From an uncultured bacterium (GTDB lineage: Bacteria > Patescibacteriota > Minisyncoccia > UBA6257 > GWB1-50-10), in assembly GCA_963722655.1 (NCBI GenBank), contig CAVRNT010000001.1:17447-81446 (forward strand): a stretch of 64,000 nt of DNA, read 5' to 3'. How positions within the stretch are numbered: the stretch's first letter is position 1; every line of letters begins with the position of its first letter. Both the position numbers and the translations under genes were made by a program. Below, one piece after another: positions 1-64,000 of this stretch. The notes under the pieces are model-generated. The model made no database searches. It worked only from the letters and a program-made list of their open reading frames with translations, and was not told the DNA's origin.

Positions 1-553
1 TAGTTGCTATGTCTATAATCTTACGTTTCTCCCCGGGATCGAAGATTCTGTCATCTGTGCGATTCTCTCCAATGTATAATTTCGCGAAACCGTTAGCTTG
101 GGACACAGCTTTATTTTCAAGAACTACATTAAATCGCTTGTTTTCGTTTGCATTCTTCTGCAACAAATAAAAGTTGGCTGGATCGGGCTCAAAGGCAAAA
201 ACCCTACCAGATTTGCCCACGAGCCCGCTAAAAAGCAGCGTATAGTAGCCTATGTTGGCTCCAATATCTACCACCGTCATCCCATTTCTTATTTCTTTCT
301 TGACCAAATCCGTTTCCGGTACTTCATAAGCCCCGAACACCGATAAGCTCAACCTATCTTCAGGATCCAAATACATTTTGGAACCATTCACCTCGACACA
401 CTTTACATTCTCGTCTTTTACGAGTGAGATAAAAAAAGTGTAAATCTTGGACACGATGCCGATCTGACCTAATCCATAACCCCTGCTAAGGAATTTAACA
501 GTTTTCGCAAATACTTTTCGGCCCAATTTTTTTACTTTTGATTCTTTACTCAT
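1..553 (-). CDS. FkbM-family SAM-dependent methyltransferase (partial, C-terminus beyond window start)
   Basis: Reverse-strand translation from the ATG at 553-551 gives MSKESKVKKLGRKVFAKTVKFLSRGYGLGQ...VVDIGANIGYYTLLFSGLVGKSGRVFAFEPDPANFYLLQKN. The VVDIGANIGYYT and FEPDP motifs are typical of FkbM methyltransferases. The ORF has no stop before position 1. Confidence 0.7.
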   Translation of the reverse strand, partial: MSKESKVKKLGRKVFAKTVKFLSRGYGLGQIGIVSKIYTFFISLVKDENVKCVEVNGSKMYLDPEDRLSLSVFGAYEVPETDLVKKEIRNGMTVVDIGANIGYYTLLFSGLVGKSGRVFAFEPDPANFYLLQKNANENKRFNVVLENKAVSQANGFAKLYIGENRTDDRIFDPGEKRKIIDIAT

Positions 554-1736
554 GTGTTTTGCTTCCGTTGCGCTTTAAAATATCGTCGCATGCAGCCTCA
601 ATTTCGTTTGCGGTCACGCTGCACACACTTTCAGCGATGCAGTTTTCTTTCGTGTAATCGCAAGGAATGGGCCTGTGATAAATTATTCTATGCTGAATCC
701 CGTAAGGAAACCATTTCCCGAAAACGTTCCTAACGCCGTATATCCCGACGACGGGAGTCGCAACTGCCGCGGCGATGTGTACGGCGCCAGTATCATTGGA
801 AATCAACAAGTCACATTTTCTTACCAACGATACGGTTTCAAGGAGCGTCAACTTGCCGGCCAGAATTAACGAGTGGGACTCAGAAATTTGGCGCGCTGCG
901 ATGGCAATTCTTGGCGCATCGTCGGCGCTCCCGATGAAAACGATACCTGCATTATACTCATCAACTAAATATTTTACTACTTCTCCAAACCGCTCCGGAG
1001 GCCACGCGTTAGCTTCCCTTTTGGCTCCAACGTTGATAACAATAATCGTTCTCTTCCCGGCCCCCAGATAATCAAGTAGCTTGCCGATCTTTTCTTCGGT
1101 AAGCTCGGAGGACGGGAAATCAAACTTCACTTTCCCCCCAAAAGGCGCGTACCGGTTCAAAACGTCCAAGATATTTTCGACCTCGCACTTTTCAAAAGAG
1201 TAATCGACTTGGGTGTTCTTGAATAAATTCAGGATGGTGCGCACGCGGAAACCGAACGCCGATCTTGCGCCGATTAGTTTCGCGAAGATCATGTTCCTAG
1301 CGAGTGTCCGAAAGCGGACATAATCATCCGGTATTTGGATAAAAAGGTCGTATTGCTCCCGCTTTAGGGCTTCAATAAACGTTTTCCTCTTATTGGCACT
1401 GTCGATGTCGTCTGAATAATACACCCGCAAATCATCGAGATATTTCGCGCCGGTAAGGAGCTCTTTCCCGCCAACCGCTCCCCGTTTACCGGGAGAGGTG
1501 AGAAGAACTATCTTCGCCTGCGGATAGGCGCGCCTAATCGCGACGAAGGCTGGAATGGCACAGATAACATCGCCGATATTCCCCACTTTGAATATCAAGA
1601 TGCTTTTCGGGTCCCCTGGTCTTCGAAAAAGCAGGCGGCGCAGCGCTTCAAGAACCGCATTCTGGATCCAGAGGATCGCGACGACGATCGATAATTGGAC
1701 CGCTTTCAGGGATGGCGGCCTTATTTCTTGTTCCAT
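546..1736 (-). CDS. glycosyltransferase family 9 (ADP-heptose:LPS heptosyltransferase-like)
   Basis: 396-aa ORF. The C-terminal region LISNDTGAVHIAAAVATPVVGIYG is the GT9 (RfaF/WaaC-like) signature. It overlaps the downstream methyltransferase start by 8 nt. Confidence 0.8.
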   Translation of the reverse strand: MEQEIRPPSLKAVQLSIVVAILWIQNAVLEALRRLLFRRPGDPKSILIFKVGNIGDVICAIPAFVAIRRAYPQAKIVLLTSPGKRGAVGGKELLTGAKYLDDLRVYYSDDIDSANKRKTFIEALKREQYDLFIQIPDDYVRFRTLARNMIFAKLIGARSAFGFRVRTILNLFKNTQVDYSFEKCEVENILDVLNRYAPFGGKVKFDFPSSELTEEKIGKLLDYLGAGKRTIIVINVGAKREANAWPPERFGEVVKYLVDEYNAGIVFIGSADDAPRIAIAARQISESHSLILAGKLTLLETVSLVRKCDLLISNDTGAVHIAAAVATPVVGIYGVRNVFGKWFPYGIQHRIIYHRPIPCDYTKENCIAESVCSVTANEIEAACDDILKRNGSKTHE

Positions 1737-3466
1737 TTATTCAAAACGACGTTGGCCCAGAAGCGCGACCAGTGGCCTACGGCGGGTTTGACTTCGAGCC
1801 ATTTTTGGAACGGGAAGGTAAAACCCATCTTCGGCCGGTCCCAAACCTCGCGCGGCAGGTCCGCGCCAAGGGCTTCGATCAAGAGCCGTTTCGGTTGGCC
1901 GCTCGTCTTGAGCGCCGGCGAGAGGGAGTTTAGGTATTCCACGAGCGGCGGGTCCAAATACGGCACACGCACCTCGAGCGAATGGCGCATCGACATGAAA
2001 TCGGCGTCTTTGAGGAGCTGGTTACTCATATAGAAGTTAACCTCGAGATATGAAAGGAGGTCGACGGGGTGAAGTCGGGCGGCCTCCGGCGGGATGAGCG
2101 CCTCAATTTTCTTCAGAACTTCCCAAACCTCGCTTTCGGGGACATTAAGTGTGCGCGCGATTTCTTCCGGCAGGAAAAGTCCTCGGAGAGCGAGATAAAA
2201 GTAAAGCGGGTGTTTCTTCCGGAGATACCGGAGCCTTTTTGCCGCCGGTTTCGGAACAATCGCGGCCAGCAAGCCGGGTAGAAGAGGGACCATTTGAACA
2301 AGGCGCATTGCTTTCGCTCGCCGGAAATTCTGGTAGCCGCAGAAGATCTCGTCGCTCCCCAATCCCGAAAGGACGGTTTTGAGGCCTGCTGCCCGAGCTG
2401 CTTGGGCCACGAAATAAACGTTCACGCCGTCCACGGTCGGCTGGTCCATCGCGTCAAATACGTCGTCATATTTCGCGAGAAAATCCTCTTTCGTTATCTT
2501 TTCCTCGCGATGATCACTTTTTATCCTCTTAGCTACAAGCTTTTGGTATTTTTGCTCGGAAAATTCCGGTTCGTCGAAGACGATGGATAAAGTTCGGAGG
2601 TTCGACCTCCCGTGGAGGTCGAACCTCCTGATTTTAGCGGCCAAAATCGAGAGCACCGAAGAGTCGGTGCCACCGGAAAGGAAAACGCCAAGGGGCGCGT
2701 CGCTCACAAGGTTCAGGCGGACGGCTTCCTGGAGCAGCCGGCGAACTTCCTGCTTCGCCTCGCTGAAAGAGACTTTTCGCTTATTCGTGAACGGTGCCAG
2801 CGAATCGTAGTACCGGACTTCTTTGGCCTCTCGGCCGTCCCAAACGACGTAGTGGCCGGCCCGGACCGCCCGGACCTCGCGGTAGGTCGTGAGCGGCAGG
2901 GGCACGGAGCCGAAAAGAAGGAAGGCAATCTTCGCATCCCGGTTCTCCGTTAGCGTCACAAAGCCCGATCCCCTTATTGCCTCGACCGTGGAGGCGAAGA
3001 TCAACCTTCGTCCTGAAGACGCGAAATAGAGCGGCTTAATGCCATATTGGTCCCGCACGAGATGGAGGGCGCCGCTCTTTTTGTCGTAAAGTCCGAAGGC
3101 GAACATCCCGCGCAGACGGGCAAACGAGGCCGGGCCGTATTTTTCGAAAAGCGCGAGAATGACCTCGGTATCTGAATGCGTTTTGAACCTCACGCCCTGC
3201 GCTTCCAGCCCCTTTTTAAGCTCGGCGAAGTTGTAGATCTCCCCGTTGAACGTGATGACGAGATCCCCCCGCTCCATCGGCTGATGGCCGTCCGGGGAAA
3301 GATCGATGATGGAAAGCCGCCGGTGGCCGAAGGCCACGGGTGTTGAAACGAAAACTCCTTCGTCATCCGGACCGCGCTTAGCTTGGCAGGCGTTCATCCG
3401 CCCGACCGCGCGCTCCAATTCCCTTTCTTCCCCTTCCTTGAAATAGACCCCGGCGATGCCGCACAT
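1721..3466 (-). CDS. asnB: asparagine synthase (glutamine-hydrolysing) family amidotransferase
   Basis: 581 aa, starts MCGIAG (class II glutamine amidotransferase nucleophile Cys2). SGGTDSS PP-loop motif at about residue 265. In a glycan cluster it may act as a sugar amidotransferase. Confidence 0.85.
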   Translation of the reverse strand: MCGIAGVYFKEGEERELERAVGRMNACQAKRGPDDEGVFVSTPVAFGHRRLSIIDLSPDGHQPMERGDLVITFNGEIYNFAELKKGLEAQGVRFKTHSDTEVILALFEKYGPASFARLRGMFAFGLYDKKSGALHLVRDQYGIKPLYFASSGRRLIFASTVEAIRGSGFVTLTENRDAKIAFLLFGSVPLPLTTYREVRAVRAGHYVVWDGREAKEVRYYDSLAPFTNKRKVSFSEAKQEVRRLLQEAVRLNLVSDAPLGVFLSGGTDSSVLSILAAKIRRFDLHGRSNLRTLSIVFDEPEFSEQKYQKLVAKRIKSDHREEKITKEDFLAKYDDVFDAMDQPTVDGVNVYFVAQAARAAGLKTVLSGLGSDEIFCGYQNFRRAKAMRLVQMVPLLPGLLAAIVPKPAAKRLRYLRKKHPLYFYLALRGLFLPEEIARTLNVPESEVWEVLKKIEALIPPEAARLHPVDLLSYLEVNFYMSNQLLKDADFMSMRHSLEVRVPYLDPPLVEYLNSLSPALKTSGQPKRLLIEALGADLPREVWDRPKMGFTFPFQKWLEVKPAVGHWSRFWANVVLNKWNKK

Positions 3467-3474
3467 AAAAGGCC

Positions 3475-4077
3475 TTATCGCCGCGTTGAAGTGGCGATCG
3501 TTGGGGCGAATTGGTTGAGGAAAGCGGAGACCTGGGTGTCTGTCGGCCAGTAGGCATGGATGGTCTCGGCGGTCCGAATGGCGTCGACCGCATCGTTGTG
3601 AGCGGCGTAAAGTTGCAGAAGCGGATAGAGCGCCGGCGGCAGCTTCGGCCCCTGGGCGAGCACATCGCTGTAGTAAGCGACGGCTTTGGCGTAGTCCGAA
3701 TCGCTGTGGGTGTAGTTCATCCAGAGCGTCGCGTAGATCTGGCCCATCGTAAGCGGCTCCGCGGTGTAGCTCACGTCAATGTACGGCTCGACGTAGTTCG
3801 TGAGCGCCCGCGCGACCGCCTCGCTCTGACCCTTTTGAGAGATGATGCCCACGATGTTCCCCAAAAGGAACTTCACCGTCTCGAACTGTCCAATTGGGGA
3901 ATAGAACTGGAGCGCCTGATTGAAATCGGTATCAAAATCATCCAGCGTCTTCACGTTCTGGAGACCTTGGAGAGCAGTGATATACAGGCTCGCCTTGACG
4001 TAAGGCAGATAAGCGCCGTAGATAAGCGACAGGAAAGCGGCGAGGATGAGCACGGGGATGATTATCGGTTTGAGCAT
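3475..4077 (-). CDS. hypothetical N-terminally membrane-anchored protein
   Basis: 200-aa ORF with a single N-terminal hydrophobic helix (IIIPVLILAAFLSLIYGAY). Tightly packed between asnB and the O-antigen ligase-like gene. No recognisable catalytic motif. Confidence 0.5.
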   Translation of the reverse strand: MLKPIIIPVLILAAFLSLIYGAYLPYVKASLYITALQGLQNVKTLDDFDTDFNQALQFYSPIGQFETVKFLLGNIVGIISQKGQSEAVARALTNYVEPYIDVSYTAEPLTMGQIYATLWMNYTHSDSDYAKAVAYYSDVLAQGPKLPPALYPLLQLYAAHNDAVDAIRTAETIHAYWPTDTQVSAFLNQFAPTIATSTRR

Positions 4078-4090
4078 TGAGTTTGACTTA

Positions 4091-5440
4091 TTAGCTGTCG
4101 GTCTTCAGCTCTTTTCTTTGGAACAAAAAGTATCCGAAAGCCAAGAGCACGAAGACGTTGATGTAGATCGGCAACACGTCGAAGAGCACGAGACCTTGGA
4201 CTAGATAGGCCAGCGCGAGCGCCGGGAGGATCGCCCGGACGAACGGCGGTTTTTGGCTAAGGAGGGTCTCACCCGCCTTCGGCCGAGCGCTCTTGAAGAA
4301 TCCGACGAAGAAGACGACGAACACGCCGAGATACGCAACAGTACCCACAGCTCCCGTTTCGGCCAAACCGTCGAAAATGATGCTGTGGGCCCGGTCGAAC
4401 CAAGCGCCGAAGCCCTGGCTCGGGTCGAAATAATTGATGTTGAAGAACTTATTGAAGACGACCGGGAAGTTCTCCGGGCCCCAGCCGAAAACGGGCCGCG
4501 CGAGGAATCCGTCCCAAGCAATCTGCCACATCACTGCTCTGGTCTGGAAAGTACCAGCTAAAACCGAGATGTCAAAAACACGCGAACCAGGTATGCGTTT
4601 AACGAAGGACGACTGCTGGAACGCCACGAGTAGACCGACGACCACCAATATGAGTGCAATTGCGCCGAGAATCCATTTGCGAAGCGCCGGTTTCATGAAC
4701 GCCGCATAGACCAAGGCGGCAATGAGGCCCACTACGAAACCGATGAAAGAGCCGCGGGTACCGGTCAAAATGAAGGCGGAGAAAAGGAAGGCGGTGATAA
4801 CCCCGAAGAAAACCCAGCCGAGGATTTTCATCTTCTGCCGGTATTTTGTGAAGAGGAGATAAAAAAGATACCCAAATGCAAAGATCAGATAAGCGCCGAC
4901 GTAGGCCGGATTGCCGATGGAGCCCTGGAAACGATAGCCGCCGTCCGTGAAACGCGAACCGACGAAGCCGCCGAAGTTCATGCTGGCAAGATAGCCGTAA
5001 ACGACCATTAAGATCGAGCCCGCGACCATGAAGGTCAAAAAACGCGACCAGTCCTTCTCACCTTTGAAAAGCGTCACGAGGAGCAGGAAGAGGAGATAAA
5101 GGTGGATGATCTGCAATCCGCCCTCCCCTCTTTCAAAATTGGACCAGAAGGACCAGTTGAAGTTAACGCCAAAGACGCAGGCGAGGAGGAAAGCGGCGGT
5201 GAAAATGGAAACCGCGATGCCCAGCGGGGAACGCAGAACTTTCCACAATCTTTTGAGATGCTCTTCGGCACTGGGAGAAAAAAGGAAGCCTGAAAGAAGA
5301 AAGATGAAGCTTAGGTCGATAGCGCCGCGGAAAACGGCGTATTTCCCGACGATGAACGGGAAAAGGGTGAAGGGGGTGACGACAACGACGACGAAGGGGA
5401 CTAAATAAAGGAAAAACCGGGATACTTTGAAATAATCCAT
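4091..5440 (-). CDS. O-antigen ligase / Wzy_C family polytopic membrane protein
   Basis: 449 aa with about 10 predicted TM helices. A periplasmic loop carries GWGPENF...RAHSIIFDGLAETGAVG, matching the conserved His loop of WaaL/PglL/Wzy_C proteins. Confidence 0.7.
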   Translation of the reverse strand: MDYFKVSRFFLYLVPFVVVVVTPFTLFPFIVGKYAVFRGAIDLSFIFLLSGFLFSPSAEEHLKRLWKVLRSPLGIAVSIFTAAFLLACVFGVNFNWSFWSNFERGEGGLQIIHLYLLFLLLVTLFKGEKDWSRFLTFMVAGSILMVVYGYLASMNFGGFVGSRFTDGGYRFQGSIGNPAYVGAYLIFAFGYLFYLLFTKYRQKMKILGWVFFGVITAFLFSAFILTGTRGSFIGFVVGLIAALVYAAFMKPALRKWILGAIALILVVVGLLVAFQQSSFVKRIPGSRVFDISVLAGTFQTRAVMWQIAWDGFLARPVFGWGPENFPVVFNKFFNINYFDPSQGFGAWFDRAHSIIFDGLAETGAVGTVAYLGVFVVFFVGFFKSARPKAGETLLSQKPPFVRAILPALALAYLVQGLVLFDVLPIYINVFVLLAFGYFLFQRKELKTDS

Positions 5441-5483
5441 TGGATTGAAAGATTATAGTACAAAGCGCTGATTTTTAAAAGCA

Positions 5484-5512
5484 AAAGGCCCGCCAAAGGC
5501 GGGCCGATTGCT
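5484..5512 (-). terminator. rho-independent terminator downstream of the giant surface protein gene
   Basis: Hairpin aaaaggcccgcc-aaa-ggcgggcc. On the minus strand it is followed by a U-run. It lies about 35 nt past the stop of the 5547..8909 gene. Confidence 0.6.
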
Positions 5513-5546
5513 TGCTGGTTCTACGCTACCAGAAAACCAATGACTG

Positions 5547-8500
5547 CTAGTTCACGATTATCGGGGAAGGCGAGCCGGTTATGACCGCTGTCGGCAGGTT
5601 GTAACTCGGGTTCGGGCCCAAGTTATTAGCCGTACCGTCACTCCATGTCCACGACGACAGGTTAGTTTGAGTCGTAACCGCCGTACCGGACTGCGATCTC
5701 GTCGAGAGACCGCCGGTGTTCATTACTGCGAAGAACTGGAGAGTCACTGACTGACCAGCGGTAACAGTAATCGCCGGGTTGAACGTAACGATCGTGCTCG
5801 TCCCAAGAGTGCCGATGCCATTACCAGGACCGATGTTCGTGGTAATCCCATTCGCGCCACCGACTGTGTACGTAGCGCCGTTCGCAAGGTTGATAACGCT
5901 CAGCGTAGTTGTCGCCGCTGACGAACTTGCGTTGTACACCGACATCGCTATGGTCGTTGAACCGATCGTAGCGTTCGCACCCGAACCAGCCGTGAAGGTG
6001 AAGGCACCAATTTGCTGGTTAGCCGGGCTGGAACCGGGTGTAGCCGAGACGCCCGCCGCACTCAAGGTCGTGCGCAAGACCGTGAAGGTGTTGCTGTACG
6101 AAGTCGAGGTGGCGGAAGCCGTCTGCTGTGAGGCCTTGCCCTGGTAGTCGATCTGGTTGATCAAGGCCGTGGACGTGGCCCCCGTCGCTGGGTAGGAGGC
6201 GCTCAAGGCGGTGTAGTTGTTCGCATCGGCAATGAGCTTCAAGCCCAACTGGCCGCCCTGCGAGATCGGGATGTTCACACCCACGAACTCGAAGGTGTAA
6301 GGCGAACCGGTTCCGTTCAGGTTGCTACCCGTCGTCGCCGTGCCGCCGTACCAGTTGCCACTGCTATCCTGCAAGCGGAAGTACACGAGGGCGCCGGTCA
6401 AGGACGAAGTCGCCGTCACCCAGACGTTCTGGACGTTGATGGCTTCGTTGTTGGAACCAGTGATCGTGTACTGCGCGAGCTGGACGCCCGTCGTACCCAT
6501 ACCGACCTGAATGCCGGTCGGCATGTTCGTCGCGGCGTAGGACAAGGTCCCGGCCGCAACTACGTTATCCGTCTGGCCGCCGATTGCGGTCGTCAAACCG
6601 CCATTCACGTTCGAGATCGGCTGGTTCGTCGACAGCGCAACGGCTGAAACGCCTGTCGCCGGCATCGAAACCGCCGCGAGCGTGGCCGTGCCGACTCCCG
6701 TCTTCACGTCCGCATAGACGTCGACGATGAGCTGACCGCCAGCCGAGACTTGGAACGGGGTCGAAGCCGAGAAGGTGTAAGTGTTGCCGCTTACTATCGT
6801 GCTCTGGGTCTGGCCAACCTGGGTGGACCCAACCATCACCTTAAGGTTCTGGAAGTAGGTTGCCGCGGTCGAAGAGACCATCACCTGGAGGTTCGAGACT
6901 GAGACCGCCGAGGCCGCCCCCGCCGTCAAGGCGAAGGAACCGATCCTCGCGGCCGCTTGGCCCGCCACCACGTTCACCGTGCCCAAACCGCTGTTCTGGG
7001 TCGCAGTGAGGATGTTGGTGCTCGCGGTGAGCTGGTTACCCGACTGGCCGGCATTTGAAATCGCAGCCAATGAGGTGTAACCCTGACCGACAATCGAGTT
7101 AATCGATGCGGTCAAGGTGCCGGTCGCCGCCGAAGCAACGTCCGCCACAACCGAGAGAACTCGGGTCTGGTTGGCCTGAATTACGTAGTTCAGGCTGGTG
7201 TACGGCGTTGTCGATGCACTGACCGGATTCTGGGTCGTGCCGATCTGCGTACCTTGATCATCAATCAACTTCAGGTTGTTGATGTTCGAGAGCTGATAGG
7301 TCGGCATAGTCCCGCCTAAGGCGACGCTTAAGCTGGTGATGCGAACCGCTTCACCATTGGCCTGGAAATCGATCTTGCCGATCGTCTGGTTCGTCCCGCC
7401 CGGCAAAACGTAGTTCGAAGGGGTATTAGCGTCCTTCGAGACCGTGAGCGTCCCCGCGCTGACGCTCACGAATGAGCCGTAAGCCGGGAAGGTGTTCAAG
7501 GAGGCGTTACCGCCCGCGGACTGAATCACGCTCGGCAAGAAGCCGATGTTGAACATCATGTCCTTGGTGGAAACGTCGTAGTTGTGCTGGATCGAGAGTT
7601 GGAAGTTGCGGTTCACGCCGCCCACAATGTCCGCATAGACATAGAGGTTGGCCGCTTGACCCGCCGCGAGCTGCATACCGAGGTTACTGAAAACCACGGT
7701 GTTGCCGCTCGAGAGTCCCGGAACCGTCGAGATAAGCGTCCCGGCGTTGTAGAGCTTATAGTTCTGAACGTCGGAAGGACCAGTGCTACCAGTCGAAGTG
7801 AACGTTATGCTGTTCACCTGAACCGCTTGGTTCTGGGCTTGGAAGGTGAACTGGCCGACGTTGAACTGCGTCTGACCGGCGTTCACCGATAATCCGAATC
7901 CGCCACTCGCACTCGTGCCGGTGTAGCCCGCGGAAGCGTTCGTAATCTGAATGCCGCCGAGGTTACCGACCGAAGCCGAGGTCATCGTGTTACCCGTAAT
8001 CGGGAAGGTGCCGCTGACCGGCAGGCTCCCGACGGTCACGATTGACGAGGCTGAAGGCACCGAGAATAGGTAGGTGTGACCGGTCGCGGAGCTAACGATA
8101 CTGACCGCGATGGTCATCTCAACCGACTGACCCGCCGGAACCGTGAAGAGACCGGCTGGGTTGGTGAAGTTCACCGCACCGTTCGAGATGCCGAGGTTGG
8201 TCGCGATGATCGCGCCGCCCTCGTATTTCAGGTACACGTTCGAGAGATCCTGGTCGGAGGACAAACCGCTGCGGTTCACCGTCAAACTAGTGACCGTGAC
8301 CGGAGCACTGCCCGCCGTGAAGTTCATCCGCAAGACTGGCACCACCTCGGAGCTAGCGGCAAGGTTAACTGGAACGTTCCCCGCTACCGGGTTGTCGGCA
8401 GCGAGAGTAACTGAAAGGCCGCTCCCTGCTGGGACGACCACCGTTGTACCACCGGACGTAACCGTAGTTCCGCCCGCGGATGCCACGTAGGCCCGCGTCT

Positions 8501-8909
8501 TGGGGCCGAAGTAGCCGGCGGCCGGGCTGATACCCATGGCTTTCTGGTACGCCGCGAGGGCCGCCGTGGTCAAAGAACCAAAGTAGCCGGTCGGCGCCGA
8601 AATCTTGAGGTACCCGCCGTTGATCAACATTTGCTGCAAAGCGGAAACGTCCGCTCCACTGCTGCCCGTAGTGAGGTCACGGGTATAGCTGTAGGAAGAG
8701 ACGGAAGAACCGCTTGAAGCCTGTAGGGCCTGCAACTGCGTCGTGAGGGCCTGAATCTGGGCCATCAAGGTCGCAATCGTCTGGGCCGTTGTCTGCGCAG
8801 AGGCCGGCAAAATTGAACCCGCGAGCCAAACGGCCGTGGTCAAAGCCAAGCCCACTGCAACAGCTTTTCGACTGAATTTACTCATTTCTGATTGTTTAGG
8901 ACGGATCAT
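5547..8909 (-). CDS. giant secreted Ser/Thr/Gly-rich surface protein with N-terminal peptidoglycan-binding domain
   Basis: 1120 aa. Signal peptide MSKFSRKAVAVGLALTTAVWLAGSILPASAQ. Coiled segment IATLMAQIQALTTQLQALQ. PG_binding_1-like block DVSALQQMLINGGYLKI...YQKAMGISPAAGYFGPKTRAY. This is followed by about 950 aa of low-complexity T/S/G/A/N/V repeats (Ig/beta-sandwich-like). Confidence 0.75.
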   Translation of the reverse strand: MIRPKQSEMSKFSRKAVAVGLALTTAVWLAGSILPASAQTTAQTIATLMAQIQALTTQLQALQASSGSSVSSYSYTRDLTTGSSGADVSALQQMLINGGYLKISAPTGYFGSLTTAALAAYQKAMGISPAAGYFGPKTRAYVASAGGTTVTSGGTTVVVPAGSGLSVTLAADNPVAGNVPVNLAASSEVVPVLRMNFTAGSAPVTVTSLTVNRSGLSSDQDLSNVYLKYEGGAIIATNLGISNGAVNFTNPAGLFTVPAGQSVEMTIAVSIVSSATGHTYLFSVPSASSIVTVGSLPVSGTFPITGNTMTSASVGNLGGIQITNASAGYTGTSASGGFGLSVNAGQTQFNVGQFTFQAQNQAVQVNSITFTSTGSTGPSDVQNYKLYNAGTLISTVPGLSSGNTVVFSNLGMQLAAGQAANLYVYADIVGGVNRNFQLSIQHNYDVSTKDMMFNIGFLPSVIQSAGGNASLNTFPAYGSFVSVSAGTLTVSKDANTPSNYVLPGGTNQTIGKIDFQANGEAVRITSLSVALGGTMPTYQLSNINNLKLIDDQGTQIGTTQNPVSASTTPYTSLNYVIQANQTRVLSVVADVASAATGTLTASINSIVGQGYTSLAAISNAGQSGNQLTASTNILTATQNSGLGTVNVVAGQAAARIGSFALTAGAASAVSVSNLQVMVSSTAATYFQNLKVMVGSTQVGQTQSTIVSGNTYTFSASTPFQVSAGGQLIVDVYADVKTGVGTATLAAVSMPATGVSAVALSTNQPISNVNGGLTTAIGGQTDNVVAAGTLSYAATNMPTGIQVGMGTTGVQLAQYTITGSNNEAINVQNVWVTATSSLTGALVYFRLQDSSGNWYGGTATTGSNLNGTGSPYTFEFVGVNIPISQGGQLGLKLIADANNYTALSASYPATGATSTALINQIDYQGKASQQTASATSTSYSNTFTVLRTTLSAAGVSATPGSSPANQQIGAFTFTAGSGANATIGSTTIAMSVYNASSSAATTTLSVINLANGATYTVGGANGITTNIGPGNGIGTLGTSTIVTFNPAITVTAGQSVTLQFFAVMNTGGLSTRSQSGTAVTTQTNLSSWTWSDGTANNLGPNPSYNLPTAVITGSPSPIIVN

Positions 8910-9129
8910 AAATGGACTCCAATAAGTTGCTCATCCTTATTGTAAGACCGTTTTGACCCGTTTTGTTTTCGACAATTTTTGTTTTTTTCGACTGTTCGAC
9001 TTAAGTTTTCCTTAAGCCGCCGACCTTTAGAAGTTTCGGAAAACCTGGTTCCGCCGCTTTTCGACCCCCGCCTAGAGTGAGGACTAAGCGGCGGAAGACG
9101 GTGGAATCGGTTGTTAATATCTAAAATTT

Positions 9130-9159
9130 AAAAGTCCCGCTTTGAAGCGGGACTTTTAA
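9130..9159 (-). terminator. hairpin terminator
   Basis: aaaagtcccgc-tttgaa-gcgggactttt is a perfect 11-bp stem. On the minus strand it is followed by a T-rich run. Confidence 0.5.
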
Positions 9160-9350
9160 CGGACGGAAAAGCTTTGATTGAATTAACCGACGCCATTCCC
9201 CGAGCAAAAAAGGAATAAGCGACGCTTAATTCAACCAAAGGCGTTCCCTACCCGTTAGCTGGCCTCACTTCCAAGCTAACTTGACTATGTTATACCAAAC
9301 TACAGGAAACCTGCCTGAAAATCAAATCCTTTGGTTTCAATGAATATAAC

Positions 9351-9372
9351 GAAACGGCCTTGGGGCCGTTAC
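9351..9372 (-). terminator. hairpin immediately after stop of the 9392..10153 gene
   Basis: acggcc-ttgg-ggccgt lies 20 nt after the stop codon, with a U-rich tail on the minus strand. Confidence 0.45.
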
Positions 9373-9391
9373 TATCACTTATCCACAGCCC

Positions 9392-10153
9392 TCACCCCAA
9401 AACCCAGGGGACGACGGCGAAGATCAGCACCAAAAATACGGTCAGGATAGTTATCTCCCGAAAAACGTAGCCGTTGTTCAAAAGGCCGCGGGAATGGGCC
9501 AAAAGGACGTCCCGCAAGACCACGAAGACCAGGGTGAGGGCTGCTGCGGCATTCAAGAACCCCAGGGGCAGGAAGGCGAGCAACGCCGCCGTCTCGGCGA
9601 GGATGAGCCCGATCGCCCAAGCGGCCAGGCGCTCCCGCCGGAAGAAACGTTCGGGGGCCGACCGGAAAGCCTCCCGGACGAGGATGGCCGAGAGGGCGAA
9701 GACTGCTAAGAGGAACCCGACACCCCCCCAGAAAGAGGTCTGGCGGGCGCCGGGGAAGAGTTCAAAAAGCAGAGCGGCCGAGAAGGCGAAGAGTCCCGCT
9801 TCGCCGATGTCCGCGGTGAGCGCCCGGTTGGGCCAAAGGAGGCGAACGTCACCCAACCAAAGATACAGGAGGGCGAAGTAGAGACAAGAGACAAGATAAA
9901 ACAAGAGGCCAGAGGAGACGGTGCCTGCGACGAGCGCCCAAACCGCGAGGAGCCAAAAATAGGTCCGGCGGTTCGTCCGCTCCGCTCCCTCGGAAAAATA
10001 GAGCCAAAAAGAAACGGCGAGGAAGACGACGATACCCCAGAAGGAAAAGCCGACGAGGCCGGCGAAAAGCAGGGCGATGAACCCGGCGAGCGCCTTAAAG
10101 AGCAACCTCCACCCGGTTTTCGCGATTAAGGACGATAGTAGCTTTTTCACCAT
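9392..10153 (-). CDS. hypothetical polytopic membrane protein
   Basis: 253 aa, about 7 hydrophobic helices, no motif recognised. The annotated start overlaps the clpB 3' end by 59 nt, so the true start may be internal or an alternative codon. Confidence 0.55.
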
Positions 10154-12737
10154 CTTTAAGGAGACCGCCCACGATCTTTTCCGCGAGGGCGTCCACGATC
10201 ACTTTCTGAATGAGGCGCTTGATCGGCCGCGCGCCGTAGTTCGGGTCAAATCCGTTCTCGACCAAATATTTCTTGACCTCCGGTTTGATGGCGAGGACGA
10301 TGCCCTTGGCCGCCAAGCGCTCTTTGACCTCCCGGAGCTGAATATCAACGATCTGTTCGATGTCCTTGGGTCCAAGCGCGTTGAAGATGACGGTCTCGTC
10401 CAAGCGGTTCAAAAATTCGGGCTTGAACGTCTCGCGGAGGGATTCCATCACCTTGGCGCGGAAATTTTCCTCCTGTTCCTTGAGTTCCTGGCCGTCCTCC
10501 CCGAACTTGAAGCCCAAGCCGGACATCTCGCGGAAGTACTCGCTCCCAACGTTCGAGGTCAGAATGATCACGGTGTTCTTGAAATTGACCGTTTTCCCCT
10601 TGGAATCGGTGAGGCGCCCGTTGTCCAATATCTGGAGCAACAGATTGAAGACCTCGGGGTGGGCCTTTTCGATCTCGTCGAAGAGGACCAAGCTGTAGGG
10701 ACGGTGACGCACGACGTCGGTCAGCTGGCCGCCCTCCTCGTAGCCGACGTAACCCGGCGGCGAGCCGATGAGGCGCGAAACGGCGTGGCGCTCCATATAT
10801 TCGGACATGTCGATCCTGACCAATGCCTTTTCATCGTTGAACATGAACTCGGCGAGGGTCCGGGCGAGCTCGGTCTTCCCGACGCCCGTAGGCCCGAGGA
10901 ACATGAACGAGCCCGATGGCCGGTCGACGTCCGCGAGTCCCGCCCGGCTCCGGCGGAGCGACCGCGCGACGGCCTGGATCGCCTCGTTTTGGCCGACCAC
11001 TCGTTCCTTCAGGACCTCCTCGATCCGGACAAGCTTCTTCATCTCGGACTCGAGCATCCGCGAGACGGGAATGCCCGTCCAACGCGAGACGACTGCGGCG
11101 ATGTCTTCCTCGTCCACCACCTCCTTGATAAAATGCTTTTCGCCGGTGCCCCGACCGCTCGCGGTCTTTTCAATCTCGGCGTATTTCTTTTCCGCCTTCG
11201 GCAGTTCGCCGTAGCGGATCGCCGCGACGCGGTCGAAGTCCCCGCCGCGTTCGGCGGTCTCCGCCTCGCGCTTCAGGTCCTCGATAATCTGGCGCAGGCC
11301 GTGCAAGCCGCTCATCCCGCTCTTTTCGGCCGACCACCGTTTCGTGAGCTTGTCGTTCTCGGTCTTCAGTTTCTTCAAATCCGCCTCGACCGCCTTCAAG
11401 CACTCCTGCTTCCCCTTGGCCCGGCTCTTTTCCTTGACCAAGGCGGAGCGTTCCACCTCGAGGCGGGTCACCTCGCGCCGGACGCGCTCGATCTCGGCGG
11501 GGATGCTGTCGGATTCCAGGCGCCTCGCGGCCGAGGCCTCGTCGATGAGGTCGACGGCCTTGTCCGGCAGGAAACGGTCGGTGATGTAGCGCGCGCCCAA
11601 ATTCACGGCGGCGATCAAGGCGTCGTCCGTAATCTTCAGCCCATGGTGCATTTCGTACTTTTCCTTGAGCCCGCGGAGAATGGCGACGGAGTCCTCGACG
11701 GACGGTTCATCGACGAAGATGGGTTGGAAGCGGCGTTCGAGGGCCGCGTCCTTCTCGATGTAGCGTTGGTACTCCTTGATGGTCGTCGCGCCGATTGCGT
11801 GGAGCTCGCCCCGCGCCAAGGGGGGTTTTAAGAGGTTTGAGGCGTCCATCGATCCTTCGGCCATGCCCGCTCCCACGATCATGTGGATCTCGTCGATGAA
11901 GAGGATAATCTTTCCTTCGGAACGCTGGACCTCCTTCAAAAACGCCTTGAAGCGGTCCTCGAACTCGCCACGGAACTTCGTTCCGGCGATGAGGGAACCC
12001 AGGTCCATCATCACGAGCTCCTTGTTCTTCAAAGATTCGGGGACGTCGCCGGAGATGATCCGTTGAGCGAGACCCTCGACGATCGCGGTCTTTCCGACAC
12101 CGGACTCGCCGATCAGGACGGGGTTGTTCTTCGTCCGGCGCGAGAGGATCTGCATCAAGCGGCGCAGCTCTTCTTCCCGACCGATGACGGGGTCCAACTT
12201 CCCTTCCCGGGCCTTTTCCGTAAGGTTCACCGCATATTTCTCCAAAACCTGGAATTTGCTTTCGGGCGTCTCGTCCGTCACCCGGGTCGCGCCCCGGAGT
12301 CCCGCGAGCGCCTTCATTAAGGCGTCCCGCCGGACGCCGAAACGGACGAGGGCCTCCTGGGCCGCCGAGGGGACCTCCAAGACCGCGAGGAGGAGGTGTT
12401 CGCAGGAGATGTACTCGTCCTTGGCTTTGAGGGCGATCTCGCCCGCTTTATCCAATATCCGCATCAGTTCTTGGGAGAGGTAAAGCTGGCCTACGGCGCC
12501 GCCACCCGTCACGATCTTCGGCAATTGCTCCAAGGAGCGCACGAGGTCCCGCTCTAGTTCCGAGACGCTCACGTTCGCCCGCACGAGGAGCGGCCGCACG
12601 AGCGTCTGGTCGTCGTCCAAAAGGGAGAGCAAAAGATGGAGCGCTTTGAGCTCGCCGCTCCCGTACTTCGCGACGAGGTCTTGGGCGCCCTGGAGGGCCT
12701 CCTGGGCCTTGATGGTGAATTTCTGGAAGTTCGGCAT
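10095..12737 (-). CDS. clpB: ATP-dependent chaperone ClpB
   Basis: 880 aa. Clp_N repeats at the N-terminus. Two AAA+ modules with Walker [14 protein letters not shown] and [13 protein letters not shown] long coiled-coil middle domain lies between them, and there is no ClpP-binding IGF loop. Confidence 0.9.
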
Positions 12738-12825
12738 CTCCTTAATTATACGAGATTATAGGTCGATTGGACACGATTAGCAAGCGCATACGTTGAGCGC
12801 TAATCATTCACTCACTACAAACTAC

Positions 12826-14133
<1,308 letters not shown>

Positions 14134-14167
14134 TTAATATACGAAGAAGGGTGGAGCGCTGGTGCAG

Positions 14168-14953
14168 TTATTTGATCTCGTACTGGAGGGTCACCGAAAC
14201 ATCCACTTCCTCCGAGCCGGGTTCAATCGTCGGCGCGGGCGCAACGGCATTGCCGCCGACCCCCGCAGACATCGCCTTGGCGTACTCGTAGACCGGCTGG
14301 GGCCCTTGGTTCGTGTAGATGGAGAGCAAACGGCCAACGGAGAAGCCTGCTTCCTTGGCGACTTCTTGGGCCTGGGCCTCGGCCTTGGTGATGGCCTGCG
14401 CCCGCGCCTCGGCTTGAACGGAGGTCGGATCGTCGATCGTGAACGATAGCGACGAGACCGTGTTCGCACTGTTTTTGACCACGCCAGAAAGTACCTCGCC
14501 GATCTTCGTGAAGTCGCGGACCTTCACGTCAACGTTCTGCGTCACTGTGTAGCCGACGATCGTGGCCGGCGGGCACGGTTGGACGCTGCTTTGGGGATAA
14601 GCGCAGTTGTAATACTGGTACCGGGGTGAGATGCTATAGCCGCTCGTCTGGATGTCTTTGCTTTCCACACCCTCTCCCTTCACGAAGGCGATCGCCTTGT
14701 TCATTGCGGTCGTGTTCTGGGTTTGGAGCGCACCGAGGTCCGTCCCGCCTTGGGTGAGGATACTGAAGGAGAACTCGGCCACGTCCGGCACGCCGATCGC
14801 CTTACCGTCGCCCGTGACCGTAAAACTCCGGTACGAAGATGGCTGCACTGAGCTGCCGTAAGTGCCGGCCGCGGAAAGCGCGGCGTAGCCGACCGCGAGG
14901 ACGGCTAAGATGACGGCGACATAAAGATACCCCCTTAATTTATCTGTTTGCAT
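14168..14953 (-). CDS. SIMPL/DUF541 (BP26-like) periplasmic protein
   Basis: 261 aa with signal/anchor. The region VTGDGKAIGVPDVAEFSFSILTQG...GYSISPRYQY matches the SIMPL family pattern. Confidence 0.75.
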   Translation of the reverse strand: MQTDKLRGYLYVAVILAVLAVGYAALSAAGTYGSSVQPSSYRSFTVTGDGKAIGVPDVAEFSFSILTQGGTDLGALQTQNTTAMNKAIAFVKGEGVESKDIQTSGYSISPRYQYYNCAYPQSSVQPCPPATIVGYTVTQNVDVKVRDFTKIGEVLSGVVKNSANTVSSLSFTIDDPTSVQAEARAQAITKAEAQAQEVAKEAGFSVGRLLSIYTNQGPQPVYEYAKAMSAGVGGNAVAPAPTIEPGSEEVDVSVTLQYEIK

Positions 14954-14960
14954 ATTTTCA

Positions 14961-16091
14961 TTATAACACCCCTCTCATTCTCTTAATGACCTCATTCAAT
15001 TCCCTTTCGGTCGTCGGCAAACCGAAGCTGAAACGGATGCTTCCCCGGATCCTCTCGCCGGAAAATCCCAAGGCTTGAAGGACGTGCGAGGGCGTGAAGG
15101 CCCGCGCGGCACAGGCCGAGCCAGAGGAAACGGCGATGCCCGCGAGGTCCATCTGCACTAAAAGATCGCCGGCGTACTCGCTTGGGAAATGGACATTCAA
15201 TATGTGCGGCGCCCCCGATGAGCCGTTGATCTCCACATCCGGCACGATCTTCTTCAGCTTTTGCCAGAAATATTCCTTGAGGGCCGCCACTCTCCTTGCC
15301 GCTTGTTTCTTGTTCCTTATCGCTGATTCCATCGCCTTCCCGAAACCGACGACACCTGGGACGTTCTCCGTTCCCGAACGCAGACCGAATTCCTGGCCAC
15401 CGCCGGTGATAACGGGTCGCAGTGGGTAGTGAGCAGTTTGTGATTTTTTGACGTACAACGCGCCGACGCCCTTGGGGCCGTAGACCTTCTGGCTTGAGAG
15501 CGTCATCAGGTCCACGCCCAGCTTCTCCACATCGCAGTCGAAGTAGACTGGGGCTTGGGAAGCATCGGTATGGAAGAGCGGATGGAATTTTGAATCCTCT
15601 ATCATTTTGGCGATGGCCGCGATTGGCTGGACGGAGCCGATTTCATTGTTCACGTACATCACGGAGACGAGAACCGTCCGTTCATCAAGTGCTGATTCAA
15701 GTTCTTTGACGTCGATGATACCCCTTTTATCGACGGGGATAACATTGATCTCGATGCCGTCCTTCTCCAGATCGCGCGCGGTCTCCAGAATGGACTCGTG
15801 CTCGATGGCCGAGACTATCACTTTAGGACGCTGGCGGCCTCGCACGGCTCCGCGCAAGGCCAGATTGTTCGCCTCGGTCGCCGAACCGGTGAAGGCAACT
15901 TCCTGGAAATCGGCCTTGATTGCTTGGGCCACTTTTTCGCGGGCGCCATCCACCGCCGCGAGCGCCTCCTGACCGAAGGAATGTAATGAGCCCGGGTTGC
16001 CGTACTCCTTCTCGAAATACGGTTTCATTGCAGCAAAAACCTCCGGCGCCACCGGCGTCGTGGCGGCGTAGTCCAAGTATACGCGCCGCAT
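14961..16091 (-). CDS. cysteine desulfurase (class V aminotransferase, NifS/IscS family)
   Basis: 376 aa starting MRRVYLDYAATTPV. PLP-lysine region SSQKVYGPKGVGALYV. SGSAC near the C-terminus. Confidence 0.85.
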   Translation of the reverse strand: MRRVYLDYAATTPVAPEVFAAMKPYFEKEYGNPGSLHSFGQEALAAVDGAREKVAQAIKADFQEVAFTGSATEANNLALRGAVRGRQRPKVIVSAIEHESILETARDLEKDGIEINVIPVDKRGIIDVKELESALDERTVLVSVMYVNNEIGSVQPIAAIAKMIEDSKFHPLFHTDASQAPVYFDCDVEKLGVDLMTLSSQKVYGPKGVGALYVKKSQTAHYPLRPVITGGGQEFGLRSGTENVPGVVGFGKAMESAIRNKKQAARRVAALKEYFWQKLKKIVPDVEINGSSGAPHILNVHFPSEYAGDLLVQMDLAGIAVSSGSACAARAFTPSHVLQALGFSGERIRGSIRFSFGLPTTERELNEVIKRMRGVL

Positions 16092-16094
16092 GCC

Positions 16095-16571
16095 CTATTT
16101 TTTCTCTCCCTCCTTCTCGATGACCTTAGCGAAGTCGAAGTTCCGGAAGATGATGAGCAGGACGAGCATCAGGAGCGTCGCGACGATGGCGAAGGTGATG
16201 AGCCCCACCCCGCAGAGCACGCCCGCGGCCGCCACGAACCAGATGGTCGCCGCGGTCGTGACGCTCCGGACGTGCGTCCCCTGCTTGACGATGATGCCGG
16301 CACCCAAAAAGCCAATGCCCACGACGACATTCGCGATGACGGCCAAAAAGCCGCTGTTCCGGGCCAGAACGTCGGCGAGGTTGCCCGTCTCCGCGGAAAC
16401 GATGTACGGGAGCATCAACCCGACGATCGAGAAGATGGCCGCTCCGGCCGCGACGAGCATGTCCGTCCGGACGCCCGCTTCCTTGCCGATGGACTCACGC
16501 TCCAATCCGACGAGAAAGCCGAGGACGACGGCCGCGACGAGACGCAAGAGCATTTGATCGATGGTTAACAT
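16095..16571 (-). CDS. mgtC: MgtC/SapB family membrane protein
   Basis: 158 aa. LRLVAAVVLGFLVGLERE is the MgtC signature. 4-5 TM helices. Confidence 0.8.
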   Translation of the reverse strand: MLTIDQMLLRLVAAVVLGFLVGLERESIGKEAGVRTDMLVAAGAAIFSIVGLMLPYIVSAETGNLADVLARNSGFLAVIANVVVGIGFLGAGIIVKQGTHVRSVTTAATIWFVAAAGVLCGVGLITFAIVATLLMLVLLIIFRNFDFAKVIEKEGEKK

Positions 16572-16589
16572 AAGCTAATTATACAATTT

Positions 16590-17135
16590 CTAATTGTAAT
16601 TAGGACTTTCTTCATTCCTCTCCGCTGACTTGTTCGCGAACCGCGCGAGGGCGAATATCAAGCTCGAGAGCCGGTTCAAGAACTTCAATATCTCCGGCGA
16701 GAGCGGTTTTTTTTCGTTGAACGCCACGGCCGAGCGCTCCGCTCGGCGGGCGACGGCCCGGGCGAGGTCTAGTTCCGCGGCGAGGCGCGTCCCGCCTGGC
16801 AAAACGAAGTTTTTGAGGGCCGGTAATTTTTCATCCAGCTTCTTTATCTCCGTTTCCAAAAACGCCGTGTACGCGGCGCTCATCTTGTTCACCGGCTTAA
16901 TCTCGTATTCGAATCCGGTCGCCGCTACCTCCGCTTGGGCGATGAAGACAACTTCCTGAACGCGCTTCAGGACCGCATCGAAATCGGATGGATTCGCCCG
17001 GCAAACGCCTACGAGAGAGTTGAGCTCGTCCAAATTCCCGAGAAGTTCGAAGAGCGCGTCGCTTTTCGGTAGTTCCTTTTTACCGAACAAGCTCTCGCCC
17101 TCATCGCCGCGGCCGGTGTAGAATATCGTGTTCAT
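16590..17135 (-). CDS. PduO-type ATP:cob(I)alamin adenosyltransferase
   Basis: The N-terminal core MNTIFYTGRGDEGESLFG...LGNLDELNSLVGV matches the PduO/MMAB family. The start is chosen at the internal Met, 15 codons into the listed ORF. Confidence 0.7.
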   Translation of the reverse strand: MNTIFYTGRGDEGESLFGKKELPKSDALFELLGNLDELNSLVGVCRANPSDFDAVLKRVQEVVFIAQAEVAATGFEYEIKPVNKMSAAYTAFLETEIKKLDEKLPALKNFVLPGGTRLAAELDLARAVARRAERSAVAFNEKKPLSPEILKFLNRLSSLIFALARFANKSAERNEESPNYN

Positions 17136-17249
17136 CTTGGGTGCCCGGAGAGAGTTGAACTCTCGATATCGGTTCCACAAACCGAAGTTTTACCGCTAAA
17201 CTACGGGCACCATCAAACTACGCTCACACTTTAAAACAAAACGCCTGAT

Positions 17250-17996
17250 TTGAAAAGCCAGACGCTATATAATGGACCAATGCCTAAATACATCGCTCGC
17301 CTGAAAGACAAACGAACCGTCGCCGACGGAACGATGGCCTTCGTCATCTCTCGGCCAGAGGGTTTCATCTTCAAAGCCGGCCAGAACGCCGATTTTACCC
17401 TCCTAAATTTTGCGGAGCAAAAATTGGGAGGGCGAGACGCTATCAGGACGTTCTCATTCGCGAGCGCGCCTTCGGAGGTCGATCTTACAATCGCGACAAG
17501 GATGCGCGATACGGTCTTCAAGAATATTTTAAAGACCTTGCCTGACGGCGCCAACCTACAGATCGACGGCCCTTACGGCAACATGACTCTCCAAGTGAAT
17601 GCCGCGCGCCCGGCCGTCATGCTTGCGGGCGGCATCGGCATCACGCCCTTTCGGAGCATGGCCCGCGAAGCCGCGGCCCAAAAACTTCCCCATAAGCTGT
17701 TCCTCTTCTACTCCAACCGCGCGCCGAAGGACGCTCCTTTCCTCGCGGAACTCAAGGAACTGGAGGCGAAGCGCCCGAACTTCAGGCTCGTCGTCACGAT
17801 GACGGATGACACCTCGTGGCCGGGAGAAAAGGGTTATATTTCAAAGGAGATGATCGAGAAGCACATCGCTGACGTTCTTTCTCCTATTTATTATCTCGCT
17901 GGTTCGCCCATGATGACAGGCGCGATGCATAAGATGCTCAGTGGTTTCGGCATCTCGGACGATGATATCCGGATGGAGGAGTTCGCTGGCTACTGA
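17250..17996 (+). CDS. ferredoxin-reductase-type FAD/NAD(P)-binding oxidoreductase
   Basis: RTFSFASAP (FAD-binding RxYS-like motif) and GGIGITPFRSM (NAD-binding GGxGxxP). Alternative start at Met11 (17280). Confidence 0.7.
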   Translation: MKSQTLYNGPMPKYIARLKDKRTVADGTMAFVISRPEGFIFKAGQNADFTLLNFAEQKLGGRDAIRTFSFASAPSEVDLTIATRMRDTVFKNILKTLPDGANLQIDGPYGNMTLQVNAARPAVMLAGGIGITPFRSMAREAAAQKLPHKLFLFYSNRAPKDAPFLAELKELEAKRPNFRLVVTMTDDTSWPGEKGYISKEMIEKHIADVLSPIYYLAGSPMMTGAMHKMLSGFGISDDDIRMEEFAGY

Positions 17997-18298
17997 CCCA
18001 CGACGCGGGGCGGATTTTCCCTAATCGCTTCACTAATGAGCTGTTCCATTATCTCGAGCGCCCGCTCGCGGTTCTCTTCCTGCGTGCGCTTTTCCTCGTT
18101 CGTCACCTCAAGCTCATCGCGTTTCGTAATGCGATGCACCAATTTTTTCCGTACGAGCTCTTTCTGATGGTCGTCCAACTTCAGGTCTTCAACCTGAATC
18201 CACATATGGACTTTGGTGTCGCGGCGGGAGACGTTATGACCGGCGCCCTCGGCCCGCACCGCCTCGAACCTAATCTTCTCTGGATTTACAAAATTCAT
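17990..18298 (-). CDS. ArfB/YaeJ-like peptidyl-tRNA hydrolase domain protein with degenerate GGQ motif
   Basis: 102 aa. FEAVRAEGAGHNVSRRDTKVHMWIQ aligns with E. coli ArfB [25 protein letters not shown], but the GGQ is replaced by G-H. It has a basic, Lys/Glu-rich C-terminal tail like ArfB. Confidence 0.6.
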   Translation of the reverse strand: MNFVNPEKIRFEAVRAEGAGHNVSRRDTKVHMWIQVEDLKLDDHQKELVRKKLVHRITKRDELEVTNEEKRTQEENRERALEIMEQLISEAIRENPPRVVGQ

Positions 18299-18328
18299 AA
18301 TTTGATACTATTGTAGAATAGCTCGGCT

Positions 18329-19033
18329 ATGAATACTATTCTCGGCTCCGTCGGCGACTGGCTCATCGCCTATCCCGCTTGGACCCATTGGATAATCGCC
18401 GCCGGCGCCTTCCTTCAGGGAGAGATTACCATCTTCGTCGGCGTCTATTTAGTCGTGAACCACAGTTTGAGCTGGGGTGATTTGATCTTCCCCTTTGCCG
18501 CGGGCGTCGTGGGGAGCGATTTCGTCCTTTACTTCGCCGGCCGGCTCCTGCGGGGCACCCGCTTCGGCTGGAAGTTCTACCGCCGCCGGCTCAAGGAGAA
18601 CCGCAAGGCCCAGGCCTATTTCTATTACGTCCGCGAGAACACCCGGAAGGTCCTCATCGCCTCCAAATTCCTCTTGGGCGCGAACCTTTTCACCGTCCTC
18701 TCGATCGGTTGGGCTAAGACGAAGTTCAAGAAGTTCTTCAGCGCCCAGCTCGGCGGTTTCTTCCTTTGGTTCGCTACGATGACGGCCATCGCCTATTTCC
18801 TGGACTCCGGCCTTTATTACCTCCAATCGGCGAAGATCTTCCAGCAGGCGGAGTATCTGATCCCGATCGCGATCGTCGTCATCTTCGCCGGCGAGTATCT
18901 CTTCCGCAAGGTCTTCCGCGGCGCCGCAGCCATTACGGAGCAGGCCAAAGAGATCGGCAATAATGTTTCCGGCGCGGAAAAAAAAGACGAAGAGGAGGGC
19001 TTGTTCGACGATAGCGAGGATTTCAAGCCTTAG
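18329..19033 (+). CDS. DedA/VTT-domain family membrane protein
   Basis: 234 aa, multi-TM. Region FPFAAGVVGSDFVLYFAGRLLRG. Acidic C-terminal tail. Confidence 0.65.
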   Translation: MNTILGSVGDWLIAYPAWTHWIIAAGAFLQGEITIFVGVYLVVNHSLSWGDLIFPFAAGVVGSDFVLYFAGRLLRGTRFGWKFYRRRLKENRKAQAYFYYVRENTRKVLIASKFLLGANLFTVLSIGWAKTKFKKFFSAQLGGFFLWFATMTAIAYFLDSGLYYLQSAKIFQQAEYLIPIAIVVIFAGEYLFRKVFRGAAAITEQAKEIGNNVSGAEKKDEEEGLFDDSEDFKP

Positions 19034-19141
19034 ACGAGCTTCACTATCTCCTATGCTTCCTTCTTCGCCATCGGCGGCGTTCCGCCTTCGCACGGCGCGC
19101 AATGTTTTTGGTTTAGGTCTATAAGATGATCATACCGTAAC

Positions 19142-19170
19142 TTGCCAATATCCCTTAATTTACTTAGATT
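19142..19170 (+). promoter_or_regulatory. candidate sigma-70 promoter for tRNA-Phe/znuCB
   Basis: TTGCCA-N17-TAGATT lies 14 nt upstream of the tRNA 5' end. Confidence 0.4.
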
Positions 19171-19183
19171 TATTGAGTAACTT

Positions 19184-19258
19184 GCCGCGGTAGCTCAGTG
19201 GCAGAGCGCAGCCCTGAAGAGGCTGGCGTCGGGGGTTCGATTCCCTCCCGCGGCACCA
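19184..19258 (+). tRNA. tRNA-Phe (GAA)
   Basis: GCCGCGGTAGCTCAGTGGCAGAGCGCAGCCCTGAAGAGGCTGGCGTCGGGGGTTCGATTCCCTCCCGCGGCACCA. 7-bp acceptor stem, anticodon loop CTGAAGA, T-loop TTCGATT, encoded CCA. Confidence 0.9.
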
Positions 19259-19999
19259 ATGGACAACTCTAAAATCCTCGGGGTAAATGACCTTTCCGTA
19301 ATTTTAGACGGGAAGGAAATAATCGAGAACGTCTCCTTCGAGATCCAAAAACAGGAGGCTTTGGCCGTCATCGGTCCGAACGGCGCCGGGAAGTCCGTCC
19401 TTCTCAAGACTCTCGTCGGCATCAACAAGAAATACAGCGGCGAGATAAGCTTCGCTCCCGGAACGAGGATCGGCTATCTTCCCCAACGTTTTCACGTGGA
19501 CTTCTATCTCCCGATGACCGTGAAGGAGTTCCTGAACTTGAAGCCGGAACACAAATATTCGCTCGCCGACGTTCTCCGCCTCGTGGAGATACCGGAGACG
19601 TGGCTCGACCAAAACCTCGCGACCTTCTCGAGCGGCCAGCTCCAAAAAATACTTTTGGCTTGGGCGATCATCGACCAGCCGCAGATCCTCCTTTTCGACG
19701 AGCCGACGGAGAACGTGGATGTCGTCTCGCAGGAATCCATCTACGACCTTTTGCACGACCTGCAGGACGAGCTCAACATCTCGATAATCATCGTCTCCCA
19801 CGACCTGAACGTGGTCTACAAGTACGCCCAGACTGTTCTCTGTCTCAACGAGAAGATGCTTTGCTACGGAGCGCCGCTTCAGGCCCTCACGAACGAGACG
19901 CTCTCGAAGCTCTACGGCAACCACGCCTTCTTCCATCACCATCATTTCGGCGAGCATCATCATGATGAAGAGCACGAACATCATCACCACGAAGAATAA
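19259..19999 (+). CDS. znuC: metal (Zn/Mn-type) ABC transporter ATP-binding protein with His-rich C-terminal tail
   Basis: Walker A GPNGAGKS, signature LSSGQLQKILLA, Walker B ILLFDEPT. The C-terminus is HHHHFGEHHHDEEHEHHHHEE. The ATG is 1 nt after the tRNA-Phe CCA end. Confidence 0.8.
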   Translation: MDNSKILGVNDLSVILDGKEIIENVSFEIQKQEALAVIGPNGAGKSVLLKTLVGINKKYSGEISFAPGTRIGYLPQRFHVDFYLPMTVKEFLNLKPEHKYSLADVLRLVEIPETWLDQNLATFSSGQLQKILLAWAIIDQPQILLFDEPTENVDVVSQESIYDLLHDLQDELNISIIIVSHDLNVVYKYAQTVLCLNEKMLCYGAPLQALTNETLSKLYGNHAFFHHHHFGEHHHDEEHEHHHHEE

Positions 20000-20761
20000 A
20001 TGGACATCTTCACCCTAACTTTGATCTCGGGGGGGTTCGTCGCTGCGGCCAGTGGCTTGGTCGGTTCTTTCCTGATCCTGCGGCGGATGGCTCTTATGTC
20101 TGACGCTCTTTCGCACGTCGCCCTCCCCGGCATCGCACTCGGCGTCATCCTCCATTTCGCTCCGATTTGGGGCGGACTGGTTTTCCTCTTCATCGGCGTG
20201 GCGCTCATTTGGCTCGTGGAGAACAAGACCAAACTCGCGACCGAATCTGTGACGGGTGTGCTCTTCGTGACGGCCCTCGCGGTCGGGGCGCTCCTCATCC
20301 CGGAGCAGGACCTCTTGGAGGCTTTCTTCGGGAGCGTCACCAAGCTCACTGCTTTGCAGATCGGTCTCCAGACCGTCGTCGCGCTCGGCATCATCGTCTT
20401 CATCCTCGCTTACCTGAAACGCCTGACGCTTTTCGCCATCGCGCCCGATCTGAGCGCTTCGCTCAAGGTGTCGTCGCTCAAGATGCAGTTCATCCTCCTT
20501 GCGCTTATTGCTCTCACAATTTCGATCGGCATCGGCTTCGTCGGCGTGCTCCTAATGAGCGCAATCGTCATCATCCCACCCGCCGCAGCACGGAATATTG
20601 CCAAAAGTTTCAACGGATTTTTGATAACAAGCATCGTGATCGCCGTTCTTTCGCTCACGGCCGGCCTCGTGGTCGGCGAAGCCTACGGATTGAACCCCGG
20701 CGTGATGACGGTTCTCGTGAGTGCCGGCCTTTTCGTAATCAGCTTATTCTGGAGAATATAA
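20000..20761 (+). CDS. znuB: metal ABC transporter permease (ABC-3/ZnuB family)
   Basis: 253 aa, about 8 TM helices. LRRMALMSDALSHVALPGIALG is typical of ZnuB/MntB permeases. It directly abuts znuC. Confidence 0.8.
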   Translation: MDIFTLTLISGGFVAAASGLVGSFLILRRMALMSDALSHVALPGIALGVILHFAPIWGGLVFLFIGVALIWLVENKTKLATESVTGVLFVTALAVGALLIPEQDLLEAFFGSVTKLTALQIGLQTVVALGIIVFILAYLKRLTLFAIAPDLSASLKVSSLKMQFILLALIALTISIGIGFVGVLLMSAIVIIPPAAARNIAKSFNGFLITSIVIAVLSLTAGLVVGEAYGLNPGVMTVLVSAGLFVISLFWRI

Positions 20762-20768
20762 ATTCTTG

Positions 20769-20839
20769 TCGGAGGGCCGAGATTTGAACTCGGACTACAT
20801 GCTCCCAAAGCATGCGTGCTACCATTACACCACTCTCCG
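20769..20839 (-). tRNA. tRNA-Pro (TGG)
   Basis: The reverse complement is CGGAGAGTGGTGTAATGGTAGCACGCATGCTTTGGGAGCATGTAGTCCGAGTTCAAATCTCGGCCCTCCGA. Anticodon stem CATGC/GCATG with loop TTTGGGA. There is one A-C mismatch in the acceptor stem, and CCA is not encoded. Confidence 0.75.
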
Positions 20840-20886
20840 TTACCTTGAGTTTATCCGCGTTTTGGATACTCTGTAAAGCAGACATC

Positions 20887-20958
20887 CCCCTCGTAGCTCA
20901 ATGGATAGAGCAGCGCTCTTCTAAGGCGTTGATGCGGGTTCGATTCCTGCCGAGGGGG
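20887..20958 (+). tRNA. tRNA-Arg (TCT)
   Basis: CCCCTCGTAGCTCAATGGATAGAGCAGCGCTCTTCTAAGGCGTTGATGCGGGTTCGATTCCTGCCGAGGGGG. Acceptor CCCCTCG/CGAGGGG. Anticodon loop CTTCTAA as in E. coli tRNA-Arg(UCU). Confidence 0.8.
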
Positions 20959-20965
20959 CAATTTT

Positions 20966-22522
20966 TTAACTTAAAAGTTGCGGCAATAGGCTCTGCCCGG
21001 TCATCTCCGGCGGTTTTTTCAAATCCATCAAAGCGAGTAGGGTGGGCGCGACATCGGAGAGCATTCCGATCGTCGGCAATGGGGTGAGCAGGTCAATCGG
21101 CACCTTCCTTTGATGGTTCTTGGCAACGAGGTAGAAGGGCACCGGGCTCGCGTCATGCTTCGTTTCCGGCTCGCCTGTCTTGAGATCAAGCAGTATCTCC
21201 GCATTGCCGTGGTCGGAGGTGATCGCCATGACGTGTCCCTCGTCCAAGACCCGGCCGAGGAGCCGGTTCATTTCCCCGTCGACGAACCGCACCGCCTCCA
21301 TCGTCGCCTCGTAATTGCCGGTGTGGGCTACCATATCAGCGTTCGCATAGTTCACGAGGATGAAGTCGAAGGTGCCCTCGTCCAAGGCGGCGATCACCCG
21401 GTCGGTGATCGGCTTCGCCATCATCTCGGGATTCTGGTCGTAATGGAAGGTCCCGCTCGACGGGATGAGGATGCGGTACTCACCAGCGAAGGGCGTTTCT
21501 TTGAGGCCGTTGAAAAAGTAGGTCACGTGGGCGTATTTTTCGGTCTCGGCGACGCGCATTTGGCGCTTGCCGGCGTCCGCGAGGACCTGGCCGAAGGTGC
21601 CGGCGATATCCTCGTCGGGAAAGGCCACCGGGTTTCTGAAGGCCGGGTCGTAGCGGGTCATTGTGGCGACGAAGAGGTTCTTGAAATGCCTCACCGGGAA
21701 AGCGGCGAACTTCGGGTCCAGGAACGCCGCTGCAATCTGTTTCATCCGATCCGCCCGAAAGTTGAAGAAGATGACGGCGTCGTTCTCGGCGATCGGGCGT
21801 ACCGCCCCGACGGCCGTCGGTTCCAAGTATTCGTCGTCCAATCCGCGGTCGTAAACCCTGGCGGCCGAGGCGGCGACGTTCACCACGTCGCCCTTCGGCG
21901 CGGTTAAAGCCTCGTAGGCCACCTGGGTTCGCTCGAAATGCCGATCACGGTCCATCGCATAGTAACGGCCCGCGACGCTTGCAACGTTTCCGGAAATGTC
22001 CCGTCCGACGAGGGCTGAGAGCTTCTGCACGAGCTCGGTCACGGACCGCGGCCGACTGTCGCGTCCGTCGGAAACGAGTTGCAGACAGAACTTCTGTCCT
22101 TGCTCGTCGGCGATCTTCACGAGCGCCTCAACGTGCGCGAGCGAAGCGTGGACGTTCCCTTCGGTGAGGAGGCCGAAGAAATGGACCGTCGAGCTGTTCT
22201 TCTTCGCGTGGGCGAAGGCGCCCAAGATCGCCGGGTTGCGGAAGAAGCTGCCGTTACTGACTGCGAGCATTATCTTCGGGAAGTGCTGGTAGATGACCCG
22301 ACCGGCGCCGAGCGTGAGGTGACCGACCTCGCTGTTCCCTTCTTCCTCCCAGGGGAGGCCCACGGCCATGCCCGAGGCTTGGAGGGCGCCGCCCGGGAAG
22401 TTCGCCTGGATGAAGTTCATTGTCTTCGGCTCCGCGCGGTAGATCGCGTTCGCCTCGTTCAAGGGGCCGATCCCCCAGCCGTCGAGGATCACCAGAACAA
22501 AGGTTCGTTTCATTATCTTCAT
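20966..22522 (-). CDS. gpmI: 2,3-bisphosphoglycerate-independent phosphoglycerate mutase
   Basis: 518 aa. Starts with RTFVLVILDGWGIG. ITSDHGN metal-site motif. iPGM length. Confidence 0.9.
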   Translation of the reverse strand: MKIMKRTFVLVILDGWGIGPLNEANAIYRAEPKTMNFIQANFPGGALQASGMAVGLPWEEEGNSEVGHLTLGAGRVIYQHFPKIMLAVSNGSFFRNPAILGAFAHAKKNSSTVHFFGLLTEGNVHASLAHVEALVKIADEQGQKFCLQLVSDGRDSRPRSVTELVQKLSALVGRDISGNVASVAGRYYAMDRDRHFERTQVAYEALTAPKGDVVNVAASAARVYDRGLDDEYLEPTAVGAVRPIAENDAVIFFNFRADRMKQIAAAFLDPKFAAFPVRHFKNLFVATMTRYDPAFRNPVAFPDEDIAGTFGQVLADAGKRQMRVAETEKYAHVTYFFNGLKETPFAGEYRILIPSSGTFHYDQNPEMMAKPITDRVIAALDEGTFDFILVNYANADMVAHTGNYEATMEAVRFVDGEMNRLLGRVLDEGHVMAITSDHGNAEILLDLKTGEPETKHDASPVPFYLVAKNHQRKVPIDLLTPLPTIGMLSDVAPTLLALMDLKKPPEMTGQSLLPQLLS

Positions 22523-22613
22523 TCTAGCTTATTGGTTGTAAGTTGTCGGCTTGGGGTTTATACTTTAGCCATAATAAAGTCGATGAAAAACAACTCATAC
22601 ATTTTAAACATCA

Positions 22614-24134
22614 ATGAATTCAAGCATCCTGATAGCGGGAGCGGCGGTTTTGGGCCTGATCATCGGATATTTGGCGCGCGTCACGGCGGCCAAACGCCTG
22701 CAAAACTCGCTCGAGAAGAAGGCGGAAACGGAGCTCGAAGAGGCTAAGTCAAAGGCGAAAGAGGCGGTCCTCACCGCCAAGGATGAGGCGACCTCAATCA
22801 TCGCCGAAGCCCAAAAAGAAGAAAAAGAGCGCAAGCAGGAGTTGCGCCACCTCGAAGAGCGCCTCATCAAGAAGGAGGACGGCCTCGATGCGCGCGCTCG
22901 GGACCTTGACAGGACGGTCGCCAATTTAGAGGCCAAGGAAAACGCCATCAAAGAACGCGAAGCCGAAGCCGACGAACTTCACGAAAAGACGGTGAAGGAA
23001 TTGGAACGCATCGCGGGCCTCTCGCGCGACGAGGCCAAAAAAGCCATCTTCGAAGAGCTCCAGACGTCCTACCGCCAAGAGCTCGCGGACGCGATGGCCC
23101 ACTTGGAGCGGGAACGCGAAGAGAACGTCGAGGCGAAAAGCTTGGAGGTCCTCACGACCGCGATCCAGCGCTACGCCCGGAACGGCATCGCCGACATCAC
23201 GACGAGCGTCGTGAATTTGCCCGACGAGGAGATCAAGGCCAAGATCATCGGCCGCGAGGGCCGCAACATCCGCACCTTCGAGCGCCTGACGGGCGTCGAG
23301 GTGCTGATCGACGAAACACCGGAGAGCGTCATTCTCTCCTCCTTCGACCCGATGCGGCGCGAGCTCGCCAAGATGGCCCTCGAGAAGCTCTTGAAGGACG
23401 GCCGCATCCAGCCGGCGAAGATCGAGGAGAAGGTGGAAGAGGCGAGACAGGAACTCGAGGCCCGCGTGCAGAAGATCGGCGAAGAGGCGGCTTATGAGGT
23501 CGGCGTGACCGGTCTGCCCAAGGAGATCCTCTATCTTTTGGGCCGTTTGAACTTCCGCACGAGCTATGGTCAGAACGTCCTCACCCACTCCATCGAGATG
23601 GCCCACATCTCCGGCATGATCGCCGCCGAGCTCCATTTGAACGTGGAGACGGCGAAGAAGGGCGCCTTGCTCCACGACATCGGCAAGGCCATCGACCACG
23701 AGGTTGAGGGCACCCACGTCGAGATCGGCCGCAAGCTCCTCAAAAAGTACAACCTCCCCGAAGACATCATCCACGCGATGGAGTCGCACCATGAAGAGTA
23801 TCCTTATGCGACCCCCGAGGCCTACGTCGTGACGGCGGCGGACGCAATCTCGGCCGCTAGGCCCGGGGCGCGCCGCGACACGCTCGAAAAGTACGTGAAG
23901 CGCTTGGAGGACATCGAAAAGGCGGTGAACACCTTCGACGGAGTGAAGCAATCCTACGCCGTTTCGGCCGGCCGCGAGGTCCGGGTCTTCGTCGTTCCGG
24001 AGAAGATCGACGATTTCGGGGCGCTCGAACTCGCGAAAAAGATCGCCCAAAAAATCCAGACCGACGTCCAGTACCCCGGGGAGGTCAAAGTGACGGTCAT
24101 AAGGGAAGTTAAGGCCGTCGAATACGCGAGATAG
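22614..24134 (+). CDS. rny: ribonuclease Y
   Basis: 506 aa. N-terminal TM helix, long coiled coil, KH domain (IGREGRNIRTFERLTGV) and HD domain (LLHDIGKAIDHE). Confidence 0.9.
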   Translation: MNSSILIAGAAVLGLIIGYLARVTAAKRLQNSLEKKAETELEEAKSKAKEAVLTAKDEATSIIAEAQKEEKERKQELRHLEERLIKKEDGLDARARDLDRTVANLEAKENAIKEREAEADELHEKTVKELERIAGLSRDEAKKAIFEELQTSYRQELADAMAHLEREREENVEAKSLEVLTTAIQRYARNGIADITTSVVNLPDEEIKAKIIGREGRNIRTFERLTGVEVLIDETPESVILSSFDPMRRELAKMALEKLLKDGRIQPAKIEEKVEEARQELEARVQKIGEEAAYEVGVTGLPKEILYLLGRLNFRTSYGQNVLTHSIEMAHISGMIAAELHLNVETAKKGALLHDIGKAIDHEVEGTHVEIGRKLLKKYNLPEDIIHAMESHHEEYPYATPEAYVVTAADAISAARPGARRDTLEKYVKRLEDIEKAVNTFDGVKQSYAVSAGREVRVFVVPEKIDDFGALELAKKIAQKIQTDVQYPGEVKVTVIREVKAVEYAR

Positions 24135-24220
24135 TAAAAGGTAGTAAAATAAAGGGGATTTTGGTATAATGCTTTCAATTAGAACAAAGGTCGGTAGTGA
24201 GATATAAATCGGACAAATCC

Positions 24221-24496
24221 ATGAAAAAGGACGGATTGGTGGAAGCGGTCATGAAAGCGGCCGGCACCGAGACCAAAAAGCAGGCTCAGCAGGCCGTTGA
24301 GGCGGTCTTTGACGCGATCGTGAAGTCCCTCTCGCGTGGCGAGGAGGTCGCGATCGCCGGATTCGGCACGTTCCGCGTGGTCAAGCGCGCCGCGAGAATG
24401 GGCGTGAATCCTAAGACCGGCGAGAAAATCCAGATCGCGGCTTCGACGAAACCGAAGTTCCGCGCCGGCAAGCTCCTCAAGGAGGCCGTAAAATAG
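24221..24496 (+). CDS. hup: HU family DNA-binding protein
   Basis: MKKDGLVEAV...IAGFGTFRVVKRAARMGVNPKTGEKIQIAASTKPKFRAGKLLKEAV shows the HU/IHF arm motifs. The start is placed at Met9 of the listed ORF. Confidence 0.85.
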   Translation: MKKDGLVEAVMKAAGTETKKQAQQAVEAVFDAIVKSLSRGEEVAIAGFGTFRVVKRAARMGVNPKTGEKIQIAASTKPKFRAGKLLKEAVK

Positions 24497-24521
24497 GACC
24501 GATATCGATCGATACGAACAA

Positions 24522-24550
24522 AAAACCCCGACTTAAGTCGGGGTTTTTTG
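24522..24550. terminator. bidirectional rho-independent terminator between hup and the convergent sigma operon
   Basis: aaaaccccgac-ttaa-gtcggggtttttt. It has an A-run on one side and a U-run on the other. Confidence 0.75.
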
Positions 24551-24561
24551 TTCTTTATACC

Positions 24562-25488
24562 CTACTTCAGCAACTGCCTCACTAAGTTGCTGATATCAAT
24601 AAAGTCCTGATAGGCGTTCCGGACATCGTCCAGCGACGCCTTGACCAGTCCTTTGATTGATATCGGGTTGGAGGTTGCCGGCGTGCTGGTCGCCGTGGAG
24701 CTGGAATTCGAATCGGTCGAGGTGGCCAGCGAGCTCGTGGCCGTGAGGTCCAAAGGCGCCACTTCAAGGGAGACGGTGGAGGTCGCCGCGGTCGAGGTGG
24801 CCGTGCTCGTCGCGGTCGAGGTGGCGTTCACGTAGAGCGACAGGAAGAGGTTGGCCGCCCGCTGGTTCAGTTGGGCCGCCGTAGCGACGGAACTCGAGGC
24901 GTCCGCCAGGTCGCTTTTAATGGCCTTGGAGCCGGAGATGGCCGAATCCAGCCCGCTGAGGTCGCCAGTTATCTTGCCGTATCGCGCCACCGCCACTTGG
25001 ATGGCCTTGGTCTCCTGCTTCACGAGCAGGAAGTCCTGGATCGCTCCGACGAGCGGCAGATAATTGTCGTCCCGCCAGGTCTTGAAGTCACTCGCGATCT
25101 GCTTGATATCCCCGCTCGTGATGGTGGAAGACCCGTTGAGCAGCTGGTTCTCGGAATCGTAATAGGTCAAAAATTGGCTGAGGGAGTTCAGGGTGGCCGT
25201 CTTCCAACCGTCGTAGACCTTGTCCTTGTCGACGTTGAGGAGCTTCAGTTCGTAATCCTTGGTCTCGGCCGTTTGGAGGGAGAGGGCCTGCCCGAAGGCC
25301 GCGATGCGGAGCGAAACGTCGTCCGCGTTCCCCGTGTCCTTGGCGGAGATCAAATTATCGATCGCCGTCTGGGCGTCTTCCAAGATGCTCGATGTCGAGG
25401 TCGTCTGGGCCAGCGCGGCGCGGGAAGTAAAAAACGACCCAGCAACGATAAGGGCGAATAAGAGGAGTATCGAACGTTTCTTTAGCAT
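24562..25488 (-). CDS. secreted Thr/Ser/Ala-repeat protein (hypothetical)
   Basis: 308 aa. Signal peptide MLKKRSILLLFALIVAGSFFTSRAALAQ. C-terminal low-complexity block TSTATSTATSTAATSTVS...TSTDSNSSSTATSTPATSN. It is last in the sigma/anti-sigma operon. Confidence 0.6.
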   Translation of the reverse strand: MLKKRSILLLFALIVAGSFFTSRAALAQTTSTSSILEDAQTAIDNLISAKDTGNADDVSLRIAAFGQALSLQTAETKDYELKLLNVDKDKVYDGWKTATLNSLSQFLTYYDSENQLLNGSSTITSGDIKQIASDFKTWRDDNYLPLVGAIQDFLLVKQETKAIQVAVARYGKITGDLSGLDSAISGSKAIKSDLADASSSVATAAQLNQRAANLFLSLYVNATSTATSTATSTAATSTVSLEVAPLDLTATSSLATSTDSNSSSTATSTPATSNPISIKGLVKASLDDVRNAYQDFIDISNLVRQLLK

Positions 25489-25501
25489 CTTTTCTTGAAT
25501 T

Positions 25502-25969
25502 TTAGTTGGTCACTTGGTTCAAAAGGTCGTCGATCTTGGGGTCGCTCGCCGGTACGCCCGGGTTCAAACCCGCGCTCTCCGCTTGGAGGACCGCCGGGTT
25601 CAAATGGCTCAATTTATTCGTGGTGATCTCCGAAATGGCGGAAGCGATCGTCTGGTTCACGTCCTGATTATAGGATACCTGCTTGAGCTCGATGTTGATG
25701 CTCAAGTTCGTGAATTCGTTGTTCAAGGCCTCGGCGCTCGCGATGGGGACCGCTTTCGGCGCTCCGGGCGCTTCAATCACCAAGACCAAGGCGGCGAGCA
25801 CGGCCGCCCCCAAGGCGACCTTCGGCCAAGCGGCGAAGATCCCAAACGGCCTCCGGGGAGCGGATGTGGCTAAAATGAGGCGCTTCGTCCGCGCCGCGAA
25901 ATCGGGGTCGGGCGCGATGCGCTTCAAATCTTTTAATTGTTCCAAAATATCGTTCTTCATTGTTTTCAC
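25502..25969 (-). CDS. putative anti-sigma factor (single-pass membrane protein)
   Basis: 155 aa with one central TM (WPKVALGAAVLAALVLVI). Its start overlaps the ECF sigma stop by 4 nt (translational coupling). Assigned by position only. Confidence 0.45.
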   Translation of the reverse strand: MKTMKNDILEQLKDLKRIAPDPDFAARTKRLILATSAPRRPFGIFAAWPKVALGAAVLAALVLVIEAPGAPKAVPIASAEALNNEFTNLSINIELKQVSYNQDVNQTIASAISEITTNKLSHLNPAVLQAESAGLNPGVPASDPKIDDLLNQVTN

Positions 25970-26505
25970 GCTTCTTCGATGTATTTCTTGAGCTGTTTCA
26001 AGGCGCGATGCTGGATGACCCGGACCGCTCCTTCGCTCTTCTCGAGCGCGGCGGCGATCTCCTGATTCGACATCTCCTCCACGAACTTCATGAGGAGCAC
26101 GTCCTGATAGACTGGCTCCAAGCGCGCGAGATGCACCCGGACCTTCCGCATATCGAAACCCACGTCGACCTTGTCGCTGATGTCGGACCTTTCGGCGAAG
26201 ACGTCCTCCGGAACGGATTCCAAGCTGACGTTCTTCTTCGCCGTCCGATAGTGGTCGATCACGGCGTTCCGGGCGATCCGGTAAAGCCAGCTCGAGAAGG
26301 GGTAGCCCTTGAACTCGAAAGACCTCACGTTCCGCCAGGCACTCAGAAAGACCTCGTGGGTCAGGTCCTCGGCCTCGCCTTTTCGGCCGCCGACCTTGAG
26401 CAGTATGAACCTGTAAATAGCCGGAAGATGCTTGTCGTAAAGGGCGCCGAAGGCGGTACTGTCGCCCCTCTTCGCCTTTAAGACCAAATCACGTTCATCT
26501 TCCAT
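25966..26505 (-). CDS. ECF-type RNA polymerase sigma-70 factor
   Basis: 179 aa. Region 2 (HEVFLSAWRNVRSFEFKGYPFSSWLYRIARNAVIDHYR) and region 4 HTH (LLMKFVEEMSNQEIAAALEKSEGAVRVIQHRALKQLK). Confidence 0.85.
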   Translation of the reverse strand: MEDERDLVLKAKRGDSTAFGALYDKHLPAIYRFILLKVGGRKGEAEDLTHEVFLSAWRNVRSFEFKGYPFSSWLYRIARNAVIDHYRTAKKNVSLESVPEDVFAERSDISDKVDVGFDMRKVRVHLARLEPVYQDVLLMKFVEEMSNQEIAAALEKSEGAVRVIQHRALKQLKKYIEEA

Positions 26506-26670
26506 ATGCTAAAACGATAGAATTATCCTTTTGTTTCCACGCATCATTTACAAAGCGTAACGCGGTGTAACGTTACACGAAAACCGTCTTTATGTCTATT
26601 TTAACAAAGGGCTACTTAGATATCACACCTAGTGTGCCGCTTAATGGGCGGATTGGCGCTTTTAAATTAG

Positions 26671-26741
26671 AGCGGGTAAGGGGAATCGAACCCCTGTCAT
26701 CAGCTTGGAAAGCTGAGGTAATGCCATTATACGATACCCGC
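26671..26741 (-). tRNA. tRNA-Gly (TCC)
   Basis: The reverse complement is GCGGGTATCGTATAATGGCATTACCTCAGCTTTCCAAGCTGATGACAGGGGTTCGATTCCCCTTACCCGCT. Anticodon loop TTTCCAA. CCA is not encoded. Confidence 0.85.
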
Positions 26742-26806
26742 CTTTTCTCCGAGCTTACCACAAGATGACAAGAAGGAAAATCCCATGTTATCATTTAATC
26801 GATAAA

Positions 26807-27409
26807 ATGCGTTCAAGACCGACGCTCAAGAAAATCGGGTCCGTCGCCCTGCCGATCATCGTCATCGTCGGTATCCTCGTCTATTTCGCCGTCACATCCG
26901 GCAAGCCGACGGTCCCGGCGAGCTTCACCGAGGCGCGCCAAAGCGCCGCCGGCGTGAGCCAAGAAATCGTCACGCTCACGGGGACGGTGAACCAAAAGAT
27001 CCAAGCGGCGAACGCCGCCGAAATGCAAGGGAACACCGAAGCGGTCCTCGGGGCTATCAACGACGCTCGGACGGCGAACGCCGCAGCCTACGAGAAGTCC
27101 CTCGCCCTCTCCCAAAACCTGCAGCAGATGACCGAAGCGCTCGCGACCATCAATTCTTCGAAGAGCCAGCAGCTGGCCTACGAGGCCGTGGCCGTGGAAC
27201 TTTCCCTCGTCTCCGAGTTCATCGCCTACACCGGCTCCCTGAACGACTTTTTGAACGCCCTCGCCCGCTCCATCGCGACGAGCAATCAAGCGAACGACCA
27301 AGCGGTCGCGGGCGCCTTGAAGGCCGTGAACGATAGAGCCATGACCATCGATCAGTTGAACCAGGAGTTCAACCAAAAAATGGACGCCTTCGACATATCC
27401 GTAAAATAA
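26807..27409 (+). CDS. hypothetical membrane-anchored protein (Ala/Gln-rich helical ectodomain)
   Basis: One N-terminal TM (IGSVALPIIVIVGILVYFAV) followed by an Ala/Gln/Asn-rich helical region. The start is taken at Met15 of the ORF that begins at 26765. Confidence 0.45.
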   Translation: MRSRPTLKKIGSVALPIIVIVGILVYFAVTSGKPTVPASFTEARQSAAGVSQEIVTLTGTVNQKIQAANAAEMQGNTEAVLGAINDARTANAAAYEKSLALSQNLQQMTEALATINSSKSQQLAYEAVAVELSLVSEFIAYTGSLNDFLNALARSIATSNQANDQAVAGALKAVNDRAMTIDQLNQEFNQKMDAFDISVK

Positions 27410-27412
27410 ATA

Positions 27413-27775
27413 ATGAAGTTCATCGGCCGTTTCATAGTCCATTTCCTCTCGAACGCCGTTGCGATCATCGTCGCCTCGTACTTCGTCGCCGGTTTTTCCT
27501 TTAGTGGTGACATCATGGCCCTCGCAGTCGCGGCAGTGATCCTCACTCTCATCAATACCTTCATCCGACCCGTCTTGAAGCTGCTTCTGGGACCGCTCGT
27601 CATCCTGACCTTCGGCCTTTTCACCATCATCATCAACGCCTTATCCCTCTATCTGCTTGACACTTTGACAACGGCGATTACCATTCAAGGATACTTGCCG
27701 CTTCTTTTGGCCACGCTCATTGTGAGCGCCGTGAACGCCGTCATCGGTCTCACGACCAGATGGAGCGCGAAATAA
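27413..27775 (+). CDS. phage-holin-superfamily-IV-like 4-TM membrane protein
   Basis: 120 aa with four hydrophobic helices (FLSNAVAIIVASYFVAGF..., ALAVAAVILTLINTFIRPVLKLL...). It resembles the widespread YvlD/phage_holin_4_2 family. Confidence 0.5.
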   Translation: MKFIGRFIVHFLSNAVAIIVASYFVAGFSFSGDIMALAVAAVILTLINTFIRPVLKLLLGPLVILTFGLFTIIINALSLYLLDTLTTAITIQGYLPLLLATLIVSAVNAVIGLTTRWSAK

Positions 27776-27779
27776 AATC

Positions 27780-27989
27780 ATGCTCATCGCCGCTCAAATC
27801 GTGGTTTCGATCATCCTCATCGCCCTCATCCTCGTGCAGGACCGCACGAGCGGCCTTTCCGGCGTCTTCGGCGGAGCGGGGGCGACGCCCTACCAGACCC
27901 GCCGCGGTTTGGAGAAGAGCATTTATTGGGCGACCATCGTGGCGGCCGCGATCTTTGCGGTCCTCGCCATTCTGAACCTGGTCCTTTAA
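27780..27989 (+). CDS. secG: preprotein translocase subunit SecG
   Basis: 69 aa with two TM helices flanking LVQDRTSGLSGVFGGAGATP, the conserved SecG Gly-rich loop. Confidence 0.7.
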   Translation: MLIAAQIVVSIILIALILVQDRTSGLSGVFGGAGATPYQTRRGLEKSIYWATIVAAAIFAVLAILNLVL

Positions 27990-28001
27990 GTCCTTAAGCC
28001 A

Positions 28002-29612
28002 GTGGGGTTTTTGAAGAAAATATTCCAAGCGCTGAGTTCGCGCGAAAAGAAGTTTCTTTTCGGCGCTATTTTTGTTCTGCTCTTTTCGGCCGCCCTCTCG
28101 GGCGGTCTCACGGTCGCCGAGCAAGGACACTACGTCCCCGTCGCGGGCGGTGACTATCACGAGGGTTTCGTCGGCCAGCCCATCGCCTTGAACCCGGCGG
28201 CCTCCGGGAACCCCGTCGATCAGGAAGCGAGCGTCCTGCTCTATGACACCTTGGGGAACCTCGCTTCGAACTACGACGTCTCGAACGACGGCTTAACCTA
28301 CAACGTGAAGCTCAAGGAGAACCTTCTCTGGAGCGACGGCGAGCCGCTCACGAGCGACGACGTCGTCTACACTGTGAAAACCATCCAAGACCCGGCGGCC
28401 GATTCCCCGCTCGCCCGCGACTTCGCGGGCGTGACCGTGGAGCGCGTGAGCCAAATCCAAGTGCGCTTCACCCTCGCCTCCCCCTACGCTTTCTTCCTCG
28501 ACCGCTTGGAGCGGCTGCTCGTCATCCCCCAGCACATTTGGGGCGACGTCCCGCCGGAGAACTTCCGCCTTTCGGACTACAACCTGGAACCGGTGGGGAG
28601 TGGCCCTTACCGCTTTGAAAGTTTCAGCAAGGACAAGAGCGGTTTCATCGTCGAATACCATTTGACCGCGAACCCCGACTACGCCGGGCCGAAGCCCTAC
28701 ATCGCCGATTTCTACCTCGATTTCTACAAAACGGCCGCGGACGCCGTAGTGGCTCTCGGCCGCCACGAGATCCAGGGCTACGGTACTCTCTTGCCATTGA
28801 ACGTTGACTTGAAGACCTTGCGCGGCGTCGTTCGGGAAGACCTGCCGCTCCCCAACTATTACGCCATCTTCTTTGATCAAACGGCGAGTCCGCTCCTCGC
28901 CGACCCGAACCTTCGGACGGCCCTCATCCAAGCGATCAACGTCCAGAACATCCTCGCTCAAGTCCCGGGCGGAAGCGCCATCTCGGGGCCATGGCTCGCC
29001 GGCACCTCGACCTCGACCGCAACCTCGACGCTGGCGGACGAAACGGCGAATGCCGCTTCTTTGATCGCCGCTTGGAAGACGAAGAATAAGGGGGTCGCGA
29101 TCGACCTCACGCTCACCGTCCCCAACGTGGATTTCCTCAAAAAGGTGGCGGATGAGGTCGCCACCGACTGGAAGGCGGCCGGCGTGGACGACGTGGAGAT
29201 CGCAACCTTTGACCCCCAGGACCCGACGGACGCGACCATCGAGTCGCGAAGCTACGAGGCGCTCCTTTTCGGCAATGTCTTAGAGAACGCGAACGATCTC
29301 TTCCCATTCTGGGACTCCTCGGAGGTCAATTATCCCGGCTCGAACCTGGCCCTCTACCAGAACTCGGCGGTGGATAAGCTCATCGAGGCCGCTCGGAGCA
29401 CGACGAGCTCATCGACCCAGTCGCGCGACCTCTCCCAAGCCGAAGGCGACATCCTTTCCGATGCTCCGGCCGCCTTCCTTTTCTCTTTGCCTTACGCCTA
29501 CTACCACACGGATAACTTGGGCGGCTTCACGGCCGGACCGCTCAGCCAGCCGGCGGACCGCTTCCTCGATGTCGCCAAATGGTACGTCGCCAAGGTCCGG
29601 ATTTTGAACTAA
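28002..29612 (+). CDS. ABC transporter substrate-binding protein, family 5 (peptide/nickel type)
   Basis: 536 aa with an N-terminal anchor. Length and motifs (NPDYAGPKPYIADFYLDFY, LPYAYYHTDNLGGF) fit SBP_bac_5. Confidence 0.75.
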   Translation: MGFLKKIFQALSSREKKFLFGAIFVLLFSAALSGGLTVAEQGHYVPVAGGDYHEGFVGQPIALNPAASGNPVDQEASVLLYDTLGNLASNYDVSNDGLTYNVKLKENLLWSDGEPLTSDDVVYTVKTIQDPAADSPLARDFAGVTVERVSQIQVRFTLASPYAFFLDRLERLLVIPQHIWGDVPPENFRLSDYNLEPVGSGPYRFESFSKDKSGFIVEYHLTANPDYAGPKPYIADFYLDFYKTAADAVVALGRHEIQGYGTLLPLNVDLKTLRGVVREDLPLPNYYAIFFDQTASPLLADPNLRTALIQAINVQNILAQVPGGSAISGPWLAGTSTSTATSTLADETANAASLIAAWKTKNKGVAIDLTLTVPNVDFLKKVADEVATDWKAAGVDDVEIATFDPQDPTDATIESRSYEALLFGNVLENANDLFPFWDSSEVNYPGSNLALYQNSAVDKLIEAARSTTSSSTQSRDLSQAEGDILSDAPAAFLFSLPYAYYHTDNLGGFTAGPLSQPADRFLDVAKWYVAKVRILN

Positions 29613-29637
29613 AATAAGAGCGCAACAACCTCTCCTC

Positions 29638-30615
29638 ATGGACTCTTTCGAAAAGAACATCCTGGCGCTCCCCAAGCAGCTCGACCCTCGGGCGGTGAAG
29701 ACCGCAAACCTCGGTAAGCTCAAAAAATCCAAGCCGGACGGCATCGTCGTCTGCGGCATGGGCGGCTCGGGCATCGTCGGCGACATCTTGCGGGACACCG
29801 CCGCCGAAATCGGTTTGCCCGCCCCGGTCGTGGTTTTCAAGAACGACGGGCTTCTGCCAGTACCGTTCAAACGGCCGCTTTACGTCTGCGTCTCCTTCTC
29901 CGGCGACACCGGAGAGACGCTCCACTCCCTCCAAGAGGCCGCCCGGACCAAGGCCAAGGCCGGCGTGGCCGTTGTGACGGCCCGCGGCGGGGAGATGAGG
30001 AGGGTCGCGGAGAAGAAGAGGCTCCCGGCCGCCTTTTTCTCGCCCGGGCACTTGACGCCGCGGCAGGCCTCTGGCAGTATGTACTACGGATTAACGAACA
30101 TCCTCCGCGGGGTCTTCCCTCGCATCACCGTCCGCGACCTCTCCCAAAAGATCAAAACGGCCGGGCTGGCCCGCCAAGGCGCCGCTTTGGCCAAGCACAT
30201 CAAAGGTAAGAACATTTTGATATACTCCGACGAAGCGCATCTCTCATTGGGATATTTTTGGAAGATAACTTTGAACGAGACCGGGAAGAACGCCGCTTTT
30301 GTAAATTTTTATCCGGAGATAGACCACAACGAGATAGAAGGATTTTCAAATATCAGGGGCCCTTGGTCCGCCATTTGGCTCGTCGAACCCAGGGTGGCAA
30401 AAGTGACCAAACGGAAGGTTGATTTCATCATTCGGGCCTTGGAACGCAGCGGGATAGAGAGCGTTAAGGTGGCGCTCAAGGGTAAAACGGTGGCCGAGAG
30501 GATTTGGAACGGCATCGCCCTCGCCGAGTGGTCCGGCTATAATTTGGCCAAGTTGAACGGCGCGAAGCCGGCGGAGACCAAGGCGATCGACGAACTTAAA
30601 AAACGCTTCGAATAG
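29638..30615 (+). CDS. bifunctional phosphoglucose/phosphomannose isomerase (SIS domain)
   Basis: 325 aa. GIVVCGMGGSGIVGDILRD is the SIS phosphosugar-binding motif. The size is typical of archaeal-type PGI/PMI. Confidence 0.75.
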   Translation: MDSFEKNILALPKQLDPRAVKTANLGKLKKSKPDGIVVCGMGGSGIVGDILRDTAAEIGLPAPVVVFKNDGLLPVPFKRPLYVCVSFSGDTGETLHSLQEAARTKAKAGVAVVTARGGEMRRVAEKKRLPAAFFSPGHLTPRQASGSMYYGLTNILRGVFPRITVRDLSQKIKTAGLARQGAALAKHIKGKNILIYSDEAHLSLGYFWKITLNETGKNAAFVNFYPEIDHNEIEGFSNIRGPWSAIWLVEPRVAKVTKRKVDFIIRALERSGIESVKVALKGKTVAERIWNGIALAEWSGYNLAKLNGAKPAETKAIDELKKRFE

Positions 30616-30620
30616 CGATT

Positions 30621-30704
30621 GGGCAGATGGCGGAACTGGCAGACGCGCAGGCTTCAGGAGCCTGTGGGAGCAATCTCATGGGGGTTCAAGTCCCCCTCTG
30701 CCCA
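30621..30704 (+). tRNA. tRNA-Leu (CAG)
   Basis: GGGCAGATGGCGGAACTGGCAGACGCGCAGGCTTCAGGAGCCTGTGGGAGCAATCTCATGGGGGTTCAAGTCCCCCTCTGCCCA. Long variable arm. Anticodon loop TTCAGGA. Confidence 0.9.
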
Positions 30705-30756
30705 CAAAAGTAAAAGTTCTTTTTACTTCAAAAAGTCGAAAAAAAATAAGAACACT

Positions 30757-32574
30757 ATGATCAAACAATCATCGGGCGATCGGAAACGCCCGTACTCCGG
30801 TCGGACCTACGTCCGGCGCGGAAAGATTTCCGAAAACAAGCCCGGAAGCGGTTTCAAGAGACCGGTCTCGGAGCACCAGTCGCAGGGCGAAAAAGAGGCG
30901 ATCGTGAAGGAGTCCGGCGCGGTCCGTTTCGTTCCCTTGGGCGGTCTCGAGGAGGTGGGCCGCAATTGCTCGTTCTTCGAATACAAGGGCGATATCGTGG
31001 TGGTGGACGTCGGCATCCAGTTCCCGGAAGAGACCACTCCGGGAGTGGACTACATCATCCCGAACATCACCTACCTCGAAGAGAACAAGGACAAGATCAA
31101 GGCCATTCTCCTGACCCACGGCCATTATGACCACATCGCGGCCATCCATTACGTAATCGAGAAGATCGGTAATCCCGTGATCTACACGGCCGATTTCACG
31201 AAGGCGGTCGTCGAAAAACGGCACCAAGAGTTCGTGAACGCCCCCAAGCTCCATTTCGACGTCGTGAAGCACGGGGACAAGCGCAAGATCAGCGACAACC
31301 TGGAGGTCGAGTTCTTCAACGTCGACCACACCATCCCCGACGCCCTCGGTTTCCTCTTGAAGACGCCGGTGGGCAATATGGTGAACTTGGGCGACTTCCG
31401 CCTCAAGACCAACAAGGAAGGCAAGCCGATCGATCTCGGTGTCTACGAGGGTCTCGGGAAACGGGGGGTCCACAGCGTCTTTCTGGACAGCACCAACTCC
31501 CTGCGCCCGGGATTCTCCTTCTCCGAGATGACCGTCGAGGACAATCTCGAGGAGCTCATCAAGAACGCCAAGGGACGGGTTATCCTCGCGACCTTCGCGT
31601 CACTCATGACGCGCGTCTTCGAGATCATCCGCATCGCCGAGAAGTACGGGCGCCTCGTCGCCCTGAACGGCCGGTCGATGAAAGACAATATGACGATCGC
31701 CCAGCAGCTCGGCTACTTCAAGCCCAAGAGCGGCACCATCGTCCCCTTGGAGGATGTCCATAAATACAAGGACGAAAAGGTGATGATCCTCACGACCGGC
31801 GCCCAAGGCGAGCCCAACGCCGGACTGATGCGCATCGTGAACGGCGAACACCGCGTCGTGCGGCTCAAGCCGACCGATACCGTTATCTTTTCCTCCTCGG
31901 TCATTCCGGGGAACGAGCGGAGCGTCCAAGGGCTGCAGGACAACATCGCACGGCAGGTGGACGAGGTCTACAACACCAAGCTCCTCGACATCCACTCGAG
32001 CGGCCACGCCCACAGCGAGGACTTGAAGCTCGTGATGAAGCTCCTCAAACCCGAGTTCGTCTTTCCCATCCACGCCTATTACTTCATGCGCAAGGCGCTC
32101 GTGAAGTTGGCCAAAGAGGTCGGCATCCCGCGGGAAAGGGTCATCGTCCTCGACAACGGCGACGTCGCTCTCTTGAAGAAAGGTAGCGTTGAAAGGATCG
32201 AAAACCAGGTGCCTTCGTCCTACGTCCTCGTGGACGGATTGGGAGTGGGCGACGTGAGTGAGATCGTCCTCAGGGACCGCCGGATGCTCTCCCAAGAAGG
32301 GATGTTTGTCGTCATCACGACGCTCGAAAAGCGGACCGGCCGCATCTTGAAGAATCCGGACATCATCTCGCGCGGCTTCATCTATCTCAAGGATAACCAC
32401 GAGCTCTTGGATGAGATCCGGAAGCGCGTCCGCGGCATCATCGGCCGCATCCCGCACCAGCAACCGACGGACGCGGACTATGTGAAGACGTTGATCCGCG
32501 ACCAACTCGGTCAGTTCTTGTATAACAAGACCAAACGCCGACCGATGATCTTACCGGTCATCATCGAGGTCTAG
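30757..32574 (+). CDS. rnj: ribonuclease J (metallo-beta-lactamase/beta-CASP)
   Basis: Motif HGHYDHIAAIHYV (HxHxDH), a beta-CASP region, and a C-terminal domain. The start is moved to Met47 (MIKQSS...) because the upstream part of the listed ORF overlaps tRNA-Leu. Confidence 0.9.
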   Translation: MIKQSSGDRKRPYSGRTYVRRGKISENKPGSGFKRPVSEHQSQGEKEAIVKESGAVRFVPLGGLEEVGRNCSFFEYKGDIVVVDVGIQFPEETTPGVDYIIPNITYLEENKDKIKAILLTHGHYDHIAAIHYVIEKIGNPVIYTADFTKAVVEKRHQEFVNAPKLHFDVVKHGDKRKISDNLEVEFFNVDHTIPDALGFLLKTPVGNMVNLGDFRLKTNKEGKPIDLGVYEGLGKRGVHSVFLDSTNSLRPGFSFSEMTVEDNLEELIKNAKGRVILATFASLMTRVFEIIRIAEKYGRLVALNGRSMKDNMTIAQQLGYFKPKSGTIVPLEDVHKYKDEKVMILTTGAQGEPNAGLMRIVNGEHRVVRLKPTDTVIFSSSVIPGNERSVQGLQDNIARQVDEVYNTKLLDIHSSGHAHSEDLKLVMKLLKPEFVFPIHAYYFMRKALVKLAKEVGIPRERVIVLDNGDVALLKKGSVERIENQVPSSYVLVDGLGVGDVSEIVLRDRRMLSQEGMFVVITTLEKRTGRILKNPDIISRGFIYLKDNHELLDEIRKRVRGIIGRIPHQQPTDADYVKTLIRDQLGQFLYNKTKRRPMILPVIIEV

Positions 32575-32580
32575 GAACGA

Positions 32581-32610
32581 AAAACCGCTTTGTAAAAAGG
32601 CGGTTTTTTG
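32581..32610 (+). terminator. rho-independent terminator after rnj
   Basis: aaaaccgc-tttgtaaaaag-gcggtttttt. Confidence 0.6.
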
Positions 32611-32624
32611 TTTATGCTGATTTT

Positions 32625-33611
32625 ATGAAGCCAGTGCTCATCTCCGGCATCCAGCCGACGGGAAAACTCCATATCGGCAATTACCTGGGCTCGCTCCAGA
32701 ACTTCGTGGCGCTCCAAAACTCGGGCAAATACGAGTGTTATTTCTTTATCGCCGACCTTCATTCCCTCACCGAGGACTTCGACCCGAGGGAAAAGCCGAG
32801 GCAGGTCTTGAACGTCGCTTTGGACTACCTATCCGCCGGCATTGACCCCAAAAGGTCCGTTATCTTCCAGCAATCCGAGGTGCCGGCCCACAGCGAGCTC
32901 GCCGTCATTTTGAACAACTTCACTCCCCTTGGCGAACTGCGCCGGATGACGCAGTTCAAGGACAAGTCCGGAGATCGATCGGAAAACGTGAACGCCGGCC
33001 TTTTCGACTACCCGGTTCTCATGGCCGCCGATATATTGCTCTATGACGCCGCCTTCGTCCCTGTAGGCGACGATCAGGTCCAGCACCTGGAACTGGCGCG
33101 GACACTCGCCCGCCGATTCAACTCGCGCTTCGGCAAGACCTTCATCGAACCCAAACCGCTTCTTACGAGCGCCTCGCGCATAATGAGCTTGGACGATCCC
33201 ACAAAGAAGATGTCGAAGTCCCGCCCGACCGGATGCCTTTTGCTTGACGATGAACCGAACGTCATTCGCGAGAAGCTCAAACGGGCCACGACCGACTCCG
33301 GCCGCGAGGTGAAATACGACGAAAAGAACAAGCCCGGCATCTCGAACCTGCTCCAAATCTACGCCGGTACCATTAATGGTACCGTGCCGGAAGCCAAGCA
33401 GAAGTTCAAAAACGCGACTTATGCGGAATTCAAGAACGCCGTGGCTGAAGCGGTCATCAAGGAACTGGCCCCGTTCCAGAAAAAGAAGGAGGAGCTTACG
33501 AAAAACCCGGCGTCCGTAAAGAAGGTCCTTGCGGCCGGAGACAAAAAGGCCTTCTCCATTGCCGAGAAGAAAATAGTGGAGGTCAGGGGCAAAATAGGTT
33601 TAAACATATGA
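32625..33611 (+). CDS. trpS: tryptophan--tRNA ligase
   Basis: 328 aa. Class I motifs GKLHIGNYLG (HIGH) and KKMSKSRPTG (KMSKS). The size is that of bacterial TrpRS. Confidence 0.9.
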   Translation: MKPVLISGIQPTGKLHIGNYLGSLQNFVALQNSGKYECYFFIADLHSLTEDFDPREKPRQVLNVALDYLSAGIDPKRSVIFQQSEVPAHSELAVILNNFTPLGELRRMTQFKDKSGDRSENVNAGLFDYPVLMAADILLYDAAFVPVGDDQVQHLELARTLARRFNSRFGKTFIEPKPLLTSASRIMSLDDPTKKMSKSRPTGCLLLDDEPNVIREKLKRATTDSGREVKYDEKNKPGISNLLQIYAGTINGTVPEAKQKFKNATYAEFKNAVAEAVIKELAPFQKKKEELTKNPASVKKVLAAGDKKAFSIAEKKIVEVRGKIGLNI

Positions 33612-34513
33612 GCATGGAAAACAATTTCGAGGCGCGGGTGATGGATGAGATGCTGATGGACCAGGCCTATGAGAGGGCGGAGAACATCATCGAGAAGGAC
33701 GCAATAAAGATAGACAATCAGTTCAGCTACCACAAAGACGCTGATCGTGACAGGGCATACGTCGAAAAAATGGAAGATGAATTCGAACGAGAGGCCACGC
33801 CGGAAGAAAAAGAGGTCAGTAAGATTGCAACCGTCTTCGAAACGCTGGTTTACACTCACGGCGAGCTAAGCAACTGGTTCGGCAAGGATGCCGTCACCAT
33901 CAAAACCTCCCGATACGACGACATCGTGAACAAAATAGACAGCTTGGTGGAATTCAGGAAAGAACCGGGGTCGGCTTCCTACCTCGGCCTTGCCATAGAC
34001 GTCACGATGAGCAAGGAGATGGACGAAAAGCTGGAAAGCATAAGAAAGCAGATAGACAGCGGAAAATTATCGGAAGTGAAGTACTTTCACTCAAAGCACA
34101 TCGGGATGACCGGTACGCTGCATGATGTCCCTCGCGTGATCGCCGCGGCCAACCAAGGGACCATTAGGCAGCTCACCGAACTTTGGATGGAAAACGACAA
34201 TAAGGCCTTGGCCAACCACTGGATCCAGTTCCAGATGCTGGAGAGTATGTTGCTGCAGGCCAAGACGTTCAAACGATACGCCGAATCCAGAAACAAACCG
34301 GATGTGGCTCAAACGTACGACTCGGCCATCACCACTCTGGAAGCCATCCTTTTCGACAAAAAGCGGGAGGTTAAAGATAGCGGCGAGAGGGATTCGGCCT
34401 TCATCGCGATCGAGGAAAGATTGAAGCACTTCGGCGAAACGCCGCAGAAAACGGCCGGTCCGGAAACCGGCCGCCGACGCCCCAAAGATACGATTAGGGT
34501 CTGGAGACCTTAA
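33608..34513 (+). CDS. hypothetical acidic/helical protein
   Basis: 301 aa with no motif recognised. Its start overlaps the trpS stop by 4 nt, so it is likely co-transcribed. Confidence 0.5.
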   Translation: MSMENNFEARVMDEMLMDQAYERAENIIEKDAIKIDNQFSYHKDADRDRAYVEKMEDEFEREATPEEKEVSKIATVFETLVYTHGELSNWFGKDAVTIKTSRYDDIVNKIDSLVEFRKEPGSASYLGLAIDVTMSKEMDEKLESIRKQIDSGKLSEVKYFHSKHIGMTGTLHDVPRVIAAANQGTIRQLTELWMENDNKALANHWIQFQMLESMLLQAKTFKRYAESRNKPDVAQTYDSAITTLEAILFDKKREVKDSGERDSAFIAIEERLKHFGETPQKTAGPETGRRRPKDTIRVWRP

Positions 34514-37500
34514 GGACTCCGAGCCAAATCGGCCAATCCTCTAATTTCGTTTCGAGTTCGGCTTCGAAGCGGTCCTTGCGGCCGAAATCGACGCTCGAGG
34601 CGTTCACTTCTCTTTTGAGGAACTCCGCATTCGCCGTGACGAGATGTTTTATCTCCTCCGGCCCGTCCACCATCAAGGCCGCCTTGTCCCTCGGCTCCAG
34701 CCCGGCGTCCTGACGCAGTCCCTGGACCATCCGGACGAGCTCCCGGAGCCACCCCTCTTCCTTGAGCTCGTGGGTTATGTTCGCGTCCAGGACGAAGCTC
34801 TCTTTGAGCTTGGTGTCGAAAATCACTTTTTTAACGTTCACCTCGTCGGCGAGTATGGCTTGCAGCTCGCCAGCGTTGCTTAATTCCTTATTCTTAATTC
34901 TCAATTCGCCAAGCGGCTGGCGGACTTTGATGCCGAGTTCCGCCCGCTTCGCGAGGACGGCGCTCGCCAGATCGCGAACCGCTTTCATATCCTTTACGAT
35001 TTTTTTATCGGCTTGCCCCGAGCCGCATCGAAGGGGCCAGTCCGCCAAATGAACGCTCATGTCTTGTTCCTTGTCTCTTGTTTCTTGTTCCCGCAGAGAC
35101 AGGTACAGCGCATCGGCGAAGAAGGGCGTGAAGGGCGCGATGATCTTGCTTATTTCGTTTAAAACATGACCGAGCGTCGACGATGCGGCCGCATGATCTT
35201 TCTTTCCGTCAGCCGACGGATCCGGTTTTTGGAAACGCCGCCGAGAGCGCCGGATATACCACCGCGAAAGGTCATCCACGAGGCGCTCGATCTCGTTCGC
35301 CCCGCCGTTCACGTCGTAACGGTTCAGGTCTTTGGTGACTGCTGCCGTGGTCTCGGTGAGGCGGGCCAAGATCCATTCGTCCAATGCGTTCTTGTTTCTT
35401 GCTTCCTGTCCCTTGCCTCTGACGCTCCTATCCGCATAGGTGTTCCAAAAAACATAGGAGTTATAGAGCATCGTGAAGAACTGGCGCGAGTTCTTTCCGA
35501 GTTCCGCCTCGTCGAACTTCTTCGGCTCGCCTGGCGGGTTCACGGTGTAAAAATACCAGCGGACGGCGTCCACGCCGTATTTCTGGATCATGTCCCACGG
35601 GCTCACGACGTTCCCCTTGGACTTGGACATCTTCTGGCCGTTCTTGTCCAAAACGAGACCGAGAGAGATGACGTTCTTGTACGAGGCACCGCGGCCGAGG
35701 ATGGTCGAGACGGCGAGGAGGGTGTAGAACCAGCCCCGGGTCTGGTCGATCCCCTCCACGATGTAGTCGGCCGGATAGGCCGTGAGCTTTTCAAAAGGAT
35801 AATGGTCCTCGGCGAAGGGCATCGCGCCCGAGTCGAACCAAACATCGATCACCTCCTTCACACGGACCATCTTCCCGCCGCATTTTTCGCACTTGAACTT
35901 CACCGCATCCACGTACGGTCTATGGAAATCGGCCTCGCCGGTCTCGTTCCTTGGCACCGGAACGGAGGAAGTGACAAGGTGGCCGGCAAGGGCCAGAAAT
36001 TCCCCGGCGAAGAGCTCTCCCTGTTTCTCCCGTTCCCGAACGGCCCGGAAAGAATCCCAACCCCCGAGAACGCTCGCGAGCATCCAGAGCGAATGTTCGT
36101 GGCCGACGACGAGAATCGTTTTCCCCTTATGCGTTTTTTCCATCTCTGCCACGAAAGCGTAGGCTCGCTTCCGAACATCGGTAAGCGTCTCGCCGCCCTT
36201 GGGCGACGTCGTGAACTTGTCCTGAAGCATCTTAAAAAGAGCGTGGTATTCGCGCAAGGGATGGCCGTTCATGTCGCCGGCACTTATCTCGCGGAGGCGC
36301 GGGTCGAACTTAACGGTCTTAAGGCCGAGCGCCTTCTTCAAGATCTCGGCGGTCTCTTTGGTACGCGTGAGGTCGGACGAAAAGCAGAGGTCCACGCACT
36401 CATTCTTCAAGGCGCGCGCCGTTTTCTCCACCTGCGCCCGGCCTTTCACCGTCAGGTGATATTTCTTTCTCTCCGGCCAGGAATCGATGATGTCCAAGAT
36501 TATCTCCTCGGCCTCGCCGTGGCGGACCAAGATATAGCGATTGCCGGAACTCTTGTGCCCGGCCGCTAGGTCCGCGCCGTTCCCGATAACCTTTGAGTGG
36601 CCGCATTTTTCGCAAACCCAAACGGGCAGAGGTGTTCCCCAATACCTTTCGCGCGATATCGCCCAATCCTTCACGTCCTTGAGCCACTCGCCGAAACGCC
36701 CCTCCTTGATGTTCTCCGGCACCCAGTTGATACCCTCGTTCTCGGCGATCATCTCCGCTTTGAGCCGGCTCATACCGATGAACCAGGAATCGCGGGCGTA
36801 GTAGAGAAGCGGCGTGCCGCACCGCCAGCAGAAGGGATAATCGTGCGTGTATTTCTCCTCGCTGAAGAGGCGGTTCTCCTTTTTCAAATGGTCCAGGATC
36901 TTCCTCTCCGTTTCCGGCGATTTGACGTAAAGCCCGGCGAAATTCTTCACCTCGGCGACGAATTTCCCCTCGGGCGTCACGGTATGGAATGTCGGGAGGC
37001 CGATCTTGAGGCCCAGCTTGTAGTCGTCCTCGCCGTACATCACGGCGGTGTGGACGACACCCGTGCCGTCTCCCGTCGTCACGAAGCCCGCCTCGTAGAT
37101 CCTGTAACTCGTCTTGTTCTTCAGGCTCGGGACGGCGAAGAGCGGTTCGTATTCCAGCCCGACGAGTTTTTCGCCCTTCACGGTCCCGAGATCGGCGAAG
37201 TTCTCGTGGAGGACGCTGCCTAAACGCGCTTTGGCCAAGATGTAGGTCTCGCCGCTTTGGACCCGGACGATCCTGTAGTCGATGTTCTTCCCGACCGCCA
37301 AAGCGACGTTGCCGGGCAGCGTCCAGGGCGTCGTCGTCCAGGAAAGGACGAAGGTGTTGCCCTCGACCGCCAAGCGGCCGATCTTCTGGCCTTTCTTCAG
37401 GCGGAACTTGATGAAGACCGAGGTATCGGTCGTCTCCCGGTATCCTTGGGCGAGCTCGTGCGAAGAGAGCGCCGTCCCGCACCGCGGGCACCACGGCACG

Positions 37501-38030
37501 ACCTTGTGGCCCTTGTACAAAAGCTTCTTATTCCACGCCTCTTTCAAGATGGACCAAACCGATTCGATATAGTCGTTCGCATAGGTGACGTAGGGGTGGG
37601 CCATGTCCAACCAAAAGCCCATCCGTTCCGTGAGGCGTTCCCATTCGTCCTTGTACTGCCAGACGGACTCTTTGCACTTCTCGTTGAAGGCCGCAATGCC
37701 GAACTTCTCTATATCCTTCTTGGACTTGAGACCCAATTTTCTCTCCACCTCGAGCTCCACCGGCAGACCGTGTGTGTCCCACCCCGCCCGGCGCGGAACG
37801 TAGTAGCCGGCCATCGTCTTGTAGCGCAGGATGATGTCTTTGAACGAGCGGGAGAGGACGTGATGGATGCCCGGCTGGCCGTTCGCCGTGGGCGGACCTT
37901 CGTAGAAGACGAACTTTTTGCCCTTCTCGCGGTTCTTGAGGGACTTCTCGAAGACCCTGTTCGCCTGCCAGGATTTCAGGACCTTTTCCTCCACCTCCGG
38001 CAGGGAGAATTTTTCTAGGCGCTCTAACAT
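34494..38030 (-). CDS. ileS: isoleucine--tRNA ligase carrying an in-frame histidine-phosphatase (PGAM-like) domain insertion
   Basis: 1178 aa. PPTANGQPGIHH (HIGH region), WAISRERYWG (IleRS-specific), KMSKSKGN. Residues about 490-700 (YILVRHGEAE ... SSDLTRTKETAEI ... ILVVGHEHSLW) form a histidine-phosphatase-superfamily domain. It is inserted between the RYWG/Zn-knuckle region and HRPYVDAVKF. Confidence 0.9.
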   Translation of the reverse strand: MLERLEKFSLPEVEEKVLKSWQANRVFEKSLKNREKGKKFVFYEGPPTANGQPGIHHVLSRSFKDIILRYKTMAGYYVPRRAGWDTHGLPVELEVERKLGLKSKKDIEKFGIAAFNEKCKESVWQYKDEWERLTERMGFWLDMAHPYVTYANDYIESVWSILKEAWNKKLLYKGHKVVPWCPRCGTALSSHELAQGYRETTDTSVFIKFRLKKGQKIGRLAVEGNTFVLSWTTTPWTLPGNVALAVGKNIDYRIVRVQSGETYILAKARLGSVLHENFADLGTVKGEKLVGLEYEPLFAVPSLKNKTSYRIYEAGFVTTGDGTGVVHTAVMYGEDDYKLGLKIGLPTFHTVTPEGKFVAEVKNFAGLYVKSPETERKILDHLKKENRLFSEEKYTHDYPFCWRCGTPLLYYARDSWFIGMSRLKAEMIAENEGINWVPENIKEGRFGEWLKDVKDWAISRERYWGTPLPVWVCEKCGHSKVIGNGADLAAGHKSSGNRYILVRHGEAEEIILDIIDSWPERKKYHLTVKGRAQVEKTARALKNECVDLCFSSDLTRTKETAEILKKALGLKTVKFDPRLREISAGDMNGHPLREYHALFKMLQDKFTTSPKGGETLTDVRKRAYAFVAEMEKTHKGKTILVVGHEHSLWMLASVLGGWDSFRAVREREKQGELFAGEFLALAGHLVTSSVPVPRNETGEADFHRPYVDAVKFKCEKCGGKMVRVKEVIDVWFDSGAMPFAEDHYPFEKLTAYPADYIVEGIDQTRGWFYTLLAVSTILGRGASYKNVISLGLVLDKNGQKMSKSKGNVVSPWDMIQKYGVDAVRWYFYTVNPPGEPKKFDEAELGKNSRQFFTMLYNSYVFWNTYADRSVRGKGQEARNKNALDEWILARLTETTAAVTKDLNRYDVNGGANEIERLVDDLSRWYIRRSRRRFQKPDPSADGKKDHAAASSTLGHVLNEISKIIAPFTPFFADALYLSLREQETRDKEQDMSVHLADWPLRCGSGQADKKIVKDMKAVRDLASAVLAKRAELGIKVRQPLGELRIKNKELSNAGELQAILADEVNVKKVIFDTKLKESFVLDANITHELKEEGWLRELVRMVQGLRQDAGLEPRDKAALMVDGPEEIKHLVTANAEFLKREVNASSVDFGRKDRFEAELETKLEDWPIWLGVLKVSRP

Positions 38031-38108
38031 TCCTCTGATTTTACCAGAAAAAATGGGCTCTTTCCACTTATCCCCAAAAATTATCGAGGTTCAACCTCGA
38101 TAATTTGG

Positions 38109-39665
38109 TCACATTTTGGAGGGGGCGGAGATCCCAAGCAGAGTAAAGAGGTTCTCTAGAACTACCGCGGTCGCTTGGACGAGAGCCAACCGGGCGTTTT
38201 TGACGTCCTGCCTCTCCCCAATCACCCGCTCCTTCTCGTAGAACTGCTGGAAGTCCTTGGCGAGGTCTAAGGCGTAGCGCGCCAAATGGTGGACCTGATA
38301 GTCCTTGGCCGCCGCTTCGATGACCGCCGGGAATTCCAATATCTGCCGGATAAGTTTCTCATCCTCGGGGGTGTTTAAAAGCGCGAGCGCTTTCGGGTCC
38401 ACTTTCGCCCTGCCGGCCTTCTTGATGACGCTCTTCGCCCGAACGTAGGAATACTGGACGTAGTAGACCGGGTTCTTGTTGGATTGCTCTTTGGCGAGCG
38501 CGAGGTCGAAATTCACGTGGGTGTTCGCCGAGACCATGAGCGAGAAGAAGCGGAAAACATCACGGCCGACCTCCTTGAGGAGCTCATCCACGGTTACATA
38601 GAGCCCCTTGCGCTTGGACATCCTGACGGCCTGGCCGTTCTGGACGAGGTGCACGAATTGCATCAGGATGATCGTCAATTTGTCCTTAGCTCCCAGGACC
38701 TCGGCCGCCGCCATTATCCTCGGCACGTCGCCGTGATGGTCGGTGCCCCAGACGTTGATGACGCGGTCGAACTTCCGTTCCAAGAACTTGTTGCGGTGAT
38801 AGGCGAAGTCCACGGCAAAATAGGTCGGTTCGCCGTCGGATTTGAGGAGCACCCGGTCCTTCTCGTCGCCGAACTTCGCCGCCCGGAACCAGAGCGCGCC
38901 GTCCTTTTCATAGGCCAGGTCTTTTTTCTTCAGCCATTCCAAGTTCTTTTTCACGGCGCCGGTCCGGTGGAGCGTCTTTTCCGAGAACCAAACGTCCATC
39001 TTGATGCCCATCCCGTCCCGCACCGTCTTCTTGATGGTCTTCAGGATCTCCCCCGCCGCCTTTTCGCCGACGACCTTCGGGTCGCTCCCCTTGATCTTCT
39101 TTTTCAAATTGTCGATGTATTCGCCGCGGTATTCTATCGGCTCCACTCCCAGAATGGACCGGCCGAGGGAGGTGATCTGCCCGCCCGCGTCGTTGAAATA
39201 GTATTCCTTAGTCACTTTGTAACCGGAAAACTTGAGGACATTCGCCAAGACGTCGCCGTAGACGCCGCCGCGACCGTTACCCAGCGTAAGCGGGCCGGTC
39301 GGGTTCGCCGAGACGAATTCCACTTGGATCTTTTCCTTTTTCGGGCTGCCCGTCCCGAACTTCTTTTTTTCCTTCAAGACCTTGAGCAGTCCGGCGTTCA
39401 AAGCGGCGGGGGTGAGATAGAAATTGACGAAGCCGGGGCCGGCCGATTCCACTTTTTCAAAAAACCCGGCTGGGGCGTTTTCCTTGACATCCCGCACTAA
39501 GGCGGCGGCGATCGCCGCCGGGTTCCTCCCTTGCTCCTTGGCGAGTTTGAAGGCGATCGTCGTCGCATAGTGCGCGCCCCGGTTTTCGGGCACGACGATG
39601 TCGGTCTCCTTGGCCTCGGGGACGATCTTCCGCAGGATCTTCAAAATGGTGTCTTTGGCACTCAC
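38109..39665 (-). CDS. argS: arginine--tRNA ligase
   Basis: 518 aa. VEFVSANPTGPLTLGNGRG: the HIGH motif is replaced by TLGN. RMSKRKG (KMSKS-like). ArgRS anticodon-binding C-terminus ending ...M. Confidence 0.85.
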   Translation of the reverse strand: MSAKDTILKILRKIVPEAKETDIVVPENRGAHYATTIAFKLAKEQGRNPAAIAAALVRDVKENAPAGFFEKVESAGPGFVNFYLTPAALNAGLLKVLKEKKKFGTGSPKKEKIQVEFVSANPTGPLTLGNGRGGVYGDVLANVLKFSGYKVTKEYYFNDAGGQITSLGRSILGVEPIEYRGEYIDNLKKKIKGSDPKVVGEKAAGEILKTIKKTVRDGMGIKMDVWFSEKTLHRTGAVKKNLEWLKKKDLAYEKDGALWFRAAKFGDEKDRVLLKSDGEPTYFAVDFAYHRNKFLERKFDRVINVWGTDHHGDVPRIMAAAEVLGAKDKLTIILMQFVHLVQNGQAVRMSKRKGLYVTVDELLKEVGRDVFRFFSLMVSANTHVNFDLALAKEQSNKNPVYYVQYSYVRAKSVIKKAGRAKVDPKALALLNTPEDEKLIRQILEFPAVIEAAAKDYQVHHLARYALDLAKDFQQFYEKERVIGERQDVKNARLALVQATAVVLENLFTLLGISAPSKM

Positions 39666-39759
39666 ACTTTAAATCTACCCGGATTGAAACAATAAAAAAA
39701 GAGGTAAAACACCTCCGGTATGGATAAAAACCAGCGACAAGTGCTAACCTGAATGGGTA

Positions 39760-40200
39760 ATGAAGACATTGGCCGAAAACAGGCGTGTCCGTTTCGACTA
39801 CGACATATCGGAGAGGTATGACGCGGGCATTGAACTCAAGGGCTTTGAGGCCAAAGCCGTCGTTTTGGGGCACGCGAACCTCGCCGGCGCCTACGCCGTG
39901 GTGAAGGAGAACGAGGTCTGGCTCATAAACTGCGACATCCCGCCCTACCAGCCCAAGAATACACCGCCGGATTACGACTCCAAGCGCCCCCGCCGCCTTC
40001 TCCTCAAGCGCGAAGAGATCGCCGAGCTAGTGGGCCGCACGAAGGAGAAAGGATTGACTTTGGTGCCCATCAAGATATATAATAAGAGCCATCTCGTTAA
40101 GGTGGAATTGGGCCTCGGCCGCAGCCGCAAGAAGGCGGACAAACGCGAGGCGCTCAAAAAGAAGGCCACTGACCGCGAGATCCGTAATTTCAAAAGTTAG
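39760..40200 (+). CDS. smpB: SsrA-binding protein SmpB
   Basis: 146 aa. Region RRVRFDYDISERYDAGIELKGFEAKAV...CDIPPYQ. Basic C-terminal tail. Confidence 0.9.
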   Translation: MKTLAENRRVRFDYDISERYDAGIELKGFEAKAVVLGHANLAGAYAVVKENEVWLINCDIPPYQPKNTPPDYDSKRPRRLLLKREEIAELVGRTKEKGLTLVPIKIYNKSHLVKVELGLGRSRKKADKREALKKKATDREIRNFKS

Positions 40201-40210
40201 GGTTACGAAT

Positions 40211-40526
40211 GGGGATGTCGGGCTTTGACAGGGCATCTTCTTCGGAAATCGCGAGCCGAGCCGACTGACTCGTAAATCCGGTCAAAATCTTAACTGCCAA
40301 CAAAACAGCAGTTCCGGCTTTAGCTTTCGCTTAAGCCGGCATCGGTCTCCAACGCCCACTAGGAGGTTACCGGTGTCATATCGCGGGCTCTGGTTCCACG
40401 AGGCCGCTTTGCCCAAGCGGGACCGAAACTAAGCAAAGCATTTCGTACTTGATTTCAAGCACTACGCTCGTAGAAGGTTTTCGATGAACGTCCTGGATGT
40501 GGGTCCAACTCCCACCATCTCCACAA
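40211..40526 (+). ncRNA. ssrA: tmRNA (SsrA)
   Basis: 5' end GGGGATGTCGGGCTTTGACAGGG. 3' tRNA-like end GGATGTGGGTCCAACTCCCACCATCTCCA with a G3-U70 pair. The internal tag reading frame GCC AAC AAA ACA GCA GTT CCG GCT TTA GCT TTC GCT TAA gives ANKTAVPALAFA*. It lies immediately downstream of smpB. Confidence 0.85.
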
Positions 40527-40528
40527 CC

Positions 40529-40556
40529 AAAACCGCCTCATATGAGGCGGTTTTGT
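40529..40556 (+). terminator. rho-independent terminator after tmRNA
   Basis: aaaaccgcctca-ta-tgaggcggttttgtt. Confidence 0.7.
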
Positions 40557-40597
40557 TATCCACACCATTCCCGCCACCGGCGTGCTATACTATAAGT

Positions 40598-40700
40598 TAG
40601 CCCTTCGAAAACAGAATAAAGAGTTTCACTTAAGGACTTTAATGTCCCCTATTTTCGAAGGGCCACTTCATTTCATAAGGCCCTTCTTTTTTTTGAAAAT
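40598..40700 (+). promoter_or_regulatory. structured leader / candidate attenuator upstream of infC-rpmI-rplT
   Basis: A perfect 13-bp long-range inverted repeat, agcccttcgaaaa ... ttttcgaagggcc, encloses a 30-nt segment. It is followed by the hairpin gggcc-acttcatttcataa-ggccc plus a T8 run. Confidence 0.45.
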
Positions 40701-40717
40701 TCTGGTATCATTCCCAT

Positions 40718-41218
40718 ATCCAACACCGCATCAATAATCAGATAATTGCTCCCGAGCTCCGCGTCGTCGGAGCGGACGGCGAGAACTTCGGGGTGATGTC
40801 CAAAGCCCAAGCCCTGGCCTTAGCCGAGGAGAAGGGACTGGACCTCATCGAAATCGCGCCCCTGGCCAAGCCGCCGGTCGCGCGAATCATCAATTACGAC
40901 AAGTTCCGCTACCAGCAGGAGAAGGAGGAGAAGAAGCAGCGCCAAGCCCAGAAACAAAAGGAATTGAAGCAGGTCCGCATCACCGCCCGGGCGGCCAAGA
41001 ACGATCTCGCGATCCGGGCCGAGGCGGCGGTCAAATTCCTCGAAGCCGGCCACCAGGTGGAGATTAACCTCTTCCTCCGGGGCCGCGAGAAGGGCAATAA
41101 GCAGTGGGCCTTGCAGAAAATGCAGGGATTCCTTAGTATGATTACCGTTCCTTACGTCCTCACTATGGCTCCCAAGCCGGGTGGACGGGGGTTTGTCGCT
41201 CAGATCGCTAAAAAGTAA
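40718..41218 (+). CDS. infC: translation initiation factor IF-3
   Basis: The open frame upstream of the first ATG/GTG encodes IQHRINNQIIAPELRVVGADGENFGV, which aligns with E. coli IF3 [23 protein letters not shown]. The start is therefore a non-canonical AUC/AUU-class codon near 40718-40730, as is usual for infC. The C-terminal domain is ...VEINLFLRGREKG.... Confidence 0.7.
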   Translation: MQHRINNQIIAPELRVVGADGENFGVMSKAQALALAEEKGLDLIEIAPLAKPPVARIINYDKFRYQQEKEEKKQRQAQKQKELKQVRITARAAKNDLAIRAEAAVKFLEAGHQVEINLFLRGREKGNKQWALQKMQGFLSMITVPYVLTMAPKPGGRGFVAQIAKK

Positions 41219-41394
41219 TGGCATCCAAAAGCATCCAAAAACGGATTCGCATCACGAAGTCCGGGAAGGTCATGCGCCGCGCGACGACCCTTGGGCATTC
41301 GCGGGGCAATAAGAACACCACCCAGATGAAACGCAAGAAGAATTCGCGCGGTTTGAATTTGCCGACGGAGAAGATTACTAGATACCTTTATTAG
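41218..41394 (+). CDS. rpmI: 50S ribosomal protein L35
   Basis: 58-aa basic ORF MASKSIQKRIRITKSGKVMRRATTLGHSRGNK.... Its ATG overlaps the infC stop (TAATG). It is not in the ORF track because it is shorter than 60 aa. Confidence 0.75.
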   Translation: MASKSIQKRIRITKSGKVMRRATTLGHSRGNKNTTQMKRKKNSRGLNLPTEKITRYLY

Positions 41395-41429
41395 GTAATT
41401 AGTGAATTGGTTAATTAGCATCATAAAAC

Positions 41430-41774
41430 ATGCCCAGGGTTAAAAGAGGTACCATCGCCAACAAAAAAAGGAAACGGACGCTCAAGCGGACCAAGGGGTT
41501 CCGCTGGGACCGGAAGAGCAAGGAGCGGGCCGCCAAGGAGGCCTTGCTCCATTCATTGAGCCGTAAGTTCAAGGGACGCAAGGAGAAGAAACGCATCTAC
41601 CGCACCCTCTGGAACGCGAAGATCAACGCCGCAGTCCGCGACGAAGGGATGAACTATAGCCGGTTCATCAATGCGCTTCACAAGAAAGGCGTGAAGCTGG
41701 ACCGGAAGGTCCTTGCCGATATCGCCGAGCACGAACCGGAGGTCTTCAAGAAGATAGTGGAGTTCGTTAAATAA
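41430..41774 (+). CDS. rplT: 50S ribosomal protein L20
   Basis: MPRVKRGTIANKKRKRTLKRTKGFRWDRK... is canonical L20. Confidence 0.9.
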   Translation: MPRVKRGTIANKKRKRTLKRTKGFRWDRKSKERAAKEALLHSLSRKFKGRKEKKRIYRTLWNAKINAAVRDEGMNYSRFINALHKKGVKLDRKVLADIAEHEPEVFKKIVEFVK

Positions 41775-41775
41775 C

Positions 41776-41800
41776 CCGCCTCATCGGCGGGTTTTTAGTT
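41776..41800. terminator. terminator after rplT (overlaps 3' end of convergent NUDIX gene)
   Basis: aacccgcc-tcat-cggcgggttttt. Confidence 0.65.
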
Positions 41801-42292
41801 GGCGGAGGGAGGCGGAATGGCGGCCGGCGGCATGGCCGGAGCGGGCTTGCGCTTCCGAGCGTCGCTCATCAGCGTGTCGTAGGCGCGCTTCAGATTCTTC
41901 TTTAGGGTCGGGGCTTTGAGCATCCGTATCGCGTCGCGGTAAAGGAACCACGCGTAGCCCTGATGCTCCCTGGGGACGATCGTGATGAGCTGCTTCGTGG
42001 TCTCCGCGAGGTAATAGATCACGAGGCGCGGAACCCGCTCTTTTTCCTTGGTATAGAAGACGAAACGGTCGGTCACCCGGAACCAATCCCTAAAACGCAG
42101 GTCCTTTGGGCTTAAGCCGGTCTCTTCCTCCACCTCCCGAAGGGCCGCTTTGAAGCTCTTTTCCCCCTCAACGAGCTTGCCCTTGGGGAAGTTCCAATAA
42201 TAGCCGCCGTGGTACAAGAGGAGAAATTTTATTCCTTCGGGCGTCCGGCGATAGACGATTATCCCGGCCGAAACAGAAACATTTTCTTTCAT
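41795..42292 (-). CDS. NUDIX hydrolase
   Basis: Nudix box GKLVEGEKSFKAALREVEEETGL. The start is taken at Met9 (MKENVSV). Confidence 0.8.
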   Translation of the reverse strand: MKENVSVSAGIIVYRRTPEGIKFLLLYHGGYYWNFPKGKLVEGEKSFKAALREVEEETGLSPKDLRFRDWFRVTDRFVFYTKEKERVPRLVIYYLAETTKQLITIVPREHQGYAWFLYRDAIRMLKAPTLKKNLKRAYDTLMSDARKRKPAPAMPPAAIPPPSAN

Positions 42293-42331
42293 CCGACTTA
42301 TTCTACCACCGGTCACGACCGGACGGCAAAA

Positions 42332-44080
42332 TCAGCGGCCGGATTTCAAGAATTTGAGCATCTTTTCGAGCGGCCAAGCGTTGATGATGTCCGCTTTCGA
42401 AGCCCACCCCCGCCTGGCTTGGGCGATGCCGTATTTCAAAAAGCCGAAGTGGCTTGGGGCGTGGGCATCGGAGTCGATGGACATCTTGACCCCGGATTTA
42501 ACGCAATCGCGGATGTACTCGTCTGAGAGGTCCGCTCGTTCTGGTAGAGCGTCTATTTCCAATATCGTGCCGGTCTTCTTGGCCGCAGCGATCACCGCCT
42601 TCATATCCACGTCATACGGCGGGCGCTTACCGATGATCCTCCCCGTCGGATGAAAGAGAATGTCGACGTTTCGGTTATGCATCGCCTTAACGATGCGCTC
42701 CGTCTGCTCTTTGCGCGGCAGACTGAAGAGCGAGTGGATCGAGACGCCCACGACATCGAGTTTCGAGAGGACCCGGTCTGGCAGGTCGAGCGAGCCGTCC
42801 TTCAAAATGTCGCATTCCGTCCCCTTCAATATCTTGAAACTTGTCCCTTGTTTCTTGTATCTCGTATTCAGCTTGTCTATCTCTTTCCACTGCTCCTGGA
42901 TCCTTTTTTCGTCCAGGCCGTGGGTCATCGCCAGGCGCTTCGTATGGTCGGTGATGGCGATGTATTCCAAACCGATCGCTTGAGCCGCCTTGGCCATTTC
43001 TTCGATGGAGGCCTCGCCGTCCGTCCAATCGGTTTGGGTCTGAAGATCGCCCTTGAGGTCGCCGTAGCCGATTATCTTCGGCAACTCTCCCTTCGTCGCC
43101 AGCTCTATCTCCCCGCGGTTCTCGCGGAGCTCGGGCGGGACAGGGACCATACCGAAGGCCTTATAGAGTTCATCCTCCGTCCGGCCAGCCAAGAACCTCC
43201 GCCCTTTCCAAAGCCCGTACTCGTTGAGCTTCCAGCCCTTCTTTTCGGCGGTGGTGCGCAAAGCGACGTTATGCTCCTTGGAGCCGGTGAAGTAGTTCAA
43301 GGCGGCGCCGTACGACTGCCGGGGCACGACCCGCACGTCCACTTGGAGGCCGCTCCCCAGGCGCACCATCGATTTGGTGTTGCCCTTCGCGAGGACTCTG
43401 GCGACGTCCGGCATCGAGGTAAAAACATCCATCACCCTCTTGGGCTCATCGGCAATCACGAGGAAGTCGGCATCGCCGATCGTCTCCTTGAGCCGCCGGG
43501 CCGAGCCGGCGAGGACTACCTTCTCCGTCCCCTTGACCGCCTGGAGGCGCTTCTCGATGGCTTCGAGCTCCGGCGCGACATAGGCGAGGACGAAACGCTT
43601 GCCGCTCTCCGCCGCGAAACCCAGACCTTTTTCCAAGTTCTTCTCGCTCTTCTCGCCGAAACCGGCGAGGCTGCTCACCTTCCCCGCCCGCACCGCCTTT
43701 TCGAGTCCCTTCAGGTTCCGCACGCCCAATTTTTTGTACAAAAGATAGATCCGCTTCGGCCCCAAACCTTCGACGCGGGAGAGGCCGGCGACGTCCACCG
43801 GCACGGCCTTCTTGAGCTTTTGGTAGTACTTGAGGTGGCCCGTCTTCACGAGCTCCTCGATCTTCAAGGCGATCGCCTCGCCGACGCCGGGAATCTTTCG
43901 CAGGGCGCCCAGCCCGCCCGCAGCGTAAAGGGCGGGGACCGTGTCGCTCAAGCTCTCCACGCCTTCGGCGGCGCGGCGGTAGGCCACGGGCTTGAAGGCG
44001 ATGTCCTGCATCTCCAAATAATCGGCGATGTCCTTAAGGACCTGCGCGACCTCCTGGTTGGAAATCTTATCGCGGGGCAT
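42332..44080 (-). CDS. polX: DNA polymerase X family protein with C-terminal PHP domain
   Basis: 582 aa. N-terminal HhH/Pol-beta-like region (QEVAQVLKDIADYLE..., GIGEAIALKIEE). Pol-beta palm. C-terminal PHP histidinol-phosphatase-like motifs (HTHT.., DSDAH). Confidence 0.85.
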   Translation of the reverse strand: MPRDKISNQEVAQVLKDIADYLEMQDIAFKPVAYRRAAEGVESLSDTVPALYAAGGLGALRKIPGVGEAIALKIEELVKTGHLKYYQKLKKAVPVDVAGLSRVEGLGPKRIYLLYKKLGVRNLKGLEKAVRAGKVSSLAGFGEKSEKNLEKGLGFAAESGKRFVLAYVAPELEAIEKRLQAVKGTEKVVLAGSARRLKETIGDADFLVIADEPKRVMDVFTSMPDVARVLAKGNTKSMVRLGSGLQVDVRVVPRQSYGAALNYFTGSKEHNVALRTTAEKKGWKLNEYGLWKGRRFLAGRTEDELYKAFGMVPVPPELRENRGEIELATKGELPKIIGYGDLKGDLQTQTDWTDGEASIEEMAKAAQAIGLEYIAITDHTKRLAMTHGLDEKRIQEQWKEIDKLNTRYKKQGTSFKILKGTECDILKDGSLDLPDRVLSKLDVVGVSIHSLFSLPRKEQTERIVKAMHNRNVDILFHPTGRIIGKRPPYDVDMKAVIAAAKKTGTILEIDALPERADLSDEYIRDCVKSGVKMSIDSDAHAPSHFGFLKYGIAQARRGWASKADIINAWPLEKMLKFLKSGR

Positions 44081-44081
44081 C

Positions 44082-44723
44082 TTAAAGCTTGTCGGCCTGC
44101 CGTTCCGGCGTCACGGTCTGCGGCGGGCTCCACTTGAGCATATCCTTCCGGATCGTGAGGAAAAGCAAGGAGACGGCGAGGGAGATGACGCTCGCGGCGA
44201 TGAAGAGGATGCCGAAGCCGAACTGCTCGGCCAGATATCCCCCGAGGGCCGCCGCCGCGGCCGTCGCGAGACCGACCGAAAAGACGCTCTCCAAGCTCCA
44301 CTCGAAGCTGATGCGCCACTGGTCCACGTGCCGGGTGAAGATGCCGTACCAGCTCGGGACCGCCCAGGCCATGAAGAAACCATAAAGGGCCTCGACGCCG
44401 TAAAGGGCCAAGGGCGTCCGGACGAAAAAGTAGAGCAGGGGCACGAAGGCCTCCAAGAAATAGCCCCAGAACATTGCCCAAAAGGCCAATATTTCGCCGT
44501 TCCGTCTATCCAGTATCTTGGCGATGGGGAGCTGAAAGATGGACTTCACGACCCAATAGACCGCTGTGGCGAAGCCGGCCACCTCGACGGAACCGCCGCC
44601 GATCTGGTTCGTGACGAAGACGGCGAAAATGGGCGCAAAGGAGCCGAAAGCGTAGTTCGTGAAGAAATCCACGACGACCATAGTCCTCACGACCTCGTTG
44701 AAGCCTTTGAATTTCTTGAACAT
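44082..44723 (-). CDS. 6-TM membrane protein (MFS-half-like)
   Basis: 213 aa with six hydrophobic helices. It resembles the C-terminal half of an MFS transporter. It is separated from the downstream polX start by 1 nt and directly abuts the upstream AAA+ gene stop. Confidence 0.5.
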   Translation of the reverse strand: MFKKFKGFNEVVRTMVVVDFFTNYAFGSFAPIFAVFVTNQIGGGSVEVAGFATAVYWVVKSIFQLPIAKILDRRNGEILAFWAMFWGYFLEAFVPLLYFFVRTPLALYGVEALYGFFMAWAVPSWYGIFTRHVDQWRISFEWSLESVFSVGLATAAAAALGGYLAEQFGFGILFIAASVISLAVSLLFLTIRKDMLKWSPPQTVTPERQADKL

Positions 44724-47204
44724 CTAACTGAAGGTAAATTCGCCGCCCTTAGAGCTCAAGTTCAACTTGCTCCCCCGTTTCACCTCGCCCCGGAGGATTT
44801 TGTCGGCCAGGACGCTCCTCACCTTCTCCTCGATCACGCCCCGGAGCGGCCGCGCGCCGAAGACGGGGCTCCAGCCGATCTTCACGATCGCCTCGAGGGC
44901 CGCTTGATCGTAGGCTAGAGAAATGTTATTGGATTGTTTCAAGGTCAAGGCGAGCTCCTGCATCATCAGGTCCGTTACCTTGACGAGCTCGGAAGGCGTG
45001 AGCTCCCGGAAGACGATGATGTCCGAGAAGCGGTTCAAGAGCTCCGGTTTGAAAAAGGTCGTGAGCTTCTGTTTCAAGGTGTCGGCGATCTCTTCCACCT
45101 TTTTCCCCGCCTCGATCTCGGATTTGATGTAGTCCGAGTGGGCGTTCGAGGTCGCGATGATCGCGGTGTTCGTGAAATCGACGGTCCTCCCCAAGCTGTC
45201 CGTGAGGCGGCCGTCGTCGAAGACCTGGAGGAAGAGGTTCAAGATATCGGGACTCGCCTTTTCGAACTCATCGAGGAGCACCAGCTGGTACGGCTTTTCG
45301 CGGACGGCGTCCGTAAGTACCCCGGGCCGGCTCCCGTCCGGCGCGCCGATGAAGCGGTCGAGGGACTCCTTTTCTTGGAACTCCGTCATATCGAAACGGG
45401 CCATCGCCTCCCGGCTTCCGAACTGCACCTCGGCGAGGATCTTCGCGAGCTCGGTCTTCCCGACGCCCGTGGGCCCCACGAAAAGGAAGCTGGCGATCGG
45501 CCCGCCGGCGCGTTTCAAGCCGCTCCGGTATTCGCGGAGCGAGCGGGAGACGGCCGAGACAGCCGCTTCCTGGTTGATGAGCTTCTGGTGGATCCTGTCT
45601 TCCAAATTCAAAAGTTCTTTTGCCTCCGCCCGGCCGGCCTTCTGAATGGGCACCCGGCTCAATTTTTCGGCCAAGGCCGTCACATCCTCTTCGGTCACCG
45701 CCTTCTTTCGCAGATCCTTGAGCGCGGCGAGCGTCTGTTTCAAAAGGTCGGCGGCGCTCCCCGGCAGGAGCTTCCCCGTGAAATAGCGGTGGGCCAACTC
45801 CACGGCGGCCTTGACCGCCCCGAAGGTGACGAAGATCCCGTACTCCTTTTCGAGAAGCAGGGATTCGTAGATCAAAAATTGCACGGCCTCGGCCTCGCCG
45901 ATCTCGTCCACGCGGACGACCTCGAACTGCTCCAAAAAGTCGGTTCGGGGTTCGATGAACTGCTTGAATTCGCGGGGATAGGTCTCGGCGACGACCGGGA
46001 TCTCGGCGTCCTTGATGACGGGCAAGACGAGGTCGATCGCGTTCAAACCGCCCTTCTCGGCCGTCTTGAACCAATCCTGGACGTTCGGGAGGAAGAGGAC
46101 GATGTTCCCGGCGCCCACAATTTCACTCGCGATGGTCTTGAGGCGCCCGGCCATCACGTCGGGCGTCGCGCTCGCGAGGAGCGTCGCGATATCGAGGGAG
46201 ACGAGGCGTTTGTCGAAAAGGATCGGCGGGACGTCGTCCTTGACCATCCGGAAGGCGAGATGGGCGATCATCGTGGACTTGCCGCTTCCCGGCTCGCCCA
46301 CAAGGAGGGCGTTTGGTTTGCCGGGCCGGGAGATAACCTCAAGGAGGCCAGCGAACTCCTTCTCGTGGCCGACCATGAGGCCGATCTTTTCCCCTCGCGC
46401 GAGGTCGGTGAGGTCGGTACCGAACTGGTCCAGGGTCGGCGTGGGCCGGGCCGTCCAGGCGCGGTTCATCGTCCGGTGGCGCAGATAGCCCGGCCGGTGG
46501 ACGAAACCGCCCAAGGTCGCCGGCAGATAGCGCAGCCCGGCGAACTTCCGGTGGAAGCGGCCGAAGATGACGGCCGCGGCGGCATCCACCGGGTCCACCT
46601 CCACCGCATCGAAGAGCATCTGGACCTCTGGGTCGCCGAGGACGAAGAGGGCGGCGAAGAGATTGCGGGGCTCGATGAAGTTCTCCCCCGAACGCAGCGC
46701 CGATCCATAGGCCTTGAGGATGAACGTCTCGAAAGCCGTTTCCGCGTCCGGATGACGCTCGCCGCTCTGGTTCAAAATGCCCTCCAACTTGTCCTTGAGG
46801 TTGCCAAGGTCCACCGAGAGGCGCTTCAGGACCTCGCGGATGTCGCGGCGCTCAATGAGCGAGAGGAGTAGAACGAGGTTGAAGTTCGCTCCGGTCACGG
46901 AGGTGCGGCGCTTGGCGTAAGCGAGGGCGCGGGCCGAAGCGGGTGTGATGGCTAAAGCGAGATTGGCGCGCGTCCGGCGGGAGATTTCGGAGAGCGTCCG
47001 CTCGCCCTTCTTGGCGTGGAAGAGCCGGTCGAGGAGGAAAGTGGCGATGAGGAGCCCGACGTAGAAGAGATGACTTTGGGGCGCCATTAAGAGGACGAGG
47101 GCGGCGACCGTAAGGACGATGTAAGCGCAGATCGTGACGAGGCGGGCGGTGAAATCCCCGGCCGGGCTCAAATTGAATCTCCTGTCCTTGAAATAGGTCT
47201 CCAT
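44724..47204 (-). CDS. membrane-anchored Hsp100/Clp-family AAA+ ATPase (two AAA modules)
   Basis: Two N-terminal TM helices (LVTICAYIVLTVAALVLLM, LFYVGLLIATFLL). A Clp_N-like repeat region. D1 Walker A GEPGSGKST. D2 Walker [13 protein letters not shown] and Walker B LVLLDEFEKA. No IGF loop. The start is taken at Met32 (METYFKD), which abuts the stop of the upstream small ORF. Confidence 0.75.
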   Translation of the reverse strand: METYFKDRRFNLSPAGDFTARLVTICAYIVLTVAALVLLMAPQSHLFYVGLLIATFLLDRLFHAKKGERTLSEISRRTRANLALAITPASARALAYAKRRTSVTGANFNLVLLLSLIERRDIREVLKRLSVDLGNLKDKLEGILNQSGERHPDAETAFETFILKAYGSALRSGENFIEPRNLFAALFVLGDPEVQMLFDAVEVDPVDAAAAVIFGRFHRKFAGLRYLPATLGGFVHRPGYLRHRTMNRAWTARPTPTLDQFGTDLTDLARGEKIGLMVGHEKEFAGLLEVISRPGKPNALLVGEPGSGKSTMIAHLAFRMVKDDVPPILFDKRLVSLDIATLLASATPDVMAGRLKTIASEIVGAGNIVLFLPNVQDWFKTAEKGGLNAIDLVLPVIKDAEIPVVAETYPREFKQFIEPRTDFLEQFEVVRVDEIGEAEAVQFLIYESLLLEKEYGIFVTFGAVKAAVELAHRYFTGKLLPGSAADLLKQTLAALKDLRKKAVTEEDVTALAEKLSRVPIQKAGRAEAKELLNLEDRIHQKLINQEAAVSAVSRSLREYRSGLKRAGGPIASFLFVGPTGVGKTELAKILAEVQFGSREAMARFDMTEFQEKESLDRFIGAPDGSRPGVLTDAVREKPYQLVLLDEFEKASPDILNLFLQVFDDGRLTDSLGRTVDFTNTAIIATSNAHSDYIKSEIEAGKKVEEIADTLKQKLTTFFKPELLNRFSDIIVFRELTPSELVKVTDLMMQELALTLKQSNNISLAYDQAALEAIVKIGWSPVFGARPLRGVIEEKVRSVLADKILRGEVKRGSKLNLSSKGGEFTFS

Positions 47205-47205
47205 A

Positions 47206-47550
47206 TCAAATGAAAAGGTGAGCAACGAGATATATCGGGAAGATAAGCCAAACCGCGTAAACGGCGATCGCCAGCGCGCCGAGGACGAGGTAAACAACGC
47301 CGCCGACGATGAGCCGGAAGAGGCGTAGAGGCAATCCGATGACGCGACCGAGGAGCGAGTAGTCGCCGTAGAGCGGCTCTAGGAGGTGCCGGAGGGTGAC
47401 GCGAAAGGCCAAGATCCGATCCAAATCGTGGAACCGCTCGATGAGGAAATTGAAATAGACGCGGGCGCTTCCTAGATACCAATGCCGCAAGAACTCGGCG
47501 ATCCGGAAGAGTAATTGCTCGCCCAAATAAACGAAAACCATCGGATTCAT
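47206..47550 (-). CDS. small hypothetical membrane protein
   Basis: 114 aa with two C-terminal hydrophobic helices. Its stop is 1 nt before the Met32 start of the AAA+ gene. Confidence 0.4.
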   Translation of the reverse strand: MNPMVFVYLGEQLLFRIAEFLRHWYLGSARVYFNFLIERFHDLDRILAFRVTLRHLLEPLYGDYSLLGRVIGLPLRLFRLIVGGVVYLVLGALAIAVYAVWLIFPIYLVAHLFI

Positions 47551-47807
47551 TATAATCCGGATTTAAGGAGGATGCTAAACGATGCCAGCAATAAAACCCT
47601 GGTGCCCCCTCATGGTCTCAGAATTGTAGGAATGAGACCACCTAAGGGTTATTTGACTATCTTTCAAAATAACGAATCTAGCCCTCTCGGTAGCATTCGT
47701 TATTTTATTGTAAGGCAAAACAAGAGCTTTTCAAATAGAAAAGGTGCTTTGGGATTGTTACGAAAGTGACAAGTTTTTGAGACTTTGGGATGTAACATTC
47801 TCAAACT

Positions 47808-48344
47808 CTAGACCAACCGCACATCCATCAGTCTTATCGTAAGCATATGTTCGCTTACTCTATAAAGTTTTGAAAGAACTTGAAGATCTGGGCTATTACC
47901 AAAATCCTTCTTTATAAATCCCGTTGGTACTAAAAGTTCTCCGGCAAAAAGATTGGCTTCTCTCTCGTTGTGGGTTCCATCATCCTGTTTATTTGTGCAT
48001 GTGTGTCCTAATAGTAAATGACCGATTTCGTGGGCTATGGTAAAGCGGCGTCGGCACCATGGCTGATTTCCATTGAAACCGATTGTAGCGTATTCAGAAT
48101 CAATTTCTTTACAAACCACCAACAAGCCGGAAACCTTATTTCCAATATTTATTTTTTTAACATCAAGATCATGAGTTGCCTGGAGATACTCAATAACACG
48201 CTGGAGCGAAACCGGCGCGGTGTTTATACTGGCTCCATTAATTACCTTCTGAGCAAGTACCTTGACCAGTTTTTTGCGCGGCCCCAAATCTGGAATATCA
48301 TTTTCCATCTCCACTCGTCTTGCTCCTTTGCTTAGCCAGATCAA
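47808..48344 (-). CDS. ImmA/IrrE-family (M78) metallopeptidase
   Basis: HEIGHLLLGH is the HEXXH zinc motif in the ImmA/IrrE context. It overlaps the XRE gene upstream by 47 nt. Confidence 0.8.
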   Translation of the reverse strand: MIWLSKGARRVEMENDIPDLGPRKKLVKVLAQKVINGASINTAPVSLQRVIEYLQATHDLDVKKINIGNKVSGLLVVCKEIDSEYATIGFNGNQPWCRRRFTIAHEIGHLLLGHTCTNKQDDGTHNEREANLFAGELLVPTGFIKKDFGNSPDLQVLSKLYRVSEHMLTIRLMDVRLV

Positions 48345-48648
48345 TAAACCGGAGAATAGCGTCCTTATCCTCCTTAGCGAGTTCTTTATCGGCTCGAAGA
48401 GCCACCTGAACAGTCGTGGTTGTTTTCTCGTCTTGTCCCAAGAAATATTTTATATCCCGGTGAAGTACCTCGCTTAGCCTCTGCAGAATAGATGAGGACA
48501 CCCCCCGTTCGCCACTTTCTATTAAAGAAATTGCGGTAGCCGACTGAAAGCCCAGAGCCTTGGCCAAATCGATCTGGGAAAGACCCATTTCCTCGCGGGC
48601 GGCCTTAATCCACGAACCTATATGGTTAGCGTTTGCTTCGTTTTTCAT
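48298..48648 (-). CDS. XRE-family helix-turn-helix transcriptional regulator
   Basis: GLSQIDLAKALGFQSATAISLIESGERGVS is the Cro/C1-type HTH. Confidence 0.8.
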   Translation of the reverse strand: MKNEANANHIGSWIKAAREEMGLSQIDLAKALGFQSATAISLIESGERGVSSSILQRLSEVLHRDIKYFLGQDEKTTTTVQVALRADKELAKEDKDAILRFIDLAKQRSKTSGDGK

Positions 48649-48750
48649 ATTGAAAGTATAGGCTTATCATTCCGATTTGACAATATTCACCATTTTGCTA
48701 AAATGGGTTTATCATTTTGGAAGGTCGCCAGTTAACCAGTAATAATCATC

Positions 48751-49023
48751 ATGAGCACATATCTCGTATCATATGACCTAATTCGCCCAGGGAAGGACTA
48801 TACCCACCTTCTCGAGCATCTTAGGAGCTACTCCGACTGGGCTAAGCCGCTCGAATCGGTATGGCTCTTGAAGAGCGGACTCGGGATCGCGGAGCTTCGC
48901 AATACGATCCAGGCCCATATGGATTCTAACGACAAGATTCTTGTCGTAGATATCACCGGAAAGGCTGCGGCGTGGGATAAACTCCCGAACGACGTCAGCA
49001 CGTGGATAAAAAACAACATATAA
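48751..49023 (+). CDS. hypothetical small protein (possible Cas2/VapD-like alpha+beta fold)
   Basis: 90 aa. MSTYLVSYDLIRPGKDYTHLLEHLRSYSDWAKPLESVWLLKS has the YxVxYDL...SVW pattern reminiscent of Cas2/VapD N-termini. No other support. Confidence 0.35.
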   Translation: MSTYLVSYDLIRPGKDYTHLLEHLRSYSDWAKPLESVWLLKSGLGIAELRNTIQAHMDSNDKILVVDITGKAAAWDKLPNDVSTWIKNNI

Positions 49024-49051
49024 AAAGTCGCTAAATAAATTATCGGCCATA

Positions 49052-49426
49052 GTGGCCAAAAAAACAACCATGGGATCAGGAGTAAATCGTAGGAAGGGGG
49101 ACAATATATCAATAACACCTCAAAAACCGCGTCCAATATCTGGCACGGGAGGAAGCTATTCCCCGACATCACAAGAAAATCGCAAGGGTCCGGTTTGCCC
49201 ATCTTCATTCCGGGCAGATTTAAGCCGCCACCTAATGATTGGTTCTCACCTATCATTGAGACAGCACGGCGAGACACTCGTTATTTACGCCGACTCCCAA
49301 GAAGTCGGACGCCTCAATCGAGCGACATCAAAAAGGATTATCAAATGCATTCTATCCGGATTTCGTTACGAAGGCGTCGTGAAGGAGAACGAGGGTCGAC
49401 AGTATGCTGAATTCACCCAAAAATAA
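49052..49426 (+). CDS. hypothetical protein
   Basis: 124-aa ORF. The N-terminus is low-complexity and basic. It overlaps the next gene by 23 nt. Confidence 0.3.
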   Translation: MAKKTTMGSGVNRRKGDNISITPQKPRPISGTGGSYSPTSQENRKGPVCPSSFRADLSRHLMIGSHLSLRQHGETLVIYADSQEVGRLNRATSKRIIKCILSGFRYEGVVKENEGRQYAEFTQK

Positions 49427-50531
49427 AACATTGCCATTATTTTCCGTAACTTGCGACGTCGCACACGGCAAGTTTTTGCCGTACATAACAAAAGACGAAA
49501 GTTACCAGGTGCAGATGCCCTGTAGCCCAAAGTCGGAGAATATCGTTTCTTGCAAAAATCCCGATCTCAGCACGTATTTGAAGGAGATTGATGGTTTGGA
49601 TTTTGTAACCGTTAGGGGCAAACCGATTACATTACCGATACCCAAACTTATCCCGATTATTGATAGGGGCCTGTTTAAAAATTCGGCTGAGATAATGGGT
49701 TATGACACTATTGGCATTTCCTTAGAAGACATCTTTTCTTCTTCGCCTCAAAGGAAAGATGGCAAGTTCTACATCCCCCAACTCAAAATAAGAGAGGACG
49801 CGTTACAGAACCCGATTTTCAAAAACAAGAAGGTGATACTTTTCTCGAGCGGAAGGGATGTATTGATCGAGAAAATTTGGCAGGATTTTTATGAACTGAG
49901 ATTTCCGGAGAAATTGTTCCAGATGGGTGTAGCTGTGGTTACCGGGATAAATTTTTCCGTTTTCTTGGACGATTGTCCTCTGTCAAAGGCATTAAACATG
50001 AAAAAGAGCCTGAAAACAGTAGAATACTTCCAGGACGCCGGGATCGAAACGATCCCGCATATATATTTCACGCACACGAACCATCTTCATCGTTGGAGTG
50101 CGTGGTTACAAGCGAATCCAGCCGTGAAAACCGTGGCGATTAACTGCCAATTCAGTCGCGATAGACGTGTCGCGCACATGGTAGCAGACGGCATAAAACT
50201 CTTGGCCGACAATGCGGGTCGCGAAATCCATTTCTTGCTTGAAGGACCGTCACTGTTTCTCTTAAACGAAATAAACCAGCTCGGATACATGACCAACATC
50301 ATGATTGCCATCAAAGAACCCTCTATGGACTCAATGTTTGGTAAATTATATTTTATAGAAAATGGTCGGCTCAAGAAGAAAACGACTTTCGGACTCAAAA
50401 TAGACCAACTGCTTACGCCAAATTTCAAGACATACGAAGAATACATAAGTCGTCTTTCTCCCAGATATTTTACTGTGGGCGCGAGTAATTCTCTAATATC
50501 CCAACAAAAAGGAAAATATTCTAACGGATAA
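49404..50531 (+). CDS. hypothetical protein (375 aa, no recognised domain)
   Basis: A long ORF with consistent codon usage. Conserved-looking blocks VILFSSGRDVLIEKIW and GINFSVFLDDCPLSKAL. No motif assignable by eye. Confidence 0.45.
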   Translation: MLNSPKNKTLPLFSVTCDVAHGKFLPYITKDESYQVQMPCSPKSENIVSCKNPDLSTYLKEIDGLDFVTVRGKPITLPIPKLIPIIDRGLFKNSAEIMGYDTIGISLEDIFSSSPQRKDGKFYIPQLKIREDALQNPIFKNKKVILFSSGRDVLIEKIWQDFYELRFPEKLFQMGVAVVTGINFSVFLDDCPLSKALNMKKSLKTVEYFQDAGIETIPHIYFTHTNHLHRWSAWLQANPAVKTVAINCQFSRDRRVAHMVADGIKLLADNAGREIHFLLEGPSLFLLNEINQLGYMTNIMIAIKEPSMDSMFGKLYFIENGRLKKKTTFGLKIDQLLTPNFKTYEEYISRLSPRYFTVGASNSLISQQKGKYSNG

Positions 50532-50566
50532 TTCATTCCATTCAAATATTTGATAAACTGAATTAT

Positions 50567-51379
50567 ATGAAAATGATAAAACTAAAAAAACTCCCTAAGC
50601 GCAACATATATGATAAGAATTATTACAAAGCCCAGGCAATGTTGCGGGATCCATGGTTTATAGAAAAAGCGGAATGGCTCAAGAAGCGTTTTACGGAGAT
50701 TGGTTGCTCCCTTCCCAAGAAGCCTTTTAAAAAATATAAAACATACCAAGCTTGGAATAAGAGATATTGGGATCGCTACACCGAGATGGAAAAAAGTCAT
50801 GAATTTTTAGAAGCAAAACGGCGAATCACAGGAAACAAGAGGATGATATCCATGGAAGAATTTAATGCGTTAGAGAATTTTCGAGAAGGATTTTTACCTC
50901 CCACATACGGCCGAGTGTTCACCGAGATATTGGAACATTTTGGCATTGGTTCAAAAGACGAGAGGTTCCGTAATTTCCTAGAATTCTATTTCTTTTTAGG
51001 GCAGAAGGAATATGTTAAGCCAAAGCTTTCAATAAAATTCACTAGGGATTCAAAAACCAATGAAACGGAAATGTTCCTGCGTATTTACGGATATACCAAA
51101 AAAGAAGATATTATGCGACAGTGGGATTGGATTTCATGGAATCAAAAGAGTCTTAAGGATTTCGTCGGTAAGAACAAGGCATGGAAAACATTCAATCGGG
51201 ACATCGCGATCTACAATCTCTACAAAAAAATGAAAGATCCTAAAACTAAGCGCCAGCCGAATGATAACGGCCTCGATACGAAACTTTGGCTGGCTTTAAA
51301 AGAGAAATGGCCGAAACTGACCATTAGTAGCGTTCGCACCATCGTAAATAGAACTCGGAAAAGACTTGGCGAAATCTAG
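50567..51379 (+). CDS. hypothetical basic Trp-rich protein
   Basis: 270 aa, very AT-rich coding sequence. Lys/Arg/Trp-rich (WFIEKAEWLKKRF, YQAWNKRYWDRY). No recognised domain. Confidence 0.45.
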   Translation: MKMIKLKKLPKRNIYDKNYYKAQAMLRDPWFIEKAEWLKKRFTEIGCSLPKKPFKKYKTYQAWNKRYWDRYTEMEKSHEFLEAKRRITGNKRMISMEEFNALENFREGFLPPTYGRVFTEILEHFGIGSKDERFRNFLEFYFFLGQKEYVKPKLSIKFTRDSKTNETEMFLRIYGYTKKEDIMRQWDWISWNQKSLKDFVGKNKAWKTFNRDIAIYNLYKKMKDPKTKRQPNDNGLDTKLWLALKEKWPKLTISSVRTIVNRTRKRLGEI

Positions 51380-51445
51380 TATTTACGGTTAAACAATCTG
51401 CTTAACAGCGACACAGGGTGTCGCCTTTCTGTTTAAGATGGGAGC

Positions 51446-52723
51446 ATGATTAAAAATAAATTAGTTTGGCGCACAGAAATGCGCCACGTGTCGGACTTGG
51501 TGCCGAATCCTCGGAATCCCAGGACCATGAGCCCGAGTCAGACGGAAGCGCTCAAGAAAAGTCTTAGTAAATTCGGGGTGGTGGAACTTCCGGTTATAGA
51601 TGCGGATAATCAGGTGATCGCCGGACACCAGCGATTAATGGCTCTCCGTCTTCTCGGCCGGGAAAACGAGGAAATCCCGGTCCGAGTGCCGAACAGAAAG
51701 CTCACGAAGCGCGAGTATGACCAATATATGCTCACGAGCAACCGTGTGCACGGCGAATTCGATTGGGACAAACTCGCCGAGAATTTCGATATCGATGCCA
51801 TCCTCGCGAGTGGATTCGAGGATGCGGATCTCTCGCTCATATTTGACGACGTTTCCGTAGAAGACGACGAATTCAGAATCGACGATGAATTAAAGAAGAT
51901 AAAGAAAACGGACGTTAAACCTGGAGATTTATACCAACTTGGCTCTCACCGGATCATTTGTTCCGATTGCACGGACCCTAAATCGGTCAAAAGACTCATG
52001 GATGGCAAGAAGGCCGGTGTTATCCTCCAAGACCCGCCTTTCAACATAAATCTGAGCTATAACGCCGGAATCGGCGGCAAAGGCAATTACGGCGGCACCA
52101 TGGACGATTCAAAATCGGACGAGGAATATGAATCGCTTCTCCGCAAGGCGCTGGCGAACGGCCTCTCCGCCTGTGCGAAAGACGTGCATGTATTCACGTA
52201 CCACGATCCCCGATATGCGTGGCTTCTCCAAAAATTATATAAGGAACTCGGCATTACGTACCGGCGAACTTGTCTATGGATCAAGAATAATTCCACACCG
52301 ACACCAAAAGTGGCTTTCAACCGACAGTACGAACCCGCACTTTATGGAACGATCGGGAAACCGTACCTTTCTGAACGCGCTTTCAATTTCTCGGAAATCC
52401 TCAATCACGATGTCGGAAGCGGTAATCGCACGATCGACGACATCTATGATCTCATCGATATATGGCTCGTGAAGCGGCTGAGTGGATCGGAATACGAACA
52501 TCCGACCGAGAAACCGCCGATGCTCCACGAACGGCCGCTACGTCGCTGTTCGAAGCCGGGAGATATCATCCTTGATCTCTTCTCAGGATCGGCGAGCCTT
52601 ATGGTCGCTTGCCATCAATTGAAGCGGATCGCGTATATGGTCGAACGCGAGCCGATTTTCGTGCAGCTTGCGCTAAATCGTTATGAAAAACTCACGGGAC
52701 AAAAAGCAAAAAGAATCGCCTAA
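51446..52723 (+). CDS. ParB-like nuclease domain fused to beta-class N6-adenine/N4-cytosine DNA methyltransferase
   Basis: N-terminus RHVSDLVPNPRNPRTMSPSQTEALKKSL...VIAGHQRLMAL is ParB/Srx-like. DPPF motif IV (ILQDPPFNINLSY). C-terminal motif I FSGSAS. Confidence 0.85.
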   Translation: MIKNKLVWRTEMRHVSDLVPNPRNPRTMSPSQTEALKKSLSKFGVVELPVIDADNQVIAGHQRLMALRLLGRENEEIPVRVPNRKLTKREYDQYMLTSNRVHGEFDWDKLAENFDIDAILASGFEDADLSLIFDDVSVEDDEFRIDDELKKIKKTDVKPGDLYQLGSHRIICSDCTDPKSVKRLMDGKKAGVILQDPPFNINLSYNAGIGGKGNYGGTMDDSKSDEEYESLLRKALANGLSACAKDVHVFTYHDPRYAWLLQKLYKELGITYRRTCLWIKNNSTPTPKVAFNRQYEPALYGTIGKPYLSERAFNFSEILNHDVGSGNRTIDDIYDLIDIWLVKRLSGSEYEHPTEKPPMLHERPLRRCSKPGDIILDLFSGSASLMVACHQLKRIAYMVEREPIFVQLALNRYEKLTGQKAKRIA

Positions 52724-53456
52724 GCCCGGCGCAATCTGGCAGCTCGGGGTACATCGCCTCGCCTACGGGGATTGCCGCGACAAGAATCTTTTGGAAAGAC
52801 TCATTGGCAAAGAAAAAATCAACCTCGTCTGTTGCGACGTGCCGTACGGCGTGGATGTCGCCGCCTCGAAGCGGAACTTCCGCACCCTTTCCAAAGACAA
52901 GGACATCGCGAACGACCAAACCCAATCGAATGCGGAATACCGGTCATTCAGCCGCGAATGGCTTCAAGCAATCACGCCATCCCTGGCAAGTAAAAACTCC
53001 GCCTATATCTTCAACGCCGATAAGATGGTTTGGCCACTCCGAGACGGGATGATCGACGCCGGATTCAAGGTGGCCCAGCTCCTCGTGTGGGTGAAATCGC
53101 AGGCGGTTATCGGCCGACTCGATTACGCCCCGCAGCATGAGCTTATTCTCTACGGCTGGCACGGCACTCATAAATACCGCCGGTCAAAAGACAGAAGCGT
53201 TCTGTTCTATCCGAGGCCATCTAAGAGCAAACTGCATCCGACGACCAAGCCCATCGGCCTTATCCGTCGTCTCATTCTCAACTCATCGGAAATCGGGAAT
53301 GCAGTCTACGACGGATTTCTCGGAAGTGGAACCACTCTTCTCGCTTGCGAGCAGACGAAACGCAGATGCCTTGCGGTGGAAATTGATTATGAATATTGCC
53401 AAACGGCAATCCATCAGTGGGAACGACTGACGGGCAAAAAAGCAAAACGACTATGA
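52683..53456 (+). CDS. beta-class DNA methyltransferase (N6-adenine/N4-cytosine)
   Basis: Motif IV CCDVPYGV (a DPPY variant). C-terminal motif I FLGSGTT. It overlaps the preceding MTase by 41 nt. Confidence 0.85.
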   Translation: MKNSRDKKQKESPKPGAIWQLGVHRLAYGDCRDKNLLERLIGKEKINLVCCDVPYGVDVAASKRNFRTLSKDKDIANDQTQSNAEYRSFSREWLQAITPSLASKNSAYIFNADKMVWPLRDGMIDAGFKVAQLLVWVKSQAVIGRLDYAPQHELILYGWHGTHKYRRSKDRSVLFYPRPSKSKLHPTTKPIGLIRRLILNSSEIGNAVYDGFLGSGTTLLACEQTKRRCLAVEIDYEYCQTAIHQWERLTGKKAKRL

Positions 53457-53941
53457 AAAAGAACGACCAGACGAAGAAACTTATTATCGAGCAGCTGCAC
53501 AAAACACCGATAGTGGAAGTGGCGTGTCAGAAAATCGGCATATCGAGGATGACCTTTTACCGCTGGAAGAAAGACGAGCCGGAATTCGCGAAGCTTGCGG
53601 ACGAGGCGATTTTCGAAGGCCAATCCCTCATGAACGATCTAGCGGAAAGCCAGCTCATCGGCGCGGTCAAGGAAAGGAATCTGCCCGCAATCATATATTG
53701 GCTCCGGCACCACCATCCCGATTATGCGAATAAGCTTGAAATCAAGCACGCGATTCAGGACGAAAATCTGACTCCGGAACAGGAAGCGCTCGTCCGGGAA
53801 GCTTTAAGACTAGCCACCTTGAGTGAAGAAAAGGTCGAAATCAACCCAGAAGAAAAAATCGATGAATTACAAGAACATAATCCCGCCGGAACTGACGGAG
53901 GCGATGATAAAGGACCGGAAGGTGCGGGTGGCGATCACTAA
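53453..53941 (+). CDS. putative terminase small subunit / HTH DNA-binding protein
   Basis: HTH region IVEVACQKIGISRMTFYRWKKDEPEF. Its position is directly upstream of terL. The start is taken at Met20, overlapping the MTase stop (ATGA). Confidence 0.45.
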   Translation: MKKNDQTKKLIIEQLHKTPIVEVACQKIGISRMTFYRWKKDEPEFAKLADEAIFEGQSLMNDLAESQLIGAVKERNLPAIIYWLRHHHPDYANKLEIKHAIQDENLTPEQEALVREALRLATLSEEKVEINPEEKIDELQEHNPAGTDGGDDKGPEGAGGDH

Positions 53942-55323
53942 AGAGAGCCACTGGTACTTCTTCCATTTTTACTTCGCCCACTACGTCAAATATCCGACGG
54001 CGAAATTCCAAGCCGAGATATTCGAATTGACCGAAAAGGACAACGGCAATTTCTTCGTCGTCGCTTTCCGCGGAAGCAGCAAATCCACAATCCTCACGAC
54101 CTCATATCCGATCTGGGCGATCTTGGGAAAACAGCAGAAAAAATTCGTGCTCATCCTCTGCCAAACGCAGAGCCAGGCGAAACAGCATATGATGAATCTC
54201 CGCCGGGAGCTTGAAAGCAACGCCATTCTCAAAAGGGATCTGGGTCCGTTCCGCGAAGAATCCGACGAATGGGGTTCGTCGTCTTTGGTGTTTTCGAATA
54301 TGAACGCCCGCATCACCGCCGCCTCGAGCGAACAGAGCATTCGTGGTTTGCGGCACAACCAGCACCGGCCGGATCTCATCATCGGAGACGACGTGGAGGA
54401 TTTGGCATCCACCAAGACCCGGGAAGGCAGGAACAAGACGTACCAGTGGCTCACGGGCGAGGTTATCCCGTCCGGCGACCGAAGCACCCGGATCGTAGTC
54501 GTGGGGAACCTTCTCCACGAAGATTCTCTCCTCATGCGGATCAAGGAAGATATCGGGAATCAGAAGATCGACGGGGTATTCAAGGAGTACCCGCTCATGC
54601 TGAACGGCGAGATTCTGTGGCCGGGGAAGTATCCGTCCATCGACGATATCCAAGATGAAAAAAGGAAGGCGGGAAACGAATTCGCCTGGGAGCGGGAGTA
54701 CATGCTCCGCATCGTGCCGGACGAAGAACAGGCGATCCTTCGCGAGTGGATCCAATATTACGATGAGCTCCCTTCTGGAGAGACCGATTGCCAGGGGTAT
54801 CCGAAGCACGTCGAGGTGCGTATCGGCGTCGATCTGGCGATCTCGAAGCGCGATACCGCCGATTACACCGCCATGGTTCCCGGGTGGCTCTACGGAGATG
54901 ACAGGGATACGAGAATCTACATCCTACCGGATATTATTAACCGCAGAATATCGTTCCCTGAAACGGTCGATCTCTGCAAAGCACTCAACAGGAAATACGA
55001 GGAGGAGCAATCAAATCCCACGTTTGTCATTGAGGATGTCGCATACCAAAGATCTCTCCCTCAACAGCTTGAGAGATGAGGGAATCCGGGACGTGAAAAC
55101 CACCCATCCGGGCAATCAGGACAAGCGGAGTCGTCTCATACTCACCGCGAACGTCATCAAGAACGGCAAGGTGAAGTTTCCGAAACAAGGTGCCGAAGGG
55201 CTCATAAACCAGATCGTTCACTTCGGCGTCGAGAAACACGACGATCTCGCCGACGCGTTCTCGAACCTCGTCCTGAGCGTCATAGAAGATCCGCCGTCCG
55301 TTCCGAGAATATGGCTGCTTTAG
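53862..55323 (+). pseudogene. terL: phage terminase large subunit, interrupted by a +1 frameshift near 55075
   Basis: Frame A (to 55079) has the ATPase Walker A FRGSSKST, Walker B LIIGDDVED, and nuclease motifs I and II (RIGVDLAISKRD, FVIEDVAYQ). Frame B (55076-55323) continues with ...IVHFGVEKHDDLADAFSNL, which is nuclease motif III. The N-terminal start is uncertain. Confidence 0.7.
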
Positions 55324-56688
55324 TCATTTGGATTCGGCTTCGTCGGGAATCGTTTCGAGGTATATTTTCCTATCTTTCAGGATGAGTTTGCTTCGCAGAC
55401 TCAGAAGGATGTGGCGTTTCTCTTCTATGGTTCCTTCGGCCAAGAGATACTTCACGTACTTCTTGGTGTCGGCGTTGCGTTCTTCGACGTTCGCATATCC
55501 TCCCGGATTTCCCATCACGTCGCGATGGAAACGATAGATGCGTTCCACCTCGGCGTCGAATTGTCCCTGAACGCCGAGGTCTTCGAGCGTCAGCTGGTCC
55601 ACCAAATTGCGGATCTGCTCGATGAGATCCGCTTCGCGGACGTAAAGCAATTTGCACTGCGGATTTCTGACGCGCGTGCAGCCGTAGTAAACGTACTTGG
55701 CGATCGAGCCGTCTTTGAGCGTCTTGAACTTTTCCTCCCCGCAGATGCCCGATCCGCAAAGCCCGCATTTCATGAGGCGCGTGAACGCGAAGTTCTTACG
55801 GAAAATGGCGAAGAGATGTTTCCGGCGGGTCAGGGCTTTGGCAACGGCGTCAAAAAGCTCTTCGGAGACGATCGGCTGGTGTTGTCCTTTGTACCACTTG
55901 CCGCTATGGATCGGGTATTCAAATTCGCCGTAGTAGAACGTTCGGCGCAGGATCAATTGGACCGTGCTCAACGATATGTGCTTCCCGTTCGGGGAAAGAA
56001 AATGCAATTCATCCCTCAACCATTCCCGAATTCTGCGCTGACTCCATCCGTCCGCCGCTTTCTCGAACATCATGCGGATTACGTGCGCCCGGGCGGGATC
56101 GGTAAGGAGTACGCCGCGGCGGTCCTTCTTGTCGTCGCTCACATATCCCATCGGGGGAACGCCCGGCCAGCAGCCCCGTTCGCAGAGCGCCCGAAGCCCG
56201 CGCTTCACGTTGATGCTGCGGTTATCATTCTCGAGTTTGGCTTGGGAGCCGAGAATCATGAGAAGGAACTTCTCGTTCGGCGAATCGCTGAACTTTTGGT
56301 TGTACGTCCGAATGTCCAAGAGCAGCTTCTTATCCATGAGATCGACGAGTCGCCCGAGATCTCCGGCGTTCCTGCTCAGGCGATCGGGGTTCCACGTGAG
56401 AATCCCGTTGTATCTACCGTTCGTTATCTCCTCAAGCATTTTATTGAATACCGGACGCTCGCCGGAATCTTTGGCGGAATGGGCTTCGGTGCGTACGACT
56501 AAAATATGGAGATTGTCCCGTTCCGCCACTCGTTTCATTTCCACGATCTGCGAATCAATCGATAATGCTTGCCGCTCTTCCGTTTCCATGGATTTCCGGG
56601 CGTAAAGACAATATTCTATCGGCAGAGGTGTTTTTTGCTTTGTTGTGGTCGCGATTTCAGGCGACCCCTCTTTTATTACATCGTTCAT
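55324..56688 (-). CDS. large serine recombinase (resolvase/invertase N-domain + recombinase domain + zinc ribbon)
   Basis: The N-terminal catalytic region EYCLYARKSMETEERQALSIDSQ contains the candidate nucleophilic Ser (YARKS). Recombinase domain (GYVSDDKKDRRGVLL). Cys4 zinc ribbon CGLCGSG...YYGC. Coiled-coil C-terminus. Confidence 0.85.
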   Translation of the reverse strand: MNDVIKEGSPEIATTTKQKTPLPIEYCLYARKSMETEERQALSIDSQIVEMKRVAERDNLHILVVRTEAHSAKDSGERPVFNKMLEEITNGRYNGILTWNPDRLSRNAGDLGRLVDLMDKKLLLDIRTYNQKFSDSPNEKFLLMILGSQAKLENDNRSINVKRGLRALCERGCWPGVPPMGYVSDDKKDRRGVLLTDPARAHVIRMMFEKAADGWSQRRIREWLRDELHFLSPNGKHISLSTVQLILRRTFYYGEFEYPIHSGKWYKGQHQPIVSEELFDAVAKALTRRKHLFAIFRKNFAFTRLMKCGLCGSGICGEEKFKTLKDGSIAKYVYYGCTRVRNPQCKLLYVREADLIEQIRNLVDQLTLEDLGVQGQFDAEVERIYRFHRDVMGNPGGYANVEERNADTKKYVKYLLAEGTIEEKRHILLSLRSKLILKDRKIYLETIPDEAESK

Positions 56689-56819
56689 AAGTATTGGTTG
56701 ATTTTTTATTTCTTAAAGACATAAAAAAGCCATCAGATATTTTTATGGTGGACGAAAAAGGGCAGTAATAATCTTCTCTGATTTGGAGTGAAGATTTACG
56801 CCGACATTAAACAAGGATT

Positions 56820-57732
56820 TTACTTGTTGTATTCGTAGCTCTGCCTGATAAGGGCCGTCACGGCGTCAATATCTTCGTCGCGGCTAAGTCTCACTTCATA
56901 GTCGCCATTGCCCCAATGACCGATGGCTTTCGGTTTCGTAAGATCTCGCGCCAGTCCCAGGGGATCGATGAGATTTCCGCTCGGAACATTAAGAAAGATT
57001 TTGAGTGCATCCTTAGAAACTACGATATCCACGAAATTCGTCGTCAGCTTGTATGCGATATACTTTGCCTTAGGTTCTTCGGTAATTGATTCATCAAGAG
57101 AGGTGATTTTCTCTTTAATGGCCGAGAAAAGCTCTTGGATGTGCGGGCTGGCGGTCTTTAAGATGGTCTTCGATGGTGTGTTGGATTTTTTCCTTAAATT
57201 CGCCTTTCTGTTTTTCTATTTTCTCAAAAATCTCTGAGGTTGAGATTTTCACCTTGCGTTGCACTTCGGGGTCAACGAGAAGGATATTGTTTTCATACAT
57301 GCGATACCGCAGAAGCTCAATGTCCATCGGTAGAAGATCAGCGGTATCAAGATCGAATTTATTGTAGCTCTCCGCAACGCAGATCACGCGTGGCGAAGCC
57401 CAATCTATTTCAATCTTGATTTCTAATCGGTGTACTAATGCTTCAAAATCCGCTTTGTGATCCAGAAGCCAGCGGAGATATGAAAGTCCTTGGTTGATGA
57501 CGTTCTCATTCTGACCACGCTTGTATTCGATGATGACCGGAGAACCGTTGTGATCGATGCCTAGGGTATCCATGCGTCCACCGAAACTCGTTGGGTATTC
57601 GGAGGCAAGGAATATGATATCTAAAATCTCCTCAAGATTTTTCTCGAAGATTTTCTGAATATCCTTTTCAAGCCCGACTTTTACAGACGGAACCTTTCTT
57701 GCTGCATTATTGTTTATGGAATATATAGCCAT
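56820..57732 (-). pseudogene. PD-(D/E)XK (DUF91/NucS-like) nuclease family protein, split by a frameshift at a T6 homopolymer
   Basis: The 205-aa N-terminal ORF has GGRMDTLGIDHNGSPVIIEYKRGQ (D...E.K). The downstream frame, open from 57215 and ending at 56820, encodes a further 130-aa domain. The two frames overlap across the ttttt-t run at 57186-57191. Confidence 0.55.
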
Positions 57733-57743
57733 GATGAGTGGCT

Positions 57744-57870
57744 AGCGGAGGGGTATATAAACACTAAGCCCCGCGCTAGCTAGGTCTTGCGACCCTACAC
57801 CGGTTTCCCGATATAGCCCTTGGAAGAGTCGCTGAACGCGGGGTTCAGTATCTTCCAAGGGTCTTTTTAG
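57744..57870 (+). promoter_or_regulatory. nested palindromes / strong terminator-like structure in intergenic region
   Basis: gctagcg...cgctagc (57744-57780). Then cccttggaaga-gtcgctgaac-gcgggg-ttcagta-tcttccaaggg (57817-57861), followed by tcttttt. Confidence 0.5.
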
Positions 57871-57947
57871 CCATGCCAAGCAAAATACCTGGTTTAGGCG
57901 ATCTATCCAATATTCAATTATTTAAAGAATATCACGCTTTTTGCAAT

Positions 57948-57977
57948 TTGACAGCACACCCCTCAGAGAGCTAAGTT
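57948..57977 (+). promoter_or_regulatory. candidate sigma-70 promoter for the 57987 gene
   Basis: TTGACA-N18-TAAGTT ends about 10 nt before the ATG. Confidence 0.3.
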
Positions 57978-57986
57978 CAAGAACAA

Positions 57987-58748
57987 ATGGAATTTAATAT
58001 GAGAAAAACAAGAGAATTTTTTGGTAAGTTAGATTGGAAACTTATTTTATTTCCGATTGTATTCCTGTTATCGGCCTATGCATCGTATCTTCTACTTAGA
58101 TCATACTTCTCCCCAGCATTACGTCCCAGTATTATCTTTTTGATGGTGCTGGCATCTGTGACCATAGCCTTCGTTTTAACTGGCCTTATTTTTGCAATCT
58201 TCATATTGTGTCTGCTCACATTATTTGCGCCAATTAACAGCCACTTTTTTAATAAGTATTTAAAGACGGTTAAGCAGGACGCCTCGGCGGGAGTAGCTAT
58301 TATTCTCGGACGCCCTAATTGGTTTAAATTCAAAGGGTGGTATAAAATCAACTTTACTAAACGCGAGATGGAGTTAATTTTCGGATACTTAGGAAAAAGA
58401 TGGTTGGACTTTCGTGTTTATCCGCACGCAAGTTTCGAGGATATCGAGAAGATAATGGGCGATTCTAGTATCCGGGAAGTTTTCTTCTGCGGTCATGGAG
58501 ATTCTCACACCTTCAGACTAACCACCGATGAAACCATCTTTTATTGTGACTTTAAGGGTCCAAAATACAAGAAAGATTTCGTACATCAGGTACATTGTGG
58601 AACAAAAGATGGCAGCGATAGAAGATTAATCGATTATGTTGTGCCTGAAGAAAATCGCGGCCAATGTTTCTATTTTCCTAAATCAATTACCTCTCGCGAT
58701 ATCAGAAAAGAATTTGAGAGAAGAATAGAAAGATTGACTAGCCATTAA
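57987..58748 (+). CDS. two-TM membrane protein with conserved His/Cys-containing C-terminal domain (hypothetical)
   Basis: 253 aa. Two TM helices (residues 20-90). The C-terminal soluble domain has VFFCGHGDSHTF...IFYCDF...VHQVHCGTKDG. Confidence 0.5.
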   Translation: MEFNMRKTREFFGKLDWKLILFPIVFLLSAYASYLLLRSYFSPALRPSIIFLMVLASVTIAFVLTGLIFAIFILCLLTLFAPINSHFFNKYLKTVKQDASAGVAIILGRPNWFKFKGWYKINFTKREMELIFGYLGKRWLDFRVYPHASFEDIEKIMGDSSIREVFFCGHGDSHTFRLTTDETIFYCDFKGPKYKKDFVHQVHCGTKDGSDRRLIDYVVPEENRGQCFYFPKSITSRDIRKEFERRIERLTSH

Positions 58749-58761
58749 ACATGGCTAACTT

Positions 58762-61700
58762 TTATTCCGGGAATTTACCACCCGAAATATCGAAGTACTT
58801 ATCAAAGAAACGCGTCAATTTATTTAGAACACTCTCTCGTTTATGCGTACGCTCTCCGGTCGGTGAAAAACGCGATACGGGCGGAAGCACTTTTGTCAGC
58901 GCCGTTCCGGTTGAGGCGACTACGCCGTCACGGAAAGAATTACGCACAAAAGTGTATGTTGCATTACGATCAAGATTTTCCTTCGCGATAATGGTATCGA
59001 GATCCTCGATCTTTTTCTTATCCACAAATTCGTGCCAATCTTCATCGACAATTGAATGAACATCGAGTGATGAGATGAACTGATTGATCAGCTCTTTTTT
59101 ATTACGCAGCTCTACACTGGAATCAATGGCTTTATTGATGTCGATCAAAAGCTCGCGATTTTTCGTGTGACCCTCGTGATATTTTTTGATGAGCGTCAGC
59201 ACGTAATCGATATTGATTTCCACCTGCTTGATCAATTCCATTTCAAACACGACATCATCGATAATACTTTCCTTTTCCTTCTCGACGCCTTTTCGAAATT
59301 CAGCGTAGAGATCGATATACATACTGTGATAATCCTGAATATCACGCTCAGTCAAAATCTCATTGCCAGCAAATTCATCGAAAGCCATTAGAATATTACG
59401 CAACCGCAAGATCGCCCCGTATAGCTTTATAAAATCTTTTTGGTTTTGCTCCCCGACGATCTGCTCTCCGGCAGGGAATTTCTTCATGAGTTCATCCACT
59501 AAGCTCACGTATCCATAAACCTCTTTATCAACGTCTTTATAACCGTTGTAATAGTCGGCGTATGATTTCAAAAGAATGATACCGCCCGCCTCCTTATCGC
59601 CAAAGAGAGCCACTGATTCATTGGTCGCTCGTTCTAAATTGCGAAAGCAAACGATATTTCCAAAAGTTTTTACACTGTTCAGAATTCGATTTGTCCGTGA
59701 ATATGCCTGCAAGAGGCCATGCAATCGCAGATTCTTATCCACCCAGAGTGTGTTGAGCGTCGTTGCGTCAAAGCCGGTCAGAAACATATTAACGACGATC
59801 AGGATGTCGATCTCGCGATTCTTGACCCTCAAACTGACATCCTTGTAATAATTTTGGAATTTGTCGGATGAAGTGTCGTACGACGTTCCGAACATTGCAT
59901 TGTAATCCTCGATGGCCTTCTCCAAAAAATCCCTTGAGCTGGCATCGAGACCGCTGGTATCCTCCGAATTTTCATCAACAACACCGTCCGCTTCCTCTTC
60001 GTTCACTCCGAAACTGTAGATGAGTGCTACTTTGAGACGTTTATCGCTCGGGACGTCCGTAAGTTGTTTCTTAAACTCGGCATAGTATTTTTTGGCAACA
60101 TCTATAGATGCGGTAGCAAAGATCGAGTTGAATCCAGCGAGCCTTCTTTCGTTCAATTTATAGAAGCTATTGCGTTTGGTCTTCTGATCGAAATGCTCAC
60201 GGATATAACGCACGATATTAGTAAGTCGATCCGGCGCAGAAAGTACCGCTTCGCGATCGATATCGCTCACTTTCTTGTCCTCTATATTTTCCGCCTCACG
60301 CACCGTAGAAACGTAGTCAACCTTAAACGGCAGAACATTTCTATCATTGATGGCATTTACGATGGTATAGGTATGCAGTTTTTCACCAAAGGCCTGTTCG
60401 GTGGTCTTTAAATCAGGGCGCCCACCAGAAGAGGCATTTACCGCAAAGATCGGCGTGCCGGTAAATCCAAAAAGGTGATAATTTTTGAACGCCTCCGTGA
60501 TGGCATCGTGCATATCGCCAAATTGGGAACGGTGACATTCGTCGAAAATAATCACGACATGCTGGTTAAAAATAGCATGGCCGACATTCCGTTCGATGAA
60601 ACGGTCGAGTTTTTGGATGGTGGTAATAATGATTCGCGCATTCGGATTCTCGAGTTGACGCTTCAGAATGGCGGTAGAGGTATTACTGTTTGCTGCTCCT
60701 TTTTCAAATTTGTCGTATTCGCGCATCGTCTGATAATCCAAGTCCTTACGATCCACCACAAAAAGTACCTTATCAATATAGGGAAGTTTGCTCGCAAGTT
60801 GCGCCGTCTTAAAACTGGTAAGCGTTTTACCGGATCCGGTAGTGTGCCAGATATATCCTCCGGCCTCAACAGTGCCAAGCTTCTTGTAATTCGTACTGAT
60901 TTCAATGCGACTCAAGATGCGCTCAGTCGCAACGATCTGATAGGGGCGCATCACGAGCAGTTGCCAATCGGCAGTAAATACACAATATCGGGTTAGGATT
61001 TTTAAAAGGACATGCTTCGCAAAAAATGTTTTCGCAAAATCCATCAAATCCGTAATCGGCGCATTTGTCGCATCAGCCCACCAGCTCGTGAATTCAAAAC
61101 TATTGCTCGTACGCTTTCCCTTTTTTACCGCACCCTCATTCATCTCCTTAATATGCGTGTTGCGCGTGGTGTTGCTGTAATACTTGGTATGTGTGCCGTT
61201 TGAAATGACGAATATCTGGACATATTCAAAAAGACCCGATGATGCCCAAAAACTTTCCCGCTGATAACGGTTGATTTGGTTGAATGCTTCCTGAATGGCC
61301 ACGCCACGACGCTTCAGCTCGATGTGCACCAGCGGCAATCCATTTACAAGCACGGTTACATCATATCGATTAGCGCGTTGTCCTTCGTCAGTCGCATATT
61401 GGTTGATAACCTGTAAATCGTTGTCATGGATATTATCTTTCTTCAGAAGATAAATATTTTTTACCGCGCCGTCATCGCAAGTGAGATTCTTGATATAATC
61501 CTCCTGAATCGTCGCAGTTTTTTCTTCAATGCTCTGATTGGGGTTGGCGAGTTCTCCCGCAAAAAACGATTCCATTCGGCATCGCTAAAAGTGAAATCGT
61601 TTAACCTCTCCAGTTCACGGCGCAAATTCGCGATAAGGTCTTCCTCGCTCGCGATAGGCAAAAATTCGTAAGCCTGAGCCTTAAGCTCACCGATGAACGC

Positions 61701-61817
61701 GTGTTCAAGCTCCGCCTCGCTTTGATAGGTTATCGGATGTGATTTGCTCGGCATATATTTGGCCACTACCGTGCTTTCAGGATTTTCAACGATCAAATTA
61801 ATTTGATGCTCTTCCAT
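58762..61817 (-). pseudogene. hsdR: type I restriction enzyme R subunit (EcoR124I-like), interrupted at a T6 homopolymer
   Basis: The N-terminal 118-aa ORF (61461..61817) aligns with the EcoR124I HsdR N-terminus (YQSEAELE...FSDAEWNRF). The 937-aa ORF (58762..61575) continues (ELANPNQSI..., RYDVTVLVNGLPLVHIELKRRG nuclease motif, TGSGKT, DECHRSQ helicase motifs). The frames join at tttttt (61561-61566). One extra T would give NRFFAGEL. Confidence 0.8.
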
Positions 61818-61818
61818 G

Positions 61819-62286
61819 TTAAGAGAAGGTTAAAAGTTTAGTTCGATAATATTCATACTGCGATTGACGAGCAGAAATCTCGGCGGGAAGGCCAATGGAA
61901 ATATCGGTTACGAGCACATCAAACTTGTCTAAGATAGAAACGATACGTTCCTGCTCGACAAGTGGTGGGAGAGGAATTCTATATTTTTTGACTTCAGTAT
62001 CCGATATCGCTGGGTAGTTTGTCCCTCTTTGTGCATTTTCTACATACTTAGAAAACCTCCGCAGACCTAGCTGATGGTATATATAATTTGTTAGGGTTTC
62101 AGTGCTCTTAGGGCGCAAAACACAAAATCCAGTACTACAGATTTGTCCATCATATTGATCAGTAATAATACAAAAACGTCCCAGCGTTGGTCTTGTTGTG
62201 CCAAAAATTACGTCGCCAGTTTTTACAATTTTTTGTGCTCGACTTGGCGCCGTCTCATTATCAATTTTTTGCGTGTCCGTGATCAT
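61819..62286 (-). CDS. hsdS: type I R-M specificity subunit, C-terminal half (TRD2 + distal conserved region)
   Basis: IPLPPLVEQERIVSILDKFDVLVTDISIGLPAEISARQSQYEYYRTKLLTF is the conserved HsdS C-terminal region. The start is taken at MITDTQ. Confidence 0.7.
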   Translation of the reverse strand: MITDTQKIDNETAPSRAQKIVKTGDVIFGTTRPTLGRFCIITDQYDGQICSTGFCVLRPKSTETLTNYIYHQLGLRRFSKYVENAQRGTNYPAISDTEVKKYRIPLPPLVEQERIVSILDKFDVLVTDISIGLPAEISARQSQYEYYRTKLLTFS

Positions 62287-62354
62287 GTGTTTTTCTCTGT
62301 CTACCGAAGACAAATCAATGTAATAGAATTGCCCTCCTATATTTTCTGACCATT

Positions 62355-63074
62355 TTATTGTTTAGTTATTTCACAAATTTCACTAAGCGGAGCCCACCGT
62401 ACCCCCCCCTCTTCGTCAAACGTTAAAAGCTCCGAGCGGTAATACTCGTATTGCTTCTTTCTTGCTTCTAGCTCTGCTTCTAGCTCTGCTTCTAGCTCTG
62501 CTTCTAGCTCTGTAAAATTATCTAAAATATTTATAATCTCTTTTTGGATGTCAAGCGGCGGGAGAGGGATTTTTATTTTTGCAAACCGCTTTTTTGAAAC
62601 GTTGAAACGCGTAACTCCACTCGCAGTTTTTGCAATTTGCTTTCTCATTTGTTCATCCCTAAATAAATATTTTGAGAACTCCGGTAAAAGTAGGGTTTTG
62701 TCGTTCAAGCGAAAGCCAAAACAAAAACTGTTGAGATATAACGACCCATCGACTTTCTTTGTTAAGACAGAAGACATGCCACATTCATTCGGTGTTTCAG
62801 ACGAACCAGTAAACAACACATCGCCGTACTCGATTTTGTTTTGTGATTCACCCTTACCTACCCTGACAAAGTCTTTAATATCGGTTTTTACAGCAATATT
62901 AGAAAACACATTCATGTAGGTAACAAATTTGGCGTTACCATCGTGAAAATCATCTTTACTCTTTCCAGTTAATCCACCATAAAACTCACCTAATTCACCT
63001 AGTGTCCTAAACTCCACTCCGTCCGGGCAGAGCTCCGCGATCAGTTTTTCAATTTTGCTTTGGCGTTTTGTCAT
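62355..63074 (-). CDS. hsdS: type I R-M specificity subunit, N-terminal half (TRD1 + central conserved region with ELEA x4 repeat)
   Basis: IPLPPLDIQKEIINILDNFTELEAELEAELEAELEARKKQYEYYR is the central conserved region. It ends shortly after TRD2 begins (VRWAPLSEICEITKQ*). The ATG overlaps the hsdM stop (ATGA). Confidence 0.75.
   Translation of the reverse strand: MTKRQSKIEKLIAELCPDGVEFRTLGELGEFYGGLTGKSKDDFHDGNAKFVTYMNVFSNIAVKTDIKDFVRVGKGESQNKIEYGDVLFTGSSETPNECGMSSVLTKKVDGSLYLNSFCFGFRLNDKTLLLPEFSKYLFRDEQMRKQIAKTASGVTRFNVSKKRFAKIKIPLPPLDIQKEIINILDNFTELEAELEAELEAELEARKKQYEYYRSELLTFDEEGGVRWAPLSEICEITKQ
62464..62511 (-). repeat. 4 x 12-bp perfect tandem repeat (gcttctagctct) encoding (ELEA)4 in the hsdS central conserved region
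   Basis: Direct reading gives four identical 12-mers at 62464-62511. Confidence 0.9.
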
Positions 63075-64000
63075 TTTGTTCCTTCTATATCTGCCACGAT
63101 ATCATCGATTGCACTGCGAAGTTTTTGTTGTCGCTCAACGATGCTGGCTATCTCCGCGTTGAGCGTCACGATGTCCACTACCTCGCGCGTGTCTTCCGCC
63201 ACCACATAGCTTGATACAGCGATGTTATAATCGTTTTCTGCGATAGCTTTGTTATTCACGAGCTTCGCAAAATATTTCATATCCTTCCGCGCGATGAATG
63301 CATTCAATATTTTCGTGCGATTCGCTTCCGTAAGCTTGTTTTTATTTCCAGCATGCAAAAATTCGGCCGAGGCGTCTATAAAAAGTGTCTTGTTATCCTT
63401 CTTACTTTTCTTCAGCACAATGATACAGGTGGCGATGGTAGTGCCAAAAAATAGGTCGTGCGGAAGTTGGATGACGGCATCGATATAGTTGTTGTCGACG
63501 AGATACTTGCGAATCTTCTGCTCTGCCCCGTTGCGGTAAAGCACGCCGGGGAATTCAACAATTGCTGCCGTGCCATTAGTGGCAAGCCACGAGAGCATGT
63601 GCATCGTGAATGCGAGGTCAGCCTTACTCTTTGGCGCAAGAATACCCGCCGGAGAAAAACGCGGATCATTAATAAGGAGCGGATTGCTGTCGCCCTCCCA
63701 ATGAATAGAATATGGCGGATTGGACACAATGGCCTCGAACGGTTCATCATCCCAATGCTTTGGGTCGATGAGTGTATCGCCGTGCTCGATATCGAACTTG
63801 CTGTAATTTATATCGTGCAAAAACATATTGATGCGGCAAAGGTTGTAGGTGGTGAGGTTGATTTCCTGCCCAAAGAAACCAATCCGCACATTTTCTTTAC
63901 CGAGGATCTTTGCGAATTTAAGGAGAAGCGAGCCAGAGCCACACGCCGGATCATACACCTTATTCACCTCCTTCTTCCCAACGATAGCGATCCGCGCCAA
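63071..64000 (-). CDS. hsdM: type I R-M N6-adenine DNA methyltransferase subunit (partial, N-terminus beyond window)
   Basis: Motif I VYDPACGSGSLLL, motif IV NPPYSIHW, and an HsdM C-terminal coiled region. The ORF runs to the window edge. Confidence 0.85.
   Translation of the reverse strand: MARIAIVGKKEVNKVYDPACGSGSLLLKFAKILGKENVRIGFFGQEINLTTYNLCRINMFLHDINYSKFDIEHGDTLIDPKHWDDEPFEAIVSNPPYSIHWEGDSNPLLINDPRFSPAGILAPKSKADLAFTMHMLSWLATNGTAAIVEFPGVLYRNGAEQKIRKYLVDNNYIDAVIQLPHDLFFGTTIATCIIVLKKSKKDNKTLFIDASAEFLHAGNKNKLTEANRTKILNAFIARKDMKYFAKLVNNKAIAENDYNIAVSSYVVAEDTREVVDIVTLNAEIASIVERQQKLRSAIDDIVADIEGTK

Follow-up and report, generated by a model that had tools for sequence, protein, structure and literature searches.

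In type IV CBASS, Cap10 binds the Gly2 tail of CdnD, a protein whose N-terminus reads M(G/S)G(G/S)GG and whose Gly2 carries 7-amido-7-deazaguanine. In QatABCD, Gly2 of QatB enters QatC. In the Dpd 7-deazaguanine DNA modification system, a ParB-like ATPase, DpdB, works with DpdA (PMC10164549), and phage proteins of the DUF4417 family are often fused to ParB-type NTPase domains (bioRxiv 10.1101/2025.10.10.680097). The CapH/CapP and ImmR/ImmA pairs, as well as Zn-peptidase antitoxins, control defence or toxic operons. These systems, with DpdA/DpdB and phage DpdA among the closest, provide the background for a gene pair, ORF2-ORF3, that we analysed in a 64,000-nucleotide stretch of DNA from an uncultured bacterium (GCA_963722655.1 CAVRNT010000001.1:17447-81446; hereafter, the window). 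This pair is probably a new anti-phage system, the case for defence coming entirely from its genomic neighbourhood and its regulators.

Genes of the region and the element that carries them

The original prediction described four ORFs of 90, 124, 375 and 270 aa on the strand opposite to two regulatory genes, and they are present exactly as described (Table 1). All four are real genes, because each has homologues under purifying selection; the ORF3 profile covers 954 clusters at 50% identity, the ORF4 family comprises 28 proteins and ORF2 has at least 30 orthologues. Gaps of 28 nt and 35 nt separate ORF1 from ORF2 and ORF3 from ORF4, ORF2 and ORF3 overlap by 23 nt, and the ParB-methylase gene begins 66 nt beyond the end of ORF4. 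GC content is 0.50, 0.475, 0.42 and 0.386 for ORF1 through ORF4, and 0.50 for the ParB-methylase gene.

Table 1. Features of the region and the adjoining element, in window coordinates.
Feature	Position	Strand	Description or supporting matches
ImmA/IrrE-type M78 metallopeptidase, CapP-like	47808..48344	-	Pfam Peptidase_M78 E 2.9e-16; PADLOC capP E 5.2e-21
XRE-family HTH repressor, CapH-like	48298..48648	-	Pfam HTH_3 E 8e-13; PADLOC capH E 4.3e-11
Putative divergent overlapping promoter pair and direct repeat	48646..48716	.	XRE-ORF1 intergenic region
ORF1	48751-49023	+	90 aa, ATG start
ORF2	49052-49426	+	124 aa, GTG start as called
ORF3	49404-50531	+	375 aa, ATG start; divergent DUF4417-superfamily TIM barrel, TGT/DpdA/Cap10-like predicted fold, N-terminal Cys triad
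ORF4	50567-51379	+	270 aa, ATG start; predicted helical DNA-binding (HTH) protein, first element backbone gene
ParB-N6/N4 methylase	51446-52723		Pfam, PHROG, NCBIfam
Second methylase	52683-53456		Pfam, PHROG, NCBIfam
TerS-like	53396-53941		Pfam, PHROG, NCBIfam
TerL, frameshifted	53823-55323		Pfam, PHROG, NCBIfam
Large serine recombinase	55324-56688	-	Pfam, PHROG, NCBIfam

The earlier interpretation grouped all four genes into one cargo cassette, in which ORF1 was a Cas2/VapD-like component and AT-rich ORF4 had joined later. The shared strand and tight spacing of the ORFs favor such a reading, as does the occurrence of ORF1 beside ORF2-ORF3 in the closest relative (L015). However, synteny data already contradict it. 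ORF2 and ORF3 occur together in 36 non-redundant loci, and nearly all others lack both remaining genes, such that ORF1 is found in only one other locus (L015, 71% identity) and ORF4 in none. Moreover, ORF1 is solitary in phages, and ORF4 is always linked instead to the genes for the ParB-methylase, TerS and TerL. We therefore attach almost no credence to a single cassette. The region consists of three unrelated units, namely the ImmA and XRE genes with ORF2-ORF3, ORF1, and ORF4 with its element.

ORF4 is not cargo but belongs to a small integrative element that carries terminase genes, where it is the conserved first gene. It is syntenic with the ParB-methylase, TerS and TerL genes in four other elements, and the backbone of the window element (51446..56688) is syntenic with those of L007 and of the sister elements L011-L014, with protein identities of 44-80%. 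The C-terminus of TerL continues in another frame. As originally noted, ORF4 is the AT-richest of the four ORFs, but the proposal that this reflects separate acquisition is ruled out: every copy of the element has an AT-rich ORF4, and in each of the four sister elements no backbone gene is richer in AT. The protein is a candidate excision, replication or activator factor. In the window copy, the ImmA/XRE-ORF2/3 module fills the place taken in sister elements by a LexA-like repressor and defence cargo. In the window element, the ORF2-ORF3 pair and the methylase and packaging genes share one orientation, which would also suit modification of the element's own DNA by the pair.

ORF1 is an independent accessory ('moron') gene of temperate phages that lies outside the conserved pair and is lodged behind a putative promoter shared with ORF2-ORF3. 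Its residues 1-90 align with positions 1-88 of the 90 in phrog_1090 (E 2.7e-25), and 57 phage records contain a PHROG 1090 homologue as a lone gene; its settings are lysogeny modules and a variable position amid P2-type tail genes. The Cas2-like pattern reported in the original prediction is real but weak, with a score of 17.5 bits against Pfam CRISPR_Cas2 (PF09827; cut-off 23.8) and E values of about 7e-4 against PADLOC Cas2 models. Comparison of ORF1 with the PDB yielded only noise. On this sequence evidence, the protein possibly has a Cas2/VapD fold. It is similar in length to the small ferredoxin-fold nucleases Cas2 and VapD, Cas2 profiles span most of it at sub-threshold scores, and several of its phage homologues are annotated as Cas2. 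In contrast to Cas2, ORF1 falls under the Pfam threshold, belongs to a family that is solitary in phages, and has no adjoining cas1, since its flanking genes are XRE and ORF2.

The ORF2-ORF3 pair

ORF2 and ORF3 form an obligate pair whose genes overlap and are fused in some loci. Searches with tblastn, and with jackhmmer on the loci, place ORF2 immediately 5' of ORF3 in each of the 36 non-redundant loci that retain 5' sequence, and the two homologues overlap wherever this sequence exists. In two contigs from independent samples (L030 and L031), the pair is a single in-frame fusion of 488 aa. Hosts of the 36 loci belong to CPR phyla and Bacteroidota, and a remote version of the pair, whose first protein starts with MG, resides on the Rhizobium etli plasmid pRetIE4803d (Alphaproteobacteria). 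The retrieved loci lean towards closer relatives because a 16-sequence alignment was used as the query. Searches of 50,697 phage records and of IMG/VR contigs gave no match to ORF3, evidence against its being a phage gene. Similarly, no homology to ordinary phage replication or structural proteins, which the original prediction had named as evidence against its proposal, was found for the genes of this region.

The pair sits in defence islands, often after a CapP/CapH-like peptidase and repressor. Its neighbors include type I and type IIG R-M systems, Shedu, a retron type VII RT with its DUF3800 partner, an OLD-like ATPase, a CBASS-type peptidase effector, PDC-S41, a dGTPase, PDC-M01A/PtuA (Septu-like), PDC-S18, and genes annotated as Gabija-type (TOPRIM OLD family and UvrD-like helicase). 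ImmA homologues are found beside ORF2-ORF3 in 20 of the 36 loci, with XRE co-occurring, and the two regulators are thus more than the mere neighboring switch that had been assumed. ImmA/XRE was not found nearby in the other 16, some of which are short contigs. The earlier suggestion of defence-type cargo holds for at least ORF2-ORF3, given that known defence systems adjoin the pair in unrelated genomes and that the regulators match capP and capH. The pair matches none of the models in PADLOC 2.0, NCBIfam or PHROGs, and it is absent both from the sparse literature that mentions DUF4417 and from the literature found on deazaguanylation and TGT-like defence.

ORF3 had been left without an assignable domain, but proves to be a TIM barrel of the DUF4417 superfamily. 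It scores 19.0 bits against Pfam DUF4417 (PF14386; gathering threshold 28.9), and nine of 16 close relatives also match this model, all below threshold. Two remoter members of the ORF3 family exceed the threshold (32.5 and 34.0 bits), and annotated DUF4417 proteins are matched by tblastn with E values down to 4e-11. Membership at the superfamily level is therefore supported. A DUF4417 gene is overlapped by a ParB gene on a Kitasatospora plasmid, and such fusions and overlaps with ParB parallel the partnership of DpdB and DpdA (PMC10164549).

The nearest solved folds to the predicted structure of ORF3 are those of the TGT family, with QTRT2, DpdA, TGT and Cap10 as the best matches in two fold searches. 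Conserved polar residues of ORF3 are located directly after successive beta-strands, and three conserved cysteines (C17, C40 and C50) lie near the N-terminus. TGT and DpdA enzymes carry three invariant active-site aspartates that serve as general acid/base, in base recognition, and as nucleophile. These are not demonstrably conserved in ORF3, in which D152 is the only near-invariant Asp (86 of 87 sequences); D109 and E280 are present in 63 and 34 of the 87, as counted from a sequence alignment. The spacing of D109, D152 and E280 (43 and 128 residues) resembles that in Cap10 (49 and 126). ORF3 has no match to Pfam TGT, its profile retrieves nothing from PDB sequences at E values up to 10, and hhalign comparison of the 87-sequence profile with Escherichia coli TGT reveals no link (probability 0.1). 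The C-terminal structural Zn motif of TGT (CxCxxC...H) is absent from ORF3, and Cap10 likewise lacks a TGT-type Zn site.

Translation of ORF2 probably starts at the ATG at 49070 (MGSGVNRR...) rather than at the GTG at 49052, which yields a protein of about 118 aa. Its N-terminal tail is flexible, basic and Gly-rich, and its C-terminal domain, about 70 aa long, is beta-rich. All 35 sequences examined have Gly2, with each of the four Gly codons in use, and 29 of the 35 have Ser3, with five codons in use. M1, G2, D11, C43, C93 and Y100 are invariant, two of these being Cys. No Pfam or PDB domain and no SMODS/CD-NTase were found in ORF2, and its profile matches only a designed protein in the PDB (E 0.6). 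A HIRAN domain was considered and rejected, as the match is weak and occurs in just two of 30 family members (best E 0.01). A word-indexed homologue search with ORF2 returned one protein, and orthologues were collected from ORF3 neighborhoods instead.

A small upstream gene that overlaps a larger downstream gene is also the layout of a classical type II toxin-antitoxin system. ORF3 would then be a toxic enzyme whose active site is blocked by the antitoxin ORF2, and the pair would serve mainly for addiction or stabilization, not for phage sensing. The location of the pair on mobile elements and in defence islands fits this proposal, and the strictly conserved ORF2 tail could be an inhibitor. 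Furthermore, the Bacteroidota pair follows an RmrA-like HTH-Zn-peptidase, a protein of the type that serves as antitoxin in RosmerTA. A stable in-frame fusion of 'toxin' and 'antitoxin' in two independent samples argues the opposite, as do the separate XRE/ImmA genes that supply regulation and the lack of a recognizable DNA-binding (antitoxin) domain in ORF2. We consider this explanation rather improbable; it overlaps the one we prefer because many toxin-antitoxin pairs are themselves defence systems.

A proposed inducible conflict module

We favor a reading in which ImmA-XRE and ORF2-ORF3 form a self-contained, probably damage- or infection-inducible two-gene conflict module that is most likely anti-phage, and we give this reading, together with the rest of the three-unit division, an even chance of being correct. 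XRE is co-transcribed with ImmA and divergent from ORF1-ORF3. The intergenic region contains a plus-strand promoter-like site at 48677-48704 (TTGACA-16-TAAAAT with a TG extension, 11 of 12 matches) that is the best within 9.5 kb, and a minus-strand site at 48683-48655 (TTGTCA-17-TATACT). The -35 and -10 elements are kept in L015. A 26-nt direct repeat, with copies at 48646-48671 and 48691-48716, may be an operator. From these sequence features we infer that the region acts as a promoter pair. The window ImmA is 178 aa long and matches positions 5-153 of the 242 in the capP model, and therefore the C-terminal part of CapP (GAF domain) is probably missing. In Bacteroidota loci, a 360-aa HTH-peptidase fusion that matches RmrA (E 3e-45) is located upstream of the pair.

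In the proposed mechanism, XRE would repress the strong rightward promoter at 48677-48704 until a DNA-damage or ssDNA signal leads ImmA to cleave it, whereupon ORF1-ORF3 would be expressed. In the window element, ORF4 and the downstream methylase and terminase genes would be switched on as well. After removal of Met, the Gly2 tail of ORF2 might enter the ORF3 barrel, by analogy with entry of the CdnD tail into Cap10. The complex could then act on a nucleic acid or nucleobase through exchange, excision or conjugate transfer, and this action would halt either phage replication or the infected cell.

The same genes could be viewed as a DNA-modification (anti-restriction) module, in which ORF3 is a DpdA-like base exchanger that acts on element DNA before packaging, like the two downstream methylases, and ORF2 is a DNA-targeting or activating subunit. 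DpdA is indeed among the nearest folds of ORF3, and canonical DUF4417 proteins, like methylases, have ParB-type NTPases as fusion partners or neighbors, just as DpdA has DpdB. The pair shares one element with a ParB-methylase in the window and in L007, L036 and L050, where TerS and TerL (window and L007) or TerS (L050) are also present, and in the window it lies upstream of the methylase and packaging genes. However, about 32 of the 36 loci have no terminase or ParB-methylase genes nearby, and several (L015, L018 and L020) have no mobile-element genes at all. Phage genomes and viral contigs yielded no copy of the pair, genes for deazaguanine synthesis are not linked to it, and the Dpd system has nothing comparable to its Gly2 tail. 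Inducible control by a repressor and peptidase also suits a toxic effector better than a protective modification. On balance, this alternative seems unlikely.

A role in the life cycle of the integrative element, such as replication initiation or directionality of excision by the serine recombinase, would make XRE/ImmA a lysogeny-type switch. The 'early' position of the pair just downstream of a divergent repressor recalls ICEBs1 and phage immunity regions, and serine recombinases 52% identical to that of the window adjoin the module in L004 and L017. [quoted passage not shown] In addition, TIM-barrel enzymes are not known as replication initiators or directionality factors. We regard such a role as very unlikely.

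Within the anti-phage interpretation, a more specific and speculative version casts ORF2-ORF3 as a minimal relative of the type IV CBASS machinery for protein deazaguanylation, operating without a QueC-like enzyme. In the immune effector step, the TGT-fold enzyme might couple protein covalently to nucleic acid or nucleobase by way of the free alpha-amine of Gly2, or of a nucleobase adduct, derived from the host, on the partner tail. No SGGxDS PP-loop motif was found among the ORFs of any fetched locus, and no QueC Pfam match among the called genes of the loci examined. A deazaguanine adduct on Gly2 would thus need host enzymes or other chemistry. We hold this version to be rather doubtful; if it is true, a system of two proteins would be available for identifying the target of Cap10-type transfer.

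As a candidate defence system, ORF2-ORF3 is undescribed yet widespread, extending from CPR to Bacteroidota with the remote version in Rhizobium. DUF4417 would gain its first functional context and a link to nucleic-acid-base enzymes of the TGT/DpdA type. A TGT-like enzyme and a Gly2-tailed partner, confined to two proteins, would offer a simpler model for the question posed by type IV CBASS, and cultured hosts for the pair exist (Pseudoflavitalea rhizosphaerae and Rhizobium etli). The mobile elements and immunity of CPR bacteria are poorly known, and our analysis exposes small terminase-carrying, defence-loaded integrative elements in this group.

Comparison with known systems

Judged from gene content, the element that carries ORF4 resembles phage-inducible chromosomal islands and other phage satellites: it is small and integrative, encodes a repressor switch, an integrase and TerS, brings defence cargo, and lacks capsid and tail genes. 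Unlike these, it uses a large serine recombinase, has both TerS and TerL plus a ParB-methylase, contains no recognizable primase or replication gene, and resides in CPR bacteria.

The regulators share with CapH/CapP, ImmR/ImmA and DdrO/IrrE the combination of an XRE HTH repressor and an HExxH M78 Zn-peptidase, located upstream of and divergent from an operon. Their top PADLOC matches are capP and capH, and the fused Bacteroidota form matches RmrA of RosmerTA. The window ImmA differs from CapP in apparently lacking the C-terminal GAF domain described for that protein, and the switch differs from those of the CapH/CapP type in that it is predicted also to control the methylase and packaging operon of the element.

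ORF3 shows weak but direct sequence homology to DUF4417 over the same region (model positions of about 32-115). Typical members of this family are phage or plasmid proteins of about 200-370 aa that are often fused to ParB. In contrast, proteins of the ORF3 subfamily begin with about 130 additional residues that include conserved Cys, were not found in phages, and are always partnered by ORF2.

The pair resembles QatB/QatC, a defence-system pair in which the long N-terminal tail of the partner, with its conserved Gly2, reaches into the active site of an enzyme derived from the queuosine pathway. QatC, however, is a QueC-like PP-loop ATPase whereas ORF3 is a TIM barrel, and QatA and QatD have no counterparts beside ORF2-ORF3. 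Differences from type IV CBASS are also evident. No CD-NTase, CBASS-kind effector or QueC-like Cap9 is present in any locus, ORF2 has 118 aa and no known fold, and the catalytic Asp/His pair and base-reading Asp residues of Cap10 are not demonstrably present in ORF3, which has an N-terminal Cys triad that Cap10 lacks. What ORF2-ORF3 has in common with Cap10-CdnD is the association of a protein of predicted TGT fold with a partner that begins Met-Gly.

Gene layout and the two outer units

The four ORFs between the XRE/ImmA regulators and the ParB-methylase gene have the positions and lengths originally predicted, and all lie on the + strand, divergent from the XRE and ImmA genes. ORF1 and ORF2 are separated by 28 nt, ORF2 and ORF3 overlap by 23 nt, and a gap of 35 nt precedes ORF4. 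Further right follow genes for a ParB-N6/N4 methylase, a second methylase, a TerS-like protein, TerL and a large serine recombinase, in that order. The region from 47.6 to 56.7 kb is an island with a GC content of 0.48 in surroundings of 0.57, within which ORF4, already singled out as AT-rich, proves to be the AT-richest gene of the stretch (GC 0.386). However, the four genes do not constitute the single cassette that had been proposed, but three units: ORF1, ORF2-ORF3, and ORF4 with the backbone of a terminase-carrying integrative element.

Positions of genes and sites in the window and in homologous loci (L numbers)
Feature	Locus	Coordinates	Strand	Remarks
ImmA	window	47808-48344	-	left of ORF1
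XRE	window	48298-48648	-	left of ORF1
Promoter-like site	window	48677-48704	+	TTGACA-16-TAAAAT, TG extension
ORF1	window	48751-49023	+	90 aa
Inverted repeat	window	49043-49059		7-bp stem
ORF2	window	49052-49426	+	124 aa, GTG start as called
ORF3	window	49404-50531	+	375 aa
ORF3 residues 1-55	window	49404-49570		Cys triad
ORF4	window	50567-51379	+	270 aa
TerL	window	53823-55323		frameshift near 55060-55080
ORF with TerL C-terminal part	window	54655-55323
PDC-S18 candidate defense gene	window	57115-57732		205 aa, E 1.3e-68
Membrane-like ORF	window	within 56800-64000		253 aa
HsdR (type I R-M)	window	58762-61575
HsdS, split in two	window	61819-62313 and 62355-63074
HsdM	window	from 63071
ORF2-ORF3 fusion	L030	2185-3651		488 aa
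ORF2-ORF3 fusion	L031	2104-3570		488 aa
HTH-peptidase fusion and 139-aa ORF after it	L023	3920-5418		Bacteroidota
Type VII retron-like pair	L017	7051-8969		RT VII-A2, E 8e-110; DUF3800 partner, E 6.6e-54
Distant ORF2-ORF3 pair	L060	3914-6101		Rhizobium etli plasmid
ParB-DUF4417 gene overlap	L061	3304-5729		Kitasatospora pKP058

The full length of ORF1 is covered by a match to PHROG 1090 (E 2.7e-25). Its suggested resemblance to Cas2/VapD holds in part: Cas2 profiles do match, but with scores below threshold (Pfam, 17.5 bits versus 23.8; PADLOC, E ∼7e-4). Searches with tblastn located homologs in 57 phage records, each time as a solitary small gene. The homolog in Enterococcus phage phiFL1A sits between XRE/ImmA genes and a cro-like repressor, and that of a Mannheimia phage adjoins the early region. 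The P2-like phage R18C carries it in a variable slot with tail fiber assembly and tail sheath genes on either side, which corresponds to the P2 Z/fun region, a recognized hotspot for exclusion genes. Of all the loci with ORF2-ORF3, just two carry ORF1: the window and L015, the closest relative of the window (71% identity, same position). Between ORF1 and ORF2 there is an inverted repeat (TCGGCCATAGTGGCCAA) that overlaps the GTG at 49052. It might uncouple transcription of the two genes or influence which ORF2 start is used.

The ORF4 family has 28 members, one of which is labeled Candidatus Paceibacterota by one source. Four independent contigs (L011-L014) have ORF4 as the first gene past a divergent LexA-like S24 repressor, followed by genes for the ParB-methylase, TerS, TerL and then a serine recombinase, with 44-80% identity to the window proteins. 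The defense cargo found behind the repressor differs: L011 has a GIY-YIG gene, L012 a type II CBASS-like operon (patatin, SMODS, E1/E2, JAB) and L014 a ThsB-type TIR gene. Together with window positions 47600-56700 and L007, these contigs form a family of small CPR integrative elements with one common backbone: a repressor and, divergently, ORF4, the ParB-methylase, with or without a second methylase, TerS and TerL, then the large serine recombinase. No capsid, portal or tail genes were found in these elements, whose layout looks like that of phage satellites. The window TerL is interrupted: its 418-aa ORF stops at 55079, and a different frame encodes the conserved C-terminal part of ∼85 residues. 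Homologs of TerL are unbroken (477-509 aa); either the window element is decaying or the assembly is in error at this point. Low-GC DNA extends beyond the recombinase; the HsdR encoded there is 83% identical to that of L011, which likewise adjoins the recombinase. For the genes under study, the closest relatives of the window are in CPR (Patescibacteria) assemblies.

Distribution and neighbors of the ORF2-ORF3 pair

A word-indexed search returned 16 homologs of ORF3, and an exhaustive profile search yielded 954 clusters (50% identity) at E values up to 1e-3 and 107 at E values up to 1e-30. Gene context was read in loci from an assembly index, GTDB genomes and JGI metagenomes, providing 36 non-redundant loci with the pair, apart from a small number of matches that were truncated or very distant. 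Because loci were retrieved by short conserved peptide patterns, closer relatives are favored among them. In every non-redundant locus with upstream sequence, an ORF2 homolog of 114-129 aa ends within the start of ORF3, and two different metagenome samples contain an in-frame fusion of the two, of which P0008 is an unfused relative. ORF2 and ORF3 are an obligate pair and the conserved core of the region.

Hosts of the pair include Paceibacterota, Moraniibacteriota, Saccharibacteria and Chitinophagaceae (Pseudoflavitalea, Hanamia, Niastella, Flavihumibacter). A distant version on the conjugative plasmid pRetIE4803d of R. etli consists of a 116-aa protein beginning with MGLDYIRRD and a 425-aa ORF3-like protein whose N-terminus is far richer in Cys. 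The pair has no match in 50,697 phage records or IMG/VR contigs. A role in the life cycle of the element whose backbone it adjoins is highly improbable.

In unrelated genomes, the pair is flanked by defense genes, some known and others candidates: type I R-M (L004), Shedu (L008), type IIG R-M (L037 and L038), an OLD/Gabija-like ATPase with a type IIG methylase (L021), a CBASS-type peptidase effector (L023), a PDC-S41 Schlafen-like helicase (L058), a dGTPase (L040) and PDC-M01A/PtuA (L054). In a Candidatus Saccharibacteria genome (L017), a complete retron-like pair lies immediately 3′ of ORF3, and a serine recombinase and an R-M-like methylase and helicase are on the upstream side. The R. etli pair has a type II R-M methylase subunit on one side and Gabija-type genes (TOPRIM OLD family and UvrD-like helicase, as annotated) on the other, and in the window the PDC-S18 gene and the type I R-M system are found just past the recombinase. 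The original guess of defense cargo is retained for at least ORF2-ORF3; ORF4 is an element backbone gene rather than cargo, and ORF1 is a phage-type accessory gene.

Predicted features of ORF3 and ORF2

An AF2 model of ORF3 (pLDDT 81, pTM 0.81) is confident for residues 60-350, which form a beta/alpha barrel. The best structural matches are to QTRT2 (6fv5, score 14.8), DpdA (7ui4, 14.6), TGT (3unt, 13.9), archaeosine TGT (1iq8, 13.7) and Cap10 (9ntn_B, 12.9), by a modest margin. Window ORF3 scores 19 bits against DUF4417, below the cut-off, and nine of 16 close relatives match it as well, with two distant relatives above the cut-off. A tblastn search also hits Streptomyces plasmid proteins annotated as DUF4417. 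At the sequence level, ORF3 is a divergent DUF4417 protein.

Twelve residues are near-invariant over 87 ORF3 members (C17, P80, P84, D152, E156, W159, S185, N198, P218, N238, Q249 and G281), and most directly follow successive beta-strands in the model. TIM barrels usually have their catalytic face at these strand ends, and we infer that the conserved residues mark an active or binding site. Three aspartates define TGT and DpdA (PMC10164549). Since these are not demonstrably retained in ORF3, and neither a profile search of PDB sequences nor profile alignment with E. coli TGT links ORF3 to TGT, we describe it as having a predicted TGT-like fold of the DUF4417 superfamily rather than as a TGT-family member. 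Residues 1-55, the sole low-confidence part of the model, contain a Cys triad (C17 in 85, C40 in 69 and C50 in 75 of the 87 members). Conceivably, this triad and Cys43/Cys93 of ORF2 share a metal site that depends on complex formation.

ORF2 has the consensus MGSGxKRKxNDxVxI, followed by a Gly-rich linker, a CPxSF motif and a beta-rich domain of ∼70 residues, with M1, G2, D11, C43, C93 and Y100 invariant across 30 orthologs. No relatives were found in Pfam or PDB; an early hint of a HIRAN domain was not upheld across the family. Gly2 is encoded in all 35 non-redundant genes, using all four Gly codons, and Ser3 in 29, using five codons, a variety that indicates selection at the protein level. 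For 29 of the 35 genes, translation could begin no earlier in the ORF than at the Met-Gly codons. The window gene does have an earlier GTG, but the six residues that it adds are non-conserved, and 49070 is therefore the probable start.

Regulation, possible function and known Gly2 systems

The window ImmA and XRE proteins match PADLOC capP (E 5.2e-21) and capH (E 4.3e-11), respectively. The best promoter-like site in 9.5 kb lies between XRE and ORF1, overlaps a divergent site on the - strand and has hexamers that are conserved in L015. A 26-nt direct repeat (48646-48716) flanks the site. ImmA/XRE homologs adjoin the pair in 20 of the 36 non-redundant loci, 15 times as separate divergent genes and five times as ∼360-aa HTH-peptidase fusions, the latter in the Bacteroidota loci L023, L026, L042, L043 and L045. 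The L023 fusion, the only one scanned, matches RmrA, the Zn-peptidase antitoxin of RosmerTA (E 3e-45). After the fused regulators comes a conserved 139-aa ORF (also present in L025), co-directional with ORF2-ORF3, which could represent either a third component or a toxin of the Rosmer type in its own right. It is unlikely that ORF2-ORF3 itself is a plain toxin-antitoxin pair.

Switches of the ImmA/XRE type de-repress defense operons or mobile-element genes on DNA damage. At this locus, XRE would act as repressor and ImmA would cleave it. The ORF2-ORF3 module with its switch, and with ORF1 attached, fills the slot that the LexA-like repressor and cargo occupy in sister elements, a position from which the switch would control ORF4 and the methylase and terminase genes as well. 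Based on predicted structure, synteny and analogy, the best-supported reading is that ORF2-ORF3 constitutes an inducible two-gene defense module of a putative TGT-fold enzyme and a Gly2-tailed partner. Its reaction may be an exchange or excision of bases, the transfer of a protein-nucleobase conjugate, or no more than a plugging of the active site. DNA modification that benefits the element itself is a rather unlikely alternative to defense.

Two independent observations, the association of ParB with DUF4417 and the N-terminal Gly2 of ORF2, suggest that the TGT link is more than a coincidence of fold. Phage DUF4417 domains often occur in fusions with ParB-type NTPase domains (bioRxiv 10.1101/2025.10.10.680097), and a gene for a ParB N-terminal domain overlaps a DUF4417 gene in the transfer region of Kitasatospora pKP058. 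This arrangement parallels the Dpd system, in which DpdA depends on the ParB-like ATPase DpdB (PMC10164549). No QueC-like gene is present in any locus examined. The N-terminal Gly2 of ORF2 is also a feature of the partners of queuosine-derived enzymes from two defense systems: CdnD carries an N-terminal M(G/S)G(G/S)GG motif whose Gly2 occupies the Cap10 pocket, and the Gly2 of QatB occupies QatC.

What the first reader, a model, noticed from the sequence alone, without database searches (positions are those of the whole stretch)
58762..64000. EcoR124I-like (type IC) type I R-M operon with ELEA x4 tandem repeat, G8 tract, split hsdS and hsdR broken at a T6 tract
The HsdR N-terminus aligns closely with EcoR124I HsdR. 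In the IC family, the number of 12-bp repeats in the hsdS central conserved region (TAEL in EcoR124I/II) sets the spacer length of the bipartite recognition site. Here four perfect 12-bp repeats encode (ELEA)4 at 62464-62511, a likely hotspot for repeat-number switching of specificity. A C8/G8 homopolymer at 62402-62409 lies inside hsdS. hsdS occurs as two half-ORFs, TRD1+CCR and TRD2+distal region. hsdR is split exactly at a T6 run (61561-61566); a T7 would restore a contiguous HsdR of about 1050 aa (NRFFAGEL...). This is either phase variation or decay of restriction that leaves methylation.
Basis: partly seen in the sequence, partly recalled or inferred. Interest (0 to 1): 0.55.

Follow-up and report, generated by a model that had tools for sequence, protein, structure and literature searches.

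The report
Broken EcoR124-type restriction-modification operon
This is an ordinary EcoR124-family (type IC) restriction-modification operon on a foreign island in a Patescibacteria genome, and its specificity and restriction genes are each broken by loss of a single C that a 99% identical intact copy elsewhere still has, so the breaks are recent damage or assembly error and not a programmed switch.

Summary
hsdM (cut by the window end), hsdS in two ORFs and hsdR in two ORFs lie on the minus strand. They carry four perfect 12-bp ELEA units, a G8 tract and a T6 run at the stated coordinates. HsdR, HsdM and HsdS match EcoR124I/II (E = 2e-240, 7e-110, 6e-31).

An independent contig (L082) is 99.2% identical and differs by just two indels, which are the two break points. 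The intact allele reads ACT-C-AAACAA in hsdS and CGT TTT TTC GCG in hsdR. Both alleles have T6, so hsdR is not broken by T-run slippage. The hsdS break lies 38 nt (12 codons) downstream of G8 and outside any repeat. G8 itself is in frame.

Comparison with 57 related operons shows two tuning devices:
- ELEA copy number ranges from 2 to 5. One natural pair differs only by one unit.
- The linker between the central conserved region and TRD2 is a repeat hotspot (G8-13, C9, (AG)10, (ACAG)8-12; 14 of 57 loci, 11-fold enriched). Six of these 14 loci are out of frame there.

Both devices are already known from EcoR124I/II, NgoAV and the Atack survey. Four frameshifts cluster in the island and none was found in 35 kb of core genes. 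Reads are needed to separate real decay from assembly error.

The parts
63071..64000 (-). hsdM, C-terminal 309 codons. The gene runs off the window end. Its stop overlaps the hsdS start in ATGA.
   Evidence: PF02384 N6_Mtase E=7.7e-94. EcoR124II M protein 7bst_D E=6.7e-110, chain residues 210-516. TIGR00497 hsdM E=2e-137. L081 shows the HsdM_N part beyond the window end.
62355..63074 (-). hsdS N-terminal ORF (239 aa): N-terminal conserved part, TRD1, central conserved region, linker and the first 15 residues of TRD2, then a premature stop.
   Evidence: PF01420 E=2e-19. Three-frame translation. Homologs are 395-440 aa and full length.
62464..62511 (-). Four perfect 12-bp units GAGCTAGAAGCA, encoding (ELEA)4, in the first coiled-coil helix (D1) of HsdS. 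This is the spacer-length ruler of type IC enzymes.
   Evidence: Copy number across 58 loci: 2 in 1 locus, 3 in 33, 4 in 23, 5 in 1. P0083 and P0106 differ only by one unit. Role of the TAEL repeat in EcoR124I/II: PMC3874165.
62402..62409 (-). G8 tract (coding strand) in the linker between the central conserved region and TRD2, encoding part of E-G-G-V. It is in frame here.
   Evidence: The same G8 with near-identical flanks is in frame in L004 and L073. G8 is also present in the intact allele L082. Repeats are 11-fold enriched in this linker across relatives, 14 of 57 loci, P about 1e-10.
62363..62364 (-). hsdS frameshift site. One C present in the intact allele (ACT C AAA CAA) is missing between these two bases. 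It is not within a repeat.
   Evidence: L082 versus window alignment. The repaired protein aligns without gaps to the solved HsdS 3okg across the junction.
61819..62361 (-). Remainder of hsdS (most of TRD2 plus the distal conserved region), open in the -1 frame. The listed ORF starts at a TTG at 62313. Its stop lies 1 nt before the hsdR ATG.
   Evidence: PF01420 E=3e-18.. dN/dS 0.18 against L081.
61560..61566 (-). hsdR frameshift site. The T6 run is at 61561-61566. The C that follows it in the intact allele (CGT TTT TTC GCG) is missing before the G at 61560.
   Evidence: L082; L081 reads TTTTTTA in frame; 79 relatives in frame.
61561..61817 (-). hsdR 5' part, codons 1-85 of the intact gene. 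The ORF then runs on out of frame to 61461.
   Evidence: Aligns to EcoR124I HsdR residues 3-87 once repaired. Identical to P0362 residues 1-85.
58762..61560 (-). hsdR 3' part, codons 86-1018. The 937-aa ORF begins at an out-of-frame ATG formed by the conserved Trp codon.
   Evidence: EcoR124I HsdR 2w00/4bec E=2.4e-240. PF04313, PF18766, PF22679 and PF12008 EcoR124_C. PADLOC REase_I 1161 bits.

Best explanation
This is a type IC (EcoR124-family) restriction-modification operon with gene order hsdM-hsdS-hsdR. It lies in a low-GC island acquired by a Patescibacteria genome, next to a prophage remnant and a candidate defence gene.

In its intact form, seen in the 99.2% identical contig L082, HsdS is one 418-aa protein and HsdR is 1018 aa. 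That HsdS carries two tuning devices known from this family:
1. A 12-bp repeat in the first coiled-coil helix, four ELEA units here. By analogy with EcoR124I/II, its copy number sets the distance between the two half-sites.
2. A G8 tract in the linker before TRD2. Gain or loss of one G would stop translation right after the central helix. The result would be a TRD1-only half subunit that, as in NgoAV and the EcoR124I and EcoDXXI truncations, should dimerise and recognise a palindromic site.

In the window's copy, neither device explains the broken genes. hsdS and hsdR have each lost a single C at a position that is not a slippage tract. As the sequence stands, restriction is off, because HsdR is cut after residue 85. 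Only HsdM plus a 239-aa TRD1 half-subunit could be made, whatever the G-tract length.

Shown here: family membership, the anatomy, the exact lesions, the existence of the intact allele, the variation of repeat number and linker repeats among relatives, and purifying selection on all parts until recently.

Inferred: the function of the half subunit, the spacer length, and that G8 actually slips. Whether the two lesions are real mutations or assembly errors is open, roughly even odds.
For: - Family: HsdR matches EcoR124I HsdR at E=2.4e-240 and, once repaired, aligns without gaps from residue 3. HsdM matches the EcoR124II M protein at E=6.7e-110. HsdS matches EcoR124II S at E=5.6e-31. The EcoR124_C domain is present. 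Gene order is M-S-R with ATGA overlap between hsdM and hsdS.
- Lesions: L082 (Logan ERR10755942) is 99.2% identical over 4002 nt with 29 mismatches and only two indels, one C at each break. P0362 is 1011/1018 identical to the repaired HsdR.
- Not tract slippage: T6 is present in both alleles. 79 of 79 relatives are in frame at the site. The other 119 best homologs are 1010-1033 aa.
- Recent function: dN/dS against L081 is 0.09 for hsdR, 0.13 for hsdS-N and 0.18 for hsdS-C.
- Repeat ruler: 2-5 copies among 58 loci. Units are identical within a locus but differ by synonymous changes between loci. P0083 and P0106 differ by one unit only.
- Linker repeats: 14 of 57 loci against 1.3 expected. Six of these are out of frame, with TRD2 continuing in another frame.
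- G7 or G9 would give stops 8-14 codons after the tract.
- Literature: TAEL repeats and gap length, homodimeric truncated S subunits and NgoAV in PMC3874165; the NgoAV poly-G switch in PMC9577141; repeats in hsdS always lie between the TRDs in PMC7383803.
Against: - No tract-length variation was seen in this lineage. G8 occurs in both the window and L082. The G7 in L081 is unreliable because that contig has about 30 random single-base deletions.
- G8 is below the nine-base cut-off used in the REBASE survey (PMC7383803), although NgoAV works with 6-9 G (PMC9577141).
- No methylation or expression data exist.
- Real mutation and assembly error cannot be separated. Both lesions are single-base deletions, the source is a 379-kb metagenome contig, and the sibling contig L081 is clearly error-rich.
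- Against a uniform error rate: 24 core ORFs covering about 35 kb show full domain coverage, while the roughly 17-kb island has four frameshifts.
Confidence: 0.85

Rival explanations
1. Assembly or consensus error. The organism really carries intact hsdS and hsdR, as L082 does, and the two missing C's, like the breaks in the neighbouring DUF5655 and terminase genes, are artefacts of a metagenome assembly in a region shared by several co-occurring strains.
For: - Both lesions are single-base deletions relative to a 99.2% identical intact allele.
- dN/dS of 0.09-0.18 shows the genes were functional until very recently.
- The sibling contig L081 from another assembly has about 30 random single-base deletions, so error-rich assemblies of this population exist.
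- At least three variants of the island exist, 0.8% and 3.3% apart. Such mixtures can corrupt a consensus locally.
Against: - No broken gene was seen among 24 core ORFs (about 35 kb) with full Pfam coverage on the same contig.
- The terminase break is not at a homopolymer.
- The prophage is degenerate in any case: the terminase is followed directly by a recombinase, with no structural genes.
Confidence: 0.45
2. Real, recent inactivation. In this strain hsdR and TRD2 of hsdS were knocked out by point deletions. What remains is a methyltransferase with a TRD1 homodimer specificity, or a fully decaying defence island.
For: - Four frameshifts cluster in the island (terminase, DUF5655/PDC-S18, hsdR, hsdS) and none was found in the core.
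- The island contains an obviously truncated prophage.
- Truncated type IC S subunits are known to work as homodimers (PMC3874165). Natural half or split hsdS genes occur in relatives, for example L017 and L019.
Against: - The breaks are very young. The nearest intact allele is only 0.7% diverged and there is no sign of relaxed selection.
- Two independent hits in one operon in so short a time need either selection for loss or an artefact.
Confidence: 0.45
3. Phase variation of restriction through the T-run in hsdR (T6 off, T7 on), or programmed -1 ribosomal frameshifting on U UUU UUG, so that full-length HsdR is still made.
For: - Adding one T restores NRFFAGEL.
- In the zero frame the site reads cgU UUU UUG, a formally slippery heptamer (read directly from the sequence).
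Against: - The intact allele has T6 plus C, not T7.
- L081 reads T6 plus A in frame.
- 79 of 79 relatives are in frame, with runs of only 3-7 T at the site.
- There is no stimulatory RNA structure downstream (z=0.26).
- A six-base A/T run is far below the lengths that give useful switching rates (criteria in PMC7383803).
Confidence: 0.04

Closest known systems
EcoR124I / EcoR124II (type IC prototype, plasmid R124)
   Same: - All three subunits are clear homologs over their full lengths.
- Gene order is hsdM-hsdS-hsdR.
- HsdS has a 12-bp, four-residue repeat in the first coiled-coil helix. Its copy number distinguishes EcoR124I (2 copies, N6) from EcoR124II (3 copies, N7) (PMC3874165).
- A natural pair differing by one repeat unit exists in this clade.
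   Different: - The repeat unit is ELEA or LEAE, not TAEL, and there are four copies. Literature examples have two or three. Here four copies occur in 23 of 58 loci.
- hsdR starts 1 nt after the hsdS stop, which leaves no room for the separate hsdR promoter that, from my own knowledge, EcoR124I has.
- The host is a Patescibacteria chromosome island, not an enterobacterial plasmid.
- hsdS and hsdR are frameshifted in this copy.
NgoAV of Neisseria gonorrhoeae (type IC with a poly-G tract in hsdS)
   Same: - A poly-G tract lies at the end of the TRD1-plus-central-helix part of hsdS.
- A one-base change switches between a fused full-length HsdS and a truncated TRD1-only HsdS that acts as a homodimer on a palindromic site (PMC9577141, PMC3874165).
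- The window's hsdS is annotated as two ORFs, like hsdS1 and hsdS2.
- Many gonococcal copies also carry additional inactivating mutations (PMC9577141).
   Different: - Here the tract (G8) is in the full-length frame, and the split comes from a separate lost C 38 nt (12 codons) downstream.
- No tract-length polymorphism was seen among the three available copies.
- The specificities are unknown.
Repeat-containing hsdS genes surveyed in REBASE (Atack et al., PMC7383803)
   Same: - That survey reports repeats in 7.8% of hsdS genes, always between the two TRDs, including G(n), AG(n) and tetranucleotide tracts. It predicts switching between full-length and truncated HsdS.
- The relatives found here show the same pattern: G8-13, C9, (AG)10 and (ACAG)8-12, in or out of frame.
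   Different: - The relatives here are mostly uncultured environmental lineages: Patescibacteria, Omnitrophota, Bacteroidales and others.
- About 25% of this HsdR-defined clade carries a linker repeat.
- The window's G8 falls just under the survey's nine-base cut-off.

Membership tests
Type IC restriction-modification (EcoR124 family) | HsdR homologous to EcoR124I HsdR over its whole length, including the EcoR124_C helical domain | tested here: met
   E=2.4e-240 against 2w00/4bec, covering chain residues 88-1036. The repaired N-terminus aligns without gaps from residue 3. PF12008 E=2e-65.
Type IC restriction-modification (EcoR124 family) | HsdM homologous to the EcoR124 M subunit | tested here: met
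   7bst_D E=6.7e-110, much stronger than the EcoKI M match at 1e-06. Only the C-terminal 309 residues lie in the window.
Type IC restriction-modification (EcoR124 family) | HsdS with the order TRD1, central helix, TRD2, distal helix, similar central and distal conserved regions, and a four-residue (12-bp) repeat in the central helix | tested here: met
   Both conserved regions end in QYEYYR..LLTF. There are four ELEA units. The EcoR124II S subunit (7bst_A) matches at E=5.6e-31.
Type IC restriction-modification (EcoR124 family) | Gene order hsdM-hsdS-hsdR | tested here: met
   The same order holds in the related loci.
Type IC restriction-modification (EcoR124 family) | Subunit complementation and antibody cross-reactivity with EcoR124I, the historical criteria (PMC3874165) | not testable with these tools
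   Needs experiments.
Phase-variable hsdS with a repeat tract (NgoAV-like) | Frameshift-prone repeat located between the two TRDs | tested here: met
   G8 at 62402-62409 lies in the linker after LLTF. Repeats occupy the same position in 14 of 57 relatives.
Phase-variable hsdS with a repeat tract (NgoAV-like) | A change of one repeat unit switches between full-length and TRD1-only HsdS | tested here: met
   In silico, on the intact allele G8 gives 418 aa, while G7 and G9 hit stops 8-14 codons later. In the window's own copy the downstream lesion makes every tract length give a truncated product.
Phase-variable hsdS with a repeat tract (NgoAV-like) | Tract length differs among otherwise near-identical copies | tested here: inconclusive
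   G8 occurs in the window and in L082. G7 occurs in L081, but that contig has about 30 random deletions. A metagenome scan for this linker allele found nothing.
Phase-variable hsdS with a repeat tract (NgoAV-like) | Methylation specificity changes with tract length | not testable with these tools
   Needs methylome data.
Phase-variable hsdR through a homopolymer | On and off alleles differ in tract length | tested here: not met
   The intact allele L082 and the window both have T6. The difference is the following C. All 79 relatives are in frame.

The most novel reading that the evidence does not exclude
The G8 tract and the four-unit ELEA array could be active switches in Patescibacteria. 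One hsdS gene would then toggle between an asymmetric and a palindromic methylation specificity, and between spacer lengths. That would be a phase-variable methylome in an ultra-small episymbiotic bacterium. The window's copy, with hsdR knocked out and a TRD1-only HsdS, would be a real restriction-less methyltransferase and not a dead gene.
Probability: 0.15. Interest if true: 0.4.

Novelty: new member of a known kind. Interest (0 to 1): 0.2.

Why it matters
- For annotation: this locus should be recorded as a type IC operon with two single-base lesions, and as intact in a sister strain. It should not be recorded as a phase-variable hsdR or as a two-gene hsdS.
- For biology: it adds little that is new. 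Repeat-number control of spacer length and repeat-driven switching between full-length and half HsdS are both established.
- The modest added value is comparative. In an HsdR-defined clade spread across many uncultured phyla, about a quarter of hsdS genes carry a frameshift-prone repeat in the same linker. The ELEA array also shows concerted evolution, with 2-5 copies. The known type IC tricks are therefore widespread outside host-adapted pathogens.

Tried and rejected
1. The G8 tract as the cause of the hsdS split. Rejected: G8 is in frame, the GGVRW linker is conserved in homologs, and the frames switch 38 nt (12 codons) downstream.
2. My first repair, A3 to A4 in ACTAAAC. It gave the right length and an ungapped alignment, but the natural intact allele shows that the lost base is a C: ACT C AAAC, Gln instead of Lys.
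3. T7 as the ancestral hsdR state. L017 does have T7, but the near-identical allele has T6 plus C.
4. A frameshift shared between the window and L081, which would have implied a functional split hsdS under selection. Rejected once L082 showed that L081's deletion is a different base 4 nt away: ACTCAAA-AAT against ACT-AAACAAT.
5. Programmed -1 frameshifting at U UUU UUG. There is no downstream structure (z=0.26) and no conservation.
6. A uniform sequencing-error rate. It is not compatible with 0 breaks in about 35 kb of core coding sequence against 4 in the island. A local artefact remains possible.
7. Look-ups that found nothing: exact-sequence look-ups of the 239-aa and 937-aa products and of P0121, and a metagenome scan for TTTGACGAASAGGGGGG..GTACGG. 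The plasmid collection gave only distant matches at 65-69% identity.
8. Two dN/dS frames were set wrongly at first, for hsdS-C and hsdM. hsdS-C was recomputed. For hsdM only the codon-position counts are used: 36 of 50 differences fall at third positions after the frame is corrected.

Full report
**Observation**

The region holds a minus-strand operon:
- hsdM, 63071-64000, cut by the window end.
- hsdS as two ORFs: 62355-63074 (239 aa) and 61819-62313 (164 aa; the frame is open from 62361).
- hsdR as two ORFs: 61461-61817 (118 aa) and 58762-61575 (937 aa).

The hsdM stop and the hsdS start overlap in ATGA. The hsdS stop lies 1 nt before the hsdR ATG.
- Four perfect 12-bp units encoding ELEA at 62464-62511.
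- C8 on the + strand, G8 on the coding strand, at 62402-62409. This is the only G or C run of 8 or more in the window.
- A6 on the + strand, T6 on the coding strand, at 61561-61566, where the two hsdR frames meet.

**Family**

- HsdR matches EcoR124I HsdR at E=2.4e-240 and has the EcoR124_C domain. With one base added at the T-run it aligns without gaps from residue 3 of EcoR124I HsdR through the junction.
- The HsdM fragment matches the EcoR124II M protein at E=6.7e-110.
- HsdS matches the EcoR124II S subunit at E=5.6e-31.
- NCBIfam and PADLOC agree.
- Gene order M-S-R and a four-residue repeat in the central helix complete the type IC picture. The family criteria are those given in PMC3874165.

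**Where the genes are broken**

The two hsdS frames overlap only within ACTAAACAATAA, 38 nt (12 codons) downstream of the G8 tract. G8 itself is in frame: it encodes the GGVRW linker seen in many homologs. A one-base repair gives a 418-aa HsdS whose TRD2 aligns without gaps to the solved T. tengcongensis HsdS (3okg) across the junction. The split is therefore a single-base frameshift 15 codons into TRD2, not a pair of designed half-genes.

**The decisive comparison**

The window's 937-aa HsdR belongs to a 90% identity cluster with a full-length 1018-aa member, P0362. P0362 is 1011/1018 identical to the repaired HsdR and reads AEWNRFFAGELANP.

Its contig L082 (Logan, ERR10755942, 4002 bp) is 99.2% identical to window 62492-58493. 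It has 29 mismatches and only two indels, and these are exactly the two break points:
- hsdS reads ACT CAA ACA ATA AAA TGG, so it is intact (…EICEITQTIKWSEN…).
- hsdR reads CGT TTT TTC GCG.

In each gene the window has lost one C on the coding strand. Both alleles have T6, so the hsdR break is not a change in T-run length. The hsdS break is not in any repeat.

A second contig, L081 (ENA ERZ25039512), is 96.7% identical and very noisy, with about 30 random single-base deletions. It is still in frame at the hsdR site (TTT TTA). Its substitutions against the window are mostly synonymous: dN/dS is 0.09 for hsdR, 0.13 for hsdS-N and 0.18 for hsdS-C. The whole operon was therefore under purifying selection until very recently.

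All 79 more distant relatives that cover the site keep the conserved Phe-Phe in frame. The other 119 best database homologs are 1010-1033 aa. No RNA structure follows the formally slippery U UUU UUG (z=0.26).

**Tuning device 1: the ELEA array**

I compared 80 related loci (64-85% HsdR identity) from Patescibacteria, Omnitrophota, Bacteroidales, Proteobacteria and even a Methanosarcinales bin. Fifty-seven of them have a usable hsdS central region.
- ELEA-type units number 2 (1 locus), 3 (33), 4 (23) or 5 (1) across the 57 relatives plus the window.
- Units are usually identical at the DNA level within a locus but differ by synonymous changes between loci. That pattern indicates ongoing expansion and contraction.
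- P0083 and P0106 are identical over 408 residues except for one unit. They are a natural counterpart of EcoR124I (two TAEL units, N6) and EcoR124II (three units, N7) (PMC3874165).
- Four copies is common in this clade.

**Tuning device 2: the linker repeat**

The 120 bp after the central QYxYYR motif carry frameshift-prone repeats in 14 of 57 loci, against 1.3 expected from the rest of the same loci (11-fold enrichment, P about 1e-10). At the DNA level:
- In frame: G8 in L004 and L073, with flanks almost identical to the window's; G8 in L074; G9 in L066 and L079; (ACAG)8 in L078.
- Out of frame, with TRD2 continuing in another frame: G13 in L032, G8 in L064, G9 in L069, (ACAG)12 in L009 and L080, (AG)10 in L044.

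L062 (C9) and L067 (G8) also have linker runs, and both have a single full-length hsdS ORF.

This is the NgoAV mechanism: a poly-G tract switches between full-length HsdS and a TRD1-only half that acts as a homodimer on a palindromic site (PMC9577141, PMC3874165). It also matches the general finding that repeats in hsdS lie between the TRDs (PMC7383803).

In the intact allele, G7 or G9 would stop translation 8-14 codons after the tract. In the window's copy every tract length gives a truncated product, because of the downstream lesion.

**Context**

- The host is a Patescibacteria bacterium. Its IleRS is 100% identical to P0121 on a 379-kb contig, and its relatives are Paceibacteria and Jorgensenbacteria-like.
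- The window averages 54% GC. From about 47.3 kb onward it drops to 38-53%.
- The island holds two ParB-methyltransferase genes, a small terminase, a large terminase split by a frameshift, a serine recombinase, a split DUF5655 gene, an unknown membrane protein, and the R-M operon.
- Twenty-four core ORFs (about 35 kb) show full Pfam profile coverage. The four frameshifts are thus confined to the island.

**Verdict**

The repeat-ruler idea is supported by comparison. The idea that hsdR is switched at a T-run is not supported, and the hsdS split has nothing to do with G8.

The two lesions are either very recent inactivating mutations in a decaying defence island or local consensus errors in a metagenome assembly. 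I cannot separate these without reads and put them at about even odds. Either way, this is a new member of a well-described kind.

Noticed in passing
window 34494-38030 (-): The isoleucyl-tRNA synthetase is 1178 aa and has a histidine-phosphatase (PF00300) domain inserted at residues 500-659, inside the catalytic core. All 120 best homologs, all Patescibacteria where named, carry the same insertion, so it is a clade-wide feature and not an artefact.
   Followed up: partly
window 56820-57032 and 57115-57732 (-); L081:1512-2423: The gene next to the R-M operon encodes a NucS-like nuclease fold plus DUF5655 and matches the PADLOC candidate defence family PDC-S18 (E=1e-97). It is one 303-aa ORF in L081 but is split by a one-base difference near 57163 in the window.
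   Followed up: partly
window 53823-55323 (+): The large terminase subunit is split across two frames near 55070-55080, in GAGAGATGAGGG and not in a homopolymer. It is followed directly by a serine recombinase with no structural genes, which marks a prophage remnant. Two tandem ParB-domain DNA methyltransferase genes lie upstream at 51446-53456.
   Followed up: partly
L081:9476-10729 (beyond the window end, past hsdM): A second serine recombinase gene, fragmented by that contig's errors, lies just beyond hsdM. The cassette of PDC-S18, the unknown membrane protein and the type IC operon is therefore bracketed by two serine recombinase genes on opposite strands.
   Followed up: no
window 57987-58748 (+): This 253-aa predicted membrane protein has no family match in Pfam, PHROGs, NCBIfam or PADLOC. 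It is 100% identical at the DNA level (0 of 762 nt differ) between the window and L081, although the flanking genes differ by 1.6-6%. The pattern suggests a recent recombination patch.
   Followed up: no
L009:5370-5480 (Candidatus Velamenicoccus archaeovorus LiM, NZ_CP019384): In this complete genome, the type IC hsdS carries (ACAG)12 in the linker between the central conserved region and TRD2 and is out of frame there, with TRD2 continuing in the +1 frame. L080 has the same unit and count, and L078 has (ACAG)8 in frame.
   Followed up: partly
L017:2910-3551: A natural half-size hsdS of 214 aa (TRD1, four ELEA units and a tail like the distal conserved region) sits directly upstream of hsdR. 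It looks like a recombination between the central and distal helices that deleted TRD2.
   Followed up: no
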